A DNA stretch of 64,000 nt, taken from NCBI GenBank assembly GCA_963734545.1, contig CAVTHO010000008.1, forward strand, positions 192,001 to 256,000, in the 5' to 3' direction. Below, piece after piece: positions 1 to 64,000 of the stretch. The position numbers and the translations under genes were made by a program. The DNA is from an uncultured Spirochaetota bacterium (GTDB lineage Bacteria > Spirochaetota > Spirochaetia > SZUA-6 > Fen-1364). Positions within the stretch are counted from its first letter, which is position 1. Every line of letters starts with the position of its first letter. The notes beneath the pieces were generated by a model. It was given only the letters and a program-made list of their open reading frames with translations, was not told the origin of the DNA and made no database searches.

Positions 1-1479
1 GGCGGGGAACGACGACCTGCCTCATCTCGGGACGGACGTCGATCACGTACTCGAGGCTGTCGCCGAATCTCGCCCTCATGCCGGCGAGGTAGCTCTCCGC
101 GTACTCGATCTCCGTTCCCAGCGTCGCCGTCGTTGCCTCCGTGGAAGAGACGTAGCGGAGCATCCGGGCGAGATTCAGGATCAGCTCCTGGATGGCCGCC
201 GGGGACCCTTCCTCCGCCATGATGCCGATGGTCTGCAGCATGTTGTGGATGAAGTGCGGGTTCAGCTGCGACTGCAGCGCCACGAGCTGGGCCTCCTTCT
301 CGTGCGCGCGCAGCGACACGGCCTCCTGGATGGATTCGTTGAGCTTCAGCCGCATGTCCCGGAAGGCCAGGCGCAGCTCGTCGATCTCCCCAAGGTCGGT
401 CTTGTGGGTCCCGGCGCCGATCTCGTCGAGGTTTCCCAGGTCCAGCGCCTCGATCTCGGCGTGCAGCGCCTTGAGCGGGCACCGTCACGCGGCGGGCGAT
501 GAAGTAGGAGGCCGCCAGGGAGCAGGTGATGGCGATCAGGGCCAGGAGCGCGATCCGCACCGCGTACTGAAGGACGCTCGCCGTCAGGCCGCCGGTAGGC
601 TCGCCGATCAGGAGGGTCCAGCCCGTGTCCCTCGAGGTGGCGATCGCAAAGATCTGCGGCTCGCGCTTCCCCGGGAGGACGCCGGTCACGATCGGGCGCG
701 CGCGCCGCCTGGTCGGCCAGCCGGCGGAAGAGGGCGGGATCGGCGGGGGAGCCGTCATAGGGGTAGAGCTGGTTCCAGGCGCCGTCGAAGAGAAAGAACG
801 AGCCGGAAGTGCCGTTCAGCAGATCGAGCTCGCTGAACAGCGCGTCGCAGTACTGCTCGACCTCGACGATCCCCTGCGTGGACAGGAGCGCGTCCTGGAA
901 CGTCCTCACCAGGGACACGTAGCGCTTGTCCTTGACGATGATCGACGTCTGCTCCAGGAGCGGATCCATGTGCGGGGGAAGGATCACGCGGTCTCCGCCC
1001 GCCCCCATGACCGCCGCGTACCACGGTTCGCGTCTTCACGTCCCGCTCGATGAGGCGGCTGTAGTAGCCGGCGCCGATCATCTCGCCCCGAAGATCGAAG
1101 ACGTTGGCCTGCGGCGCGGAGCGGTTGGGGCCGAGAATCGTCTCGCTGATCTCGATCAGCGCCTCCGTGTTCTCCAGCCTGGCGATTCTCTGCTCGGCCG
1201 AGGCCGGGGCTGCGCGGAAGGGCAAGGTGGCGCGCGTACAGGCCCTGGAAGACCCGGGAATAGATGATCGTCAGGCTCAGCCGGTTCATCTCGGCCACCT
1301 GGGCATCCAGGTTCGTCATGACGGAGCGCGACAGCGTGTTCAGCGCTTCGGCAAAGCGGTCCCGCGCCACGCCGGAGGCGTAGTCGTACACCACCAGGGA
1401 GAAGGCCGACGAGCACGCACACCAGGAGCAGCGAGACGGCGAGAAAGACCGATCCCTGGACCGTTCGACGGCGCGACAC
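1..1479 (-). CDS. YesM/LytS-family sensor histidine kinase (frameshifted, runs off window start)
   Basis: N-terminal TM segment (VFLAVSLLLVCVLV) and periplasmic region across ORFs 1156-1479, 984-1487, 755-1225, 346-1008; reverse strand near 230-280 encodes LQSQLNPHFIHNMLQTI, the His_kinase motif. Confidence 0.8.
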
Positions 1480-1592
1480 GGGGGCATGATACCACGGAAT
1501 TTATTCCATGTTCCCGCGCAATCCAGTCCATTTACGGCCCCCGAGGCCGCCCTGATACTGCCAGTGAACTCATACGCTCGAAGGAGGCACTC

Positions 1593-2884
1593 ATGATCAA
1601 ACGATCGATTCTCTGTCTCGTTCTGGCGGCCGCTTGCGCGGCCCTCGGCTTCGCTGCGCCAGCGAGGCGGCCTCGGGGCCGGTGACGCTCACCGTCTGGG
1701 ACTTCAAGTACAGCGAGGTCGAACCGGGCGGCGCGCAGGCGCCCATGAAGCAGATCGACGCGCTGTTCCAGCAGAAGAACCCCGGCGTCACGATCAACCA
1801 CGTGGCGCAGCCCGCTGGAGCCCCAGTACTACCAGATCATCCAGGCAGCGGCCACCGCGAACCAGGGACCGGACGTGGCCATGTTCCACCCCGGCGCCCG
1901 CGAGTACGGGTTTGGCGACATCCTCGTCGACCTGACCCCGTACATCCAGGACGTGAAGAACCAGTTCACGGCCGCGAGCATCGCGATGGTCTCCATGGAC
2001 GGCAAGGTCGGCGCGCCGATCAAGCTCCTGCCCCTGACCATGCAGGGCTTCGGCATCTACTACAACAAGGCCTACTTCAAGAAGGCCGGCCTGGATCCCG
2101 AGCAGGCCCCCAAGACCGCGGCGCAGTTCCTGGCCGCCTGTGAGAAGCTGAAGGCGGCCGGGATCGTTCCCATCACCGTCGGCCAGACCTACACGATCGA
2201 CTTCCTCCTTCGCTGCCTCGTGGCAAACGCCTACGGACCGAACGTCGCCGGCCTCAAGGATGGCTCCGCAGAAGTACACGGACCCCCTGTTCAAGGAGAG
2301 CGTGGAGTTCGTCAAGACGCTCGTGGACAAGGGGTACCTGGAGAAGGACGGCTTCTCCCGGCCGTATTTCATGGACGGGATCGACAAGTTCGCCGCCGGG
2401 AACGGCGGAATGTTCGTCGGGCTCCTGTCGGACGTCGGCAACTGGAAGAGCGTTCTCCGACAAGCTGGGCGCCAACAACATCGGCTACTTCCCCACCATC
2501 AACTTCCCCGACAGCAAGTACAAGGACCAGCAGGTGGCCCAGGGCGCGGGGATCGGCTACGGCGTCATGACGTGGTCGAAGAACCAGAAGCTGGCCGCCG
2601 CGTACGTCAAGTTCGCCACCACCGGAGAGGGAGCGGGCATCTACGCCAGCACGACCGGCGCCCTGTCCCCCAACACGGCGGTGAGCGGCTCCGACGCGGC
2701 CTACCCGGCGCTCAAGATCATCCAGCAGTACCTCAAGGGCGGCCTGGCCCTGGACTACCTCCCGATGTTCTACAACGGGTACGAGGATGACTACGAACCG
2801 GCTCTGAACGACCGGCTGTTCGTGACGGGCGAGCTCACCATGGACCAGTACATCGCCGAGTACCAGAAGCTCATCACGAAATAG
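1593..2884 (+). CDS. Carbohydrate ABC substrate-binding protein, CUT1 (frameshifted)
   Basis: RBS AAGGAGG, ATG 1593, signal peptide MIKRSILCLVLAAACAALG; VTLTVWD, GIYYNKAYFKKAGLDP motifs; pieces in ORFs 1634, 1875, 2260, 2534. Confidence 0.85.
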
Positions 2885-2899
2885 CACTCCACGTCGGAG

Positions 2900-2925
2900 G
2901 GACGGGGCGCGAGCCCCGTCCTTTC
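2900..2925 (+). terminator. Intercistronic stem-loop after binding-protein gene
   Basis: GGACGGGGC-GCGA-GCCCCGTCC followed by TTTC. Confidence 0.6.
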
Positions 2926-2950
2926 TATTCTTTCCCACGGAGCATCTGCC

Positions 2951-3830
2951 ATGCGTCATCGAAGGCTCGAACAGAGACGGAATCGCCCCCTACCTCTTCC
3001 TGTCGCCGCTGCTGGTGCTCCTTGCCGCGTTCATCCTCTATCCCGTCGTCATGAACCTGGTCGCGAGCTTCACGGAGTGGAAGGGATATGGACCCATGAA
3101 ATGGATCGGCCTGTCCAACTACCGCGTCCATGCTCAGCCGACCAGGCGTTCTGGACGTCCATCCGGAACACCGCCATCCTCGTCTGCTACATCCCGCTCA
3201 GCGTGGCGATCACGGTGTTCGTCTCCGCGCTCCTGCGCGAAGGGCTGCGAGGTTGGCAGGTCTACCGTGCCATCCTCTACATCCCGAACCTCCTGGGACT
3301 GGTCATCATCGGCGTGGTCTTCTCGATCTATCTCCGCGACGACGGTCCGCTGAACCTCGCGCTCAAGTGGGCCGGCGGCTCGACCGTGCGATTCATGACC
3401 TCCCCGTGGCTGGCCCTCAACTCCATTGCCATCATCAAGGTCGTCTGGGTCCACCTCGGCTTCGGCCTCATCTACTTCCTGGCCGCCATGAACGGCATCG
3501 AGCCAGGGAGTCTACGAGGCGGCGATCATCGACGGCGCGGGCTTCTTCCAGACGTTCTGGCGCGTCACCGTGCCGAGCATCCGCTTTGCCATCGAGTTCT
3601 GGGTGGTGTTCAACTTCATCGAGGTGTTCGCCCGCATGTTCAGCCTCATCTACACCCTCACCCAGGGCGGACCCGGATATGCCACGTTCACCCTGGAGTA
3701 CGGGATCTTCGTCCAGGGATTCGCGAAGTTCCGCGTCGGGTACTCCAGCGCGTGGTCCACGGTCCTGTTCCTCTTCTGCGCCGTCATTTCCGTCGCGCAG
3801 ATCCGCCTGATGCGGCGGAGGAGCGCATGA
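2951..3830 (+). CDS. Carbohydrate ABC permease (frameshifted)
   Basis: SFTEWKG, FWTSIRNT, EAA loop (YEAAIIDGAG) across ORFs 2951, 3015, 3570. Confidence 0.85.
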
Positions 3831-4668
3831 GAAAGGCCTCTTCCATCGGCGCCGGGTGGCGCGTGCTCGTCCAGGTCTTCCTGATCGCGCTGGTCGTCGC
3901 CTCGCTCCTCCCGCTGTACAACGTGATTGCCGCCAGCTTCAAGTCCGCGGACGAGTTCGTGATGAACCCCTTCTTTCCGCCGCAAGTCGCCCACTACGGA
4001 CAACTACGTCTACGCCGCCGTCAGCGCGCGGCTGCTGCGCTTCGCGGTCAACAGCCTCATCCTCGTGCCGCTGGGTCTGCTGCTGTACCTGGCGGTATGC
4101 ATCTCGGCGGGCTACGCGTTCGGCAAGATGCGATTCCGCCTCAGGCTGCCCCTGTTCCTCCTCGTGCTCTTTCTCACGATCTTCCCGCAGCTCCTCCTGG
4201 CGACCCAGGTGTTCAAGCTGATCTCCCTGCTGCACCTGACCAATACCGCGTCCGGCGTCATCCTCACGTGGGTGGCCTACTTCGCGCCGTTCGGCACCTA
4301 CATCATGACCACGTATTTCGCCGACATGCCCTACGAGCTGGTGGAGGCCGCGCGCATGGATGGCGCCTCCCCGCTGCGGATCCTCGTGCAGGTGATGACA
4401 CCCCTGGCCGCGCCGATGATCGCAACCGTCGCCATCATCGGGTTCCAGTCCATGTGGAACGAGCTGCCGTTTTCCCTGCTGATCCTGCAGGACCAGGGCT
4501 CGCGGACGCTCACGCTCGGCATCGCCATGATGAGGGGGGAGTACGGCCTTCGGCGTGCCGATCCTGAGCGCGGCCGTTGTCATCGCCATGGCGGTGCCCC
4601 TGGTCATCTTTCTCATCTTCCAGCGCCGCATCACGCTCGGAGCCACGGCCGGCGCCATCAAGGGGTGA
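3827..4668 (+). CDS. Carbohydrate ABC permease, MalG-like (frameshifted)
   Basis: AGYAFGKMRF, ELVEAARMDGAS, C-terminal TAGAIKG-stop; ATGA overlap with the previous gene. Confidence 0.85.
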
Positions 4669-4673
4669 TACCG

Positions 4674-6962
4674 ATGACACCAGCACAACCGATTCCGCGA
4701 GGACATGCTCGACCTGGAGGACCCAGCCGCCGCCGGGGACGTCGTCTACATCGCCGCCCCGGCCACTTCTGCGCGGGCGGAAGGCGATGTCGCGGTGCTC
4801 ACTCTGCCCCTGATCGCCCGAAAGCCTTCTTCGTTCGAAGCCGACCCGGCCGTGGCCCCCATGGTCGCGGATCTTCGCCTGCAGTCATTCGGCGGATGCA
4901 TGGTGAGGGCGTGCGTGGAGTTTCAGCATTCCGGGGACGGCTGCGCCGCTGGAGGACCTGGATTCCAGCCCGATGATCGAGCGTGACGACACCCTTCAGA
5001 CCGAGCCGCTCGTCGTCCTGCGGGGAGTCGAGGCCGGGGAATATGTCGTCAAGGACGCGTCCGGCAGGGTGGTGCTGCGGACGCTTCCACCCCGCCTCCC
5101 GTCGCACCCCTGGAGCCGGCAGCTGCCGGATCCGGATCCCGTCTTCGACGCGGTCGTCTGCCCAGACGGCGCGGCAGAAGTTCCGTTCATGGCCCACGAC
5201 ACGTTTTTCCCCGCACACCGCGAGTCCATTGGCCTCGGCTGCGTGTCTGCGCGGCGGCACGCACGCGTCTTTCTCTGTTCTCCCTGCACGCCCGCCCGGG
5301 AGAGCGCTTCCTGGGGACCGGCGAGCGATTCTCCCGCTTCGGCCTCGCCGGTTCGACGGTCGTGCTGGAAAACACCGACGCCCTGGGGGTGTCCTCACGG
5401 CGGGCGTACAAGAACGTTCCGTTCTACGTGTCCAGCGCCGGCTACGGTCTGTTCGTCCACACCTCGTACCGAACGCGGCTGTCATTTGCCGACATCTCCT
5501 CCCGGGCCGTCCAGGGCGCCGTGGAGTCGTCTACCCTGGACCTGTTCTTCATCGGCGGAGGCTCGGTGCCGTCGATCGTGCGAAACTACCGGCGCCTGAC
5601 CGGCGTTCCGCGCCCGCCCCCGCTGTGGAGCTACGGCACGTGGATGGCGCGCATGACGTACTTCTCGGCGAAGGAAGCGCTCGAGGTGGCGGAGGGAATG
5701 CGCACGGGCGGCTTCCCGTGCGACGTGATCCATCTCGACACCGGGTGGTTCAGGACCGACTGGAGGTGCGAGTGGGAGTTCAGCCCGGAGCGGTTTCCGG
5801 ACCCCGAGGGGTTCTTCCGTGAAATGAAGAGTCTCGGGTTTCGGGTCAGTCTCTGGCAGTTGCCGCTGGTGACGGAAGGAACCAGCCTGTACGCCCTGGC
5901 TCGCGAGAACAGGTACATCGCGCCGGGAACCATGCCTCCGCTCGAATCGAAGTTCGACGACGCCCGAGGCTGCACCATCGACTTCACCAACCCTCGAGGC
6001 GGTGGAGTGGTACAAGGGCCTGCTGCGGAGGCTGTTGAGGATGGGAGCCGCGGCGATCAAGACGGACTTCGGAGAGATCGATCGACATGCAGGCCTCCTA
6101 CCACGGCATGAGCGCCGCGCGGCTTCGCAACATCTACTGCCTGCTCTATCACCGGGCCGCGTTCGAGGTGACGCGGGAGGTCTACCCGGACGGCATCATC
6201 TGGGCCCGGTCGGGATGGGCGGGAAGCCAGCGCTACCCGGTCCACTGGGGCGGGGACGCGGCCTGCACGTGGGACGGGCTGGCCGCTACGATCCGCGGGG
6301 GACTTCAGATCGGGCTGTCCGGTTTCGCGTTCTGGAGCCACGACGTTCCGGGATTCCACTCCCTTCCCAGCTTCATGAACGACCGTCCCTCCGACGAGTT
6401 GTTCGTCCGCTGGACCCAGGTCGGCGTGTTCACCTCCCACCTCCGCTTCCACGGGTCTTCCGCCCGCGAGCCCTGGGAGTACCCTTCCGTGGCCGGGTCG
6501 GTGCGGGAATGGCTCAAGCTGCGCTACGCGCTGATTCCCTACTTCCTGCGGGAAGCCGAACGGGCGATTTCCAGCGGTCTGCCGATCTTTCGCTCGCTGG
6601 TCTTTCATCATGAAGAGGATCCGGTCGCCTGGACGATCGAGGACGAGTTCTATTGCGGCGGGACGTTCCTGGTTGCTCCGATCCTCAGTGCCACGGGGGC
6701 AAGAAGCGTGTACCTGCCCGCCGGCGAATGGATCGACTTCTGGACCGGGGAGCGGATCCGGGGTCCGGTCGCCCTGGGCCGCGTGGAGCAGCCCCTCTCA
6801 CGCGTGCCGCTCTATGTCCGCAGCGACGCCGTCATCCCGTTCTATCCCGAGCCGGTTGCCTGCACGGATGAAATGGACCTCTCGCGGAACGCCGAGCTTG
6901 TCTTCGATGACAGTTACCGCGGCTTCCGCTCGTCACCCCTTGGGAGGGGCATCGAGCTGTGA
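4674..6962 (+). CDS. GH31 glycoside hydrolase, alpha-xylosidase/YicI-like (frameshifted)
   Basis: AYKNVPFY, DVIHLDTGWF, nucleophile motif KTDFGE, HWGGD, FWSHDVPGF, REPWEY across ORFs 4705, 4973, 5362, 6002, 6087. Confidence 0.85.
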
Positions 6963-7973
6963 ACCGGCTCCACCCGGGGAGGCCTGCGTGGGCCGGAGTG
7001 TGTTCTCCAGGCGCTGTCCCTGCGCGCCGATCAGAGACATGGCGATGGGCTCATCCACGACCAGCATGGTCACGAACCCGCCGCGCAGGGCCGCGAGGAC
7101 TGCCGCCGTCTTCTCCCCGCCGGCGGCCGCTCCCAGCCGCACGGGGATCCGTCCAAGCGTGGCGCGATCAATGCCGACCAGACGGTCGTTGACATCGCAC
7201 GGCAGGACGGCCCCGTCCGCTCCGATGTGAAGACCGCAGACGGTTCCGACGGCTCCCGCGGAGAGGAGCGCCTCCGAGTCCTCCGGGCGGAGGAAGCCCG
7301 CCCGCACGAGCGAGCTGACGGCGGGCAGGTTCGACCCGATTCCGAACAGGGCCAGGTGCACGGTCGCCGCGTCGGCAAGCACGTGCGCCACGCCCGGCTC
7401 CCTCACGAGCATCTCCTTGAGCGCGACATCGCGCACCACGAGCGGCGCCTGCACGATGCGGTAGCCCCCGGCGAGCTTCTCCGCGAGCTTCTGGGCGAGC
7501 CCGAACCCGTCGATGGCCGGGTCCCCCGAGCCAAGACCGCCATGCAGCTGCAGGATTTCCACGTCGCGGAGCGCCTGGGGCTCCACGTGCCGCACCAGCT
7601 CGTACAGGGTGGTCCCCCAGCTTATGCCGATGCGGACCCCGTCATGCAGGAGGGGGCGAAGGCGTCGCGCGGCGGCCATCCCCACGTGGGACTTCGCCTG
7701 TGCCGGGTCCGCGCTGGCGGGGACCACGACCGCGTCCGCGAGCCCGAAGCGCTCGCGAAGGGCGGCGGCGAGCCGCGAGGCGTGCGAGGTGTCGTCATTG
7801 ACGCGGATCTCCACGATGCCCTGCTCCCGGCAGAGCTTCAGCATGGCGGAGACCGACGAGCGCGCGACGTTCAGCTTCTCGGCGATCTCCTGTTGAGACA
7901 GGTCCTGCTCGTAGTACATGCGCGCAACGGCGATCAGCGTCTCGCGCCGCGTCGATACCCTTTCCCGTTCCAT
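6933..7973 (-). CDS. SorC/DeoR (sugar-binding domain) transcriptional regulator
   Basis: VARMYYEQDLSQQEIAEKLNVARSSVS HTH; IGISWGTTL, AAGGEK sugar-phosphate binding domain. Confidence 0.9.
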   Translation of the reverse strand: MERERVSTRRETLIAVARMYYEQDLSQQEIAEKLNVARSSVSAMLKLCREQGIVEIRVNDDTSHASRLAAALRERFGLADAVVVPASADPAQAKSHVGMAAARRLRPLLHDGVRIGISWGTTLYELVRHVEPQALRDVEILQLHGGLGSGDPAIDGFGLAQKLAEKLAGGYRIVQAPLVVRDVALKEMLVREPGVAHVLADAATVHLALFGIGSNLPAVSSLVRAGFLRPEDSEALLSAGAVGTVCGLHIGADGAVLPCDVNDRLVGIDRATLGRIPVRLGAAAGGEKTAAVLAALRGGFVTMLVVDEPIAMSLIGAQGQRLENTLRPTQASPGGAGSQLDAPPKG

Positions 7974-7997
7974 GCGGCCTCCTCGCCGGACTCCGGC

Positions 7998-9184
7998 TCA
8001 GGCCAGAATCGCCCAGCAGTTCTCCAGGAGCGTCCGAACCCTGCCGAGGAACGCCGCGGCAGGCGCGCCGTCGATGTGCCTGTGGTCATGCGTGAGACAC
8101 AGGCTCATGAGGCGGCGGGGCTCGATGTCCCCCGAGGGGCCCCGGCGCAGCACCTCCTCGATGGCGCCCACACCGAGGATGGCGCTTTCCGGAACGTTGA
8201 TCAACGGCGTGAACTCCGTGATCCCGTACATGCCGAGGTTGGTGATGGTGAACGTCCCGCCGCTGCACTCCTCGGCCGCGAGGGTCCCCCGGCGCGCCTG
8301 GTCGGCCAGGTCCCGGAGGCGAGCCGACACCTCGCGGACGGTCAGCGTATCCGCGGCGCGGATCACCGGCACGATGAGGCCGCTTTCCAGGGCCACGGCG
8401 ACGCCGATGGCTACATCGGCCTGCAGGATGATCCGGTCGCCCTGGATGGTCGAGTTCAGAACAGGGTGCTCCCGGAGAGCAAGCGCTGATGCCCGCACGA
8501 TGAAATCAGTGAAGGAGACACGGGGGCGGTTGCCGGCGTTTATCCTCTCGCGGAGGTCCACAAGCTCGGTGACATCCGCGCGAGTGACCAATGTGACGGC
8601 GGGCACCGTCTGGTGGCTTCGCAGCATCTTGTCCGCGATCAGCTTCCGTATCCCCGTCATGGGCGTTCCGGTTCCGGGGAGAACCTCCGGCCGGGCCTGG
8701 GCCGTCCAGGCCGCCACGTCGCGCGCATGCACGGCGCCGCCCGGCCCCGTTCCCTTCAACGCGGAGAGGGAGACGCCAGCTTCCGCAGCGAGGCGACGCG
8801 CTGCGGGCGTGGCCGGCGCCCTGCCCGGCGCAACCGTGGGTGCCGGTGCAGCCTGCTGTGCGGGAGCAGCGACCGGCGCGCACCGGGGCGCCGGCGTGGG
8901 GCTGCGCGGGCGTGGCAGACCGGGGCCGCGGCCTCAACGGTCTCCCCGGGCGCGCCGATCCACGCGATGGTGTCCGTGACCTTCACGACGGCGCCGTCGC
9001 CGTGCACGATGGCCAGGAGCGTGCCCTCGTCCTCCGCCTCCAGGTCCATGGTGACCTTGTCGGTTTCAATGACGGCGATGGGCTCGCCCCGGGTGACCGT
9101 GTCCCCCGGCTTCTTGAGCCACCGCACGATCGTGCCTTCCTCCATTGCCATGCCCGTCTTGGGCATGATCACGCTGCGTGCCAT
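7998..9184 (-). CDS. acoC: Dihydrolipoamide acyltransferase E2, AcoC-like (frameshifted)
   Basis: Single lipoyl domain (IETDKVTM), peripheral-subunit-binding GTGPGG, catalytic HDHRHIDGA. Confidence 0.85.
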
Positions 9185-9194
9185 GGCCGGGGCC

Positions 9195-10172
9195 CTACCT
9201 CATCAACGCGCGCGCCGCGGCGGCGATTGTCTCGTGCGTCGGGACCACTGCAGCTTCCAGGGTCTTGTTGTACGGGATGGGAACGTCCCGCCCGCCCAGA
9301 CGGCGGACCGGCGCATCGAGGTGGAAGAAGGCCTCGCTGTCGCAGATAGCCGCGGCGATCTCTCCGCCGAAGCCGGCGAACTGGCACGCCTCGTGAACGA
9401 TGAGCACGCGGCCCGTCTTCCTGGCGGAGGCGATGATGGCCGCCGTGTCCAGCGGCCGCAGCGAGCGCAGGTCGATGACCTCCGCGTCCACTCCCTCGCC
9501 GGCCAGGGTGCCGGCCGCCTCGAGGCAGCGCTGAACCATGCGGCCATAGGTGATGACGGTGAGGTCCTTTCCCGGGCGCTTCACGTCCGCCACGCCCAGC
9601 GGCACGAGGTGCTCCCCGTCGGGAACTTCGCCCTTCGTGCGGTAGAGGAGCTTCTGCTCCAGGAAGACCACCGGGTTGTCATCCCGTATGGACGACTTGA
9701 GAAGCCCCTTGGCATCCGCCGGCGTGGAGGGCGCCACCACCTTGAGGCCGGGGACGTTCAGAATCCAGGACTCGACGCTCTGCGAGTGCTGCGCCGCCGC
9801 ACCGGTGCCGGAGCCTTCGGGCGCGCGCAGCACCAGGGGCACCGATGCCTGTCCGCCGAACTGGTAGCGGGCCTTGGCCGCCTGGTTGACGAGCTGGTCC
9901 ATGGCGATAGTGATGAAGTCGAGAACATGATCTCCACGATGGGCCGCATGCCCGTCATGGCAGCCCCCACCGCGGCGCCCGTGATGGCGGCCTCGGAGAT
10001 CGGCGTGTCGCGCACGCGCTCGGGACCGAACTCCTCGATCATCCCGCGCGTCACGCCGAAGGCGCCCGCCGTAGGGTCCGATGTCCTCGCCCAGGAGGAA
10101 GACGTGCTCGTCGCGACGCATCTCCTCCGACATCGCGTCTTTTATCGCCTGGGCGTAGGTGATTTCAGGCAT
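9195..10172 (-). CDS. acoB: TPP-dependent dehydrogenase E1 beta, acetoin-dehydrogenase-like (frameshifted)
   Basis: [45 protein letters not shown]. Confidence 0.85.
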
Positions 10173-11135
10173 AGACGTCTTCCTCCACCGTGTCCACCGA
10201 CGGTTCAGGGCTGGCCTCGGCGAAGGCGACCGCCTCTTCCACCGTCCGCGCTGCCGCCGCGTCCATGGCCGCGATCTGCTCCGCGCTGAGCCCCATTCTC
10301 CCGAAGGACACGGGCCATCCGCGGGATGGGGTCCTTCTTCTTCCAGGACTCGACCTCTTCTTTCGCGCGGTACAGGCCCGCATCGCTCTTGGAGTGGCCC
10401 ATGATGCGGTAGGTGTTCAGGACGAGGAGCAGGGGACCGTTCCGGCGCACCGCGGCCCGCGCTTCCCGGGTCGCCGTCGTAAACCGCCACCGCGTCGTTT
10501 CCGTCCACGGAGCGGCCCGGCATGCCATAGGAGGCGGCCCGCATCGAAATGTCCTCTATGTTCATGCTCCTGCTGACATGCATCGACATCCCGTACTGGT
10601 TGTTGATGCAGACGAAGAGCACCGGAAGCTTCCATATCGAGGCGAGGTTGAGCGACTCGTGGAACGTTCCCTCGTTGGCCGCGCCGTCCCCGAAGAAGCA
10701 GACGACGATCCGATCGATCTTCTGCATCACGGTGCTGAGGGCCGCTCCCACCGCAATCGGGATCCCGCCGCCCACGATGCCGTTGGCCCCGAGGTTTCCG
10801 GCCGTGATCTCGGCGATGTGCATGCACCCGCCTTTGCCCTTGCACACGCCGGTGGCCTTGCCGAGGAACTCGGCCATCATCGTTTTCACGTTCATGCCCT
10901 TGGCGATGCTCTGCCCGTGCCCGCGGTGCGTTGCATAGATGAGATCCTGCGGCTCGATTGCCGCGCAGACACCGGCCGCGGTGGCCTCCTCGCCTACGCA
11001 GAAATGGGCGGTGCCGTGCACCTTTCCGAGGCTGAACAACTTCATGGCTGTTTCCTCGAATACCCTGGTGGTGGCCATGTTGGCGTACATGAGCTTGAGC
11101 TTGTCGAGCGGAACCTTTGCCCGTTGTATTGACAT
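10165..11135 (-). CDS. acoA: TPP-dependent dehydrogenase E1 alpha, acetoin-dehydrogenase-like (frameshifted)
   Basis: HGTAHFCVGEEA, THRGHG, GKGGCMH, TPP motif GDGAANEG...NN, YRIMGHSKSD. Confidence 0.85.
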
Positions 11136-11262
11136 ATGATACTTTTTTACGATTTTTTGTCATTTGTCAACAACAGGTCGATCGTGTGGAACAGCTTCTG
11201 CCGCTCTTTCAGCACTTGGCACCACCCCTAATCTCATGATCAGTATGAAAATAAGAATTAAC

Positions 11263-11337
11263 TTGACAAGTAGTCCAGAATATGGGAGAATCCGCCATAG
11301 TGGTTTGTTATTTAGAACAAAACTATTTTTTGTTGCA
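11263..11337 (+). promoter_or_regulatory. Sigma70-type promoter plus palindromic operator, copy 1
   Basis: TTGACA 11263, 17-bp spacer, TG-n-GAGAAT 11286; downstream TTTGTT-ATTTAG-AACAAA palindrome; near-duplicate at 12720-12794. Confidence 0.7.
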
Positions 11338-11398
11338 TAACCATTTTGTTGAAAATCGGCAGTTTGAGCCGATTCAAATTTAATTGAGGAGGAAGAAG

Positions 11399-12427
11399 AT
11401 GAAGAAGCTAATGCTGGCTGTGTTAGCGGTTGCTCTGGTGTTACCGCTAGGTTACGCCGCGCCAAAAAAGGTAGGGCATGTCGTCTATACCATGGAACAT
11501 CAGTTCCACCAGTCAATTGCTCGGGAACTTCAAAGCTATGGACCGAAAATGTACGGGGTCAAGGTAATCATTCTTGACGGCGGGGGCAAAGGAGAAAAAA
11601 TGCTTGCCGCCGTTGAAAATCTCATTGCGCAAAAGGTTGACGCTATTTCGATTCACAGCCCCGAAACGGCTTTGACTGCAAAGGCTATCGAACTTGCGCA
11701 TGCCAAAAAGATCCCTATTGTAACCACTTTGATTTACCCTGACTCAAAGAATGCACCTCATGTTCAGCCGATGGAAACGCCGGCATCCTATGCCGAAGGC
11801 AAGATAGCTGCTCAGCAGTGGCTAAAAGCTTTCCCGGATAAGCCCTGCAAAGTCGCTATTCTTAATTTCGGTGCATGGGAACAGGGAGAGGTTTTGAGAT
11901 TCGGGCCTTTCTTTGAAGGCGTCAAGGCAGTCGATCCGAATGCGGAACTTGTTACTGTTCTTAACGGTCAGGGTTCTACCGAAGTATCAATGAAAGTGAC
12001 CCTCGATATTCTCCAGGCTCATCCGGAAGTAAATATCTTCTTCGGCGGAAATGATGAAATGGCTCTTGGAGCTCTTGCGGCCTGCGAACAGAAGGGCAGA
12101 GGAAAAATGGACAATGGAACACCTCTGACTGAAATCATAGCAGGTGTTGACGGAAACTCCTCCGCGCTGATCAAGATATATGATCCGGACTGTTCATTCA
12201 AGATTTCTCAGGGTGCCGTACGCGATGTCGCTCGTGCTGAAATGGATTGTATGATGGGAATGATTGAAGGCAAAATCGATATGTACAAATTCCAGATTAT
12301 TCAGGCCTTCGTCAAAGAAATTGACTACTGGCAGACTTCTATCGAAGATGCCCAGGTATTCCTGATGGATAATTATGGCTATAAAGGGAAACTTGCAGCC
12401 GATGTAGCCAGGGGCAAAAAGAAATAA
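11399..12427 (+). CDS. Sugar ABC substrate-binding protein, CUT2/RbsB-like
   Basis: Signal peptide MKKLMLAVLAVALV; AVENLIAQKVDAI, FGGNDEMALGA, AGVDG; AT-richer than its flanks. Confidence 0.9.
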   Translation: MKKLMLAVLAVALVLPLGYAAPKKVGHVVYTMEHQFHQSIARELQSYGPKMYGVKVIILDGGGKGEKMLAAVENLIAQKVDAISIHSPETALTAKAIELAHAKKIPIVTTLIYPDSKNAPHVQPMETPASYAEGKIAAQQWLKAFPDKPCKVAILNFGAWEQGEVLRFGPFFEGVKAVDPNAELVTVLNGQGSTEVSMKVTLDILQAHPEVNIFFGGNDEMALGALAACEQKGRGKMDNGTPLTEIIAGVDGNSSALIKIYDPDCSFKISQGAVRDVARAEMDCMMGMIEGKIDMYKFQIIQAFVKEIDYWQTSIEDAQVFLMDNYGYKGKLAADVARGKKK

Positions 12428-12463
12428 CCCATAGGGCAAGAAAGAACTAGTCTAGGGAAAGGA

Positions 12464-12508
12464 AAGAGAAAGGATAAATGAAATACTTTATCCTTTCTCT
12501 TGTTTTGT
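12464..12508 (+). terminator. Intrinsic terminator
   Basis: Perfect 15-bp stem AAGAGAAAGGATAAA / TTTATCCTTTCTCTT, 8-nt loop, T-rich tail. Confidence 0.75.
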
Positions 12509-12702
12509 TGTAGTGCCCCCCGAAATCAAGCCACCGGGGATAGTACTTGAGTACAGTGCTCCCCTGACCGTGCGGCCTGCCACGACTACCGCCTGACGCA
12601 GGAGTTCATCACTCCGTACACGCCCGAGCAGAATGGCATCTGAATACAAGGCTCACCTATCGGAGTCTGTGGCTTGAAACATGGGAGGCTCGGAACTTTA
12701 CA
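12509..12702 (+). mobile_element. Internally deleted IS3-family remnant (MITE-like)
   Basis: Begins TGTAGTGCCCCCCGAAATCAAGCCACCG; contains in-frame AACHDYRLTQEFITPYTPEQNGI (IS3 integrase-core signature) at about 12572-12643; ends in degenerate GTGGCTTGA...TTACA. Confidence 0.65.
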
Positions 12703-12719
12703 CCAACTATGGAAATCAT

Positions 12720-12794
12720 TTGACAAATAGTCCTAAATATGGGATAATCTGTCTCAACAGTTTGTTATTTAGAACAAAACTTATATTTGTTGCA
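12720..12794 (+). promoter_or_regulatory. Sigma70-type promoter plus palindromic operator, copy 2
   Basis: TTGACA 12720, 17-bp spacer, TG-n-GATAAT 12743; 22-nt core GTTTGTTATTTAGAACAAAACT identical to copy 1. Confidence 0.7.
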
Positions 12795-12813
12795 AGATTC
12801 GGAGGAGCGAGGC

Positions 12814-13995
12814 ATGAAGGCATTCGATTTCAGCGTACCTACTAGGGTCTTCTTCGGAAATGGCGAGCTCAGGCGGCTCCAGGAGATTGCACCGACCACC
12901 GGCAAGAGAGCGATGCTACTTGCTGCCAAGCACACCATGAAGCAGACCGGTATCCTGGACAGGGCAGTAGAACTGCTCAAGAAGGGCGGCGTTGACGTCG
13001 TCGTCTCCGACAACGTTGATCCCAACCCCAAGGACGTGGACATCGACCGCCAAACCATGGTGTTCCTCACGAGCAAGTGCGACTTCGCAATAGGGCTCGG
13101 CGGGGGAAGCTCCATGGACTCCGCCAAGGCCGTGGCGTTCCTGGCTGCCCAGGGAGGCGGAACCATCCTGGACTACCTCGCCGGAGGACTCCACGCCACG
13201 TTGGAGGGAACGAAGCCGGCGTTCCCCATCATCTGCGTCACAACGACCGCGGGAACCGGCTCGGAGACGACCCCCTGGTGGGTGATCACGAACACGAAAT
13301 GGCACGAGAAACCGGGAACGGGCAACGACAGCACCATGGCGCGCTACGCCATCGTGGATCCCGAGCTCATGGTCTCCGTTCCCCAGGAGGTCACGCGCAG
13401 CACGGGCATCGACGTGCTCTTCCACGCCATTGAGGCGTTCATCGCCAATGTCGCCACGCCATTCACGGATCTCCTTGCCCGGGAAGCCATCACGCTCGTG
13501 GTGAAGAACCTCGGCAATGTGCTGGAAAACGGGCAGGACCTGGAGGCACGCGGTCGCATGGCTTGGGCCAACAGCATCGCCGGTATCGCCATCGGAGAAG
13601 GCAAGTCTTCCACAGTGGCAATCCACGCCCTGGGGCACAGCATCGGCGGTCAGACCGACGCCCCGCACGGTCTGACCATGGCCGCGGTGGGACCGGCCTA
13701 CATGGCAAAGACCTGGGACGCGGACATCGCCCGCTACGCCGAGGTCACCCGGCTGCTCGGGTATGCAAAGCCCGGGCTCTCGGACCAGGAGCTCGCCCGG
13801 AGGTCTCCAGAGGCGCTCGTCGCGGTACTGGAGAAGTTCGGCTGCCGCGTGCGTATGCGCGACCTGGGAGTCAAGGAGGAGATGCTCGGGGCCATGACCG
13901 ATTCCGCCTTCAAGACAATGAGCGGCTGCCTGAACTGCAGTCTGAAGCCGCTCAGCCGGGCGGACGTCGTGCAGATGTACAAGGATTCCCTGTAG
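12814..13995 (+). CDS. Iron-containing alcohol dehydrogenase
   Basis: FSVPTRVFFG, GLGGGSSMDSAKA, TTAGTGSE, metal ligands D..H(AIE), HALGH, PHG. Confidence 0.9.
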   Translation: MKAFDFSVPTRVFFGNGELRRLQEIAPTTGKRAMLLAAKHTMKQTGILDRAVELLKKGGVDVVVSDNVDPNPKDVDIDRQTMVFLTSKCDFAIGLGGGSSMDSAKAVAFLAAQGGGTILDYLAGGLHATLEGTKPAFPIICVTTTAGTGSETTPWWVITNTKWHEKPGTGNDSTMARYAIVDPELMVSVPQEVTRSTGIDVLFHAIEAFIANVATPFTDLLAREAITLVVKNLGNVLENGQDLEARGRMAWANSIAGIAIGEGKSSTVAIHALGHSIGGQTDAPHGLTMAAVGPAYMAKTWDADIARYAEVTRLLGYAKPGLSDQELARRSPEALVAVLEKFGCRVRMRDLGVKEEMLGAMTDSAFKTMSGCLNCSLKPLSRADVVQMYKDSL

Positions 13996-14008
13996 GGGAG
14001 GAGGCGAC

Positions 14009-15550
14009 GTGGAGACCTGCCTGGCGGGCATCGACATCGGGACCTCGGGTGCAAAGGGCATGGTGTTCGACCTGCAGGGGAACGCGCTCGGGACCGGCTA
14101 CCGCGAATACCCCTGCACCTACCCCCGGCCGGGCTGGGTCGAGCAGGACGCGGATCTCGTGGTGGAATCTACCATGCAGGCCATGTCGGAAGCCGTGCGG
14201 GCCAGCAACGTCCCCCCGGAGGCCATCGTGTCCCTGTCACTGTCCGCGCAGCGCTGCTGCGGGATCTTCCTGGACGCGAACGACCACCAGGTGCGCCCCA
14301 TGATTTCCTGGCAGGACAACCGTACCACCGCGGAAGTGAAGGAAATCGCCGCCCGGATCGATGAGGCGGAGCTCTACCGGCTCACGGGATATCCCAACAG
14401 CACGACGTGGCTCCTGTCCAAGATGATGTGGGTCCGCAGAAACGAGCCGGAAGTCTGGAACAGGACGCGCCGGGTCGTGCAGATGCACGACTATTTCGTG
14501 CGGGCGCTCGGCGCGGACGACTACGTGGTGGACTGGAACGACGCGGGCTATTTCGGCTTTTTTGACTCCGCGGCGGGGTGCTGGAACGCACGCTTGCTGC
14601 ACCTATTCGGCGTCGACGCCTCGCTGCTGCCGGTTCCGCGGCCGTCGGGAACGCCTGTGGCCCGGATCTCGTCGGCGGCTGCCTCGCGCATCGGCCTGCG
14701 GGCCGGAACACAGGTGAGCGTTGGCGCCGGGGACCAGAGCGCGGGCGCGGTCGGCGCCGGAATCGTTCGCGGGGGGCTGATTTCGGTTTCCATGGGGACG
14801 GCGGGGGCGGTGGCGGCGTTCCTGGACGCCCACATCCGCGACCCGGAGGGACGGATGATCGTCACGGCCCATCCGATCAAAGGGCATTGGCTCCTCGAGG
14901 GATACCAGGCGGCGGCGGCCAGCGTCTACCGCTGGTTCAAGGAGCGGTTCGGCGCGGAGGAAGCCCGCGATGCCGAGGCCGGTGGCCGCAGCTATTACGA
15001 ATACATGAACGACCGTGTCTCCGCGGTACCCGCCGGATCCCGCGGACTGCTTGTACTCCCCTATTTCGCGGCTGCCGGAACGCCCCGGTACAATCCCCTG
15101 GCCCGGGGAACGATTGTGGGGCTCACGTTCTCGCACACCCGGTTCGACATCGCCCGGGCGTTCATGGAAGGCATCACGCTGGACATGAAGGACATGATAG
15201 GCGCCATGGCACGAGCTGGACTCCAGGTGACGGAAGCCCGCCTCCTGGGCGGTCCCACGAAGTCCCGCGTGTGGAACCAGATCCAGGCTGATGTGTACGG
15301 CGTGCCCGTGACAACGCTGAAGGTCACGGACGCCACCGTGCTGGGCGCCGCCATCCTGGGGGGCGTGGGCGCCGCGGTCTTCTCCTCCATCGAGGAAGGA
15401 GCGGACGCGATGGTCCGGCTCGACGAGCGCTTCGAGCCCATCCCGGAGAACGTGCAGACCTACGCGCGGCTCTATGACGCGTACTGCCGTTGCTACGAGG
15501 GCCTCGACCGAAGCGGCGTGTACGCCGCGCTGGCCGACTTGCAGAAGTAG
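14009..15550 (+). CDS. FGGY-family carbohydrate kinase (xylulokinase-like)
   Basis: GIDIGTSGAK, PGWVEQD, ISWQDNR, GAGDQ, SMGT, LGGPTKSRVWNQI. Confidence 0.9.
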   Translation: METCLAGIDIGTSGAKGMVFDLQGNALGTGYREYPCTYPRPGWVEQDADLVVESTMQAMSEAVRASNVPPEAIVSLSLSAQRCCGIFLDANDHQVRPMISWQDNRTTAEVKEIAARIDEAELYRLTGYPNSTTWLLSKMMWVRRNEPEVWNRTRRVVQMHDYFVRALGADDYVVDWNDAGYFGFFDSAAGCWNARLLHLFGVDASLLPVPRPSGTPVARISSAAASRIGLRAGTQVSVGAGDQSAGAVGAGIVRGGLISVSMGTAGAVAAFLDAHIRDPEGRMIVTAHPIKGHWLLEGYQAAAASVYRWFKERFGAEEARDAEAGGRSYYEYMNDRVSAVPAGSRGLLVLPYFAAAGTPRYNPLARGTIVGLTFSHTRFDIARAFMEGITLDMKDMIGAMARAGLQVTEARLLGGPTKSRVWNQIQADVYGVPVTTLKVTDATVLGAAILGGVGAAVFSSIEEGADAMVRLDERFEPIPENVQTYARLYDAYCRCYEGLDRSGVYAALADLQK

Positions 15551-15596
15551 ACAACCGGCCTGTCAGGCCGGAGAGAGAATGAACAGGAGGAGAGAG

Positions 15597-15659
15597 ATGG
15601 TGAAGAAGATCCTCATGGCAGCGCTGGTTCTCGGCGTCCTCGCCACCGGCATCGCGTAG
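15597..15659 (+). pseudogene. Truncated secreted-protein gene (signal peptide only), probable binding-protein remnant
   Basis: Strong RBS AGGAGG then MVKKILMAALVLGVLATGIA-stop, immediately before a shift to AT-richer DNA. Confidence 0.5.
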
Positions 15660-15808
15660 AGGCGCCTCGCAAGTGTACACCTTTGCCGGTCAGGTGTCCG
15701 ACTGCTGCAAAGATCCTCAAAAGCAATGCTTTGGATATACTTCATTGCCCCTCGGCCCGATTCCTGCCCGCCGTTGGTCATTTCTATTGTATAACAGGAC
15801 GGTCTGTG

Positions 15809-16780
15809 ATGCTTAAGATTTTAGGACGATTCGATCAGCAGAAAATAGTACTTGTCAGTGTGATACTTGTGATAACCCTGGCAATGTCAATCTTGTCAGC
15901 CAAGTTTTTCAACATTGACAATTTCGTCAACATACTGCTTCAGATCGCTCCGCTGATCATTGTCGCTTCGGCGGCCAATCTTCTCATGATCACAGGGAAT
16001 TTTGATCTGTCGGTAGGAAGTGTATTCGCTTTCTGCGCGATTATGCACGCTTACATGACAAAGAACGTGCTGCCGATTGGATGGTCAATCCTGTTCTCCT
16101 GTGTCCTGGCTATTCTATGGGGAGCTTCAAACGGAATCATGGTTGGGATCCTGAACGTAAATCCCTTTATCGCCACAATGGGTTCCATGTACGCGGCGAG
16201 AGGTTTTGCCTATCTCATTGCCAGATGGGACGGCGGAGCGAACATATCGGCGGGGCTTCCGCCGGATTTCAGCGATTTCGGACGAACAAACGTTTTCGGC
16301 ATTGTTCCAATCATTATCATTTTCATGATAGTCGTAGTTGCAGTTTTCATATTCATTGAGAAGAAGACCGTCCTTGGAAGATACAGTTATTCTATCGGGT
16401 GCAATAAAAGCGCTTCAAAGCTTTCCGGGATAAATGTTCCACGTGTTTTGATCATCATATACATGATTGTCGGCTTGCTCGCCGGATTGTGCGGTGTCAT
16501 CCAGGTATCCCGCGTAGGATCGGCATATCCGAATATTGGCACCGGGATGGAATTTGATGTGCTTCTGGCAATATTCCTTGGCGGCACCAGTATGCTCGGT
16601 GGTGAAGGTTCTACATTTGGAATGATACTTGGAGCATTTATCGTTGGCCTGGTCGCGAACGGACTGAATCTGCTCAACGTACCGTATTTCTATCAGGAAG
16701 TAACAAAGGGAGCGCTTCTGATAATCGCCGTTCTTGCTGACCAGATGTTGAGAAGGCGGAAGCAACCGGGGGGTGCATGA
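15809..16780 (+). CDS. Sugar ABC permease, RbsC-like
   Basis: ITGNFDLSVGS, NPFIATMG, LGRYSYSIGCN, FLGGTSMLGGEGS. Confidence 0.9.
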   Translation: MLKILGRFDQQKIVLVSVILVITLAMSILSAKFFNIDNFVNILLQIAPLIIVASAANLLMITGNFDLSVGSVFAFCAIMHAYMTKNVLPIGWSILFSCVLAILWGASNGIMVGILNVNPFIATMGSMYAARGFAYLIARWDGGANISAGLPPDFSDFGRTNVFGIVPIIIIFMIVVVAVFIFIEKKTVLGRYSYSIGCNKSASKLSGINVPRVLIIIYMIVGLLAGLCGVIQVSRVGSAYPNIGTGMEFDVLLAIFLGGTSMLGGEGSTFGMILGAFIVGLVANGLNLLNVPYFYQEVTKGALLIIAVLADQMLRRRKQPGGA

Positions 16781-18308
16781 TGGAGAACGATGCCATATTG
16801 AGCATCAGGGGAATAGATAAGGAGTATCCAGGGGTTCATGCCCTGGATAATATTGATTTTGATATTTACAGGAACAGCATACATTGCATCATAGGCGAAA
16901 ACGGTTCGGGAAAATCGACATTCATAAAGATACTGACGGGAGTCGTTGCGAAAACCAGAGGCACCATATTGTTCAACGGCAAGCCGTTTGATCCAAAAAA
17001 TGTCAAAGACGCGAAAAGCCATGGCATTGTCGCCTTATACCAGGAACTGAATGTGGTGAATGATCTGACTGTCGAAGAGAATCTCACTCTTGGAAGGGAG
17101 AAGCATAGATTTGGCATGATCCAGAAGGATGACAGCCTTGATAGAATAGTTTCGATTCTCAAGGAACTCGATAAGACGATCAAGCTCAACATGACGGTAG
17201 GCGAGCTGAGCACCGCGCAAAAACAGATCATTGAAATTGTCAAGGCGGTTTCGATTGACTGCAAGGTACTGGTAATGGATGAGCCCACCGCTTCATTAAG
17301 CGAGGAAGAAACAAGCAAGATTTTTGAAGTGGTCAAGAAGCTGAAGGCCAGCGGGATGACCGTTATCTATATATCTCACAAGCTAAGCGAAGTATTTGAA
17401 ATAGGCGATTTTGTTACCGTGTTCAGAGACGGAAAAATCATCGCAACCAAAACTATTCAAGAAATCAACAAGGAATGCAAAGGCGATATTCCGATGCTTG
17501 TCTGGAACTGGTCAAAATGATGCTTGGAAGGGTCGTCATAGAATCCTACATACCAAGCAAGACCGACTATTCAGAAAAGATCCTGGAGGTCAAGAACCTG
17601 AATACTGATTTGCTAAAGAATGTAAATTTCGATCTTTTCAAGGGAGAAATTCTGGGATTCTACGGATTGGTGGGAGCTGGGAAAACCGAAGTGGCGCGTG
17701 TTCTTTTTGGAATCGATGTCTACTCCGGGGAAATACGTGTGAAAGGAAAGATAGCAAGACTCAATAGAGTAGGGGATGCTTTGAAAAATGGCATTGCCAT
17801 GATCCCCGAGGAAAGAAGAGAAGATGGGGTTTTTGGGAAACTTTCAATTAAAAACAACATTCCAATGATGAAAATCAAGTCGATTCTTAAGAATGGTATC
17901 ATCAGCAGGCAAAAAGAAAACAGAATTGCGGATGACTACATCAAGATGCTTTCAATCGCAGCCAGAGACAGGGAGCAGAAAGTCGCGTTCTTGAGCGGAG
18001 GAAATCAGCAAAAGGTTGTCATATCCAAGTGTCTGAACAGGGAAAGCGATGTGCTTCTGATGGATGAACCGACCAGAGGTATAGATGTCGGAGCGAAACT
18101 TGAAATTCATAACATAGCAAGAAATCTTGCGAATCAGGGCAAGGGCGTTATCGTATTTTCATCGGAACTGCCGGAAGTTCTTCATTTATGCGACAGAATC
18201 GTATTTATGAATAGCGGGAGAGTTTCAACCATTATCAAGAACGGGAATAATATGAATAACGACGATATTATGAAAATTATCGCAGATGGAGAGCAGAAAT
18301 ATGAATAG
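16777..18308 (+). CDS. Sugar ABC ATP-binding protein, RbsA-like (frameshift near 17490)
   Basis: GENGSGKST, MDEPT, GLVGAGKTE, LSGGNQQK, DEPTRGIDVGAK. Confidence 0.9.
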
Positions 18309-19289
18309 GAAAATAGATTTTGCAAAAATATCTAGAAATCCAATATCGATTATTGTTACATTTTTCATAGTAATCAACATATTTTTTATCATGACGGCAT
18401 ATGATAGTTTTTTTCAAATCTGATAACTATTTCAATGTGCTAAAGCAAACAGCGATGATTATTATCGTCGCTTCAGCAGCGACAATTCTTATGATGACGG
18501 GGAATTTTGACCTGTCTACAGGAAGCGTAGCGGCTTTTGCAGGTTGTGTCTACGCCTTGCTGATCAAAAACGGGATGCAACTGATTCCGGCAGGAATCTA
18601 TGCGGTTGTTGTTGGAATCGCCATCGGTATCATAAATGGAGCAATGGTTACGAAACTTAATTTCCCCCCTTTTATCGCTACGCTGTGTATGATGTACATT
18701 TCCAGGGGAATTGCTCTGATATTGGCGAATGGAGCAACTATACGCGACAATATGCCGCCGGAAATAGGCAATTTGGCAAGCAGAGACGTTTTTGGACTAC
18801 CGATATTTGTTATCTTCATAATCATTGCGCTGATCATCTTTGTTTTTATTGAAAAAAGGACCCTTCTTGGAAAATATGCGCTCGCTATCGGCGGAAATAA
18901 AAACGCGGCCTTCTTTTCCGGAATTAATACGGGAGCGATTATTCTTTGCCATCTATATCATTATTGGAGGGCTTGCCGGGTTTGCGGGAGTCATGTACGC
19001 GTCAAGACTAAGCGCCGGTGATCCGAGAGGCATGGTTGGTTTTGAATTTGATGTAATTCTCGCAATCATTCTTGGGGGCACAGGCCTTTCAGGCGGTAAA
19101 GGTTCCGTTATCGGTACTTGTTTTGGCGCCTTGGTTGTCGCAACCTTGGGAAATGGTCTGGATATGTTGAACATATTGACATTCTGGCAGAGCATTCTGA
19201 AAGGCATCATTTTCGTTCTGGCCATAGTTTTCAATGAGAAGATTCTAAAGAATATCGGCAAGAAAACCTTAGTTACAGCGAAAGCGTAG
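18301..19289 (+). CDS. Sugar ABC permease, RbsC-like (frameshifted)
   Basis: MTGNFDLSTGS, PPFIATL, LGKYALAIGGN, LGGTGLSGGKGS across ORFs 18401 and 18840. Confidence 0.85.
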
Positions 19290-19574
19290 AGGAAGGATTA
19301 GTCGGCCAGGTCAGGCAAAGAGAATTTGAATGTGGGGAATCAAGGTTGGGCAGGTGAGGCCTATTTGGAAGAGGATAGAAAAAATGGATTCTGGTTGCGA
19401 CAACAGGGCTTGTCCGCTTCAGCAGGCTGCGGTAATTGCTGAGCTCGGAGAAGTTGCTCGAGGTCAGGCATGCCTGCCACCCTCCGATGCCGGGGACGTC
19501 CGAGTCGTGAGGCAGGCGCTCCCCGGCTGTTCGATAAGGCGGCCCGCGGGAATGCCGTGCTCATTTGAGTGAGT

Positions 19575-19603
19575 CGGTGGCTTGATTTCAGGGGTGCACT
19601 ACA
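19575..19603 (-). repeat. IS3-type terminal inverted repeat matching 12509-12536
   Basis: Reverse complement TGTAGTGCACCCCTGAAATCAAGCCACCG vs TGTAGTGC-CCCCCGAAATCAAGCCACCG: one mismatch, one indel. Confidence 0.75.
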
Positions 19604-19625
19604 TGGTACAGTAAGGGACTATCAT

Positions 19626-20471
19626 ATGGACAAGCCTTCGTCGTCAACGCACGCCGGCAATACCGCCTACATCATCCCCAATCTCGACCGTGCACTGCGC
19701 ATCATGGAGCACCTGAGCACGCACCGGGAAGGCAGGTCGATCACGGAGATCGCCACGCAACTCTCTCTGCCGAAGAACAGCGTCTTCCGGATCGTGCGGA
19801 CGCTGGCGGCAAGCGGGTACCTCGACGAGCACGACAAGTCCTGGCGCCTCAGCCCCAAGATCCTCTCCCTCGGCTACACCGCCGTGCAGAGCACGAACCT
19901 CATCAGCGCGTGCATGGACGAGATGCGCATGCTGCGGGACGAGATCAATGAGACCATCTTCGTGGGCGCCTTGTCGGAAGGCAAGGTGGTCATTCTCGAG
20001 GAGCTCCCCTCCTTCCAGCTCGTCAAGTTCACCGTCGAGATCGGCCACAGGGTCCCCATCCATGCCTCGGCGCCCGGCAAGGCCATCCTGGCGCACCTGC
20101 CGCCCGCTGAACAGAAGGACCTTCTGGCGCACATTGCCTTCACCCGGTTCAACGACAGGACCATCCCCGGGACGAAAGCCATGCTGGCCGAGATCGAGAA
20201 GGTCCTGGGGCTGGGCTACGCGCTGGACCTCGGTGAGGAAGTGGCCGAAATCTGGTGCGCTGCCAGTCCCGTGCTCGACTACCGCGCGTATCCCGTCGCC
20301 TCCATCTGGCTCTCGGGCCCCGAGTTCCGCGTTGCCAAGATGGACCTGGCCCGTGTCGGGGCCCTCGTGCGGGAGCACGCGCTGCGCATCTCGAAGCAGT
20401 TCGGCTACGATCCGTCGGTTGCCCGGCAGCCAGGCGAGGGGAAGACGTCTGGCGATCCTGGTGCCTTGTAG
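19626..20471 (+). CDS. IclR-family transcriptional regulator
   Basis: PNLDRALRIMEHL, SITEIATQLSLPKNSVFRI HTH, PIHASAPGKAILA, GYALDLGE. Confidence 0.9.
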   Translation: MDKPSSSTHAGNTAYIIPNLDRALRIMEHLSTHREGRSITEIATQLSLPKNSVFRIVRTLAASGYLDEHDKSWRLSPKILSLGYTAVQSTNLISACMDEMRMLRDEINETIFVGALSEGKVVILEELPSFQLVKFTVEIGHRVPIHASAPGKAILAHLPPAEQKDLLAHIAFTRFNDRTIPGTKAMLAEIEKVLGLGYALDLGEEVAEIWCAASPVLDYRAYPVASIWLSGPEFRVAKMDLARVGALVREHALRISKQFGYDPSVARQPGEGKTSGDPGAL

Positions 20472-20487
20472 GGGAGGGGGTGCACGC

Positions 20488-21361
20488 ATGACCGAGATCA
20501 CGCGCATGGAAGCCCAGAACCAGTGCGGCGAATCACCCGATCTGGGACCCGCGGACCGCGACGCTGTCCTGGGTGGACACCGAGAGGCCGCTGCTCTGCG
20601 CGCTCTCCGACGGGAGCGCGCAGGCCGTGACGATGCCGACGAGCCGGCTCGTGCAGTCCATCGGCCTTCGCCGCTCGGGCGGCTGGGTGGCGGTGGTACG
20701 GGACGGGTTCGCGCTGCTGCAGGCCGACGGCACGGAAGCTCGCTTCCTTGGCAACCCCGTCGAGGGTCTTCCTCACATGACCATGAGCGACGGTACCGTG
20801 GGCCCGGACGGACGCTTCTACGCGGGATCGTTCAACGTGCAGGACCTCGACGCGGCCGACGGGTGCCTCTACCGCGTCGACCACGACGGCGCCGTGGCGA
20901 TAATCGAGACCGGCCTCGTCCTTCCCAACGGGATGGCGTTCAGCCCCGACGGGGGAACCCTGTACGTGACGGAGATGTGGGTCCGCCGCATCGTGGCCTA
21001 TGACTTCGATGCCCAGGCGGGGACCCTCTCGCGCCGCCGGCTGCTCGTGACCGTGCCCGAGTCCGAGGGATACCCCGACGGCCTCATCGTGGACGAGGAG
21101 GGCTGCCTGTGGAGCGGCCACTGGCAGGGGTTCCGGGTCACCCGCTACGACCCCGACGGCAGGAAGGTGCGCCACGTCGATGTTCCCGTGCCCACGGCCA
21201 CCTGCATGGCGTTCGGCGGCCCGGACCTCGACCGGCTCTACATCACGACGGCCAAGAAGGGCCTGACGCCGGAACAGCTCGCCGCGTATCCCTCCGCGGG
21301 CGACCTCTTCATGGTTCGCCCGGGTGTCCGCGGGCGCGCGGAGCACGAGTTCGCCGGTTAG
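20488..21361 (+). CDS. SMP-30/gluconolactonase-family protein (frameshift near 20540)
   Basis: GESP..W, DGTVGPDGRFY, PNGMAFSPDG, PDGLIVDEEG, FGGPDLDRLYITTA. Confidence 0.9.
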
Positions 21362-21448
21362 CGACGCTGGTGCAGCATCGGGCAGCGCGCGGCCGGCGTA
21401 ATCCTGATCGCGCTGTGACGGTCTTCGATGCGGTCGCGTGTTCGTCCG

Positions 21449-21664
21449 TGTCCAGGACTTCCCGTACCTTGGCCGACAACGGCTGGGCTATCTGCATTTC
21501 GACCTCAAGGAATACCGGGAAGCGCTCGCGTACTGGAGCGCATGCACAAGAAGGATCCCAAGAACGTCCGGGTGTTGACCTCCATTGGCAACTGCTATCG
21601 TAAGCTCAAGACGTATGAGAAGGGGATCCGTTCATCCGCTCTCGGCTCGAACATCGAGCTGTAA
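21449..21664 (+). pseudogene. Fragment of a TPR-repeat protein gene
   Basis: Broken frames give EYREALAYW..MHKKDPKNVRVLTSIGNCYRKLKTYEKG, a TPR-like helix pair; no start or RBS. Confidence 0.45.
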
Positions 21665-21685
21665 CGGGGCGCCCCGTCGTCCAGG

Positions 21686-22685
21686 CTACTGCCCCTCGGT
21701 TACCGGAAACAGCAGCTTCTGGTTCTCCGGCTGGAACATGTTGAGCCGCGAGATGTCGACCGAGCCCGTGTTGATGAATCGGGCGGGCTTCCGGCCGCGA
21801 ATGAGCTCCCGCGCCGTCGTGACTCCGAGATATCCCATGTTGAACGGCTTCTGCACGACGGTGTCGCGGATGATGCCCCGCTCCACGTAGTGCAGCACGA
21901 GCAGCGAATTGTCGAACCCGATGAGCGCGATGGACGCCGCCTTTCCCGGACTCGTCCAGCGCCCGGGCAGCCCCGCGAGCCGTGGGATCGTTCAGCGCCA
22001 CGATCCCGCGCAGGTGCGGCGTGCCGGCGATCAGCCGGGCAGCCTGCGCATACGCCAGCGTCGGCGTCCGCGTTGCTGTACAGCGTGTCGAGGAGCCTGA
22101 CCTTCCCGTCCAGGATGAGTCCCGTGCCCCCGATTCCCGGTCGATGGCGGTCGAGCTGCCCTTGACGTAGCTCATGATCGCCACCAGATCGCCCGGCCGG
22201 ACGTAGCGAAGGAGCGCCGCGGCGCATTTCTGGCCGCCCTCGTAGCTGTCCGTACCGATTCGGGCGTCGGCGTCATCCGAGCTGACAAAAGAGTCGATGC
22301 AGACAAGCGGGATCCCATGGCTCTTGACCTCCCGCGCCGTAGGGACGAGGAGGTTGAAGTCCGCCGCGGCCAGGACGATGGCGTCCGGCTTCTCGGGGAT
22401 TGCGTGTCTGCACGATTGCGATCTGGCCCTCGACATCGGTCTCCACGGCAGGCCCACGGATGGAGACCGTGATACCGAAGTCCTGGCCGGCGGACAAGAC
22501 CCCGTCCCTCACGTTGGCCCAGAACGGATTGGTGGGGAAGTCCACGGTCTTGAATATGACGATCAACCTTCCGCGTCGTCCCGGACGCCGGGCTGAGCAG
22601 ACCGGGCGCCGCGATACAGGACGGTGAGCGTCACAGCGCCAGCGACGGCCGCGGCCAGGAGAACGAGCACCGTGCGGCTTCTCAC
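21686..22685 (-). CDS. Sensor-associated sugar-binding protein, RbsB fold (frameshifted)
   Basis: GTG start with hydrophobic anchor VRSRTVLVLLAAAV; NPFWANVRDG, KPDAIVLAA, IGTDSYEGG, VVQKPFNMGY. Confidence 0.8.
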
Positions 22686-22686
22686 G

Positions 22687-24435
22687 TCACGCTCCCCGGA
22701 GAGCATGGGGATGCGGACCGTCGCGACCGTGCCCACGCCCGGTGTGCTCTCGAAGCTCACGCCGTACTCCAGCCCGAAATAGACGTGAATGCGCTCCTGC
22801 ACGTTCCGCACCCCGACGCCGTTGCTCGGACGGGGCTCGATCAGGCCGTCGCGAAGCGCGGAAAGCTGATCGGGGGCCATTCCCACGCCGTTGTCGCTGA
22901 TGCGGATCACCATCGACTCCCCGTCGCGCTCGCCCGTGATCCGGATGAGCCCGGGCCCCTCGATGTTCTTGATCCCGTGGTAGATGGCGTTCTCCACGAG
23001 GGGCTGGAGGAGAAGCTTGAGGATCTGGGACTCGTGCAGGTCCGGCGCGAAGGCGATCTCGTAGGAGAGCTTGTCCTTGTAGCGCTGCTTCTGGATCTCC
23101 AGGTATGTCTGCATGTACTCGATCTCCGTGCGGACGCTGATGGTCTCCTCTCCGCGGCTGATCCCGATGCGGAAGAAGCGGGCCAGGGAGGAGGTCATGT
23201 CGATGGCCCGCTCGTGTTTCCCCGAGCTCGATCATCCAGATGATCGAGTCCAGCGTGTTGTAGAGGAAATGGGGATTGATCTGCGCCTGCAGGGAGCGCA
23301 GCTCCAGCTTCCGCTTGAGCTCCTGCTCGCGGCGGTTCTGCTCGATGAGGTCGCGGACCTTCTTCACCGCGATGTCGCAGTCCCGGGCGAGCTGGTAGAT
23401 CTCGTTGCGCGCGTTGACGGTGATGTCGATGTCGAAGTTGCCGCTCTCCACGGCCTGCATCGAGTGCCGCAGGCTTTCGATCGGCTTGGAGATGTTGGAC
23501 GAGATGGCCACCCCGGCGGCGATGGCTCCCACCAGGACGAGCAGCGAGAGCATGAGGAACACGTACTCCGCCTGCCGGCTGGCGCGGAACAGCTCGTCCA
23601 GGTAGGAGACGGCCACGACGTCCCAGCCCGTCTCTTTCGAGCTCACCACCGTGTAGAGGATCGCCCGGCCGTCCACCACGGCGTTGAGATTCCCGCCGTG
23701 GAGCGACATGATTTCGGCGATCCGCTCCGACTTGAGGTTCCCGTAGATGAGCTGCTGCCGGGGGTGGTACACGATGTCTCCGCTGCGGCTGAGGATGAAC
23801 ACGTACCCGGAGGTTCCGAGCTGGATGTCCTTGCACAGGCGCGCGATGATCTCGTAGTTGAGGTCCACCTGGATGAGCCCGGGGCTCTCCTCGCCGGGTC
23901 CGACGGGCAGGGCGCGAACGAGGGAGATCACCCAGGGATAGCGATAGTCCACGAGGTTTTCCACGTGGGCGGAGGACACCGACGGCCGGTCCGGGACGAC
24001 CCCGGCCTCCAGCTCGCGAAACCGCTGGCGGAGGTCCACCGTGGGGTTCAGCGCGCCGCCAGTGGTGGCGGCGATGGCGCGCCCGTCCCGGGTGATGACG
24101 AACACGGAATCGATGTCCCGGCGGACGGCCCGGAGGGACTCGAAGGTGGCTTCGATCTTTCCCCGCAGCTGGGGAGAATCCGCACCGGGGTGCGACATGA
24201 ACTCGCGCACGTCCGCGTTGTTGATGGCCATCAGGGCGATGTCGTCCATGTAGCGGATGTAGTTCTCGATGATGCGGTTCAGCTGGCTCACCAGCTGCAT
24301 CGTCGTCTCCTCGGCGTTCTGGATGAGGATCTTGTGCAGGTAGTAGTACGACAGCGTGCCGAGCAGGACCAGGGCGAGCACGATGAGCGTGGCGAAGGCG
24401 CGGATCAGGGTGTCCTGGATGCGGCGGATCTTCAT
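22687..24435 (-). CDS. YesM-family sensor histidine kinase with dCache domain (frameshifted)
   Basis: MKIRRIQDTL start, two TMs, GYVFILSRSGDIVYHP, HAMP, LQAQINPHFLYNTLD, LQPLVENAIYHG, DNGVG. Confidence 0.9.
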   Translation of the reverse strand: MKIRRIQDTLIRAFATLIVLALVLLGTLSYYYLHKILIQNAEETTMQLVSQLNRIIENYIRYMDDIALMAINNADVREFMSHPGADSPQLRGKIEATFESLRAVRRDIDSVFVITRDGRAIAATTGGALNPTVDLRQRFRELEAGVVPDRPSVSSAHVENLVDYRYPWVISLVRALPVGPGEESPGLIQVDLNYEIIARLCKDIQLGTSGYVFILSRSGDIVYHPRQQLIYGNLKSERIAEIMSLHGGNLNAVVDGRAILYTVVSSKETGWDVVAVSYLDELFRASRQAEYVFLMLSLLVLVGAIAAGVAISSNISKPIESLRHSMQAVESGNFDIDITVNARNEIYQLARDCDIAVKKVRDLIEQNRREQELKRKLELRSLQAQINPHFLYNTLDSIIWMIELGETRAGHRHDLLPGPLLPHRDQPRRGDHQRPHGDRVHADIPGDPEAALQGQALLRDRLRAGPARVPDPQASPPAPRGERHLPRDQEHRGARAHPDHGRARRGVDGDPHQRQRRGNGPRSAFRASRRPDRAPSEQRRRGAERAGAHSRLFRAGVRRELREHTGRGHGRDGPHPHALRGA

Positions 24436-26047
24436 GCCGGCGCGGTCTTCCCTCTCCGCTGGGCCCGGAACTCCGTCGGGGTGATCCCGATGTGCCGCTT
24501 GAACATGGTGCTGAAGTACTGCGCATCGGGGTAGCCCGTGGCCTCGGCGATCTCGTACGTCATCAGGTCTGAGGTTGTCAGAAGCTCCTTGGCGCGCTCC
24601 ATGCGGTAGTCGATGAGGTAGTCTACCACGCTTCGGTCCAGGTGGCGCTTGACCAGCTTGGAGAGGTAGCTCGCGCTGATGGAGAGACTGGCGGCGATGG
24701 TCTGCACGGAGAGCGCCCGCTCCCCGTAGTGCCGGGCCACGTAGTCCTTGAAGTCGCGGACCTTCCATTCCGGGGCGGGAAGGTTGCGGCCGTCGAGGAT
24801 CGAGCCGGCGTAGGAGGTGAGCCGGACAAGGAGCGCCTGCACCTCCTCGGCAGTGCGGAGGCGTTGGACGGCGAGGTCGGTGTCCAGGTGGAGGTCCTGG
24901 GCCACGGCGGCCGGGGAGACGCCAAGGTCCCTGCAGCGCGTCCAGGACAGCGGCAAACAGCGCCTCGATCTCGTGCCGGACGCGCTGGGGAGAGATGCCG
25001 GCCTCCCTGAGGAGCGCTGCGAAGGCCGCTGCCTGGACCTCCGCGTCCGCCGATTCTCCGGCCACCGCAGCGCGGCAGAGTGCGCTCCCTCTGCTCGGCA
25101 AGCCCATCGAGGGTCAGCGGGTCGTCCTCGCGCGCTCTCCCGTAGCGAAAGACTCCTCCCGGCGGCGCAACGAGCCGGTAGGAAAGCGCGGCGGAGGCCT
25201 CCGCGAAGCTCCGGGCCGCCTCGCGCCACGAGCCGCATGGCCGGCCAAGGGCGACGATCGGAGCCGGCACTGAAGAAGGAGTCGGACGGGCGGGCGCCAC
25301 CGCCCGCGCGGCGATGGCAGAAGCCAGCCGGTCGCAGGAAATCGCGTCCTGCTCCAGCACAAGGACAGCCTCCCGTCCCTCGGCCGGGGAAAAGCAAAGA
25401 ACGCGGCGAGCGGAGCCGGCCACCTCGGCCGCGGCCGCCGTGAGCCCGGTCGAGCCGTCATGCTCTCCCGCGCCGCCCGGATCGATCTCGGCGACCACCA
25501 CGGCTCCGGCGAGTCCCTCCGGGGAGAAGCCGAAGATCTCCTGGAACCGGGCGTCCGTGGGCTGGGCCGGCGAGCCGCTCACGAGGTCGAGGAGGGTCCG
25601 GGTCCGCAGCAGGCTCGCGGCGGCGGCGGCGCGCTGCTCGAGGGACTTCACCTTCTCCCGGGAGCGCTGGAGGGAATCCAGCCGGACTTTCAGCCTCCCG
25701 AGCAGGCCGGTGAGATCCCGGGAAGTGACCGGTTTGAGCACGTATTCGAAGACGTTGCTCTTGATTGCTTTCTGGGCGTATTCGAACTCGTCGTACCCCG
25801 AGAGGATCACGATGACGATCTCAGGGTGATGCTCCGCGGCATAGGCGGCGACGCCCAGCCCGTCCACGCGCGGCATGGCGATGTCCGTCATGACCACGTC
25901 GGGTTGGAGGGCCTCCATTGCCTCGATGGCCTGCTCCCCGTTCTCGCACGGCTCGAGGAACTCGAAATCGAGGCTGGTCCAGTCGATCTTGCGTCGGAAA
26001 CCGCGGCGGACGATTTCTTCATCGTCCGCCATCAGGAACCTGTACAT
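24432..26047 (-). CDS. YesN-family response regulator (receiver + AraC HTH; frameshifted)
   Basis: MYRFLMADDEEIVR, MTDIAMPRVDG, LSGYDEFEYAQ; C-terminal SYLSKLVK..EIAEATGYPDAQYFSTMFK. Confidence 0.9.
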
Positions 26048-26117
26048 CTGCTGCGCGCCGTTCATTGCCGCGCCCATGATAGCCAGATTCGGGCCGGCCT
26101 GCCAGTCGGAAACAAGG

Positions 26118-26153
26118 GCGGCCGCCCCTCCAGAGGAGAACAGGGGCGGTCGC
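26118..26153 (-). terminator. Stem-loop after binding-protein gene
   Basis: GCGGCCGCCCCT ... AGGGGCGGTCGC inverted repeat just downstream of the 26168 stop. Confidence 0.45.
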
Positions 26154-26167
26154 AGGAAATGGGCTGC

Positions 26168-27127
26168 CTAGTACAGGACGTTCTTGGCCGCGGGAGTGTC
26201 GATGTTGTCTTGCGTGACGATGATGAATCCAGTGTCGACCTTCGCGGGAACCTTCTTCTTGGCGAACGCCGCGTCATATGCAGTCTTGACCCCAAGATAG
26301 CCCATGTTGTAGGAGCTCTGCACGGCGATGGCCTGCAGCGTGCCGTCCTTGACGAAGTTCTGCAGGGCCGCGTTGCCGTCGAAGCCGATGGCAACGATCT
26401 TGCCTGCCAGGCCCGCCTGGGCGATGGCGCGGCCCATCCCGACCGCCGTGGGCTCGTTGGCGCCGAAGATCCCCACGAGATCCGGGTTCGAGGCCAGGAC
26501 GTTCGTGGTCTGGTTGAGCGCGGTGGGCATGTCGGCGTTGGAGTACTGGGTGGTGACGACCTTGAGTTTCGAGTTCTTCGCGATGTAGTCCTTGAAGCCG
26601 CCCACGCGGCCGATCTCGGAGCCGACGCCTGCCACGTACGACATGACCGCGATGTTCCCGCTGTCACTGCCGGTAGCGGCCTTGACGCGGTCGATCAACT
26701 CCTTCGCGCACGCCCTTCCCGCCGCGTCGTTGTCGGTGGCGAGGAACGAGACGTAGTTGGAAGTAGGCCCGGTCAACAGCGAGTCGATGATGACGACCGG
26801 GATGCCGGCGTCCTTGGCCTTCTTGACCACCGGCACCAGGGCGGTGACGTCCGACGGGGCAAGCACGATGGCCTTCACGCCGCGGTCAATCGCGCTTTCC
26901 ATGATGTTGATCTCTTCCGCAATGTTGCTCTCGGACTGGGGTCCGAGGAACGTCACCGAAAGCTTCGGTGTCTTCGCCTTCAGCTCTTTCTGCGCATCGA
27001 AGCATCCGGTCTGGACGTTCTGCCAGAAGCTGGAGTTGCCCGTCTTCACGATCACCGCGATTTCCTGCGCGGACACGAACCCGGCGATGAAGGCAAGGGC
27101 CACGAGAATGAACAAAAGCCTCTTCAT
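26168..27127 (-). CDS. Sugar ABC substrate-binding protein, CUT2
   Basis: Signal peptide; IAVIVKTGNSSFWQ, ATDNDAAG, IFGANE, IGFDG. Confidence 0.9.
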   Translation of the reverse strand: MKRLLFILVALAFIAGFVSAQEIAVIVKTGNSSFWQNVQTGCFDAQKELKAKTPKLSVTFLGPQSESNIAEEINIMESAIDRGVKAIVLAPSDVTALVPVVKKAKDAGIPVVIIDSLLTGPTSNYVSFLATDNDAAGRACAKELIDRVKAATGSDSGNIAVMSYVAGVGSEIGRVGGFKDYIAKNSKLKVVTTQYSNADMPTALNQTTNVLASNPDLVGIFGANEPTAVGMGRAIAQAGLAGKIVAIGFDGNAALQNFVKDGTLQAIAVQSSYNMGYLGVKTAYDAAFAKKKVPAKVDTGFIIVTQDNIDTPAAKNVLY

Positions 27128-27191
27128 ACCGACCTCCTTGAACCATCTTCGCGGTCCATACGGACCGCGGCTTTTTCCTGCCGCAAAGACC

Positions 27192-28196
27192 TCACTTGTT
27201 TCGCAGCTGGTCGAAGGCCACAGCCCCGATCACCACGAGGCCGATCACGATCTGCTGCATGAAGTAGTTCGCCCCCTGCATCGTGAGCCCGACGGTGAGG
27301 ATCCCGATGATGAACGAGCCGATGACGGTTCCGCCGATCGTGCCCACGCCGCCCATGAGGCTGGTGCCGCCGATCACCGCCGCCGCAATGGCGTTCAGCT
27401 CGTAGCCGGTCGCGCTGTTGGGCTGGGACGTGACCATGCGGGAGGCCAGGATCACTCCGACGAGGCCGGCGAGCACGGCGCAGACGATGTAGTTGAAGAT
27501 CTTCACCCATCCCACCCGGATGCCGGAAAGCCGGGCCGCTTCCTCGTTCGAGCCGATGGCGTAGGTATAGCGGCCGATCTTCGTCTTGCGCAGGATGAAG
27601 TGGCAGAGAAAGGCCACCGCGATCATGATCAGCACGGGGTAGGAAATACCGGGGAACTGCACGCCGGTCCTGAACAGCGTGTCGTTGCCCAGGGCGCCGA
27701 ACGCTTCCGGCGCCGGCCAGGCGTTCGCGTTCGTGATCGTGAGCGCCACGCCGCGGGCCACCATCATCATGCCCAGGGTGGCAATGAACGGGGGAAGCTT
27801 CAGACGCGTGATCAGCAGTCCATTGGCGAGACCGCAGATGCCCCCGACGGCCAGGCCGATGAGCCAGCTGATCCAGATGGGGACTCCGGCGATTGCGGCC
27901 ATGACCGCCACCGTGCCGGTCAGGGCGACCACCGACCCGATGGAGAGGTCGATACCGGCGGTGATGATGGTGAACGTCACGCCGATGCCCATGAGTGTCG
28001 TCGTGCTGGTCTGCAGGGCGACGCTCAGGATGTTGCGCATGGTGAAGAAGTTCTTCGCCGTGATGGAAAAGACGGCAAACAGAGCGACAACCGCCCCGAA
28101 GGTGAGGAACCGGTCGAGAGCCACTCGGGACCGTCCCGTTGGGGCGGCCAGCTCGTGGCCTGGTGCATCCTTGCGTGGTGCGTGGCTGTCACTCAT
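27192..28196 (-). CDS. Sugar ABC permease, RbsC-like
   Basis: ITAGIDLSIGS, LPPFIATLG, YAIGSNEEAARLSGI, YELNAIAAAVIGGTSL. Confidence 0.92.
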   Translation of the reverse strand: MSDSHAPRKDAPGHELAAPTGRSRVALDRFLTFGAVVALFAVFSITAKNFFTMRNILSVALQTSTTTLMGIGVTFTIITAGIDLSIGSVVALTGTVAVMAAIAGVPIWISWLIGLAVGGICGLANGLLITRLKLPPFIATLGMMMVARGVALTITNANAWPAPEAFGALGNDTLFRTGVQFPGISYPVLIMIAVAFLCHFILRKTKIGRYTYAIGSNEEAARLSGIRVGWVKIFNYIVCAVLAGLVGVILASRMVTSQPNSATGYELNAIAAAVIGGTSLMGGVGTIGGTVIGSFIIGILTVGLTMQGANYFMQQIVIGLVVIGAVAFDQLRNK

Positions 28197-29749
28197 GTCT
28201 GGCGTCTCTCTTCCGCTCTGCGCAACCGGCCGTTCGGCGGCTTCCCGACCGCCCCCCCCAGGCCCGCAGCAAAGTTCAGGATCTGCTCCTGTGTTGTGTC
28301 CTTCGTCACGAGCGTGGCTTCGAGGCTGCCCTCGTGCAGCACGATGACGCGGTCGGTCATTCCCATGATCTCGGGGAGCTCAGAGGAGATCATGATGATC
28401 CCCACCCCCTCCCTCGCCAGCCGCTCGATCAGCTCGTAGATGGCGAACTTGGTGCCGACGTCGATTCCCCGGGTCGGCTCGTCGAAGATGAGGATCTTCG
28501 AATCGCAGAAGAGCCATTTCGCCACCACGACCTTCTGCTGGTTCCCGCCGGAGAGGTTGTTGACCACCTGGAGGAGACTGGGAGTGCGGATGGCGAGCTC
28601 ATCCACGTAGCGCTGGCACGCCTTCAGCTCGCGGCGGCGCGAGATCACGCCCATGCGGCTGGACACGCCTCCCATGTTGGCCAGCGTGACGTTTTCCGCC
28701 AGCAGCATCCTGACGGCAAGCCCTTCCTGCTTGCGGTTCTCCGAGAGGTAGGCGATTCCCGCACTGATAGATTCAGAGGGGGAGAGAATGGACAGCTTCT
28801 TTCCGTTCATGATCACGGTCCCCGAATCAATAGGGTCCGCCCCGAAGATCGCGCGCCCCAGCTCTGATCTGCCCGCACCCATCAGGCCGGCGAAACCGAG
28901 GATCTCGCCGCGGTACAGGTCGAACGAGATATCATGCAGAACGCCCCGGCGCACGATATTGCGCACCTCGAGGATCTTCTCCGTCGTCGGCACGTTGTGC
29001 CGCGTGGGGAACTTCTGCTCCAGCGTCCGCCCCACCATGCGGTTGACGATGGTGTCCATCGAGATCGAGCTATACGCATCGGTGCTGACATAGCGGCCGT
29101 CTCGGAAGATGGAGATGCGGTCCACGATATGCTTCAGCTCTTCCAGTCGATGGGAGATGTAGATGATCGCAACCCCCCGGTCGCGCAGCGTGTGGATGAC
29201 GGTGAAAAGCTCGTCGATCTCCGATTCGGTCAGTGCGCTGGTCGGCTCGTCCATGATGAGCACCTCGGAATCGAACGAGAGGGATTTCGCGATTTCCACC
29301 ATCTGCTGCTTGGAGATCGGAAGCCTGTTCAGCGTGATGGTCGGGTCGATGCGGAGGTTCAGCCGTTCCAGGATGGAGACGGCCTCGTCGTTCATCTTCT
29401 TTTCGTTCAGGGTCTTCAGCCACGTCAGCGGCTCCCGGCCGATGAAGATGTTGGCGGCGACCGACAGGTGAGGGATGAGGTTGAGCTCCTGGTAGATGAT
29501 CCCGATGCCGGCGTCCCGGGCCTGGGTCGAATTGTGGAACCGCACCTCGCGGCCCTTAAGGCGGATGACACCCTCGTCCGCCTGGTATACTCCGGAGAGG
29601 ATTTTCATGAGAGTGGACTTGCCTGCCCCGTTCTCCCCCACCAGGGCGTGAACCTCGCCCTTGCGGAGGTCGAGCGATACCTGGTCAAGCGCCTTCACGC
29701 CCGGGAAGCTCTTCGATACTTTTTCGACCTCGAGGATGACCTCTTGCAT
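28193..29749 (-). CDS. Sugar ABC ATP-binding protein, RbsA-like
   Basis: MQEVILEV start; GENGAGKST, DEPT, LSGGNQQK. Confidence 0.92.
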   Translation of the reverse strand: MQEVILEVEKVSKSFPGVKALDQVSLDLRKGEVHALVGENGAGKSTLMKILSGVYQADEGVIRLKGREVRFHNSTQARDAGIGIIYQELNLIPHLSVAANIFIGREPLTWLKTLNEKKMNDEAVSILERLNLRIDPTITLNRLPISKQQMVEIAKSLSFDSEVLIMDEPTSALTESEIDELFTVIHTLRDRGVAIIYISHRLEELKHIVDRISIFRDGRYVSTDAYSSISMDTIVNRMVGRTLEQKFPTRHNVPTTEKILEVRNIVRRGVLHDISFDLYRGEILGFAGLMGAGRSELGRAIFGADPIDSGTVIMNGKKLSILSPSESISAGIAYLSENRKQEGLAVRMLLAENVTLANMGGVSSRMGVISRRRELKACQRYVDELAIRTPSLLQVVNNLSGGNQQKVVVAKWLFCDSKILIFDEPTRGIDVGTKFAIYELIERLAREGVGIIMISSELPEIMGMTDRVIVLHEGSLEATLVTKDTTQEQILNFAAGLGGAVGKPPNGRLRRAEERRQT

Positions 29750-29857
29750 GTGCGGGGACCTGCCCACCGCACATGAAGGCACGGCCCCGGGGCGAACACA
29801 ATCGAGAATACGGCACAAAAGGTTGGATTTCCGGCACTGTGCCGCCACGCGGTAAGG

Positions 29858-30685
29858 CTAGAACCCGCGAAGGTCGGTGCTGGATCTTCGAGGCAGCCCG
29901 GCGGCGGGGACGCGTCTGAGCACGAGATACTCGAGCCGATGCGCGCGGCAGAACTCACGTTTCTCCGTGTTGTCCCCGTCCTCGTTTACCGCGTACACGT
30001 GCGCCCCGATGCTCCTGATCTCCGGCTCGGCATCCATCCACCCTGACCCGGTGGACACGAGAGAACGGTGCACGTGGCGCACGGCCGCCGTCATGTAGCG
30101 GCGCTGGTCCTGGGGAAAGCGCGGGTGGCCGTCCCCCTTGAGGAGCCTCACGTTCGCGTCGTGGCCCACCACCACGTACAGCTCCCCGTAGCCCGACACT
30201 TCCTCGAAGAATCGGACGTGACCCGAGTGCAGCCAGTCGTAGCAGCCGGTCACCACGACGCGACGCTTCGAGGCGTCGGAAGGCGGCAGCGAAGGCTCCG
30301 GGAAGCCCTCGAGATCGCGGTCCGTGAACGCGCGAATCGACGCGCCGAGCCCCGCCGACATCCGAACGGCCGCCTCCACTTCCGCGACCGGCCCTTTCAT
30401 GTCCGCACACACGACCGGCCCGCTCCGCAGATCCGTCACCCGGCGCCATGGCTCCCGCCAGTCATCGACCATGACGACGCGGCTGACGAACCGCAGGGAG
30501 CCGACGAGATAGCGTCGCTCCTCAAGCGCGAACCTTGGCGGGCCGCCGGTGGCAGCGGTGATTGCCGAGTCGGTCCACAGCAGCACCGTGACCTCGCCGA
30601 TGCGCGAGGACTCGTGGAGAAACCGCACGTGCCGGAGCCCCAGGTCATCGAAGCTCCCGGTGACCACAGCGACAGCCTGACTCAC
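29858..30685 (-). CDS. Tandem cytidylyltransferase-like (HxGH) nucleotidyltransferase
   Basis: GTG start VSQAVAVVTGSFDDLGLRHVRFL; second domain VTGCYDWLHSGHVRFF; C-terminal RRSSTDLR. Confidence 0.8.
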   Translation of the reverse strand: MSQAVAVVTGSFDDLGLRHVRFLHESSRIGEVTVLLWTDSAITAATGGPPRFALEERRYLVGSLRFVSRVVMVDDWREPWRRVTDLRSGPVVCADMKGPVAEVEAAVRMSAGLGASIRAFTDRDLEGFPEPSLPPSDASKRRVVVTGCYDWLHSGHVRFFEEVSGYGELYVVVGHDANVRLLKGDGHPRFPQDQRRYMTAAVRHVHRSLVSTGSGWMDAEPEIRSIGAHVYAVNEDGDNTEKREFCRAHRLEYLVLRRVPAAGLPRRSSTDLRGF

Positions 30686-31479
30686 CGGCCGGCCTCGCCT
30701 GTGCGTACCTGCACGCCGAAGGACCCCGGCACCGGCTCTTCGCTCACCACGTACAGGTATCCGCCGCCGCACCCCGAGTACATCGCCCCGTGAGAGCGTT
30801 CCTGGTAGCAGCGCAGGAGCCCTGCCAGGTCGACGGGTGATTCTGCAGGGCGAACCACCTGGGGAAGCAGCGCTTCCCAGCAGCGCATGCACTCGTTCAT
30901 CGACTCACCCAGCGCAGCCGCATCCATTGCCAGGATAGCCTCCCAGCAGGAGCGTCCCGATCTCCCCAGCCGCCCGATCCACGCCGGGTCGAGGTTCTTG
31001 ACCGCCAGCGGCTCGTAGCCTGCCGGTCTCGGCGCCACGGGCAGCACCTTGATGACCCGCTCCAGCCACCGCGCCACCTCGGGCGCCGAGCAGGTCTCGA
31101 TGGCGCTAGGGAACACGCCGCCCTCCACCGATGCGTTGTAGTCCAGGCGGCACACGCCGGGATAGAGCAGTCCCACCATGTCCTGTGATCCCGACGGCTC
31201 CTTCTTCCCCTGGTTCTCCGCCTCATACAGCTCCCGAACCAGCCGTGAAGGGTCCCCGTCCGGCATCCGACCACCCCAGTGGCGCATGGCCACCGCGCGC
31301 GTGGAGGTGGCCATGCCGCAGCGGTCCATCCATCGGAACGTCGGCTCCACGGCCACCGTCACCATGGAGCCCGGGGGCTCGGGATTGAGCCGGGACACGA
31401 AGGGCTGATCGATCCAGCCGCCGGCGAACGCCATGCGGTAGGGGATCGGCCCGATAACGCCGCAGAGGTCGCTCCCCAT
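30682..31479 (-). CDS. GHMP-superfamily sugar kinase-like protein
   Basis: PYRMAFAGGWIDQP (motif I-like), RCGMATST (motif II variant), SGSQD, GAMYSGCGGGY (motif III-like). Confidence 0.7.
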   Translation of the reverse strand: MGSDLCGVIGPIPYRMAFAGGWIDQPFVSRLNPEPPGSMVTVAVEPTFRWMDRCGMATSTRAVAMRHWGGRMPDGDPSRLVRELYEAENQGKKEPSGSQDMVGLLYPGVCRLDYNASVEGGVFPSAIETCSAPEVARWLERVIKVLPVAPRPAGYEPLAVKNLDPAWIGRLGRSGRSCWEAILAMDAAALGESMNECMRCWEALLPQVVRPAESPVDLAGLLRCYQERSHGAMYSGCGGGYLYVVSEEPVPGSFGVQVRTGEAGR

Positions 31480-31489
31480 GACTGTCAGC

Positions 31490-32494
31490 TCACGGCGCGC
31501 TTGCCCGACCGTGCGGTCGCGATACTGCTGCTCGATCCAATTGTAGGTCCTGGCGAGTCCGTCCTTCAGCGAGGTGTCCGGCTCCCAGCCGAGGATCCGG
31601 TGGATCATCGTGTTGTCGCTGTTTCGGCCGGCCACGCCGCGCGGCGCCGTGGGATCGTAGCGCCGGGTGAGCTTCACGCCGCCGATCGTCTCTGCCAGCG
31701 TCGCCAGGTCGTTGATGGAGACCAGCTCGGAAGAGCCGAGGTTGATCGGTGTGGCCACCAGCTTCTCGCAATGCATGATCTTGTCGATGCCCTTCGTGCA
31801 GTCATCGATGTACATGAAGCTGCGCGTCTGCGTCCCGTCTCCCCAGATCGTGATCTCCTTCGCGCCCGTGTCCTTCGCCTCGATGACCTTGCGGCACAGC
31901 GCCGCCGGCGCCTTCTCCCGGCCGCCGTCCCACGTGCCGAAGGGGCCATACACGTTGTGGAACCGCGCGATGAACGTCGGCATGCCGCGCTCGGCGGTGT
32001 ACTCCTGGCAGAACATCTCCGAGATCAGCTTCTCCCAACCGTAGCCGCGCTCGGCCATGGCGGGATACGCGTCGGACTCCTTCAAGCGCGCGGACCTTCG
32101 GGTCCTTCTGCAGATCGGTGTTGTACGCGCAGGCCGACGAGGAGAAGAAGTACCGCTCGGCGCCGGCGCGCCAGGCCGCTTCGACCAGGTGCGTGTTGAT
32201 CAGGACGCTGCGCAGGCAGTCCACGCGGTGGCGCTCGATGAAGCCCATGCCCCCCATGTCCGCGGCCAGGTTGTACACCTCGGCGGCGCCTTCCACGGCG
32301 CGCCGGCAGTTCTCCGGATCGCTCAGGTCGAGGCTGAGGCTCTCCACGCCGGGGGTTCTCTGGTACCATTCCGAGAGCGGCTTCTTGTCCACCGCGCGGA
32401 TCCGCGTGAAACCCTTGTCGTGGAAATAGCGGGCAAGGGCGCCGGCAATGAAGCCTCCCGCGCCGGCGACTACGATCAGATCGTTCTTTTCCAT
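31490..32494 (-). CDS. NAD-dependent epimerase, GDP-mannose 3,5-epimerase-like (frameshifted)
   Basis: GAGGFIA, YNLAADMGGMGFI, SSACAY, YGWEKL, RFHNVYGPFGTWDGGREKAPAALCRK, GRNSDN. Confidence 0.88.
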
Positions 32495-32602
32495 TCCATT
32501 CCTCCCCGGAAAGATCATAGCGCCGCCGCGGCTTTCCGGAATGCCCGAAATGCGTATACTTTATCACGTTTTGCGAACTTTATCGGCGGGAGGCGGACCT
32601 GG

Positions 32603-33739
32603 ATGCGGGCTCATCGACGCAGACGCGTAGGGCTGTTCATGGGGCTCATCGACCACTACGAGCACGGGATCGCGCGGGGAGTCGTGCGCTTCGCCCGCGG
32701 ACGGCCGGATTGGGACCTGTACGGCTTCGGGTGGATGTTCCAGGCCATGGGATCCCTGGAGCGCTGGGACGGGGACGGGATCATCGCGCGCGTCGAGTCC
32801 CGCCGAGACGCCGACCTCCTGGCCGCGCGCGGGATCCCCGTGGTGGACGTGGCCGGCGCGTGGCCGCGGCCGGGATTCCGGCAGGTGAGCAACGACGACC
32901 GCGCCACGGGCCGCCTCGCCGGTCGGCACCTGAAGACGCTGGGGCGCCGCACCTTCGCCTTCTGCGGCGTGGCGCGGGTGGGATGGTCGCGACACCGCCG
33001 CGATGCCTTCCGCGACGTGGTCGCGACGACTCGCTTGTCCGTATTCGAGCAGTCCCTGGGCTGGTGGGAAAAACTCCATCGCTCGGAAGCGTTCGATCGC
33101 TGGCTGACCGCGCTCCCGAGGCCGGCAGCGCTGTTCGCCTGCAACGACACGGTCGGATTGAAGGCGGCGGCCGCCGCCCGGCGGCTGGGCCTGGCGGTCC
33201 CGGGCGATCTTTCCATCCTGGGAGTGGACAACGAGGACATCCTCTGCGAGCTGTCCGTGCCGCCGCTGTCCAGTATCGCGCTGAACCTCGAGCGCATCGG
33301 GTGGGAGGCAGCGGAGGCCCTGGCCTCGTTCATGGACGGCCGTCCCGGCCGCGCGGCAGCGGCGGTATCCCCGCGCGAAGTGGTGGAGCGCGAGTCCACG
33401 CGGACGCTCGCCACGGGAGACGCGCTGGTGGATCGCGCGCTGGGAGCTATTCACGGCGCGGCGGCAGGACGACTCACCGTTGCCCGGCTCCTTCTGTCAG
33501 TCCCCTGCTCGCGACGGACGCTGGAAAAAAGGTTCCGGGCCACGCTGGGCCGCAGCATCCACGAGGAGATCATCAGGAGACGGATCGACGAGGCGCGCCG
33601 CCTGCTTCGGGACACGACCTTCACGATTGCCTCCGTTGCGGAAGAGACCGGTTTCGCCAACGCCCAGCGCTTTTACGCCGCGTTTCGAAAGCTGCAAGGC
33701 GCAACTCCGGGCGCCTACCGCCGCACCTATCGGGGTTGA
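32603..33739 (+). CDS. XylR-like regulator (LacI-type sensor + AraC HTH)
   Basis: DGIIARV, LFACND, ILGVDNED, LSSIALN; C-terminal SRRTLEKRFR..VAEETGF. Confidence 0.88.
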   Translation: MRAHRRRRVGLFMGLIDHYEHGIARGVVRFARGRPDWDLYGFGWMFQAMGSLERWDGDGIIARVESRRDADLLAARGIPVVDVAGAWPRPGFRQVSNDDRATGRLAGRHLKTLGRRTFAFCGVARVGWSRHRRDAFRDVVATTRLSVFEQSLGWWEKLHRSEAFDRWLTALPRPAALFACNDTVGLKAAAAARRLGLAVPGDLSILGVDNEDILCELSVPPLSSIALNLERIGWEAAEALASFMDGRPGRAAAAVSPREVVERESTRTLATGDALVDRALGAIHGAAAGRLTVARLLLSVPCSRRTLEKRFRATLGRSIHEEIIRRRIDEARRLLRDTTFTIASVAEETGFANAQRFYAAFRKLQGATPGAYRRTYRG

Positions 33740-35301
33740 CGGCGGGCGGCCTCTCCGGAAAGATGGTCGGCCAGGCGCAGGGCAAGGGCGACTATCGTGA
33801 GTGTCGGGTTGGCATAGCCGCTCGTCGGGAAGACGGCGCTGCCCGCCGCGTAGAGGTTGTCGATCCGGTGGAAACGGCAGTCAGGGTTCACGATGCCGTC
33901 ATCAGGCGACACGGACATGCGGAGGCTCCCCATGTGGTGGTCGCCCGTGGCGAGCGCGGTCTCCGCCCGGCCGAAAGTCCAGCGCTCCGGTCCGCCGGAG
34001 AGATCAGTCAAAATCCTGAACCCGGTAGACCCGTTCCGCTCGAGATGGTCGCGGACGAGATCCAGAGCCTTGACCGCCGTCCGCTTGTCCTCCTCGCGGA
34101 GCCGCCAGTCGACGTGTGCCACGGGCTGCCCGAAGACGGGATCAACCTCCGCGTGATCGAGGCCGATCACGCTTTCCTCGTTGGCAACCTGTTCCCAGTT
34201 GAGATTGACTTCCGCCCTGTCGCCGGCGGGATCGAAGCGCAAGATGGCGCGGAAGTTGCCGATTCGTTCCTCCGCCATCGTCGCTGCCGTCGGGACGAGG
34301 ACGCCCCAGGCGTTGAATACCTCGTACTTCGCCATGAGCCCGGGGCTCACGAGTGGGGCGCTGTCATGGACGAAGGTGTCCCCTTCGGGTCGGAGCCGGA
34401 CCTGCTGGTCGCGGAAGAAGTTCCTGGCCTCCAGAGGGAGGGGCGTGGCGAACCGGGCCTCCGCGGCTGTCGTGAGGAGGGGATGGACCATGAAGCCGCG
34501 CCCGAGGTGATCGTGACGATTGTTCCCGAGATCACCGGAAAGCTTGAGCTTCCGGACGGTCTCGATGCCTCCCATCGCAAGGACATAGAAGGCAGCTTCA
34601 ACGTGGAAACGACGGTCCGCTTGTCCCTCGCGCTGAGAGGCGCAGAGGAGCCGCCGCACGTGCACGCCGTCGTCGCTTTCAATGGAAAGGAGGTGCGCGT
34701 TGAACAGCACCGTCACGTTCGGCGCGGCACGGAGCGCCTCCCCGAGCTGGACCTGGAATTGTCGCACGGTGTCCGTGTACTGCGCGTGAAAGACCGCCCG
34801 GGCAAGACGATCCTCCGCCTTCCGCGGGAAGCCCGCGCCGCCGAGAACAGGCTCCCAGAAAGCGAGATCGTGATAGTTGTATGGACCGTATCGGCCGTAC
34901 GCGTTCGCCTCGGCATACCAGGAATCGAGCGAGGTCCGCGGGATTGGCCACGCGGCGGAGCGGTACCCCTGCCGCGGCAGGAAGTCCGCCTCGTCGAGAG
35001 GCCGGGCCCAGAACCCGAAATGGTTCGTCGTCCCACCGTACATGTTGAGCCGTGAGCGGCGCAGGAAGAGCGGATCGACTCGGCCCAGGAAAGGGCCGAC
35101 GGTGCCCCCGTAGACTTTCTGGCGAGATCCGGGCGGCAGCCCGCGGTCCGTTGGCAGCCCGCTCGCCAGGACGAGCACCTTGAGCGGCGAGCGCATGAGA
35201 CGGTGCGCCATGGCCAGTCCCGCGGCCCCGGCGCCGGCGATGCAGACGTCGAAGGCTCGCAGGTTTTTGACAGCTTCGAGGTCGCCGGATTCAACGTACA
35301 T
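33727..35301 (-). CDS. GMC-family FAD oxidoreductase
   Basis: DVCIAGAGAAG, YGGTTNHF, LGRGFMVHP, HHMGSLRM, GYANPTLTIVALA. Confidence 0.88.
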   Translation of the reverse strand: MYVESGDLEAVKNLRAFDVCIAGAGAAGLAMAHRLMRSPLKVLVLASGLPTDRGLPPGSRQKVYGGTVGPFLGRVDPLFLRRSRLNMYGGTTNHFGFWARPLDEADFLPRQGYRSAAWPIPRTSLDSWYAEANAYGRYGPYNYHDLAFWEPVLGGAGFPRKAEDRLARAVFHAQYTDTVRQFQVQLGEALRAAPNVTVLFNAHLLSIESDDGVHVRRLLCASQREGQADRRFHVEAAFYVLAMGGIETVRKLKLSGDLGNNRHDHLGRGFMVHPLLTTAAEARFATPLPLEARNFFRDQQVRLRPEGDTFVHDSAPLVSPGLMAKYEVFNAWGVLVPTAATMAEERIGNFRAILRFDPAGDRAEVNLNWEQVANEESVIGLDHAEVDPVFGQPVAHVDWRLREEDKRTAVKALDLVRDHLERNGSTGFRILTDLSGGPERWTFGRAETALATGDHHMGSLRMSVSPDDGIVNPDCRFHRIDNLYAAGSAVFPTSGYANPTLTIVALALRLADHLSGEAARRQPR

Positions 35302-35322
35302 GAGTTCGCCGAACAGCGCGGT

Positions 35323-36159
35323 TCATGCCTGGCGGCACAGGTATTCGTCCACGCCGGACTGCCAGGAAGGCAACTGGTGACCCGTGACCAGCCGAAAGAG
35401 CCTGCAGTCCAGCACGGTCCGGCCCGGCCTTCGGGCGGCCCGCGCGGCGGCGCCCTCCAGCTTCTCCAGCGGCACCGTGCGTCTTGCCTTCGAAAGCACG
35501 TAGCGCGCAAACTCCAGCCGCGTGCAGGCTCCGAGGCTCGTTGCGTGGTATGTCCCATACGCGCCGGTAGGTATGAGAGCGCGGATTGCGGAGGCCACGT
35601 GCGGAACGTATGTCGGTGACTCGAGCTGGTCCTCTGCCATCCGCACCACGCCGTCCCTGTCCGCGGCAGTCAGCACGCGCTCCACGTAGTTCTTCGGCCG
35701 GTGACCGAAGAGCCAGGAGGTCCTTACGATGTACGTCATCGGCCAGATGGCGGCTGCGAGCCTTTCCCCCGCGAGTTTCGACTTGCCATACTGGTTGATC
35801 GGGTTCGGTGATGAGAACTCGTCGTAGTCTTCCCGTTCCGTGCCATCGAACACGTAATCCGTGGAGACCAGCAGGTACTCGGCGGAGAGCGTTCGGGCGG
35901 CCAGCGCCAGGTTCTGCGAGCCCACGGCGTTCACCTTCCAGGCCCAGTCCGGCTGCTTCTCGCAGATCTCGACGTCTACCAGGGCCGCCGAGTTCAGGAT
36001 GAGGTCGGGCTTCGTCCGTGCTACCCGCGCCAGGGTGCCCGCCCTGTCCGTGATATCGATCTCATCGACATCCCACGCAGCCACGTCATGCTCGCAGGCG
36101 AGCACGCGCGCGAGCTCGCTTCCGAGCATCCCTTTGGCGCCGATGACTACGATTTTCAT
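35323..36159 (-). CDS. rfbD: dTDP-4-dehydrorhamnose reductase (RmlD)-family SDR
   Basis: MKIVVIGAKGMLG, STDYVFDG, PINQYGKSKLAGE, RTSWLFG, SPTY (C-terminal part of ORF 35323-38124). Confidence 0.85.
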   Translation of the reverse strand: MKIVVIGAKGMLGSELARVLACEHDVAAWDVDEIDITDRAGTLARVARTKPDLILNSAALVDVEICEKQPDWAWKVNAVGSQNLALAARTLSAEYLLVSTDYVFDGTEREDYDEFSSPNPINQYGKSKLAGERLAAAIWPMTYIVRTSWLFGHRPKNYVERVLTAADRDGVVRMAEDQLESPTYVPHVASAIRALIPTGAYGTYHATSLGACTRLEFARYVLSKARRTVPLEKLEGAAARAARRPGRTVLDCRLFRLVTGHQLPSWQSGVDEYLCRQA

Positions 36160-36184
36160 TTTGCATCCCCGTCCAGATGAACTT

Positions 36185-37307
36185 TCATACGGCGGCGACC
36201 CTCTCCCAGCGGCCGGACATGGCCGAGGAGTAGAGGGCGTCGACCACGAGATGATTGGCCACACCATCGGCGAGCCCCGGGCTCGGGTCTTGGTCCTCGA
36301 AGATTGACTTGAGGAACCGGTACAGGCTCTCGGCATGCAGCCTCTCCCAGCCGAGGATGGCCCGGGCCGGAGGCACCGAGGCTCCGGGGAAACTCGAGAT
36401 GGTCTCCAGGCGGACCCAGCCGGCCCCGGCGGCGGGGTGTGTCGCGTCGTAGAAGTAGAGCCAGTTGGCATCCATGAGGTCGAAGCGCAGGGCCCCCTTG
36501 GAGCCTTCGATCCGGATGCGGAGGTCATCGGCCGAACCGGTGGCGAAGCGCGAGACGATGAGGCTGCCGAGAGCCCCCGAGGCCATGCGGAACTGCATCC
36601 AGGCGGCGTCGTCCACGGTGACGCGGCCGAGCTCGCTCCCCCCTCTTTTGAGCGGGCGCTGCGTGATGTAGGTCTTCGTCTCCGCAAAGACCTCCGTCGA
36701 TCTCGCCGAGGAGCCAGCGGATGAGGTCGATGACGTGGGAGCCAAGATCCACTATGGCGCCGCCTCCTGAGCTCTCGAAGCGCATGCGCCAGGTGAGGGG
36801 ACGGGAGGCGTCCTGGTAGCCTCCGTGCAGGTACTCGCTGTGGAAACCGTAGATCTCGCCGAGGGCTCCCGCCTCGATGAGGGCCCTGGCCTTCACCAGG
36901 GCCGGCGCGAAGCGGTAGTTGAAGGTGATGCCGAGACGGCTGCTGGAACGGACCGCGGCGGCCGCGATCTCCCGGGCCTCGGCCCCGGAAAGGGCCAGCG
37001 GCTTCTCGCAGGTGACGTGCTTGCCCGCGTCCAGGGCGAGAAGGATGGCCTCCTTGTGGGCGTAGTTGGGAAGGACAACGTCGATGACGTGCACGTCGGG
37101 ATCCGCCACCAGTGCCCGCATGTCGGCGTAGGCGCGCTTGAAGCCTCCCTCGCGGGCCGCGGCATCCGCCGTCTCGGTCGAGCTCGTGCAGACCGCAGCC
37201 ATCACGTAGCGCGGCAGCGAGGGATAGATCCCCGGGATGGATCGGTACGCCAGGGCGTGGAGTTTTCCGATGCTGCCATATCCCAGCATGCCGACGCCGA
37301 GGGGCAT
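36185..37307 (-). CDS. Gfo/Idh/MocA-family oxidoreductase (frameshift near 36700)
   Basis: GMLGYGSIG, AGKHVTCEKPLA, FNYRF, GGGAIVDLGSHVID, IEGSKG. Confidence 0.9.
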
Positions 37308-37316
37308 GACTTCGGC

Positions 37317-38124
37317 CTACTTTGCCGCCAGACCTGACGGTCCGCGATGCGCCTCCGAGGCGGCGTCCATTCTTCGCGCGGAGCGAGCGGACCGCGGCGG
37401 CGATCTCCCCCGAGCCGGGCTTGAACTTGCCGCTCTTTCCCTTGAGGAGCGGCGAGGAGAACTCGCCCACCGTCATGCCCCTGGCGATGAAACCCTCGAC
37501 GTTGCCCTCGTTGAGCCCACCGTCCTCCATGAGGTCGCAGACCGATTCCCTCCCGGCCGCGACGATCATGTCGTGGAGGCGACCGATGTTGTCGTACATG
37601 ATAGGGTCGACCGTATGAGGGCTCTTCGCGCCGCTCGTGGGTTTCCAGAACGGAGCCTTGCACTCGTATTCCACTATGTCGACGAAGGGCACGTACTGCT
37701 CGAAGGCGACGATCGGCGTGCCTTGCCAGGCCCACACGCCCACCTTGAGCTCGAGAGTCTCCTTCACGAAGACGACCTGCTGCATGAGCATTTCCCCCGT
37801 CGTCTCGATGGGGAGACTGATAAGATTCGCGCCGAGGTCCTTGAGCTGGCGGAAAAGGTCGAACGAGGGGCGCATCATCTGGAGCTGGACTTCGATCTCG
37901 AGAGAGGTCCGCGGCCGGATGCCGTCGAGAATGTCGATTCCCCCGCGCGGCGCGGCGAAGTCCATGTACTTGCCGTCCCTCATCTCGATGTGAACCCAGT
38001 CCGCCCCGCCGGCCTCGAACTCCTCGACCGTAGCCCCGAGGTAGCCGTAGTCCGCCCAGAAGAGTCCAGCTGCGATCTTCGCCTGCCTGGCCACCCGGCC
38101 GATCTTTTCCTTTGCTGTAGCCAT
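37317..38124 (-). CDS. Divergent ribulose-phosphate 3-epimerase-family protein (frameshift near 37370)
   Basis: GADWVHIEMRDG, EIEVQLQMMRP, MEDGGLN; TIM-barrel Rpe pattern with altered metal ligands. Confidence 0.7.
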
Positions 38125-38144
38125 TGCCCTCTCTCTCGGCCGAA

Positions 38145-38213
38145 AGGATAGCCTTGGTCATGGAGGAAGTCAAGAAAAAACTATCACTTGAAAGATAACT
38201 ACTTTCATATGAT
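38145..38213. promoter_or_regulatory. Divergent promoter region with inverted-repeat operator
   Basis: Minus-strand TTGACT (38173-38168), 17 bp, TATCCT (38150-38145); palindrome TGAAAG-N7-CTTTCA at 38189-38207. Confidence 0.5.
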
Positions 38214-38286
38214 CCTTGCTTCGTGATAGACTGTGGCGAGCCGGCGGCAATCCGAGTGGGACCGACGACCGGCGCGAGGAGGAACC

Positions 38287-39246
38287 ATGGACTCGGTGCT
38301 CTGCGGTGTGGATATCGGAGGGACCAAACTGGGACTCGGCATCGTCTCGACCGACGGTCACCTCCTGGCCGAAGAGACGATCCATGACCATGTGCGAAAG
38401 AGCCCCGACGAGGTGGTGGCCGACATCGCGACGCTCGTCCCCGATCTCCTGGGGCGTGTCGGTCTCCCGGTGGGGGCCCTCCGCGGCGTTGGCGTCGGGA
38501 CTGCCGGCCACCTCCGCTACAGGGACGGCGTGATGATCACCATGTCCAATCTCATCGGCTGGGCGGGCTTTCCTCTCCGCGAGCGGCTCCAGGCTCGTTT
38601 CGCTGTCCCCGTCGAGGTCGACAACGACGCCAACGCGCAGGCCTTCGGGGAGTTCAAACATGGCGCGGGCAGAGGATACAAGGACCAGGTCTTCATGACG
38701 ATCAGCACCCAGATCGGCGCCGGCATCATCCTCGGCGGGAAGCTCTTCCGCGGCATGACGGGCACCGCCGGGGAGATCGGACACACCATCGTGGATCCTG
38801 GAGGCGACGAGACCTGCCCCTGCGGGAACCGGGGCTGCCTGATCTCCATGGCCTCGGGCGTCGCCCTGCCGGGAGCATTTCGGCGAGCCTTCCGCGCCGG
38901 CGCGACCTCCCGTCTCGTCTCCGAAGCCGATCTCGGCTCCGGAACGATCGACGGCCCGCTCGTCGCCCGCGGCCTGGCGGAGGGGGACGAGGCCTGCCTC
39001 CACGTCGTGGCGGACTTCGCCTCCTGGATCGGTATCGCCGTCTACAACATGTTCCAGATCTTCAACCCCGAGGCCGTCGTCCTGGGCGGAGGCCTCACCA
39101 ACTGGGGCGCTCCCTTCTTCGACGGCATCCGCCGCAAGGTCAAGGAGCTCGCTCGAGGCATGATGTACGACGAGCTGCCGATCCTGCCGGCCACCCTCCC
39201 GGCCTCCGGTATCGTCGGAGCGGCCTCCCTCCTCCAGTCCGCATGA
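38287..39246 (+). CDS. ROK-family sugar kinase
   Basis: GVDIGGTK, VDNDANAQAFGE, AGEIGH, CPCGNRGCL, VLGGG; no HTH. Confidence 0.9.
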   Translation: MDSVLCGVDIGGTKLGLGIVSTDGHLLAEETIHDHVRKSPDEVVADIATLVPDLLGRVGLPVGALRGVGVGTAGHLRYRDGVMITMSNLIGWAGFPLRERLQARFAVPVEVDNDANAQAFGEFKHGAGRGYKDQVFMTISTQIGAGIILGGKLFRGMTGTAGEIGHTIVDPGGDETCPCGNRGCLISMASGVALPGAFRRAFRAGATSRLVSEADLGSGTIDGPLVARGLAEGDEACLHVVADFASWIGIAVYNMFQIFNPEAVVLGGGLTNWGAPFFDGIRRKVKELARGMMYDELPILPATLPASGIVGAASLLQSA

Positions 39247-40779
39247 CGTCGACGCTCCGCGCGGATGTTGTCATCGTCGGCTCCGGCCTCGGGGGCTCGG
39301 CGATCGTGAAGAGCCTGGCCGGCACCGGCCTTTCGGTGCTCGTCCTCGAACGCGGCGACTTCGTGCGCCAGGAGGCGCAGAATTGGGACGTCGGCGAGGT
39401 TGCCGTTCGACGCCGCTACGACGCGGGGGAGACCTGGTTCGACGCGGAAGGACGGCCCTTCGTGCCCCGGGCCTACTACAACGTCGGCGGCGCCACGAAA
39501 TTCTTCGGCGGCAGTGCCCTCCGGTTCCGACCCTCCGATTTCGCGGCGCGCGAGCTCGAGGGCGGCGCGACCACGGCCTGGCCCTACGGCTATTCGGAGC
39601 TCGAGTCCTGGTACGCGAAGGCCGAAGCCCTTCTCGACGTCCACGGGCAGGCGGGAGAGGATCCGACGGAGGGTCCCCGGGGCAGCTACCCTCGCCCGCC
39701 CCTCGTGCACGAGCCGGTCATCGCGGGCATCGCCGAGAGGCTCGCGGCTCAAGGCCTCCATCCCTTCCACCTTCCCGTGGCGGTGGACCAGGGCCCGAAG
39801 GGCCGCTGCGTCAAGGGGAGCCCCTGCGACGGTTTCCCGTGCAAGGTGCGGGCCAAGGGAGACGCGGAGAACCGGATCCTTCGGCCCCTGTTGTTGAAGA
39901 AGGAGCCCTGGCTCGAGCTGCGGACCGGGTGTCTCGTCGAGCGCCTCGAGACCGATACCTCGGGCGCCCGCGTCGTCGCGGCCCTGGTCCGCCAGGGAGG
40001 CGAGCTCTACCGGGTCGAGGGTGGGACGTTCGTGGTCGCTGCCGGTGCCGTCAACTCCGCCGTCCTCCTCCTCCGCTCGGCAAACGAGCGATGGCCGATG
40101 GGCCTCGCCAACTCGAGCGGACTCGTCGGACGTCACTTCATGGCACACAACAACACGGTCGTCATGGCCCTCTCTCCCTTCCGCCGGAACCCGACGCTCT
40201 TCCAGAAGACCCTGGCCCTCCACGACTACTACACGAGCGAAGGCCCGGCCGGCCGGGCCCTCGGCGCGGTGCAGTGCCGTGGCAAGGTCAAGCCCGAGAT
40301 GCTCCGCGGACGCACGGATCCTCTTCTTCGCCGGCTCGCGGCCCCTATCGCGGAGCGGAGCGTCGACTTCTGGCTGATGACGGAGGATCTCCCCCTGCCG
40401 GAGAACCGTGTCACCGTCGACGGCTCGGGCCGCATCTGCCTCGATCGGAGGCCCAGCAACACCGGGCGCCCACCGGGAGCTCGTGAGGCGCTTCATCGGC
40501 CACGTCCGCCGCGCCGGTCTCCCGATCACTTTCGTTGACGAGCGCGGTGTCGACGCCATCCAGCACCAGTGCGGCACCCTTCGCTTCGGCTCGGACCCGC
40601 GGAACTCCGTCCTCGATGCCTGGTGCCGGAGCCACGACATCGAGAACCTCTGGGTTGTCGATGCCTCGTTCCTGCCCTCCTCCGCGGCAGTGAATCCGTC
40701 TCTCACCATCCTCGCCCAGGCCCTCCGGGCGGGCGCAAGACTCCGCGCCATGCTGGCGCCCACGGCAGATTCCATCTGA
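39243..40779 (+). CDS. GMC-family FAD oxidoreductase (frameshift near 40470)
   Basis: DVVIVGSGLGG, VGGATKFFG, ANSSGLVGRHFMAH, HQCGTLRFG, SAAVNPSLT. Confidence 0.88.
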
Positions 40780-40868
40780 TTTCGTTCGGTTCCAAAAAAG
40801 GTTTCACCTCGATACTGTGTTGACAACAAACGAAATGCTGCTACGCTGTGTCTGCCGGAAACAAGAAT

Positions 40869-41672
40869 ATGGACATCACCAGCAGGAAGCGCGGCCCGCG
40901 GGGGCGGGGAAAAGTCGGCAACCAGGACATCAGCAACGCGGTCCTCGAGGCGATCTTCAAGTCGGGAACCTGCAGGGTCGCGGACCTGGCCGTGGACCTC
41001 GGAGTCTCCGAGGTCTCCGTCAGGAAGAGCCTCAACAAGCTCGAGCGCCAGGGCCTCGTGCGGCGCTACCATGGCGAGGCCCGGCTCTACGACGGGGACG
41101 ACATTCCCTTCCGGATGCACCTCCACTACCCCGAGAAGCAGGCCATCGCCCGCCATGCCGCGGAGCTTGTGGCCCCGGGGGACACGATCCTCCTCGAGGC
41201 CGGGTCGGCGATCGCGATGTTCGCCCAGAGGATCCGGGACACGAAGGGGTTGACCGTCGTCACCACCAACCTGTTCATCGCCCGCTCGTTCCGGGGCTCC
41301 AGGACGCAGGTCGTCGTGCTCGGCGGACTCTACCAGGAGGAGAGCGAGAGCCTCGTCGGCCCGTCGGTGTGCGAGGCCGTGAAGAAGATCGGCTTCTCGA
41401 AGGCCTTCATCGGCGTCTCCGGCTTCACCCTCGCCTCGGGATTCATGCTGAATGACGTCGCGCGGGCCGACGTGACACGGGCCATCCTGGAGCGCGCAGC
41501 CGAGTGCGGGGCCAGGACCTGGGTTCTCACCGACTCATCCAAGTTCGGCGTCTCGCACGCCGCGGTGGTGTGTCCCGACCTGTCCCTGTTGAGCGGGATC
41601 GTGACGGATCCCGGGATCACGGAAGAATACAGGTCGCACTTCCTGAAGGCCGGTCTCCAGATCCTGACCTAG
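40869..41672 (+). CDS. DeoR/GlpR-family regulator, YciT-like
   Basis: LGVSEVSVRKSLNKLE HTH, LGGLYQEESESLVG, FSKAFIG, VLTDSSKFG resemble E. coli YciT as recalled. Confidence 0.85.
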   Translation: MDITSRKRGPRGRGKVGNQDISNAVLEAIFKSGTCRVADLAVDLGVSEVSVRKSLNKLERQGLVRRYHGEARLYDGDDIPFRMHLHYPEKQAIARHAAELVAPGDTILLEAGSAIAMFAQRIRDTKGLTVVTTNLFIARSFRGSRTQVVVLGGLYQEESESLVGPSVCEAVKKIGFSKAFIGVSGFTLASGFMLNDVARADVTRAILERAAECGARTWVLTDSSKFGVSHAAVVCPDLSLLSGIVTDPGITEEYRSHFLKAGLQILT

Positions 41673-41767
41673 CCCGCATCGCCGCGGCCGCCGCAGGTGG
41701 CATTTCCGAAGGGCGATAGGGTCCCACCGCCCCGACCGTACCAGGCGGCCCCAATCCACTCTTGGTA

Positions 41768-44160
41768 CTAGCGGAACGAATGCTCGGTGCGGGCGATGAT
41801 GTCGTCCTGCTGGTCCGGGGCGAGGTCGTTGAAGTAGGCGGAGTAGCCGGCGACCCGAACGACGAGATCGCGGTGCCGCTCGGGGTGCTTCTTCGCGTCG
41901 AGGAGCGTCTCGCGGGACACCAGGTTGTACTGGATGTGCCAGCCCTTCATGTCGTCGAAGAAGGTCCGCAGCATCGCCTCCGAGGCGTGCCCGGTCTTCG
42001 ACCGTGCGGAGCGATCCGGGGGTCAGTTTCTGGTTGAGGAGGACCCCGCCGAAGATCTCACGGGCGGGCAGCTTGCCCACCGACGAGAGGACGGCCGTCG
42101 GTCCGAGGAGGTCGGTGCCCGATGACGGGGAGGAACCCTCCGCGAGCGGCGTGCCGGCCTTGCGCCCGTCAGGCGTCGCCTTGACGGCCGCTCCCGAGGG
42201 GACGTTCGACGAGATGCTCGAGGTGCCGGGGTAGTAGCCTCCCCCGATCGGCCCGCGCCCGAAGCGCGTGTTGCGGTACCGCTTGATCTCATCCATGTAG
42301 GCGCGGTAGGCCTCGACCGTGATCGAGTCGACGTAGTCGTCGTCGTTCCCGTACTTGGGCGCCTTGTTGAGGAGCTTGAGACGGAGGGTCTCCCCGTCCT
42401 TCCCCGCGAAGTCGGTCTCGAGGGCGGCGAGGAGCTCCTCCTTCGTCACCGACTTCTCCTCGTAGACAAGCCGCTTGATCGCGGCGAGGGCGTTGCCCAT
42501 GTTGGCGATACCGACCTGGAGGCCGGAGATCCAGTCATAGACGGCGCCGCCCTCCTTCACGGTCTTGCCGCGCCCGATGCAGTCGTCGGTGAAGACCGAG
42601 CAGAGGATGTCGGGCACCTCGGTCTCGAGAGCCGTGTCGACCGCGGTGTCCACCTCGACGCTCGCCCGCGTGTAGAAGGCGACCTGACGGCGCCACGCGT
42701 CCATGAGCGCGTCGAAGGTGGCGAAATCCGCGAGCGTGCCCGTGCCGGGGAAGAACGCCTTTCCCGAGGTCGCGTCGACGCCGTCGTTCAACGTCGCCAG
42801 CAGGATCCGGGGCATGTTGAGGAAGCTCATGCCCGTCGCGCGGTAGCCCCACTTCCCGGGCACCGCCACCTCGATGCAGCCGATGGCCGAGTAGTCGCGG
42901 GCGTCCTCGAGGCTCACGCCGCGCTCGAGCATCCCCGGCACCACCACCTCGTCGTTGTTGAACGCCGGCATGCCGAAGCCCCGGTCGATCACGCGCGCGC
43001 AGGCGTCGAGGAACTCCCGCGTCATGCCGCTGTGGTAGCGCACCGAGAGATTGGGCTGGGTGAGCCGGAGCTCGCCCACCGTTTCGAGGATGAGGGAGGA
43101 GAGCCGGTTGGTGGCGTCCTTCCCGTCCCGGTCCACGCCGCCGATGGTGACGTTCTGGTAGAGGGGACCGCCCGCGGAGTAGCGCGTGTGGGACCAGGAG
43201 CGGATCTTCTTGATCGCGAGAAGCTTGAGCCAGGTCGCCTCGAGCAGCTCGGCCGCCTCCTCGCGCGAGATGCGCCGCGAGTCGAGGTCGCGGTCGTACC
43301 AGGGTCCGAGGAACTGGTCCATGCGGCCGAAGGACAGGGAATGGCCGTTCGACTCGATCTGGAGGACGAGCTGGACGAAGTAGGCGAGCTGGAGGGCTTC
43401 GCGGAAGCTGTCGGGTGCCCCTTCCGCAATGGCCTCGCAGGTCGTCGCGATTGTCGCGAGCTCCGCCGCGCGGGACTTCGAAGGCGCCCGGGAGGCCTCG
43501 TCGCTCGCCAGGACGGCGAACCGACGGATGTATGCCGAGAAGCCCTCGAGCGCGTCGATCATCGCGAGGTGCAGCTGCCGGCGCCTCAAGCCTTCCCAGG
43601 TGGAGACGTCGTCGGCTTCGAGCTCGCGAGCGACCAGCGCCTTGTATCCTCCGAGCCCGAGCTCGAGGATCCTGCGCGTGTTCGGGGCGATGTGACCGTC
43701 GCCCGATGTCATGTTGCCCTCGGCGCGCACCATGCCCGAGTCGTGGATGGCCTTGAGCTCGGGGCTGAGGAGTGCTTCGGCCCTGTCGTGGAGGGTCTTG
43801 CCCTTCCAGTATTTCACGAGCTCCAGGAGCTCGGCCTTGTCCCCGGGAGAGATTTCATACGACTCCGCGGGCCGGTTCCCGATCCCCTCGATCTCCCGCT
43901 CGATCCACGCGACCGCGTACTCGGGAAAGATCGGGGCCGCTCGGTTCCGGGAGGCGAGGTTTCCCACGACGAGCTCATCCTTGCCGATCCAGATGGTCAT
44001 CTCCTCGAGGGTGCGCCGGAGGGCCTGCGCGCGGCGCCTCGACCACGGGGAGGTTCTCGTTTTCCTTGTAGAGGCGGGTGTAGATGCGGGCGCGTTCGAT
44101 GCAGATCGAGGGCCTGGTCGAAAGGATCTCGTCCTTGATCCGGGCTATGCGTTCGGTCAT
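41768..44160 (-). CDS. ybiW: Glycyl radical enzyme, YbiW (PflF)-like (frameshifts near 44040 and 41980)
   Basis: [31 protein letters not shown], Cys loop [16 protein letters not shown], Gly loop [12 protein letters not shown]. Confidence 0.85.
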
Positions 44161-44162
44161 GG

Positions 44163-45078
44163 TCAGCCTCCAGTCGACGTCGCGAAGCCGAGGGCGGCGG
44201 CCTTCGCCTCCCAGCGTGCGACGTCGCGCCGTTCGACGGCATGGCCCTCCTTCCAGGGGCATTCGCGATCGAGCATCGCGTACTTCCCGAGGGCCAGCTC
44301 GTGGTAGGGCAGGAAGTCGATGCGCCGCGTCACGCCCTTCGGGTTGGGAAGGACGGCCGCGAAGGCGAGCATCGCCTCGATCGAGGCGTCGTCCGCGTTG
44401 AAGCCCGGCACGAGCGGGACCCGAAGCTCGAGGTCGGCTCCCGAGGCCGCGAGAGTCATCATGTTCGCGGTGACCTGGGCGAGATTCCCGCCGGTGCCTT
44501 CCTTGAACCGGTCCGCGTCCACCTGCTTGAGGTCGGCGAGCCAGAGGATCGGAAGGCCGAGGAGGGGCTCGAGTGCGCGAGGGGCCACGGCGAGGCAGGT
44601 CTCGATCGCCACGCTGACGCCGCGCCCTGTGAGGATTTCCGCGAGCTCGCGCTGCAAAGGCGTGGTAGGCGAGCGGTTCTCCGCCCGAGAAAGTGACTCC
44701 GCCGCCCGACTTCGCGAAAAAGGGAGCGTCTTTCATCACGTCGCGAGCGACTTCTTCCGCCGTCATTTCTTGTCCGGCGATGCGGATGGCGAGCGAGGGG
44801 CACACCTTCGCCAGGCCTGGGGCCGCTTTCGCAGCGCGGTTGGCCTGCACGCTCCCGTCCTCGCGCTGCGCCATTGCTCCTCCGAAGGCAGGGTCGAGAC
44901 AGGCGTGGCAGCCGACACAGCGATGCTCATTGTAGAGGATTTCCGGCTCGAAGGACTGGCCTTCAGGGTTGGAGCACCAGGCACAGCGCAAAGTGCAGCC
45001 CTTGAAAAAGACCACCGTGCGTATGCCGGGTCCGTCATGAGTCGAGAAGCGCTGTATGTCGAAGATTGCAGCCACCAA
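44163..45078 (-). CDS. ybiY: Glycyl-radical activating enzyme, radical SAM (frameshift near 44660)
   Basis: IQRFSTHDGPGIRTVVFFKGCTLRCAWCSNPE, GGVTFSGGEP, RVPLVPGFN, LPYH. Confidence 0.88.
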
Positions 45079-45356
45079 AGAACTCTATCAGGTTATTTTC
45101 ATTTGGTCAATATTTGATTCCGTTCGTAAGTATCGAGAAATGGAACCCTAGTCAAATTTCTAGAGGCTATGGTAGACAGACAGCCTCCTCCTCCTGCAGA
45201 AGATGGAAAAAAACGTTGACGGAAGTGAACTGCCGTTTCTATATTCCCGCATTGTGAGCCCGTACATTCTGAACGCCATCGCAACGACGGTCTTCGTCAA
45301 GAACCCGGGTATAAAGATCCAGCTGAAAGTGAGTTCCAGAATCGATTGGAATTTTG

Positions 45357-45421
45357 TTGACATATGAATTGGTTTAGATATAATCGTGTCGGTTACGGAT
45401 GAAACATTTTTATGTTTCATC
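45357..45421 (+). promoter_or_regulatory. Consensus sigma70 promoter with perfect palindromic operator
   Basis: TTGACA 45357, 16 bp, TATAAT 45379; GATGAAACAT-TTTT-ATGTTTCATC at 45398-45421. Confidence 0.75.
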
Positions 45422-45447
45422 TAATACGTTCCTGAAGGAGGTAGTGA

Positions 45448-46387
45448 ATGAAAAGAGTTTTGGTAATCGGACTCATCCTGCTGGTCGCGATCGCCTTCGG
45501 CGTTGGTGCCCAGGCCAAGCTGGTGAAGGCCGCGTTTGTCATCTCGAACGCCGCCAACGAATCCCAGGCCTTCTCGTCGAAGCAGTTCCTGAAGTTCGGG
45601 GCGCAGTACGGCTTCGACATGTACACCTTCGACGCGAAGGGCGACACCCAGGCCGAGTCGCAGATCGTCACGAACTGCATCGCGCAGAAGTTCAAGGTCA
45701 TTTTCCTGAACCCGAACGACATCAGCGCCATCGTCCCGAGCATCATCAAGGCAAAGGCAGCGGGCCTGATCGTCGGCATGTTCTCCTCGGACCTCGCGCC
45801 GGAGAACCAGAAGTACCGTGACTTCTATGCAGGGGTCAACGATACGATGGCCGGCCAGCAGGCTGCGACGTCATTCAAAAAGGCCTTCCCGAACGGCGCC
45901 AAGATCGTCGAGATCGGCGGCCAGGCGGGCCACGACGCCCAGATCAAGCGGCACGATGGATTCAACGGCGCCCAGGGGATCATGGGTTCGAAGATCCAGG
46001 TCCTCGACTACAAGGCCTGCCAGCAGTGGGCAACCGACCAGGCGCAGACCATCATGGAAGACGACATCGTGAAGTTCGGGACCGACATCCAGGGCGTCTT
46101 CGTCCACTGGGACAACGGCGCAACGGGCGTCATCCAGGCGGCAAAGGCCGCGGGCATCAAGGGCCTGTTTATCGTCGGCGTCGACGGCAACCGCGCCGGC
46201 TACTACCAGGTCCAGAGCGGCGACCAGGCTGTCAGCATCGCCCAGGACTTCGTGCTCATGACCAAGACGGACCTCGGGCTCGCCCGGGACGTCCTCGCCG
46301 GGCAAGAAGGTTCAGCCGATCAACTTCGTGCCGCTCTTCGCCGTCGACAAGAACTCGATCGCGAGCTTCGATCCGCCCGAGTGGTAG
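45448..46387 (+). CDS. Sugar ABC substrate-binding protein, CUT2 (frameshift near 46300)
   Basis: RBS AGGAGG, signal peptide, AQIKRHDGF, HWDNGA, VGVDG; shifted frame ends FDPPEW-stop. Confidence 0.88.
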
Positions 46388-46409
46388 AGATCGGCATAGT
46401 CTGAAAGGG

Positions 46410-46480
46410 CTCGTTCCACCCTCTGGCGGGACGAGCCTTGTTCTTCTCGTTCCGCCTCTGGCGGAACGAGCCTTGTTCTT
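46410..46480 (+). repeat. Tandem duplication of a ~35-bp hairpin
   Basis: CTCGTTCCACCCTCTGGCGGGACGAGCCTTGTTCTT followed directly by CTCGTTCCGCCTCTGGCGGAACGAGCCTTGTTCTT. Confidence 0.8.
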
Positions 46481-46505
46481 ATAACCTTCACGCAAGGATG
46501 GGGCC

Positions 46506-48005
46506 ATGGCAGCAGGCGGCTCTGAGATCATCCTGTCCATCAGGGACGTGAGCAAGTCATTCCCCGGAGTCAAGGCCCTCGACAGGGTCTCGATCGACGT
46601 CCGTCGCGGCACGGTGCACGGCATCGTCGGCGAGAACGGCGCGGGCAAGTCGACCTTGATGAAGATCCTGTCCGGTGTCTACCAGAAGGACAGCGGCACG
46701 ATCGAGTTCGACGGCGCGCGTGTCGAGCACACCACCCCGCACCAGTCGATGCAGAGCGGGCTGGCGATCATCTACCAGGAGCTCAACCTCGTCAACACGA
46801 TGAGCGTCGGGGAGAACGTCTTCCTCGGCCGATTCAAGGAAATGAAGGGCATGCGGGGCACCCACGCAAAGGCGCGGGAGCTCCTGGACAGCATCGGCTG
46901 CAAAGTGCCCACGACCCGCCTGGTTTCCGAGCTCTCCGTGTCGGAGAAGCAGATGGTGGAGATCGTCAAGGCGCTGTCCTTCCAGTCGAAGCTCATCATC
47001 ATGGACGAGCCGAGCTCGAGCCTCACGGCAGAGGAGATGGCCGAGCTGGTCGAGATCATCCATCATCTCCGGGAGAAGGGGATCTCGATCATCTACATCA
47101 GCCACAAGCTCGACGAGATCTTCCAGTTCTGCGACATCGTGAGCGTGATGCGGGACGGCCGTGTCGTCGACACCAAGGCCGTGGCTGAGTTCACGCGGAA
47201 CGAGCTGGTCTCGATGATGGTCGGCCGCACGATCGAGAACGAATACCCCCCGCGCCCCCACAGCGTGGGCGCGGTCGTCATGGAAGTCCGTTCGATCCGC
47301 ACCCACAAGCTCCACGACATCTCCTTCACGCTTCACAAGGGCGAGATCCTGGGCCTTGTCGGCCTTGTCGGCGCGGGCCGCACCGAGATCGTCCGGGCCA
47401 TCTACGGCGCTGACAAGGCACGCGGACACGAGGTCCTCCTGGGCGGCAAGCCCGCGGCAATTCGCAATCCCCGTCATGCCAAGGACTTCGGCATCGGGCT
47501 GATCCCGGAAGACCGCAAGCTCCAGGGCCTCGTCCTGCCCTTTTCCGTTGAATCGAATATTTCCATGGGGAGCATACGGAAGTTCAGCCGGCTCGGCTTC
47601 ATCCGGAGGTCCATCGAGAAGGGCATCGGGGCGCGACAGGTCCAGGCCCTCTCGATCAAGACGCCCTCGACCCGGGTCGCCGTGAACAACCTTTCGGGCG
47701 GCAACCAGCAGAAAGTCATCGTCGGGCGGTGGCTCGAGATCTCGCCGCAGATCTTCATCATGGACGAGCCGACGCGGGGCATCGACGTCGGCGCCAAGTA
47801 CGAGATCTACCTCCTCATGAAAAGGATCGTCGAGGCGGGCGGGTCGATCATCCTCATCTCCTCCGAGCTTCCCGAGGTGCTCAACATGAGCAACCGGGTG
47901 CTGACGATCTTCGAGGGACGAACCACCGGGGAGTTCTATCCGGAGAAGACCCCGGTGGACGAGATCATGAAGGCCGCGCTCGGCCTCGAGGGAGGCGCCG
48001 CATAG
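46506..48005 (+). CDS. Sugar ABC ATP-binding protein
   Basis: GENGAGKST, DEPSS, LSGGNQQK, DEPTRGIDVGAK. Confidence 0.92.
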   Translation: MAAGGSEIILSIRDVSKSFPGVKALDRVSIDVRRGTVHGIVGENGAGKSTLMKILSGVYQKDSGTIEFDGARVEHTTPHQSMQSGLAIIYQELNLVNTMSVGENVFLGRFKEMKGMRGTHAKARELLDSIGCKVPTTRLVSELSVSEKQMVEIVKALSFQSKLIIMDEPSSSLTAEEMAELVEIIHHLREKGISIIYISHKLDEIFQFCDIVSVMRDGRVVDTKAVAEFTRNELVSMMVGRTIENEYPPRPHSVGAVVMEVRSIRTHKLHDISFTLHKGEILGLVGLVGAGRTEIVRAIYGADKARGHEVLLGGKPAAIRNPRHAKDFGIGLIPEDRKLQGLVLPFSVESNISMGSIRKFSRLGFIRRSIEKGIGARQVQALSIKTPSTRVAVNNLSGGNQQKVIVGRWLEISPQIFIMDEPTRGIDVGAKYEIYLLMKRIVEAGGSIILISSELPEVLNMSNRVLTIFEGRTTGEFYPEKTPVDEIMKAALGLEGGAA

Positions 48006-48007
48006 CC

Positions 48008-49002
48008 ATGGGAGAAGTCGCAGTGCGCATGGGAGAGAAATCCGGTGGCGAGGGCGGTCCAGGTCCTCTTCCGGGACTACCTCGTCCTTGTGATGATCAC
48101 GGCGCTGGTCGTCCATCACGGCAATCGTGGAACCCAAGTTCCTCACGCCGCGGAACCTGATCAACATCATGCGCCAGTTCGGGCCCCTGATCATGGTCAG
48201 CCTGGGCATGACCTTCGTCATCATCGGAGGTTTCATCGACCTCTCGGTGGCCGGCATCATCAACCTCGTCGCCGTTGTCACCATCTCCCTGATCGGACCC
48301 CTGGGGCAGGTGCCGGCCCTCCTTGCGGGACTGGCCATTGGAGCGGCGTGCGGGGCGCTCAACGCCGCCGCGATCCTGACCTCGGGAGCCCTGACGCAGG
48401 CCGAGGCGCTGTTCCTCACGTTCGGCATGAGCACCGTGTTCTCGGCCTTTGCGCTGCTGTACAGCGGCGGCATGACGATGCATTTCTGGGACATCAAGAC
48501 GAGCAAGGCGATGTTCGAGACGATCGGCGCGGGAACCGTCGGCCCCTTTTCCGTCTCCTTCGTCATCTTCCTCGTCGTGCTCCTGCTGCTGTGGATCTTC
48601 CAGACCAAGACGACGGAAGGAAGGGCCATCAGCCTCACCGGCGGCAACAAGACGGCCGCCCGCCTGAGCGGCATCCGTATATTGCGAAGCATCGCCGTCA
48701 TCTACGTGATCTGCGGCCTGATGACCGGGCTGGGGGCCATCGTCCTCTTTTCCCGGATCACGACGGCCGCCCCCGTCATCGGCCTGGGCTACGAGACAAA
48801 CGCCATCCTCGCGGTCGTGGTCGGCGGCACGACGCTGAAGGGCGGCAAGGGAAGCGTCCTCCGGACGGTGATGGGCGTCCTCCTTGTCATCCTCATGTCC
48901 AATTGCCTGAACCTCCTCGGTGTCTCGACCTACCTGCAGGTGGCCGTGAAGGGCGCGATCCTGGTCCTCGCGATCTGGCTCGACAACCGCAAGCAGGTGT
49001 AG
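48008..49002 (+). CDS. Sugar ABC permease (frameshifted near 5' end)
   Basis: IGGFIDLSV, GGNKTAARLSGI, YETNAILAVVVGGTTLKGGKGS. Confidence 0.88.
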
Positions 49003-49013
49003 GAGGAGGGACG

Positions 49014-49977
49014 ATGACAGGCAACGGCATCGGAAGAAGGCTTTACTCGATCGTGATGAGGCAGAAGGCATTCGTCGCCATCATCGTGATGATGGGCGTG
49101 ATGCTCTTCTCCGGCACGCAGTTCTACACCGCGTACAACCTCCTCGACATGCTCAACTCGACCTCGATCCTCCTCATTCTCTCCTTCGGGGTCACGTTGA
49201 CGATCATCGCGGGCGGCTGCGACCTTTCCATCGGCGGAATCCTCGTCGTATCGGGCATCCTCTCGATCAAGCTGCAGGAGTACATGCCCATGGAGTTCGC
49301 CATCGCGCTCGCCGTCGTCTTCGGCATCGTGGTCGGCTTCGTGAACGGGTTCCTCTCCGTCCACCAGAAGACGGAGCCCTTCATCATCACGCTGGGCATG
49401 GGCCTCCTGCTCACCGGCGTCGCCCAGCAGCTCACCGACGCCCATCCGGTGCCGGCCAAGAATCCCGCCTTCATGATGATCGGCAACGGGGACTTCCACG
49501 GGGTGCCGAACCTCGTGATCATCATGGCGGTCTGCTTCGCCCTGGCGCTACTGGCTCATGCGCTACACCCAGTTCGGCCGCAACCTGTACGCCATCGGCG
49601 GCGACTACGAGGTGGCGCGCTACTCGGGCATCCCGGTCATCCGGACGAAGTGGATCGCATTCGTGATCAGCGGCGGCTGCGCCGCCCTGGCCGGAATGCT
49701 TCTCTCCTCCAAGCTGAACACCGGCTCGTCGATCTACGGCGACCTGACCGCCCTCGTGGTGAACTGCGGCGTCGTCGTCGGGGGAACCTCGTTCGCCGGC
49801 GGCATCGGCGGAATCCCGCAGTCGGGCCTCGGCCTCCTGGTGTTCGGCATGCTCGACAACGTGATGAACATGCTCGCGATCAAGTCCTACTACCAGGTAT
49901 TGTTGAAGGGCGCTGTCATCGTGGCGATCATCTGGCTCGATTGCTACGCCCAGAAGCGGAGACGCGAGTTCATCTAA
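49014..49977 (+). CDS. Sugar ABC permease (frameshift near 49545)
   Basis: IAGGCDLSIG, EPFIITLG, FGRNLYAIGG, VGGTSFAGG. Confidence 0.88.
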
Positions 49978-49998
49978 GGGCCGAACGGAGCTTTTCGA

Positions 49999-52377
49999 GT
50001 GGATACCAAAGGATGTGACAGGATAAGGGCGCTCCCCAGCACGCCGCGGATCGCGGTGCTCAAACAGCGCATGCTTGCGGCGCCGCGTTACCTGTCGATC
50101 GAACAGGCCGCGATCGTCACCGAATACTACAAGGCCAATCCGGACAAGCCGCGCGCCACCCAGCGCGCCGAGTCCCTCGCAGAAACCCTCCGCAGAATCG
50201 AGATCCGGATCGACCCGCTGGAGCTGATCGTCGGCAACCGGACCTCCGGCGTCCGCGCGGGCGTCGTCTCACCCGAGGCGGGAATCTCCTGGCTGGACGA
50301 CGAGATCGAGCGGCTGCCGGTGCGCCCGCAGGACAAGTTCGAGGTCCGACCGGAGGATATCGCGACATTCCGGCGCGATATCCTGCCTTTCTGGAAGGGA
50401 AAGTCGCTCGAGGACAAGGTCAAGGAAGCCCTCGGCGACGAGATTGCGGCGATCGGCAAGGTCGCGAAAATCAACCAGACCGACCACGCGCAGGGCCATA
50501 TCTGCCCCGACACGAAAGGTTGGCTCGCGAAAGGGCCGCGCTCCATAAGGGACGATGCTTTGGCCCGGGCCGCGACGGCCGCGCTGGAAAAGCGTGACTT
50601 CTATCGCGGGATGGCCATCGCCCTTGACGGTGCCATCGACTTCATGCGGCGCTACGCCGCCCTGGCCCGTACCATGGCGGCCGACCGCGCACACGGGGAG
50701 CACCGGGCCAACATAGAGGAGATCGCTCGCGTCTGCGACAAGCTGTCGCACGAGCCTCCCTCGACCTTCCGCGAGGCGGTGCAGGCGCTCTGGTTCCTCT
50801 TCGTGCTGCTGCAGGCCGAGTCGAACGCCTCGTCGTTCTCCCCCGGCCGGGCCGACCAGTATCTTTTCCCCTACTACCAGCGGGACATCGAAGCCGGGAC
50901 GCTGGACGACGCGGGAGCGCTGGAGATCATCGAGGCCCTCTGGCTCAAGTTCAACCAGATCGTCTACCTGCGAAGCTCGAGCAGCGCCAAGTACTTCGCG
51001 GGATTCCCCATCGGCTTCAACGTCGCAATCGGCGGCCTGGACGATCGCGGTGAGGACGCCTCCAACGAGCTTTCCTTCCTCTTCCTCCGCGCGCAGGCGC
51101 ATATCGGCCTGCCGCAGCCCAACCTCTCTGCGCGCCTCTCGGAAAAGTCCTCGGAGGAGTTCGTCCGCGAGTGCGCGAGGGTGATCGGACTGGGCTCGGG
51201 CATGCCCCAGGTCTTCAACGACGAGAGCATCGTGCCCGCCCTGATGGCGCGTGGAATCTCCGCCGAGGACGCGAGGAACTACGCCATCGTCGGCTGCGTG
51301 GAGCTCACCACGCACGGCAACGCCCTGGGATGGAGCGACGCGGCCATGTTCAACATGGTCAAGGCGCTCGAGCTGACGCTCAACAACGGCATCTGCCTGC
51401 TCACGGGAAAGAAGATGGGGCTCGACCTCGGCTCCCTGGGCGACTACCGCAGCTACGAGGAGCTGGAGGCGGCCTTCCGCACGCAGATGGATCATTTCAT
51501 CGGGCGCATGATCAGGGCCTGCGACGCGGTCGACCGCCTGCACGCGGAGATCCTGCCCTCGCCCCTGCTCTCTTCGGTCATCGAGGGGTGCGCGGAAAAG
51601 GGCCTCGACGTGACGGCGGGCGGGGCACACTACAACCTGTCTGGAATCCAGGCGATCCAGCCGGCCAACCTCGCCGACTGCCTCGCGGCGATCAGGCAGT
51701 GCGTCTTCGACGAGCGGAGCGTGAGCGCAGAGGAGGCCCTTGCGGCGATGCGCAGCGACTACGCTGGCAAGGAGAGCCTCCGGCAGCGTCTCATCAACAA
51801 GGTCCCGAAATACGGCAACGACGTGGACTGGGTGGACGCCATCGCGGCCAAATGGGTCGACTATTTCGCGGCGCGGATGAGCGAGTATACGAACGCCCGC
51901 GGAGGGCCCTACCACACGGGGCTCTACACGGTGTCCGCGCATGTGCCCATGGGACAGAACGTGGGTGCCTCGCTCGACGGGCGCAGGGCCAGGGACCCTC
52001 TCGCGGATGGGGGCATGTCCGCGATGTACGGTCGTGACCGTCACGGCCCGACGGCCCTCCTCCGCTCGGTATCGAAGGTGAGGTCCCTGAACGGCAGCAA
52101 CGGCACCCTCCTCAACATGAAGTTCCTGCCGGAGTTCTTCACAACCGAGGAAGGCATCGACAAGTTCGCGAGTTTCCTCCGCACCTTTGTCCGGCTCCGG
52201 ATCAACCACGTGCAGTTCAACGTGGTCCGCAGGGAGGACCTGGTGGCCGCGAAGGCCGACCCGGAATCGTGGCGCAGCCTGACTGTCCGCGTGGCCGGCT
52301 ACACGGCCTACTTCTCGGAGCTGGCCAACGACCTGCAGGACGAGATCATCGCGCGGACGAGCTACGGCGACCTCTGA
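49999..52377 (+). CDS. pflD: Glycyl radical enzyme, PflD-like
   Basis: INQTDHAQGH, ESNASSFS, LRSSSSAKYFAGFP, Cys loop IVGCVEL, YTVSAHVP, Gly loop VRVAGYTAYF. Confidence 0.85.
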   Translation: MDTKGCDRIRALPSTPRIAVLKQRMLAAPRYLSIEQAAIVTEYYKANPDKPRATQRAESLAETLRRIEIRIDPLELIVGNRTSGVRAGVVSPEAGISWLDDEIERLPVRPQDKFEVRPEDIATFRRDILPFWKGKSLEDKVKEALGDEIAAIGKVAKINQTDHAQGHICPDTKGWLAKGPRSIRDDALARAATAALEKRDFYRGMAIALDGAIDFMRRYAALARTMAADRAHGEHRANIEEIARVCDKLSHEPPSTFREAVQALWFLFVLLQAESNASSFSPGRADQYLFPYYQRDIEAGTLDDAGALEIIEALWLKFNQIVYLRSSSSAKYFAGFPIGFNVAIGGLDDRGEDASNELSFLFLRAQAHIGLPQPNLSARLSEKSSEEFVRECARVIGLGSGMPQVFNDESIVPALMARGISAEDARNYAIVGCVELTTHGNALGWSDAAMFNMVKALELTLNNGICLLTGKKMGLDLGSLGDYRSYEELEAAFRTQMDHFIGRMIRACDAVDRLHAEILPSPLLSSVIEGCAEKGLDVTAGGAHYNLSGIQAIQPANLADCLAAIRQCVFDERSVSAEEALAAMRSDYAGKESLRQRLINKVPKYGNDVDWVDAIAAKWVDYFAARMSEYTNARGGPYHTGLYTVSAHVPMGQNVGASLDGRRARDPLADGGMSAMYGRDRHGPTALLRSVSKVRSLNGSNGTLLNMKFLPEFFTTEEGIDKFASFLRTFVRLRINHVQFNVVRREDLVAAKADPESWRSLTVRVAGYTAYFSELANDLQDEIIARTSYGDL

Positions 52378-53315
52378 TGGACGGGACGATCATTGACATC
52401 CGCCGCTTCACGCTCCATGACGGCCATGGCATCCGCTCGACCCTCTTCCTGAAAGGCTGCGGCCTGCGCTGCGCGTGGTGCCAGAATCCCGAAGGCATCG
52501 ACACTGCCGTCGGCCTCTGGTACCTCGCGAAGCAGTGCATCCGCTGCGGCCTGTGCGAGGCGAGCTGCCCGGTCGACGCAATCGGTCTGCACGCAGACGA
52601 GGATCCCTTCGTCCGGATCGACCGGGGGCTCTGCACACGCTGCGGAGCCTGTGTCGCCGCCTGTCCGACGACCGCGCTCTCGTTCGATGGAAGCAGGGTC
52701 TCCGCCGAGGAGGCCGCCGCGGCCCTCCTGCGCGACGTCGAGTTCTACCGGCAGTCGGGCGGAGGGATTACTATTTCCGGAGGCGATCCGCTCGTCCAGC
52801 ACGCGTTCGCACGGGAAGTGCTCGGCCTCTGCAAGAGGTCGGGCGTCCATACTGCCATCGAGACCTGTCTCTTCGGGGATTGGGAAGTTCTCGAACGCTT
52901 CATTCCCCTCACGGACCTTTTCATCATCGATCTCAAGATCGCGAACAGCGCGCTGCACGCGGAATATACCGGCCGTCCGAACGACCTCATTCTCGACAAC
53001 TACGCGAGGCTCGCCCGGGCGGGCGTGGAGCTCCTCACGAGGATGCCGCTGATCCCGGGCATCACGGCGACGGAAGCAAACGTGCGGGCGCTGGCGAGCA
53101 TCGTCCGGGAGACAAACCCGGGCGGGCGCGTCGAGTTGATCAACTTCAACCCTCTCGCGATCAACAAATACTCCCTCATGAACCGGGGCAAGGAGTTCTT
53201 CAACGGCATGGCTCCGCTGCCCGATGGCGAGGTCGAGGCGCTCCGCGCGCTGTTCGAGGCCGAGGGTCTCGCGGTAGTCCGGGAGCACAGACGATCGGAC
53301 GGTGTCGGGAGGTGA
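52377..53315 (+). CDS. pflC: Glycyl-radical activating enzyme with two auxiliary 4Fe-4S motifs
   Basis: TGATG coupling; HDGHGIRSTLFLKGCGLRCAWCQNPE; CIRCGLCEASCP and CTRCGACVAACP. Confidence 0.9.
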   Translation: MDGTIIDIRRFTLHDGHGIRSTLFLKGCGLRCAWCQNPEGIDTAVGLWYLAKQCIRCGLCEASCPVDAIGLHADEDPFVRIDRGLCTRCGACVAACPTTALSFDGSRVSAEEAAAALLRDVEFYRQSGGGITISGGDPLVQHAFAREVLGLCKRSGVHTAIETCLFGDWEVLERFIPLTDLFIIDLKIANSALHAEYTGRPNDLILDNYARLARAGVELLTRMPLIPGITATEANVRALASIVRETNPGGRVELINFNPLAINKYSLMNRGKEFFNGMAPLPDGEVEALRALFEAEGLAVVREHRRSDGVGR

Positions 53316-55194
53316 CATGGTCCGGGGTTTGATCGAGCAGGCGAAGGCGGGCCGGAGCGTGTACATCACCGACCTCCATGCCCTGTTCCGCGACCTTGCT
53401 GACCGGGAAAGCCATCGACTCGCCTGCGTCGTGGAGATGCTCGATGGCACGGGTCTCCGCCGTTTCGATCTGCGGGTGCCTCGCGTCGACGGCCTGGGCG
53501 GCGAGGAACGCGCCTTCGTCGAAGACTACATCCACGCGGAGGTCTACAACATCATCTCGGCCCTCGGGGGGAGGCGCATGGCCGTCTACTCCGACCAGGG
53601 ATCTGCGGAGTTCCTGACGATCCTCAATCGGCTGCCGGCTGTCTTCGGCATCGGACTCCCCCGCTCATCCCGCTCGGGCTACGGGCGTGCGGTCAACGTC
53701 ACGGACCGGATGATCGGCGCCCTGTCGCCGGGCGCGCCCGCCTTCTCGTTCGAGTTCGATTCCCTGGACCGGGCCCCGGCCGCGATGAGACCCCGGGCTC
53801 CCTCCGTGGACCTGGTCGGCTTTTTCCGCGGGCGGACCGAGCGGCTCGAAGGCAAGGCCCTGATCGGCCTCGACGTGGGCGGCACCGACATCAAGGCCGT
53901 TCTCGTCGACGACGGCCGTATCGTCGACTACACGGAGTACGACTGGTTCCCCGCGAGTTTCCTCCGTTCACGGCAGCTGGTGGATCCTATCTGCCTGATC
54001 GTACGCCTGCTTTTAGCGCGATTGTGGATCCATCGTCTCGGAGCAGCCGACGGCCGCCGAGCGGCCCTGGTCGAGCTCGCGGCGAAGGCCCTCCACAAGG
54101 GAAGCGCGCCGACGGGAACGGCGTCGGGTACGCCGCCGGCGGAGATGGCGCGCGCGCTGGCCGACCTTGAAGCGGCGGGGCTCGACAGGGGTCTCCGGTG
54201 CGACGGGATCGGGCTTTGCTTCCCCGACGTCGTGGTCAGGAACAAGATCGTGGGCGGCGAGGTCTACAAGACCCGAGGCATCCGCACCAACACTGCAATC
54301 GACTACGAAAGGGACTTCGCCGAGCTCACCGATCTCGATGTGCGCCTCCGGGAATGGGTCGCTCCCGAGGGGACGGTGCGCATCATCAACGACGGGCCAA
54401 TGGCCGCGTTCACTGCCGCGGTCGAGATGGCCGCCTCGCCCGACGCCAGGGACGTGACCCGGGGCGTTTTCGCCCATACGCTCGGGACCGAGCTGGGCAC
54501 GGGGTGGGTGACCGAGACCGGTGCGATCCCTGACATCCCGCTCGAGGTGTACAACTTCATCATCGATCTCGGCTGCTGGCCGGAGCGTGCCTTCGAGCCG
54601 GATGACCTCCGCAGCCTCAACAACTTCAACACCGGCCTGCCCGGCACGCTGCAGAAGTACTGCAGCCAGAGCGGCGTCTTTCGCCTCGCCCTCAAGCGGT
54701 TCTCCTCGGAGCGCCCTGATCTCCTCCGCGAGCTCGAAGAAAAGGGCTTCGTCGAGCGGCGCCCGGCGGACGGGACGGAGGGCTGGTACGTGCCCACCGA
54801 TCCCGTGGACCAGCGGAAGCCTTTCCTCGAACACATGATGAAGCTGCCCGACCGGGAAAAAGACGACACCAACCGCGAGATCTGGCGCGAGATCGGGAAG
54901 TCCCTCGCGGTGACTCTCCTCGAGACGCGGCGTATCCTCGAGCCGGGCACCGACCTGCGCTTCCTCTTCGGGCGTCTCGTCAAGAACGCCACATGCTTCG
55001 ACCTCATGGTGGAGGGCGCCCGGAGAGTCGATCCCGGGATCCTGCTCGCCGTGGCAGGCACCGGCATGGCCAACACCCCTCTCATGAAGCAGCTGAAAGG
55101 GCATCCGCACCTCACCGTCGCGCAGTTCGCGCAAGCCATCGGCGCCGTGTACTTCGCCAACCCGGCCACGGTAATCCGTGGCATTCAGGAATGA
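53302..55194 (+). CDS. Large divergent ROK/ASKHA-fold protein, putative sugar kinase
   Basis: GLDVGGTDIK, GIGLCFPDVV, IINDGPMAA, HTLGTELGTG, AQAIGA; about 180-aa N-terminal extension and long insertions. Confidence 0.65.
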   Translation: MSGGDMVRGLIEQAKAGRSVYITDLHALFRDLADRESHRLACVVEMLDGTGLRRFDLRVPRVDGLGGEERAFVEDYIHAEVYNIISALGGRRMAVYSDQGSAEFLTILNRLPAVFGIGLPRSSRSGYGRAVNVTDRMIGALSPGAPAFSFEFDSLDRAPAAMRPRAPSVDLVGFFRGRTERLEGKALIGLDVGGTDIKAVLVDDGRIVDYTEYDWFPASFLRSRQLVDPICLIVRLLLARLWIHRLGAADGRRAALVELAAKALHKGSAPTGTASGTPPAEMARALADLEAAGLDRGLRCDGIGLCFPDVVVRNKIVGGEVYKTRGIRTNTAIDYERDFAELTDLDVRLREWVAPEGTVRIINDGPMAAFTAAVEMAASPDARDVTRGVFAHTLGTELGTGWVTETGAIPDIPLEVYNFIIDLGCWPERAFEPDDLRSLNNFNTGLPGTLQKYCSQSGVFRLALKRFSSERPDLLRELEEKGFVERRPADGTEGWYVPTDPVDQRKPFLEHMMKLPDREKDDTNREIWREIGKSLAVTLLETRRILEPGTDLRFLFGRLVKNATCFDLMVEGARRVDPGILLAVAGTGMANTPLMKQLKGHPHLTVAQFAQAIGAVYFANPATVIRGIQE

Positions 55195-55330
55195 GGACGC
55201 GGCGCTGCGGCGCCGCTCACGCTTTCGGCGTCGACGTTGTTCCCCGCCCACGTGGCGAGGTTCAGCACGTGCAACTGGTCCAGCACGACGGTAGCAGACG
55301 CGCTTGACGCCTCGCCGGCGTCCACACAGG

Positions 55331-57370
55331 TCAGTCCTCCTTCACCACCGCCACTCCAAGGGCCTCCAGCATTATCGCCCCTGTAATGTTACTTCCCGTC
55401 AGGAGCTCGAGGCCCGGTCCCCAGGCGTCAATTTGCGCGGCGTGAGAGCTGTGATTCAGATAAAATCTGTACCGGGTGCCCGACGGGCTCGTGCGTGCGG
55501 CAACTTCGACACCGGCCGGCAGAGCGCGGCCGCCAAGCACACGATCGGAAAGAGCAGGCAGCAGGAGCTCGGAGAGGCCGGCCGCATCGAGCACGGTGCC
55601 CAGGTAGAGACAGGCACCCTTGCCGAAGTGATGGAGGGTGGCCGCAACTCTGCCGGAATAATACCGCCCGCCGTATGTCGCGAGCGCGAGGGTGCCTGTC
55701 ACCGGGGAAAGTATCTCCGCGACTCCCCGGGCCGGCGCAGTGATTCCGCCGGGAAGCTTCACGCGCACGGCACAGCCGGGCACGGCGGAAAACACGTCCG
55801 CATCCTCGATCGTGCAGCCTGCCAGCCGGGTGAGGAATCCTGGAAACGGCTCTTCCCCCACGGCATTGTCCGGGTCTTTCATTCCGCTGAGCGGGCCGAG
55901 AACGAGGAGGCCGCCGTCCGCAGCAAAACGCTCGAGCTTCTGCGCTGCCTCCCGCGAGCATATGTGAAGATTGGGTGCCACCAGGACTGAGTATTTGCCG
56001 ATGTCGGTGTCCGGTCCCACACAGTCGAAATCAATTCCTCTGCCAGTGAGAGCTTGCGAGATGCAGCCTTCGAGTGATGGCGCACCGGGAGTCTCCCGTG
56101 CCTGCGGCTGAAACGCGAGGCTCCAATGCGAGTCATGATCGAACAGGATTGCCACCCGGGCTTCCGGCGCAGTGCCCTCGAGCTCAGCGGCAAGAGCGCG
56201 CATCTCTGTCCCGACCTGTCGGAGCTCCCTGTAGCGGGGGCCCGGGATGCCGCTGTGCGGAAGTATCCCGTGCCAGTACTGCTCGATCCCATGCCGCGCG
56301 GTCCGCCATCTGAAGAAGCAGACCAGGTCCGCTCCCCGTGCCAGTGCCTGGAAGTACCACACACGCATCCGCCCCGGCTCTGGAGTGGGCTGCACATAGT
56401 CCCAGCCGCCGGGGCCTGCCGCCTGTTCCATGACCCAGACATTCTGCCGCTTCAGACCGCGCATGAACGCGTGCGGGAAGGCCGAGGGTGCCCGGTCCTG
56501 GCCCTGCAGCTCGAAGAAAGGGTAGTTGTCCCAGGACACGACGTCCAGCTCTTGCGCGAGACGGAAGTAGTCGATATCGAAATAGTCCTTCATGAGATTG
56601 TGCGTGATCACCGCTCGAGGGTTTGCCTTCCGGAGAATAGATGCCTGGTCGGCGAGGAACCGTATGTTGGTCTCGGAGGAGAAACGCGCAAAATCCAGGA
56701 GGAGACCAGGATTTTGTCCCTGCTTCCCCATCCGGTCGGCGGGCTCCCGCGGAAGGCTCACCTCCCGGAATTCCCGGTAGTGCTGAGACCAGAATGCGGT
56801 CCCCCACGCGGAATTGAGCCTGTTGATGTCGTTCCCAAAACGCACGGCAAGCCATGCGCGGAAGCCGGACTCGCAGCGGGGGCAGAAACAGCGGGCCGTT
56901 CCGTGGCAGCCCAGCTCGTTGTCGATCTGCCACGCCGTGATCCGTTCGTCCCTGCCGTACCGAGCCGCCATCAGCCCGACCAGGCTCATGACCGCCCGCC
57001 TGTAGCCGGGATGAAGCTTGCAGGCGTCCTGGCGCATCCCATACTCCTTGAGCAGACCGTTCGATCTCACCTGGTGAATATCGGGATGCCTCGCGTGAAG
57101 CCAAGGCGGATAGGCGGCGCTCGGCGTGCAGAGGATCGTGCCTATGCCGTGCGCCGCGAACAGGCGAATTGCCTCGTCCAGCGCGCCGAAATCGTGCTTT
57201 CCCCTCGAGGGCTCCAGCTCCGACCAGGCGAACTCGGCCATGCGCACGAGGGTGACCCCCGCTTCGGCCATGAGCTGTGCGTCCGTTTCCCATCTGTTCC
57301 GGGGCCACTGCTCGAAATAGTACGGCACGGCCAGCCGAAGTCTCGAGAGCTCACCGTTATCCTGCGCCAT
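55331..57370 (-). CDS. GH42 beta-galactosidase
   Basis: YYFEQW, MAEFAWSELEP, WQIDNE, WDNYP, WVMEQ, FRWR, EQYWHG. Confidence 0.92.
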   Translation of the reverse strand: MAQDNGELSRLRLAVPYYFEQWPRNRWETDAQLMAEAGVTLVRMAEFAWSELEPSRGKHDFGALDEAIRLFAAHGIGTILCTPSAAYPPWLHARHPDIHQVRSNGLLKEYGMRQDACKLHPGYRRAVMSLVGLMAARYGRDERITAWQIDNELGCHGTARCFCPRCESGFRAWLAVRFGNDINRLNSAWGTAFWSQHYREFREVSLPREPADRMGKQGQNPGLLLDFARFSSETNIRFLADQASILRKANPRAVITHNLMKDYFDIDYFRLAQELDVVSWDNYPFFELQGQDRAPSAFPHAFMRGLKRQNVWVMEQAAGPGGWDYVQPTPEPGRMRVWYFQALARGADLVCFFRWRTARHGIEQYWHGILPHSGIPGPRYRELRQVGTEMRALAAELEGTAPEARVAILFDHDSHWSLAFQPQARETPGAPSLEGCISQALTGRGIDFDCVGPDTDIGKYSVLVAPNLHICSREAAQKLERFAADGGLLVLGPLSGMKDPDNAVGEEPFPGFLTRLAGCTIEDADVFSAVPGCAVRVKLPGGITAPARGVAEILSPVTGTLALATYGGRYYSGRVAATLHHFGKGACLYLGTVLDAAGLSELLLPALSDRVLGGRALPAGVEVAARTSPSGTRYRFYLNHSSHAAQIDAWGPGLELLTGSNITGAIMLEALGVAVVKED

Positions 57371-57374
57371 GCAA

Positions 57375-58205
57375 TCACCCCTTGACCGCGCCGGCGGTCA
57401 TGCCGGCAATGAATCTGCGCGATGCGGCCCAGAATACGAGCATGACGGGTGCGAGGGCAAGCGTCGTGGCCAGCATCAGGACCCCGTAGTCCATCCCGCG
57501 GTAGGGATCCCCGCGCAGCAGGTTGAGCGCGAGGGGAAGCGTCATCACGTACTTGTTGGTCAGGACGAGAAAGGGATAGAAGAAATTGTTCCAGCTCCCC
57601 AGGAAGTTCATGATTCCCAGCGCCGCGTATGCGGGGACCAGCAGAGGGGCCACGATCCTGAAGAAGATGAGCACCTCGGGACAGCCGTCGATCCGCGCGG
57701 CGTCAATGAGGGCGGGATGGATCGTGGAGGAGATGTACTGGCGCATCCAGAACACCCCGAAGGCGCTCGCCGCGGCGGGGACGATCACGGCCAGGAAGTT
57801 GTTCGTCCATTTCAGCCTCGTGGTGATGATGAACCAGGGAACCAGGTCCACCAGCCAGGGCAGCATCATGGTCCCAAGGAGGGCGGCGAAGACGAGCCTC
57901 TTCAGCGGAAAATCCAGCATCGCGAACGCGTACCCGCCCAGCGAACAGAGAGCCAGGGAGAGGAAGGTGATGGCCGCGGCGACGATGACGCTGTTGAGAT
58001 AGTTCCGCCAGAAAGGCACCGTGGCGATCACGCTCGCGTAGTTTTCACCTGTCCGCATTCCCGGGAGCAGCGGCGGCGGGGTCTGCAGTATCTCGTGCGA
58101 GCTGTGCGTGGCCTCGATCAGCATGAAGAGAAACGGGAGGAAGATGATGAGGGAGCACGCTCCGAGGAAAATGTTGGCAGTGGTCCTTGCGCCCGCATCA
58201 CGCAC
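57375..58205 (-). CDS. Carbohydrate ABC permease
   Basis: GGYAFA, LIDAARIDG, GMTAGAVKG. Confidence 0.9.
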   Translation of the reverse strand: MRDAGARTTANIFLGACSLIIFLPFLFMLIEATHSSHEILQTPPPLLPGMRTGENYASVIATVPFWRNYLNSVIVAAAITFLSLALCSLGGYAFAMLDFPLKRLVFAALLGTMMLPWLVDLVPWFIITTRLKWTNNFLAVIVPAAASAFGVFWMRQYISSTIHPALIDAARIDGCPEVLIFFRIVAPLLVPAYAALGIMNFLGSWNNFFYPFLVLTNKYVMTLPLALNLLRGDPYRGMDYGVLMLATTLALAPVMLVFWAASRRFIAGMTAGAVKG

Positions 58206-59118
58206 GAGCCGACTCCCCTCTCTCCGACAGGAATCTGAAGCTGAAGATGCTCAGCACGACGATGATCAGCATGAGGAAATAGGCGATTGCCGAAGCCTGG
58301 CCGAAGGCGCCCCTTCGGAATCCCGTTTCGTAGATGAGAAGGGCAATGGTGAGCCCTCCCTGGTTTGAGCCCCCGAGGTAGCCCGCTCCCTGCCCTCCTC
58401 CGGTCAGGATGTATGCCTCGTCGAAGATCTGCATGCCCCCGATGAAGGAGAGGATCAGCGTGTACAGGATGATGGGACGCATGAGAGGGACCGTGACGTA
58501 ACGCAGAATATCCCTCTTGTTCGCGCCTTCCACTTCCGCACATTCATAGAGCTCGCGGTCGATGCCCTGCATCCCGGCAAAGTAGATGACGCAGTTCCAC
58601 CCGATCCATTTCCAGACGAAGAGGGTAATGATCACCGGCTTGATCATGCTTCCCGTGCCGTGAAACCAGGCCACCGGGGACACGCCCAGCCCGCCGAGGA
58701 GGAAGTTGATCATTCCGTATTTCTCGCCGAAGAGGGTGGTGAAGACGATCGAGACCGCTATGGTCGACGTCACCATCGGAGTGAAGAGCAGGGCCTGGTG
58801 GAGGTTTTTTTTCCGCACGTACTCGGTATTGAGAACGTAGGCGATGAGGAACCCGCCCGGCAGGATCAGGATATGGGCGCAGATCCAGATGTAGGCCGTG
58901 TTGTAGAGGGCTTTGAGAAAGGCGGGGTCCCTGAGGGTGGCGATGTAGTTGTCCAGAAAAACAAAGATCGGCGCGCCGAGACCTTTCCAGTAGGTGAAGC
59001 TGAGGAAAAGCGAGTAGAGAATCGGAAAGATCCCGAACGAGAGAAAGAGGACGATGAACGGCGCCACATAGAGGTATGCGACCGCGCTTCTGCCCGCCTG
59101 GATTCTCCCCCGCCGCAT
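58198..59118 (-). CDS. Carbohydrate ABC permease
   Basis: YLYVAPF, WKWIGWN, ELYECAEVEGA, FGQASAIA. Confidence 0.9.
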   Translation of the reverse strand: MRRGRIQAGRSAVAYLYVAPFIVLFLSFGIFPILYSLFLSFTYWKGLGAPIFVFLDNYIATLRDPAFLKALYNTAYIWICAHILILPGGFLIAYVLNTEYVRKKNLHQALLFTPMVTSTIAVSIVFTTLFGEKYGMINFLLGGLGVSPVAWFHGTGSMIKPVIITLFVWKWIGWNCVIYFAGMQGIDRELYECAEVEGANKRDILRYVTVPLMRPIILYTLILSFIGGMQIFDEAYILTGGGQGAGYLGGSNQGGLTIALLIYETGFRRGAFGQASAIAYFLMLIIVVLSIFSFRFLSERGESARA

Positions 59119-59143
59119 TGGTTCCCGCCTTCCGATTCTGAGA

Positions 59144-59165
59144 GGGGCGGCCCGAGGGCCGCCCC
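59144..59165 (-). terminator. Intercistronic stem-loop after binding-protein gene
   Basis: GGGGCGGCCC-GA-GGGCCGCCCC perfect inverted repeat. Confidence 0.55.
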
Positions 59166-59176
59166 GCGCATGCTGC

Positions 59177-60493
59177 CTACTTGTTCCCCATGAGTCGGAG
59201 AACTATTTTTCGATCCGCCTGGGTCTTGATATCAATGGCGTTCACCATGGCCTTGACGGTGCCGGGGACATCAAGATTCTGGTCAAGGAACTTGTCCAGC
59301 TCGATGTTGAAGGCATTCTCGGCAACCCCATCAAGCGGGGTTACCACGAAGGGTCCCTGGGAAGAAGCGACATCCGCCCAGAGACGGCGCGTCTTCTGGC
59401 CCCCGAAGAACGGGTCAGGCTCGTCGTACAGCGCATCCTTCCACGCAGGGATCAACGCAGGGAAATAGTCGACGGTCTTCATGATCGTGTTCTCTGCCTT
59501 GGCGTCGGCGCAGAGATACTCGATGAACTTCCACGCGGCCTCGGGGTTCGTGGACTGCTTTGTCACGGCGAGGAACGAGCCTCCCCAGTTCTGAAGCGGC
59601 TGCTCGGGGACAGGAATGACTCCCCACTTTCCGATGGTGTCCTTCGCGATAAAGCTCTTCAGGAAGCCCCCGAACCAGCAGCCGGAGATGGTGGTGGCGA
59701 TCCTGCCCTGGTTGAGCATCGTGTACCACTCATCGGTCCATGCCGAGGTCTTTGCGTCCATTCCGTCATTCCTGAGCTTCTGCGCGATGGTGAGCACACG
59801 GCGGGTCGTCGGGTTGTCCACCGCGATGTTCATCTTCCTGTCGAAGAAGTTCTTGTGCGAATAGTAGATGTAGGGAACGCCGCGCGCATTGTCGATCCAC
59901 CAGACCTGGTTCTTGGGATCGTTCACCTTCTTCCCCACCTGGACGTAGTCGTCCCACGTCCTGATCAGCTTCGCGAGCTTTGCCGGATCGGACGGCACTC
60001 CTGCCTTGTCCAGCAGGTCACGGCGGTAGAAAATGCTCGCGGGTCCGATATCCCACGGGAAGGCGAAGAGCTTGCCGTCGGGAGACAGGGACAGGTCCCA
60101 CTTGTAGCCGACAAAGTCCTTCTTGTACTTTCCCGCGTTGTACGGCTTGTCCAGCAGGTTCACGAAGGCATCCGTCAGGGCGAAGGTGCCGATGTCGTTC
60201 ACCTCGATGAGCGAAACGTCGGGCGCGCCCGCCCCTGCCGCCAGTGCGGCCTGCAGCGCGTCCCGGGTTCCCCCGGCCTGGCCCGGTTTCATCTCCCAGC
60301 TCACCTCGATCCCCGGATACTTCGCCTTGAAGCCGGGCATGATGGACTCGAAGGCCTTGTCCGCGGAGGGCCAGGCCCAGACGGTCACTTTCCCCGTCAC
60401 GCTCGACCCCGTGTCCGCCGCGAACGCGGCCGCGGGAACGAGCAGCAGCGCCGCGATGAGGATCACGGCTGTCAACCACAGATCTTTCTTCAT
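59177..60493 (-). CDS. Carbohydrate ABC substrate-binding protein, CUT1
   Basis: RBS GGAGG, MKKDLWLTAVILIA signal; VTVWAW, PWDIGP..FYRRDL, NWGGS. Confidence 0.92.
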   Translation of the reverse strand: MKKDLWLTAVILIAALLLVPAAAFAADTGSSVTGKVTVWAWPSADKAFESIMPGFKAKYPGIEVSWEMKPGQAGGTRDALQAALAAGAGAPDVSLIEVNDIGTFALTDAFVNLLDKPYNAGKYKKDFVGYKWDLSLSPDGKLFAFPWDIGPASIFYRRDLLDKAGVPSDPAKLAKLIRTWDDYVQVGKKVNDPKNQVWWIDNARGVPYIYYSHKNFFDRKMNIAVDNPTTRRVLTIAQKLRNDGMDAKTSAWTDEWYTMLNQGRIATTISGCWFGGFLKSFIAKDTIGKWGVIPVPEQPLQNWGGSFLAVTKQSTNPEAAWKFIEYLCADAKAENTIMKTVDYFPALIPAWKDALYDEPDPFFGGQKTRRLWADVASSQGPFVVTPLDGVAENAFNIELDKFLDQNLDVPGTVKAMVNAIDIKTQADRKIVLRLMGNK

Positions 60494-60494
60494 A

Positions 60495-61637
60495 TCAGCC
60501 TCCTGGATTTTTTTCCGACGCCTGGGCGCCGGCAAGTGTCTTCACGGAGTTTCGCTCCACGACCACCGGGTCGATGCTGATGGTGCTGCGGTAGTGCACA
60601 TTCGGCGTAATGACCCCATCAAGCAGTATCTGGGCCGCCTTTTCCCCGATGAACTGGTTGGGGTGATCGATCGATGTCAGCGAGATGCCCGGCAGCTCTG
60701 CGTAGTCGGAGTTGTCCACGCTTATGACGGAAAAGTCGGACGGTATCGAGTACCCGCTCGCATGGGCCGCCCGGTACAGCGCAATCGACATCTCGTCGTT
60801 GCAGCAGAAGAAGCCGCTGGGCAGCCGTGGCCGCGATTCGAACCAGCGCTCGAAGAACGCGTTGCAGTCCCGCACCGGGCCGACGGAGAGCAGGCGGTCA
60901 CCCGGCACCTCGATTCCCGATCCTGCGAGGTATTCCACGGCGCCCTGCCGACGCAGGCGAAAGGGTCGATGTTCCTGGGAGAAGACGATGGCGATGTCTC
61001 GGTGCCCCCGTTCGGCAAGGTAGCGCGCCGCCATTGCGCCCGTGGCGACATCATCCAGGACGATCGCGGGGAATCGATTGTCCCCGAATGTGTTGTCCAT
61101 GAGGACCACCTGGATGCCGGAATCCTGGATCTCGCACAGGAGCCGGTAGTTGGTGGATTCCAGGTCGCCGGGCACGCTCCCATCCTCCGCGCCTGCAATG
61201 ACGGGCTCGATGGCAATGCCTCTCACTCCCCGTTCCCTGAGCTTGAGGAGGACTCCCCTCTCCTTTTCAACGTTCGCTTCCGTCTGGTTGAGGATCATGT
61301 GAAAGCCGCCGCGCTGCGTGGCTTTTTCAAAACCAGCCGCGATGCGCGGGAATATGTATGAGCTCGCGTAATAGCAGACCAGGGCAAAGTCATCGGCCTC
61401 AGGACTTCGCCGGGCAAGGCAGTAGGTGCCGATGCCTTTCCTGGATTCGACCCATCCCGCGTGTGCAAGATTCGAGATTGCCTGGCGGGCGGAGCTCCTG
61501 GAAACTCCGAACCGGAGGCAGATTTCGCTTTCAGATGGCAGCTTGTCTCCGGGCTGGAGCCGTCCGCTCTCAATCTCCTGCTTGATCCAGTTTGTTATCG
61601 CCGAATGCTTACTTGTTATAATAGGTTGTTCGGACAT
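60495..61637 (-). CDS. GntR-LacI chimeric regulator, AraR-like
   Basis: GDKLPSESEICLRFGVSRSSARQA GntR HTH; YIFPRI, FCCNDE, SVISVDNS, LTSIDHP LacI-type domain. Confidence 0.9.
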   Translation of the reverse strand: MSEQPIITSKHSAITNWIKQEIESGRLQPGDKLPSESEICLRFGVSRSSARQAISNLAHAGWVESRKGIGTYCLARRSPEADDFALVCYYASSYIFPRIAAGFEKATQRGGFHMILNQTEANVEKERGVLLKLRERGVRGIAIEPVIAGAEDGSVPGDLESTNYRLLCEIQDSGIQVVLMDNTFGDNRFPAIVLDDVATGAMAARYLAERGHRDIAIVFSQEHRPFRLRRQGAVEYLAGSGIEVPGDRLLSVGPVRDCNAFFERWFESRPRLPSGFFCCNDEMSIALYRAAHASGYSIPSDFSVISVDNSDYAELPGISLTSIDHPNQFIGEKAAQILLDGVITPNVHYRSTISIDPVVVERNSVKTLAGAQASEKNPGG

Positions 61638-61733
61638 GCTTAACAGAATAGCATTTAATGGTCATTTGTCAAGCTTTTTATTAAAAAAACTAGCTATTGA
61701 ATGTGACCTGTAATTATATGTTGTACGAATATT
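61623..61733. promoter_or_regulatory. Promoter with two AraR-like boxes
   Basis: AGGTTGTTCGGACATG (61623-61638) and ATGTTGTACGAATATT (61718-61733); minus-strand TTGACA (61672-61667), 16 bp, TATTCT (61650-61645). Confidence 0.5.
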
Positions 61734-61816
61734 TAAAAACTACGGGAATCAATTCCTCTGCCGAAACTGCGGCAGCCACTCGCGATTGCGCGCGAAGAGC
61801 TGCGTCCTGCTCCGAT

Positions 61817-62996
61817 CTATCGTGAAAGCGCGGTTTCCAGAATCCTCTGCACGTCATTCACGTCCAGCTTCCTGATGCTTCCGCGTTTTTCGCTCTTCTC
61901 CGCCATCTCGCGGAATCTCTCCGGGCCGATCTTCACCTCCGACAATCTCGTCGGGAGACCCAGGTCGTTGAAGAATCGTTCCATGCGGGCAATCCCTTCC
62001 ATGGCGGTGCGTGCCGGTTTGGCGAAGTCGTACTCGACATTCCAGACCCTGACGGCAAATTGAGCAAAACGGTCCACGGCAAAGCCGTGCACGTACCGGG
62101 CCCATGCCGGCAGCACGATGGCCAACCCGGCCCCGTGGGCTGATGTCATAGACGGCGCTCAGCTCGTGCTCGATGGCGTGTGACGACCAGTCACCCGCCC
62201 GGCCGGTGCCCAGCAGATCGTTGTGCGCCACGGAGCCGGCCCACATGATCTCCGCCCTGGCGTCGCAGTTGCGCGGCTCCTCCATCACGAGCCGCCCGTT
62301 TTCTATCACCGCCTTCAAGGTGGCTTCGCACAAGCGGTCCGTGAAGTCCACGTTCTTCACGGCGGTGAAATAACGTTCGATGACGTGCGACATGATGTCG
62401 ACGATCCCGCACGCAGTCTGGTAGGGCGGCAGATCAAGCGTCAGCTCGGGGTCCAGGATCGCAAGCACCGGCCGGATGACCTCGTTGTTCGCGTAGACGG
62501 CGTCGCGCTTCAGAGGATAGGGACCCTCGTCGTTGGTAATGACCGCGTACTGGCTCGTCTCGCTTCCCGCAGCGGGAATCGTGAGGATGACGCCGACCGG
62601 CAGAGCCGTGCGCGGCGTCACCTGTTTGCGGGAGAAATCCCAGACGTCACCCGCATAGGGCACGCCGACCGCTATCGCCTTTGCGGAATCGATGACGCTT
62701 CCGCCGCCCACGGCGAGGATGAAGTCCACCGAGTTTTCACGGCAGAGCGCGATTCCTTTCCGCACGAGGCTCAAACGAGGATTCGGCACGACGCCCGACA
62801 GCTCCACTACCGCGATCCCCTCTTTCTCCAGGGAGGCAACGACGGTCCTGTGGAGACCGGATTTCTTGATGCTGCCCTGGCCGTAGTGGAGAAGTACCCT
62901 CTTCCCGCCTGCGTTCCTGATCTCCTTGCCCGCTTCCTTTGCCTTGCCGCGGCCGAACACGACCGCCGTGTGGCCCCTGAACGCGAAGTCTTCCAT
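61817..62996 (-). CDS. Iron-containing alcohol dehydrogenase, butanol-dehydrogenase (Bdh)-like (frameshift near 62140)
   Basis: YGQGSIKKSG, VPNPR, AVGGGSVIDSAKAI, DIMSHVIERYF, GDWSSHAIEHELSA, HGAGLA. Confidence 0.9.
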
Positions 62997-63008
62997 GATC
63001 CATCTCTC

Positions 63009-63740
63009 CTATTTGAATGTCACCGAGAAGTCGAGGGGTTTGTCCAGAACGAGCAGCCTCAGCAGGGGGATGCGGAACACCACGGCCCCCCCGATGACGG
63101 CCCCGCCGGACTGGGACAGGATCTCACCCTCCGGATCGAGCGTCAGCGTGAGGTAGGATTTTTTCAGCAGGGCCGGCGCGTCGTCCCCTATGGAGAAACG
63201 AACCATTTCCAGGTACTCGTCGTCGCTGATCGTTTCGTTCGGCTGGGGTCCGAAGACGGCGAACGCCGGGTTGGCGAGGAGCGGGAACGTGCGCACGAGC
63301 TGCGGATAGTTGCTCCGGTCGAGGTGCAGGCGGATCATCTTCCTCCCGCCTGTTTCGCTGTACACGAGCGCGGCGGCGCTTTTCAAAGACTCCTCGCGCG
63401 CGAATACATCCTGGATGGAATCGAAGGCGAGCTCCAGGTCCATCGCGTCGTTGGAGGGGGTTGCCGCCTTCGTCACGGTGATTCCTGGCCGGGATTCGAA
63501 ATCCTTCCTGATGGACGCGGCATCGAAGAATTTGCCGCCGCTTCCCAGGACGGGTTTGTCCGAGACCTCCGAGAGCCGGGCAACGTATTCATGCAGCAGG
63601 GGAGCCACCTCCGCGTGCATGGCGAGGGTGCCGGAGCCATCGGACTTGATGACGATGGTCTGGTTCATTGCGCACGATACGGCAAATACTGTCATGAGAA
63701 TCGCCGCTCCGCACAGCTTTCCGGCGCTCCGGGTGATCAT
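63009..63740 (-). CDS. Hypothetical lipoprotein
   Basis: Hydrophobic leader with FAVSC lipobox-like motif; intact 243-aa ORF. Confidence 0.65.
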   Translation of the reverse strand: MITRSAGKLCGAAILMTVFAVSCAMNQTIVIKSDGSGTLAMHAEVAPLLHEYVARLSEVSDKPVLGSGGKFFDAASIRKDFESRPGITVTKAATPSNDAMDLELAFDSIQDVFAREESLKSAAALVYSETGGRKMIRLHLDRSNYPQLVRTFPLLANPAFAVFGPQPNETISDDEYLEMVRFSIGDDAPALLKKSYLTLTLDPEGEILSQSGGAVIGGAVVFRIPLLRLLVLDKPLDFSVTFK

Positions 63741-63862
63741 TCGGCCACGTTAGAGTGTCCGGCGGGCAGCGTCAAGGCTCCGTGACATCCTGGCCCTCAC
63801 AAATGTCACGGAGTACCGTGACCGGCTTGTCCGCGCAACGGCAAACCATTAGTATCCGTGCG

Positions 63863-64000
63863 ATGCCCACCGTGCACGTCCAACCACTGGGGAAGTCCCT
63901 GATAGCGGCAAAAGGATCGCTGCTGCGCGACGTTCTGAACAAAGCGGGCATTCTGCTCGACTACCCCTGCGGCGGGAAGGGAAACTGTCGAAAATGCAGG
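63863..64000 (+). CDS. 2Fe-2S ferredoxin N-terminus, likely ASKHA/RACo-type protein (partial)
   Basis: MPTVHVQPLGKSLIAAKGSLLRDVLNKAGILLDYPCGGKGNCRKCR; truncated by window end. Confidence 0.65.
   Translation, partial: MPTVHVQPLGKSLIAAKGSLLRDVLNKAGILLDYPCGGKGNCRKCR

Follow-up and report, generated by a model that had tools for sequence, protein, structure and literature searches.

Does a GDP-mannose 3,5-epimerase (GM35E)-type enzyme, encoded together with a sugar kinase and a nucleotidyltransferase and next to a sugar importer, build a nucleotide sugar, or does it help to consume one? The question is raised by a locus at 26168..33739 of a 64,000-nt stretch of DNA (hereafter the window) from an uncultured Spirochaetota bacterium (Spirochaetia; SZUA-6; Fen-1364; assembly GCA_963734545.1, contig CAVTHO010000008.1, positions 192,001-256,000 of the forward strand). 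The features that matter here are the following.

21606..22457, minus strand: periplasmic-binding-protein-like gene (Peripla_BP_4 2.5e-23, profile positions 46-209)
22563..24534, minus strand: YesM-like sensor histidine kinase (dCache, HAMP, His_kinase and HATPase_c Pfam matches over two pieces)
24432..26077, minus strand: YesN-like response regulator with AraC-type HTH (Response_reg 5.9e-20 and HTH_18 1.2e-22, on separate pieces)
26168..27127, minus strand: periplasmic sugar-binding protein (SBP) of a CUT2 (ribose-type) ABC importer (Peripla_BP_4 1.4e-60)
27192..28196, minus strand: ABC importer permease (BPD_transp_2 3e-46)
28193..29749, minus strand: ABC importer ATPase with two ABC domains (ABC_tran 5.2e-53, two stretches)
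29858..30679, minus strand: tandem cytidylyltransferase-fold nucleotidyltransferase (CTP_transf_like at 38 bits, cut-off 21)
30682..31479, minus strand: compact GHMP-fold sugar kinase, fucokinase-like, 265 aa (by family profile and fold; no Pfam match)
31485..32494, minus strand: GM35E-type SDR epimerase (match to plant GME; signature residues)
32547..32575, no strand assigned: conserved AT-rich 29-nt block, candidate operator or promoter (regulator-epimerase intergenic alignment)
32603..33739, plus strand: XylR-like regulator, periplasmic-binding-protein fold plus AraC HTH (Peripla_BP_3 3.7e-32, HTH_18 1.2e-20)
35326-36180: RmlD-family gene (Pfam)

A preliminary description of this DNA had reported a tightly linked trio of epimerase, kinase and nucleotidyltransferase, a divergent XylR-like regulator and, 108 bp downstream, an ABC importer. 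All of these genes are present on the strands claimed, with the trio leading into the importer on the minus strand, and the 108-bp spacing is exact, with 29750-29857 separating the stop of the transferase from the ATPase ATG. Neither a glycosyltransferase nor an exporter, said to be lacking nearby, was found in a Pfam scan of 34 window ORFs between 14.0 and 48.0 kb; because of the RmlD-family gene, it would not be strictly true that no nucleotide-sugar biosynthesis gene lies nearby. The sensor system described near the importer does exist (21606-26077), but it lies outside 26168..33739, and two of its genes are frame-broken in this assembly: the histidine kinase once, near 23215, so that the 595-aa orthologue of the closest relative locus (L013) matches it in two frames, and the response regulator twice, near 24934 and 25090, with its L013 orthologue matching in three segments. 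The binding-protein-like gene at 21606..22457, whose domain is only partly in frame and whose homologue holds the same place in relatives, is likely the third component of this system. The start codon of the nucleotidyltransferase is uncertain.

The importer and the regulator place the trio in a context of sugar uptake. The best NCBIfam match of the SBP is a D-allose SBP, at 142 bits and far under the cut-off of 335. It is 73-80% identical to SBPs that adjoin the trio in loci of Chloroflexota (L060, L075, L101), and the permease reaches the same 73-80% with permeases of trio-linked loci (L060, L067, L075, L101); importer and trio thus keep together across phylum borders. In the genus itself, all 20 genomes have epimerase and kinase as direct neighbours, and 10 of 20 loci, though rearranged, retain the link to the ABC and sensor block. 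The regulator, which scores 26.0 bits for PBP1_XylR, just below the cut-off of 27, is divergent from the epimerase in 17/20 relatives' loci. The 108-nt region between them contains the AT-rich 29-nt block, conserved in all 16 aligned intergenic regions around an invariant GCGTATA core and present at no other site genome-wide at up to 6 mismatches; it is a candidate operator or promoter.

The epimerase itself is very similar to plant GME. Its C-terminal, substrate-binding half matches plant GME (8sg0 and 2c59, E 7.5e-54), the SSAC, YxxEK and EKAPAA motifs previously listed are all found in its translation (the second as YGWEK), and it keeps all seven residues given as defining GM35E in the available text of PMC8787198 (S143, C145, Y174, K178, K217, R243, R306), including the diphosphate-binding R243. 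The gene is nevertheless not a single open frame in the present assembly. Two 1-base insertions shift it, near 32083-32087 (a CGCGCGC run) and near 31508-31512, and the second deletes the in-frame stop, so that the tail of the epimerase looks fused to the kinase. All nine loci of relatives with both halves have the epimerase in one frame, and the nine relatives' junctions that were read end ...GKxTVS-stop, 10-30 nt ahead of the kinase. A true pseudogene in a decaying locus, a reading that concerns the state of this gene and not the function of the module, would fit a 1-kb stretch with two breaks beside sensor genes with another three; we find it quite unlikely, since the extra bases are missing from related contigs (runs X1, X4), since three of six long essential genes tested in this 10-contig assembly are split in the same way (rpoC, ileS and secA, with rpoB, gyrA and uvrA whole), and since no such break affects the kinase, transferase, importer or regulator, which are intact and share 67-95% identity with L013. 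The absence of the insertions in relatives and the split essential genes indicate that they are probably assembly errors.

What does the kinase phosphorylate? Pfam finds no family in its 265 aa at E<=0.01, and the label of GHMP kinase holds through other means. Against the PDB, the family profile places it beside the fucokinase of FKP, the bifunctional L-fucokinase/GDP-fucose pyrophosphorylase of Bacteroides salvage (6e-15), ahead of anomeric heptose kinases (4e-8), and the best Foldseek match of its AlphaFold model (pLDDT 91) is the fucokinase part of FKP, at 14% identity in the fold alignment. By profile and predicted fold, then, it is a GHMP-fold kinase closest to L-fucokinase. L-fucose is 6-deoxy-L-galactose. 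FKP accepts L-galactose, according to the available part of PMC6678494. Of 20 distant kinase homologues tested, 12 carry a fused CTP_transf_like domain, and one of these has an L-rhamnose mutarotase domain in addition; glycosyltransferase fusions (GT2, TcdA/B-type) occur in P0171 and P0181, and weakly, below threshold, in P0165.

We surveyed 80 loci, all selected via the kinase family and coming from at least eight phylum-level groups. On neighbourhood conservation, which the preliminary description had proposed as a check, the full trio is found in 60 of the 80. Recurrent neighbours are ManC (23 loci), the GH29 alpha-L-fucosidase family (12), the FucU mutarotase (11) and sugar regulators of the LacI, AraC or XylR types (37), and individual loci add sugar transporters, L-fucose isomerase (FucI; L086, L101, L103), rhaM mutarotase (L065, L073), NUDIX (L078, L079), PMM (L035) and PMI (L038). 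Capsule or LPS clusters, the setting held in advance to speak against catabolism, are hardly represented: envelope-biosynthesis genes make up 2 of 215 close neighbours, GT41 (L038) and Wzy_C (L099).

These neighbours bear on two other functions. The module could supply GDP-L-galactose (or GDP-L-gulose) to glycosyltransferases encoded elsewhere, with ManC and the epimerase working de novo and the kinase and transferase salvaging free L-galactose, much as Bacteroides FKP does for fucose. LPS and antibiotic synthesis are the bacterial GM35E roles in the available texts of PMC8787198 and PMC6678494, the de novo direction fits ManC, PMM and PMI neighbours, and GT2 and TcdA/B-type fusions as well as GT41 and Wzy_C neighbours exist. 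We still hold this unlikely, given the scarcity of envelope genes, the usual company of sugar-responsive regulators, importers, mutarotases, GH29 and L-fucose catabolic genes, the joint movement of importer and trio, and an equilibrium that disfavours GDP-L-galactose (PMC6678494). L-fucose salvage would have the kinase-transferase pair produce GDP-L-fucose, with the epimerase using that compound or, to some other end, GDP-mannose. In favour of salvage are the kinase's nearest relative and the L-fucose names of GH29, FucU and FucI. It is very unlikely: loci with adjacent FucI and FGGY kinase already have an L-fucose catabolic route, GDP-L-fucose inverted at C3 and C5 would become a 6-deoxy-D-mannose sugar, for which no onward route is known, and the epimerase, unneeded for salvage alone, is in 69/80 loci.

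The nucleotide preference of the transferase is the weak point of a catabolic reading. Its C-terminal domain has HSGH and RRSST motifs, and its N-terminal domain is without HxGH. Human ethanolamine-phosphate cytidylyltransferase (ECT; PDB 3elb, 4xsv) is the best match both of its family profile against the PDB (8.9e-23) and of its model (pLDDT 93.8; Foldseek TMq 0.71-0.73), at 18-19% identity. The closest solved relatives use CTP (ECT, TagD, CCT) or ATP (HldC, PPAT), not GTP, and no enzyme of this fold is known to use GTP, which makes the GDP-forming step a putative one. The transferase might then make a CDP- or ADP-sugar, the epimerase having changed its preference, with a substrate other than L-galactose and a product other than GDP-mannose. 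Its best NCBIfam match, a heptose-1-P adenylyltransferase domain, points the same way, but scores 60 bits where the cut-off is 181.5. We judge this improbable in view of the GME-like substrate-binding half with R243, of the adjacent ManC genes in 23 of 80 loci, and of locus L097, where an FKP-type GDP-fucose pyrophosphorylase (1.6e-40) stands in the transferase's place.

That replacement and the locus context, with the fucokinase-like kinase and the GM35E residues, support the sequence of import, phosphorylation, activation and epimerisation first proposed. Comparative genomics thus favours, with a probability of about 0.6, a catabolic route that resembles the pyrophosphorylase form of the Leloir pathway and serves an L-fucose-shaped L-hexose taken up from outside, which would most likely be L-galactose. 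From homology and gene context, on which all enzyme steps rest, the free sugar would enter through the ABC importer and be phosphorylated at C1 by the kinase; the transferase would activate the sugar-1-phosphate with a nucleotide, presumably GTP, to yield GDP-L-galactose; and the epimerase would convert it to GDP-D-mannose, the favoured side of the equilibrium (80:15:5; PMC6678494). ManC, phosphomannomutase and phosphomannose isomerase would lead on to fructose 6-phosphate, for a net L-galactose + ATP -> fructose-6-P + ADP. The XylR-like regulator would act at the conserved intergenic site, and the adjoining two-component system would control the importer. Genes for the last steps lie beside the trio in many other genomes; here ManC adjoins a PMM-PMI fusion.

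Several observations speak against the catabolic reading. ManC, PMM and PMI would be equally needed by a biosynthetic GDP-L-galactose operon. In the present genome ManC is about 88 kb from the trio, no mutarotase was found, and GH29 homologues are weak and unlinked. The wider kinase family has its glycosyltransferase fusions and GT41 and Wzy_C neighbours. An adjacent epimerase is missing in 11/80 loci, as is the transferase in 11/80, and the epimerase reads as twice broken here. In favour of the module, four of five tested genomes with a kinase-transferase pair but no adjacent epimerase encode one elsewhere; the fifth has none at E<=1e-30.

If the catabolic reading is true, a rare L-sugar, probably L-galactose, is turned into ordinary GDP-mannose as a feeding route, one that we did not find described in the literature searched. 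Its model is the pyrophosphorylase (Isselbacher) form of the Leloir pathway, where GalM, GalK, a UDP-sugar pyrophosphorylase and GalE handle D-galactose. The two share a logic: a mutarotase, an anomeric GHMP kinase, nucleotide activation, an SDR epimerase leading to a mainstream nucleotide sugar, a sugar-responsive regulator and an adjoining importer. They differ in the sugar, an L-hexose here, in the carrier (expected GDP versus UDP), in the carbons inverted (C3 and C5, by enzyme type, versus C4) and in the transferase (cytidylyltransferase fold versus GalT of the HIT type or a UDP-sugar pyrophosphorylase fold); with its compact fucokinase-like kinase, the module has no enzyme orthologous to its Leloir counterpart.

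Like FKP, whose kinase part is its kinase's nearest solved structure, the module pairs an anomeric GHMP L-sugar kinase with a pyrophosphorylase. Unlike FKP, the kinase has no fused fucose pyrophosphorylase, its partner is of another fold, an epimerase is added, and the context is catabolic instead of glycan decoration. In a term search, the text of PMC12732313 on FKP evolution contains neither 'L-galactose' nor 'cytidylyltransferase'. With plant GME and MfGM35E of Methylacidiphilum fumariolicum, the epimerase has in common the catalytic residues and a GxxGxxA-type glycine motif; these enzymes serve plant ascorbate and cell-wall synthesis or bacterial LPS or antibiotic synthesis, whereas the flux proposed here is reversed, from GDP-L-galactose to GDP-mannose. 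The transferase shares with ECT the tandem two-domain fold and an HxGH motif, but ECT joins CTP to phosphoethanolamine, while the module's enzyme, its N-terminal HxGH lost, is expected to use a sugar-1-phosphate. L-galactose is also consumed oxidatively, in Bacteroides through an L-galactose dehydrogenase. Luteolibacter does so with lguABCDEF (PMC12632266, available part). Presumed substrate and ecological purpose are alike, but those routes oxidize the free sugar to L-galactonate, whereas the module would pass through sugar-1-phosphate and nucleotide-sugar intermediates, with redox chemistry only inside the epimerase.

The organisation of the locus is consistent with a widespread catabolic route, to which we give about an even chance (0.5), in which L-galactose freed from the glycans of plants or algae would be turned into GDP-L-galactose, then GDP-mannose, and fed into glycolysis, in uncultured polysaccharide degraders of at least eight phylum-level groups. 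Such a route would employ a compact L-galactose 1-kinase and a cytidylyltransferase-fold guanylyltransferase, both from uncharacterised families, and would run GDP-mannose 3,5-epimerase (GM35E), the enzyme of plant ascorbate synthesis, in reverse. Spurious ORFs abound here because G+C is about 66%; gene order was taken from three-frame translation and Pfam, and it bears out the preliminary description, which had an epimerase-kinase-nucleotidyltransferase trio with an importer 108 bp further on and a divergent regulator.

Genes of the locus, from three-frame translation and Pfam
26168-27127, minus strand: sugar-binding protein
27192-28196, minus strand: importer permease
28193-29749, minus strand: double ABC ATPase
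gap of 108 bp between the ATPase and nucleotidyltransferase genes
29858-30679, minus strand: nucleotidyltransferase with two cytidylyltransferase-fold domains
30682-31479, minus strand: kinase, 265 aa (0 Pfam families)
31485-32494, minus strand: SDR epimerase
near 31508-31512: second extra base in the epimerase
near 32083-32087: first extra base in the epimerase, within a CGCGCGC run
from 32603, plus strand: regulator with periplasmic-binding fold and AraC HTH
upstream of the importer: response regulator, dCache/HAMP histidine kinase and a further binding-protein-like gene

The regulator has clear Peripla_BP_3 and HTH_18 domains, scores 26.0 bits against PBP1_XylR, just below the cut-off of 27, and is transcribed divergently from the epimerase in 17 of 20 relatives' loci. 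The 108-nt spacer between the two genes holds a 29-nt AT-rich block that is kept in all 16 aligned sequences. Allowing up to 6 mismatches, this block (28-29 nt) occurs only once in the genome, and therefore no regulon could be drawn. A scan of 25900-33900 gave one promoter-like and four terminator-like sites, not above shuffled sequence.

The epimerase is not one intact frame in the assembly, where two +1 shifts spread it across three frames. The break at 31508-31512 hides the stop codon and produces an apparent epimerase-kinase fusion in the ORF list (467 aa, 30682-32085), which we rejected: relatives carry a GKxTVS-stop that is masked here by the second frameshift, and all nine relatives' junctions read GKxTVS-stop 10-30 nt ahead of the kinase start. 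The gene lies in a single frame in 9/9 relatives' loci holding both halves, and contigs of related strains are one base shorter at both sites: in sequencing run X1 for 31512, and in X1 and X4 for 32083-32087. Source reads for the two indels were not found, the best run holding at most 0.22 of the sampled words; pieces of run X5 are identical to the window over 29903-31067, none of them spanning either site. Further breaks occur at the locus in the histidine kinase (one), the response regulator (two) and a Gfo/Idh/MocA gene (one). Among six long essential genes, rpoB, gyrA and uvrA are whole, and rpoC (contig C9:92395-96472), ileS (C7:233821-236323) and secA (C7:220275-222669) are each split between two frames with abutting coordinates. 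Single-base indels thus appear frequent in this assembly (5.14 Mb, 10 contigs), and their frequency may also account for its completeness rating of 89%. The epimerase shifts are probably assembly errors, and we consider the enzyme most likely intact in the organism because the relatives are intact, the related contigs do not have the extra bases and essential genes are also split. The importer permease, whole in the window, is two overlapping ORFs in the locus of the closest relative (L013:5649-7018). A Planctomycetia MAG has a 575-aa ORF joining the C-terminal part of the epimerase to the kinase (L102:8071-9798), which may be a true fusion or again a frameshift.

The C-terminal half of the epimerase aligns with structures of plant GDP-mannose 3,5-epimerase at E 7.5e-54. 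Sections of PMC8787198 name seven residues (S143, Y174, K178, C145, K217, R306 and R243, Arabidopsis numbering) that separate GM35E from GDP-fucose synthase. There Cys145 and Lys217 form the acid-base pair (His in GMER), Arg306 acidifies the cysteine (Lys in GMER) and Arg243 contacts the diphosphate. All seven are kept, their numbers having been read off visually from an alignment with 8sg0 and 2c59: SSSAC and YGWEK preserve the SDR triad S143/Y174/K178, and SSAC, REKAPAA, GTQTRSF and GVAGRNSDN supply Cys145/Lys217, Arg306 and Arg243. The three motifs listed in the preliminary description are all present in the translation.

The kinase had been called a member of the GHMP family, and this holds for profile, motifs and modelled fold, and fails for Pfam: neither GHMP_kinases_N nor GHMP_kinases_C is recognised (0 families at E≤0.01). 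Taken alone, the protein reaches only 14.7 bits in NCBIfam, against the end of the FKP model (cut-off 721), and a best E of 1.3 in the PDB, so that the family profile and the fold are needed for assignment. The consensus of a 23-sequence alignment contains the GHMP-like motifs IPYRxxLAGGWxDQP, R.GMATSTR and SGAGGGGY, corresponding to the GHMP signatures (an N-terminal PxRxxxxGG.D, a phosphate loop and a C-terminal GAGGGG). With the family profile, the L-fucokinase part of Bacteroides FKP comes up first (6e-15), heptose and mevalonate kinases next. An AlphaFold model (pLDDT 91, pTM 0.90) best matches the fucokinase part of FKP in Foldseek and then other GHMP-fold enzymes; there are 103 matches at E≤0.001, and every one among the matches listed is a GHMP-fold enzyme or closely related to one. 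The window kinase is thereby predicted to have the GHMP fold and its three motifs. FKP, its nearest solved relative, shares only 14% identity with it in the fold alignment. L-fucokinase phosphorylates L-fucose at C1 and either is fused to a fucose pyrophosphorylase (PF07959) or has one as its partner; such a partner occurs in a single locus (L097) among 255 neighbour proteins scanned.

The kinase family is large, with 7,682 of 8,000 scored candidates at E≤0.001 and 671 clusters at 50% identity. None of the 120 relatives listed has a Pfam domain, and source names, where given, are only "hypothetical protein". An N-terminal cytidylyltransferase-like domain occurs in 12 of 20 distant relatives scanned, accompanied in one of them by an L-rhamnose mutarotase domain and in another by a nucleoside-phosphorylase domain; two of the 20 have clear glycosyltransferase domains (a third match is weak and sub-threshold). 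Two distant fused relatives, P0211 and P0259, exceed the GHMP_kinases_C cut-off. Multi-domain homologues combine the kinase as rhaM-cytidylyltransferase-kinase (P0176), nucleoside phosphorylase-cytidylyltransferase-kinase (P0259), GT2-kinase (P0171) and TcdA/B-type glycosyltransferase-kinase (P0181), and we therefore read the wider family as serving several pathways.

By sequence, profile and model, the transferase is a tandem cytidylyltransferase fold (PF01467, 38 bits, cut-off 21). Its C-terminal domain carries HSGH and RRSST, and its N-terminal domain has the fold without HxGH; HxGH and a C-terminal ISST-type motif are the marks of this fold. Human ECT is closest (8.9e-23; TMq 0.71-0.73), single-domain matches are TagD, HldC, Fom1 and CCT, and the score against the RfaE domain II/HldC equivalog of NCBIfam is 60.1 bits, below the cut-off of 181.5. 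All these relatives use CTP or ATP, which is the main tension with a pathway through GDP-sugars. A GDP-sugar product is argued for, despite the fold, by the linkage of the module to ManC and by a Bryobacterales MAG (L097, 5360-8924) in which no cytidylyltransferase-fold gene is present and an FKP-type fucose pyrophosphorylase (PF07959, 1.6e-40) lies directly upstream of epimerase and kinase, an arrangement that looks like a non-orthologous displacement of the transferase. To our knowledge no guanylyltransferase of this fold has been described, and the window family would be the first.

Epimerase and kinase are adjacent in 20/20 same-genus genomes, and in 5 more among 20 other relatives searched. 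The transferase comes next in 12 of the 20 fetched relatives' loci at the threshold applied, and 10 of the 20 keep the ABC and sensor genes together as a linked block, in several differing arrangements. Distant loci were found by searching species-representative genomes with the kinase alignment, and we kept the best 80 of 594 confirmed places (kinase identity 58-71%, one at 93%), which belong to Chloroflexota, Planctomycetota, Verrucomicrobiota (including Kiritimatiellia and Victivallales), Acidobacteriota, Latescibacterota, Armatimonadota, Rhodothermales and Spirochaetota. Neighbours were counted by plain tblastn presence, as ORF listing miscalls genes (e.g. a shadow ORF, "unk8", over the kinase); position-restricted counts were set aside as too strict owing to HSP coordinates. 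Conservation of the trio, a check put forward in the preliminary description, was found in these kinase-selected loci, the trio being complete in 60. Where the kinase-transferase pair has no adjacent epimerase, 4 of 5 such genomes encode a 60-83% identical copy elsewhere. The binding protein and permease of the window are 73-80% identical to trio-linked ones in Chloroflexota loci.

Neighbours of the module: tblastn presence in the best 80 of 594 loci, with families named by Pfam on cluster representatives, then finds among 215 further close neighbours
Epimerase: 69/80
Transferase: 69/80
Full trio: 60/80
ManC: 23/80
FucU: 11/80
GH29: 12/80
LacI, AraC or XylR-type regulator: 37/80
PMM: L035, after ManC
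PMI: L038, between transferase and ManC
L-fucose isomerase: L086, L101, L103; fragment in L059
FGGY kinases: L034, L101
rhaM mutarotases: L065, L073
FucU, additional: L075
NUDIX hydrolases: L078, L079
MFS, SSF and SBP transporters: among the 215
GH1, 2, 27, 31, 39, 42, 65, 127, esterases, sulfatases: among the 215

These 215 neighbours, part of the 419 found up to 6.5 kb away, are ORFs of at least 140 aa outside already annotated clusters and lie no more than 2.6 kb from the module; they also include numerous unrelated housekeeping genes. By gene content the neighbourhood is one of uptake and breakdown of sugars, specifically of the L-fucose type. The main rival is a biosynthetic or salvage role for GDP-L-galactose, and the bacterial roles of GM35E given in parts of PMC8787198 and PMC6678494 are LPS and antibiotics only. 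The refuting condition of the preliminary description, trios lying mostly in capsule or LPS clusters, does not hold in these loci: envelope-biosynthesis neighbours amount to one GT41 (L038) and one Wzy_C (L099) among the 215, and the catabolic setting proposed earlier is supported. The substrate could also be L-fucose itself. Some of the loci, however, already provide L-fucose with its isomerase route, and no onward route is known for the product that 3,5-epimerisation of GDP-L-fucose would give. L-galactose fits better because its GDP derivative would be converted by the epimerase to GDP-mannose, the side favoured at equilibrium (80:15:5 in the relevant portion of PMC6678494). ManC, PMM and PMI would then carry the sugar to fructose-6-P; in the window genome, ManC and an adjacent PMM-PMI fusion are encoded about 88 kb away from the trio. 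In two Verrucomicrobiota loci a NUDIX gene follows the module (L078:14944-15552, L079:4183-4743), and this hydrolase could free mannose-1-P from GDP-mannose, replacing ManC. From this arrangement we infer that a GDP-sugar forms, which sugar is used and which way the flux runs.

At 15683-19289 G+C is only 45-48%, against 66% for the genome, and a second ribose-type ABC transporter with two permease genes and a split ATPase is found there; no Rfam family was found in 9500-20500, and the stretch may be recently acquired DNA. The variable flank at 33727-40538 encodes a pair of GMC oxidoreductases, an RmlD-family reductase, a Gfo/Idh/MocA oxidoreductase with a broken frame, a protein resembling ribulose-phosphate 3-epimerase, and a ROK protein. 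When one GMC, the RmlD, Gfo, epimerase-like and ROK genes were compared with 20 relatives' loci, only the RmlD-like gene matched, weakly (L027, 30%), and this flank may be a separate sugar-oxidation cluster. At 40848-44000, a DeoR regulator adjoins a pyruvate-formate-lyase-like glycyl radical enzyme (2.9e-186).

A catabolic L-galactose route via GDP-mannose is undescribed in the literature searched, whose coverage ended short of subscription journals. Within the same coverage, terms for L-galactose 1-kinase and GDP-L-galactose pyrophosphorylase led, in full-text searching, to a kiwifruit review only, and "L-galactose" and "cytidylyltransferase" are absent from the text of a paper on FKP evolution (PMC12732313). 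If true, our reading would add a third bacterial way of eating L-galactose, a non-oxidative one (the L-galactose catabolism of PMC12632266 is oxidative), and a first catabolic role for GDP-mannose 3,5-epimerase. It would allow functions to be assigned to two large families now lacking annotation (that of the kinase alone has more than 7,600 near relatives) and provide enzymes yielding GDP-L-galactose from the free sugar, a compound that the GM35E literature, in part of PMC6678494, calls scarce and costly. The spread over Chloroflexota, Planctomycetota, Verrucomicrobiota, Acidobacteriota, Latescibacterota and Spirochaetota would suggest that L-galactose-type sugars are underrated in glycan turnover.

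The label "Leloir-like" of the preliminary description is apt for the way the module would work and not for its membership, as the module contains no orthologues of GalK, GalT or GalE, which handle D-galactose with UDP as carrier. Compared with the Leloir pathway, the kinase and the epimerase belong to the same superfamilies and to different families, whereas the transferase is of a different fold.

Follow-up and report, generated by a model that had tools for sequence, protein, structure and literature searches.

In a wetland spirochaete, a gene island lies at 40869-55194 of the window (the whole stretch of 64,000 nucleotides that was analysed), and every part of it described by the initial annotation was found in place: two glycyl radical enzymes (GRE1 and GRE2), each with its own activase (ACT1 and ACT2), transcribed divergently with an AT-rich spacer between them. 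The plus-strand operon comprises seven genes, encoding a CUT2 ABC importer, the PflD-like GRE2, its activase and a 625-aa protein (ASKHA625), and the minus-strand arm of activase and GRE1 faces it across a spacer of 44% G+C. A conserved block on the left (ROK kinase, flavoprotein, epimerase-like and levoglucosan-dehydrogenase-like genes) is also part of the island. The features are the following:

36188-37316, minus strand: Gfo/Idh/MocA oxidoreductase, nearest to levoglucosan dehydrogenase, split over two frames
37450-38124, minus strand: ribulose-phosphate 3-epimerase family protein (PF00834; TIGR01163 51.6 bits, cut-off 212.6)
38233-39243, plus strand: canonical ROK-family sugar kinase (PF00480 195 bits; TIGR00744 199 bits, cut-off 260)
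39243-40538, plus strand: FAD flavoprotein (weak GMC_oxred_N, DAO and FAD_binding_2 matches)
40869-41672, plus strand: DeoR-family regulator, YciT-like (HTH_DeoR and DeoRC; NF040887 YciT 203 bits, cut-off 450)
44160 to 41768, minus strand: GRE1, YbiW-type glycyl radical enzyme, spread over three frames (broken near 44045 and 41978)
45078 to 44163, minus strand: ACT1, radical SAM activating enzyme of GRE1, in two frames with a break near 44640
45085-45447, no strand: AT-rich divergent control region (G+C dip, promoter and palindrome sequences)
45448-46404, plus strand: periplasmic sugar-binding protein of the CUT2 ABC importer (PF13407 125 bits)
46506-48005, plus strand: double-cassette ABC ATPase, RbsA/XylG type (profile matches)
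48097-49002, plus strand: permease 1, BPD_transp_2 (profile matches)
about 49050-49977, plus strand: permease 2, BPD_transp_2, with a frame break near 49545
49999-52377, plus strand: GRE2, intact glycyl radical enzyme in a large clade, sister to that of PflD (GCVE Cys loop, RVAGY)
52377-53315, plus strand: ACT2, activating enzyme of GRE2 carrying a two-cluster ferredoxin insert; the ACT2 start and the GRE2 stop overlap
53317-55194, plus strand: ASKHA625, unannotated 625-aa protein, starting 1 nt after the ACT2 stop

The junctions within the operons are TGATG between GRE2 and ACT2, a 1-nt gap between ACT2 and ASKHA625, and a 2-nt gap between the ACT1 stop and the start of GRE1, which ACT1 directly precedes. 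The YciT-like DeoR gene was present beside the YbiW arm, as annotated; it is convergent with GRE1 and has orthologues of at least 60% identity in 10 of 80 related loci.

Among solved structures, GRE1 matched YbiW first (830-837 bits), the next entry being glycerol dehydratase at 464 bits. Reciprocal searching made it the best match of E. coli YbiW in its own genome, the two pieces being 55% and 80% identical, and it falls inside a 10-row clade holding E. coli YbiW with SH-aLRT support of 100 and 99 in two trees. The RVAGY glycyl motif and a GCIE Cys loop are present. The earlier description of GRE1 as YbiW-like was thus borne out; by sequence, it is a YbiW orthologue and a candidate 1,5-anhydroglucitol-6-phosphate C-O lyase.

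GRE2 had been called PflD-like, which holds as far as PflD being its nearest solved relative (645 and 615 bits vs 560 for glycerol dehydratase). A profile of 17 members of its clade gave 825 and 803 bits vs 753, so that PflD leads glycerol dehydratase by no more than 50-85 bits. The best NCBIfam model was also PflD, with 766 bits (HypD, CutC and HpfG models, 551-563). In trees built without glycerol dehydratase and CutC, GRE2 lies in a separate 58-row clade beside, not inside, the E. coli PflD clade; the two clades together (62 rows) have SH-aLRT support of 97-98, with the YbiW rows and four HypD equivalogs outside. Orthology with PflD was ruled out by this sister-clade position and by the score of 766 bits vs the NCBI equivalog cut-off of 1109. 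By these comparisons GRE2 is close to PflD, in a sister clade. Compared by eye, ESNASS-S-GR, SSA(K/R)YFAGFP and LADGG-S are common to the GRE2 profile and PflD and different in glycerol dehydratase.

The 625-aa ORF is coding on the plus strand according to codon-position G+C. The initial annotation had placed an ABC importer and a dedicated ROK-like kinase gene in this arm; the importer and a gene of kinase fold are there, but the latter had no Pfam or NCBIfam match in any frame, PF00480 included, and membership of the ROK family recognisable by sequence was rejected. Its ROK character is visible solely as motifs and fold. Searching 1.84 billion representatives with a profile retrieved only 375 relatives of ASKHA625, so that no link to ROK is made by HMMER. 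The predicted structure (mean pLDDT 94.3, pTM 0.94) aligned at residues 178-620 with ROK sugar kinases at Z 21.6-19 and rmsd 2.6-3.5 Å over 271-306 residues, and the top structural matches were kinases, with a Foldseek E value of 1e-10. D186-x-G188-G189, N358-D359 and G390-T391-x-x-G394 are conserved in at least 90% of 70 ASKHA625 sequences, while the ROK zinc motif, CxCGxxGC, is by eye not conserved in the family. The kinase domain carries about 150 residues of insertions, and residues 1-175 form a new, conserved N-terminal domain. Judging from the model, ASKHA625 looks like a sugar kinase, a candidate activity.

Linkage was counted in 80 related loci, of which 60 were informative (at least 3.4 kb of upstream DNA) and 43 wide enough for the importer count. 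ASKHA625 directly follows a GRE2-type enzyme and activase on the same strand in 50 of the 60 informative loci, which span at least five phyla. Since this order recurs so often in loci with enough upstream DNA, the gene arrangement is more than chance. A GRE2-type enzyme is found somewhere in the locus in 54/60, a cognate ABC importer in 31 of the 43 wide loci, and no GRE in the fetched flank of three informative loci (L059, L065 and L067). A YbiW-type GRE lies within the fetched flank of 10 of the 80 loci; the twin arrangement therefore occurs in other genomes too. In two betaproteobacterial loci (L022 and L049), a canonical PflD (1341 and 1355 bits, over the cut-off; identity to E. coli PflD as high as 70%) sits with the importer (ATPase 73% identical) and an ASKHA625, the latter nested in a 30-row clade (SH-aLRT 100) of GRE2-linked ones. 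In L046, PflD-, GRE2- and YbiW-clade enzymes occur together, which suggests that they have different substrates. The Fsa aldolase context known from E. coli was not found in the locus: a clear Fsa-type aldolase was present in only 1/80 loci (L071), and the three TAL_FSA-family genes of the spirochaete's own genome lie outside the locus, none closely like E. coli Fsa.

In the left-hand block, the canonical ROK gene lies outside the coordinates of the initial annotation. A ROK kinase of at least 40% identity is found in 10/80 loci, adjoining a YbiW-type GRE in L033, L050 and L052, and it is a candidate kinase for the YbiW branch. The flavoprotein has only a GMC N-terminal-type domain and resembles the catalytic subunits of FAD glucose/fructose dehydrogenases (PDB 6A2U_B/8HDD, 106 bits over residues 2-314), with relatives of at least 40% identity in 16/80 loci. 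The epimerase-like gene (cluster 24), far under the rpe cut-off, is a conserved neighbour in 7 sources, and the oxidoreductase (cluster 17) in 10 of 81. Pfam GFO_IDH_MocA and its C3 domain are divided between 36528-37316 and 36188-36751; the N-terminal half scored 176.6 bits with the NCBIfam levoglucosan dehydrogenase model (cut-off 650). The intact orthologue in L052 matched 4H3V (243 bits) and 6A3F (210), with only 78 bits for the 1,5-anhydrofructose reductase 2GLX.

The divergent control region coincides with a G+C dip (0.444 in bin 45000-45499 vs 0.60-0.69 in flanking bins) and had no Rfam match. A perfect TTGACA-16-TATAAT is at 45357-45384 on the plus strand, a perfect 10+10 palindrome, GATGAAACAT-N4-ATGTTTCATC, at 45398-45421, and a weaker site resembling a promoter at 45110-45082 of the minus strand. 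Among 34 orthologous genes for the binding protein, 9 have the palindrome core TGAAACA-N6/7-TGTTTCA 38-45 nt ahead of their start.

An anhydro-sugar radical pathway in E. coli was reportedly described by Ma et al. in 2024. The island is most likely a variant of the known pathway, with an uncharacterised kinase family, and we lean, with moderate confidence, towards a transporter-plus-kinase form of "anhydroglycolysis". According to PMC13450708 and PMC12441222, YbiW and PflD act on the 6-phosphates, made by the PTS in E. coli. The proposal of a PTS-independent locus agrees with the PflD-like arm, which has an ABC importer, a kinase-fold gene and zero PTS genes. From the gene content and order, the family and fold assignments, the conserved linkage and the intact genes of relatives, we infer the following substrates, kinase activity, kinase-enzyme pairing and regulation. 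The importer would take up an unphosphorylated anhydro-hexitol, the leads being 1,5-anhydromannitol and 1,5-anhydroglucitol. ATP phosphorylation would be due to ASKHA625, presumably co-translated with GRE2 and its activase, in the PflD-like branch, and probably to the canonical ROK kinase in the YbiW branch. Of the two oxygen-sensitive radical enzymes, GRE1, activated by ACT1, would ring-open 1,5-anhydroglucitol-6-phosphate by radical C-O cleavage, and ACT2-activated GRE2 would do so with either 1,5-anhydromannitol-6-phosphate or a closely similar compound. Splitting of the resulting 1-deoxyfructose-6-phosphate would fall to an aldolase whose gene lies outside the locus. The YciT-like regulator probably controls the importer/GRE2 operon via the palindrome, just downstream of the consensus promoter. 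Against this reading speak the missing Fsa-type aldolase in the locus, the score of GRE2 below the PflD cut-off and the small lead of PflD over glycerol dehydratase, the co-occurrence of the three GRE clades in L046, the absence from ASKHA625 of a Pfam ROK match and, by eye, of the zinc motif, the three informative loci without a GRE in the flank, and the frame breaks of this assembly.

A possible but less probable alternative is that GRE2 and ASKHA625 form a third branch, in which another imported anhydro-, deoxy- or rare sugar, and not 1,5-anhydromannitol, is phosphorylated and then cleaved or isomerised. Such a branch could be connected with the left-hand block of conserved levoglucosan-dehydrogenase-like, flavoprotein and epimerase-like genes, the Gfo/Idh/MocA neighbour being nearest to levoglucosan dehydrogenase. 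A long, fully supported branch (0.62-0.63) parts the GRE2 and PflD clades, the PflDs of L022 and L049 pass the cut-off at which GRE2 fails, and all three clades coexist in L046. Nevertheless, canonical PflD in L022 and L049 is paired with this same kinase lineage and importer, the active-site-adjacent motifs of GRE2 are PflD-like by eye, and PflD is its best solved relative.

A role for ASKHA625 other than that of a catabolic kinase, be it as a ROK-type protein for sugar sensing or regulation or as an ATP-dependent accessory factor of the GRE, is improbable. Its tighter tie to GRE and activase than to the importer, its extra N-terminal domain and the same fold in ROK repressors (Mlc and Lmo0178, Z 14.6-20.8) would fit such a role. 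On the other hand, the phosphate-1, N-D and phosphate-2 motifs are the conserved ones, the best structural matches are kinases, and in the structural alignments the N-terminal domain was not matched to the DNA-binding domains of Mlc and Lmo0178, the aligned model ranges starting at 175-180. In addition, the gene occurs without a GRE in the flank at 3/60 loci, and the pathway requires a kinase if an ABC importer replaces the PTS.

Four 1-nt frame breaks were located, two in GRE1 and one each in ACT1 and permease 2, since GRE1 is read in three frames and the others in two. TIGR02494 positions 1-142 of ACT1 (cluster motif CTLRCAWC) are in one frame and its second half in another; in permease 2, profile positions 2-105 and 146-268 are separated likewise. 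The GRE1 region encodes all 796 residues of an intact, 95% identical relative (P0274), with residues 1-40 in frame -2, 38-727 in frame -3 and 728-796 in frame -1. In contigs of related populations, three of the four broken segments show net single-base differences; over the ACT1 break there are 9 gaps, 3 bases net, and in permease 2 related-strain contigs show a net one-base difference at 49544-49550, the only exactly placed one. The breaks are most likely assembly errors, because the essential rpoC, as well as ptsI, is broken alike and relatives of 94-95% identity have GRE1 intact at 796 aa. A decaying locus, with GRE1, ACT1 and permease 2 as true pseudogenes, would account for the presence of four breaks within 14.3 kb, all of them away from long homopolymers, but is highly improbable given the many window genes split in the same way, the 100% identity to P0274 over 69 residues after the second GRE1 break, with no stops, the intact 796-aa proteins of eleven cluster representatives (at 91-95% identity) and the single-base differences between contigs.

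Compared with known systems, the island shares the activase-then-GRE order of E. coli ybiY-ybiW in its GRE1 arm, and GRE1 is 55-60% identical to YbiW, in the same clade, with a C-x-E Cys loop and RVAGY. According to PMC13450708 and PMC12441222, ybiY-ybiW with fsaA is the 1,5-anhydroglucitol branch of anhydroglycolysis. Unlike that locus, the GRE1 arm has no adjoining fsaA, ybiV or ybiU, the island has no PTS, and GRE1 faces an ABC operon and has a DeoR regulator, a ROK kinase and a flavoprotein as neighbours. The E. coli frwCB-pflDC-frwD locus (1,5-anhydromannitol branch; with ptsA, fsaB and gldA) has the GRE-then-activase order of the GRE2 arm, and the closest relative of GRE2 among solved structures and NCBIfam models is PflD, in the sister clade. 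However, GRE2 is only 42-45% identical to PflD, outside its clade and under its equivalog cut-off, and the island has a CUT2 importer and ASKHA625 instead of PTS components, with no aldolase or GldA. ASKHA625 shares its fold at residues 178-620 with the ROK N-acetylmannosamine kinases (6JDB, 6Q27) and glucokinases (3VGK, 2QM1) at Z of about 20-21.6, as well as DxGGT, ND and GTxxGxG motifs, but it is 13-20% identical to them, has no PF00480 match or (by eye) conserved CxCGxxGC, and has about 150 inserted residues and a conserved 175-aa N-terminal domain. Finally, while the island's importer differs from RbsABC and XylFGH in its two permease genes and in a binding protein weakly like RbsB and XylF (69 and 68 bits), it shares with these CUT2 systems the PF13407 binding protein, the double ATPase and the BPD_transp_2 permeases.

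The genome to which the window belongs, as part of contig 8, comprises 5.1 Mb in 10 contigs, with about 63% G+C and a completeness of 89%. Named relatives of the window proteins come from Spirochaetia and Rectinemataceae MAGs, and words of the locus recur in sequencing runs of metagenomes from wetlands, peat and sediments (shares 0.16–0.35). The locus is laid out as follows:

40869–41672, plus strand: DeoR/YciT-like regulator
45078 to 44163, minus strand: ACT1, activase of GRE1
44160 to 41768, minus strand: GRE1, YbiW-type glycyl radical enzyme (GRE)
Between the divergent arms: 363-nt spacer, with G+C of 0.444 in the bin 45000–45499 versus 0.60–0.69 around it
Plus strand, tightly packed operon: binding protein, double ATPase, two permeases, GRE2 (PflD-like GRE), ACT2 (its activase) and ASKHA625 (625-residue protein, ORF 53317–55194)

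The GRE2/ACT2 junction is TGATG, ACT2 and ASKHA625 are separated by 1 nt, and ACT1 and GRE1 by 2 nt. The G+C content at the three codon positions of the ASKHA625 ORF (about 0.68, 0.45 and 0.88) indicates a real plus-strand gene. The importer is of the CUT2 sugar ABC type, with a PF13407 binding protein, a fused double ATPase and BPD_transp_2 permeases. The regulator contains both HTH_DeoR and DeoRC domains, and its best model is YciT, at 203 bits versus a cut-off of 450. A terminator scan 3' of the operon (55100–55400) gave no candidate. The window is otherwise a sugar-catabolism neighbourhood (12748–15547, 15887–19241, 26171–29857, 57378–60541), including an Fe-alcohol dehydrogenase with an FGGY kinase, two more CUT2 importers and a CUT1 importer beside a GH42 gene. 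The window also encodes a XylR/AraC regulator (32045–33736) and, at 33730–35322, a GMC oxidoreductase whose C-terminus is pyranose-oxidase-like.

Both GREs were placed in trees built from the best 80 of 132 genome loci encoding an ASKHA625 relative. The first tree (77 rows) took GRE ORFs with a minimum length of 650 aa and a minimum alignment of 550 aa, leaving out shorter or interrupted ones, together with E. coli references and fragments from the present genome; four HypD equivalogs brought the second to 81 rows. Glycerol dehydratase and CutC sequences were in neither tree. A search of 201 genomes of the phylum for CutC equivalogs to serve as references found none, but its controls likewise had no match.

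GRE1 matches PF02901 and PF01228 over two frames, as expected for a PFL-like barrel with a glycyl radical domain. It keeps the glycyl motif RVAGY, and its GCIE aligns with the Cys loop (C-x-E) of YbiW. Against solved structures, YbiW scored 830–837 bits and the next entry 464; E. coli YbiW and GRE1 are reciprocal best matches, and GRE1 lies within a 10-row clade holding E. coli YbiW (SH-aLRT 100 and 99 in the two trees). Nearest relative, reciprocal matching and clade membership agree with the YbiW-like assignment of the initial annotation, and at the sequence level GRE1 is classed as an orthologue of E. coli YbiW.

The reading frame of GRE1 is interrupted in the present assembly. Four single-base frame breaks, all outside long homopolymers, were found in the locus: two in GRE1, one in ACT1 (near 44640) and one in permease 2 (near 49545). 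The first 40 residues of GRE1 lie in a third frame, and its glycyl radical domain is split, with profile positions 2–50 in one frame and 57–106 in another. Such breaks might suggest that GRE1, ACT1 and permease 2 are pseudogenes, a reading that was rejected since rpoC and ptsI are broken likewise and close relatives are intact. Single-base breaks occur throughout the assembly, at about one per 3–4 kb in essential genes and island alike. They split rpoC (contig 9, about 93.3 kb; rpoB is whole), ptsI (contig 9, about 64.32 kb), the third GRE of the genome (contig 10, 62.5–64.5 kb) and many window genes, including Gfo/Idh/MocA, GH31 and several ABC parts; broken window segments include 36188–37316, 6039–6959, 3492–4973, 18882–19241, 21689–21991 and 61820–62158. 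Among cluster representatives, the 11 that match GRE1 best (91–95% identity, from several sources) are all intact at 796 aa. Every residue of one of these, P0274, is still encoded over the three frames of GRE1 with no stops, and the identity is 100% across the 69 residues that follow the second break. Contigs of related populations (four runs, covering the locus in short pieces at 90–99% identity) have a net single-base difference over three of the segments, those holding the break in permease 2 and the two in GRE1. At the ACT1 break the one covering contig has 9 gaps and a net difference of 3 bases, and only for permease 2 among the four was the exact position of the base difference resolved (49544–49550). 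From the broken housekeeping genes, the intact relatives, the full encoding of P0274 and these contig differences, the breaks are attributed to errors of the assembly. The completeness value may be an underestimate, since gene calls are fragmented.

GRE2 is intact and carries a GCVE Cys loop and RVAGY. For comparison with the solved PflD complex (8ID0), the only residues named in review passages are the Cys and the Glu of the C-x-E loop (PMC13450708); both are present in GRE2. Its nearest solved relative is PflD, by a small margin (645 and 615 bits versus 560 for glycerol dehydratase); a profile of 17 members of its clade gave 825 and 803 for PflD versus 753. The best NCBIfam model was also PflD (NF007437), at 766 bits and below the equivalog cut-off of 1109. 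Other members of the GRE2 clade scored 700–788 with this model, E. coli PflD 1725, and the enzymes of two related loci, L022 and L049, 1341 and 1355. In both trees GRE2 falls in a 58-row clade (SH-aLRT 100) that is sister (97–98) to, and not inside, a 4-row PflD clade made up of E. coli PflD, two betaproteobacterial PflDs passing the equivalog cut-off and one Clostridia sequence. The initial description of GRE2 as PflD-like therefore holds for its nearest characterised relative but not for membership of the PflD clade. The placement of both GREs proposed at the outset was obtained with YbiW, PflD and HypD as references. A third, distant GRE with its own activase is encoded on contig 10 (62520–65470); it is about 30% identical to YbiW and PflD and has two TGA codons inside the match.

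The last gene of the operon had been described as a ROK-like dedicated kinase. Scans of the ASKHA625 ORF, of the frames overlapping it and of the opposite strand against Pfam and NCBIfam gave no family at E up to 0.01, so the ROK model PF00480 is not matched, and a 15-sequence profile found nothing significant among PDB sequences (E 0.021 to 1HUX, 1.2 to 1WOQ). At least 1262 word-sharing relatives of about 605–620 aa exist, nearly all named hypothetical; a profile search of a 50%-identity library gave 375 clusters at E up to 0.001, of which 152 had E of 1e-30 or below. For the homologue P0064, the ESM Atlas returned only 'hypothetical protein' clusters and one ROK cluster at 0.93.

A structure model from 70 sequences had a mean pLDDT of 94.3 and a pTM of 0.94. 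It replaced a first model from 15 sequences (mean pLDDT 70, with the conserved core itself at low confidence), for which Foldseek pointed in the same direction more weakly. Residues 178–620 superimposed on ROK sugar kinases with Z of 19–21.6 and rmsd of 2.6–3.5 Å, covering nearly the whole target; the best-scoring alignment was 6JDB (Z 21.6, rmsd 3.0 Å, 285 of 290 residues), and Foldseek gave E 1e-10. The motifs DxGGT, N-D and GTxxG are at least 90% conserved over the 70 sequences. The model shows a kinase fold of the ROK/ASKHA kind, and its conserved motifs are assigned the phosphate-1, catalytic N-D and phosphate-2 roles by analogy with ROK kinases. The ROK-family zinc motif CxCGxxGC was absent by eye: the corresponding stretch QKYCSQSG has one cysteine (C449), which falls short of 90% conservation in the 70-sequence alignment. 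Residues 1–175 form an extra, conserved domain with no structural match, the whole-protein match lists being filled by the kinase domain. The ROK-like description thus holds for the modelled fold and its motifs, but not for the PF00480 match or the zinc motif.

Linkage was surveyed in the same best 80 of the 132 loci, with GRE2-type genes defined by at least 55% identity and loci taken as informative when at least 3.4 kb of upstream sequence was available (n = 60). A GRE2-type gene and its activase lie directly upstream of ASKHA625 on the same strand in 50 of these 60, the exceptions being L018, L022, L034, L040, L042, L046, L049, L059, L065 and L067, and a GRE2-type gene is present anywhere in the locus in 54. 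Among 43 loci with wide flanks, the cognate importer was found in 31 and a YbiW-type GRE in 9; over all 80, a YbiW-type GRE and a ROK gene (at least 40% identity) were each found in 10, and the flavoprotein in 16. The neighbourhood survey suggested at the outset thus bears out the linkage of GRE2, activase and ASKHA625 and, less frequently, of the importer. The loci span Spirochaetota, Bacillota, Chloroflexota, Myxococcota and Pseudomonadota. In a phylum sample, ASKHA625 was encoded by 2 of 301 genomes, including the present one, and is therefore rare and patchy there.

Two of the exceptions bear on the substrate. In L022 and L049 the place of the GRE2-type enzyme is taken by a canonical PflD, next to the same importer and to ASKHA625, and their ASKHA625s are nested within those linked to GRE2 in spirochaetes (75-row tree, five loci with short or interrupted matches having been dropped). 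This exchange is the main argument that GRE2 acts on the phosphorylated substrate of PflD or on one very like it. Against it counts L046, which holds all three GRE clades (PflD, GRE2 and YbiW).

Other genes recur in the best 80 of 132 loci. A conserved putative gene of about 175 aa, without a match in Pfam (e.g., L004:12100–12624, minus strand), lies convergent and directly 3' of ASKHA625 in 29; the window has a GH42 beta-galactosidase there instead (55331–57370, minus strand). A DUF1479/Gig2-like protein (PF07350) is encoded in six, namely L022 (13371–14693), L024, L025, L049, L055 and L057. E. coli YbiU, whose gene neighbours ybiV-ybiW-ybiY, belongs to this family, so the family's link with anhydro-sugar GRE loci may predate E. 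coli.

The spacer between the arms is AT-rich, as first described. It contains a sigma-70 consensus site (12/12) at 45357–45384 and a perfect 10+10 palindrome at 45398–45421, which is unique in the window and was matched by none of 100 shuffles; Rfam gave no match in this region. Of 34 orthologous binding-protein genes, 9 carry its core, TGAAACA-N6/7-TGTTTCA, 38–45 nt ahead of the start codon, and in L003 and L030 this core lies beside a divergent YciT-like DeoR gene. We infer that the palindrome is the site of the DeoR protein. In 27 of the best 80 of 132 loci the GRE2-type gene or the importer is directly preceded by an AraC-family regulator (e.g., L030:5608–6549, L052:5857–6771); this regulator is absent from the window's locus, where only the DeoR regulator and the palindrome are found.

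The island extends to the left into a conserved block. A levoglucosan-dehydrogenase-like Gfo/Idh/MocA gene and a ribulose-phosphate-epimerase-family gene point leftwards, and a ROK kinase gene (38233–39243) and a short FAD flavoprotein gene rightwards; the block recurs with GRE modules in L008, L030, L050 and L052, among others. The whole block, at 35326–40538, also includes a reductase of the rmlD type (TIGR01214, 242.8 bits, cut-off 224), which is not among the four recurring genes. The ROK gene, separate from ASKHA625, adjoins the YbiW-type GRE in L033, L050 and L052, which makes it a candidate kinase for the YbiW branch. Assignment of the Gfo/Idh/MocA neighbour as a 1,5-anhydrofructose reductase was discarded (78 bits for 2GLX versus 243 for 4H3V and 210 for 6A3F).

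According to two reviews, YbiW cleaves 1,5-anhydroglucitol-6-phosphate and PflD cleaves 1,5-anhydromannitol-6-phosphate, both to 1-deoxyfructose-6-phosphate, which aldolases split; in E. coli the substrates are phosphorylated by the PTS (PMC13450708, 2026; PMC12441222, 2025). The present genome has PTS enzyme I, so the 'PTS-independent' label initially given to the pathway is true of the locus and not of the organism. In the accessible portions of the literature on the anhydroglucitol/anhydromannitol GRE route, only the E. coli route was found, with no ABC-plus-kinase variant or kinase for these sugars; nor did searches find anything joining anhydromannitol with a kinase and an ABC transporter, or anhydrofructose with a GRE. 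To our knowledge, radical 'anhydroglycolysis' is known only from E. coli-type loci with PTS. The abstract of Ma et al. 2024 reportedly mentions pathway variants in other anaerobes, and an ABC-plus-kinase variant may therefore already have been published.

A more far-reaching interpretation makes the GRE2 clade and ASKHA625 a third branch of radical sugar catabolism that has yet to be described. In this case ASKHA625 would be the founder of a new family of sugar kinases in which a novel N-terminal domain precedes the ROK fold, and the substrate opened by GRE2 would be some phosphorylated anhydro- or rare sugar different from both known ones. The conserved levoglucosan-dehydrogenase-like, flavoprotein and epimerase-like block would channel additional anhydro-sugars, derived from plants, fungi or fire, into this island in wetland anaerobes. 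This interpretation is considered rather unlikely.

The island is instead regarded as a real, conserved variant of the known pathway, with predicted substrates, whose kinase family and PflD sister clade are both uncharacterised. It could be a way for organisms with ABC sugar uptake to run the chemistry of anhydroglycolysis. No Pfam or NCBIfam model covers the ASKHA625 family, which accompanies this large sister clade almost invariably, and the pairing is found in wetlands, sediments and digesters across five phyla. The locus offers concrete proteins for expression, and annotations as 'formate C-acetyltransferase' or 'hypothetical protein' could be corrected in thousands of cases.

The locus differs from those of E. 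coli in the genes for the downstream steps. It contains no Fsa aldolase or GldA, and E. coli FsaA, FsaB and GldA queries match the genome only weakly; three TAL_FSA-family genes lie on other contigs, and a clear Fsa was found in one of the best 80 of 132 related loci (L071). In E. coli anhydroglycolysis, an Fsa-type aldolase and GldA are linked to the GRE genes, whereas the island has no such linkage.
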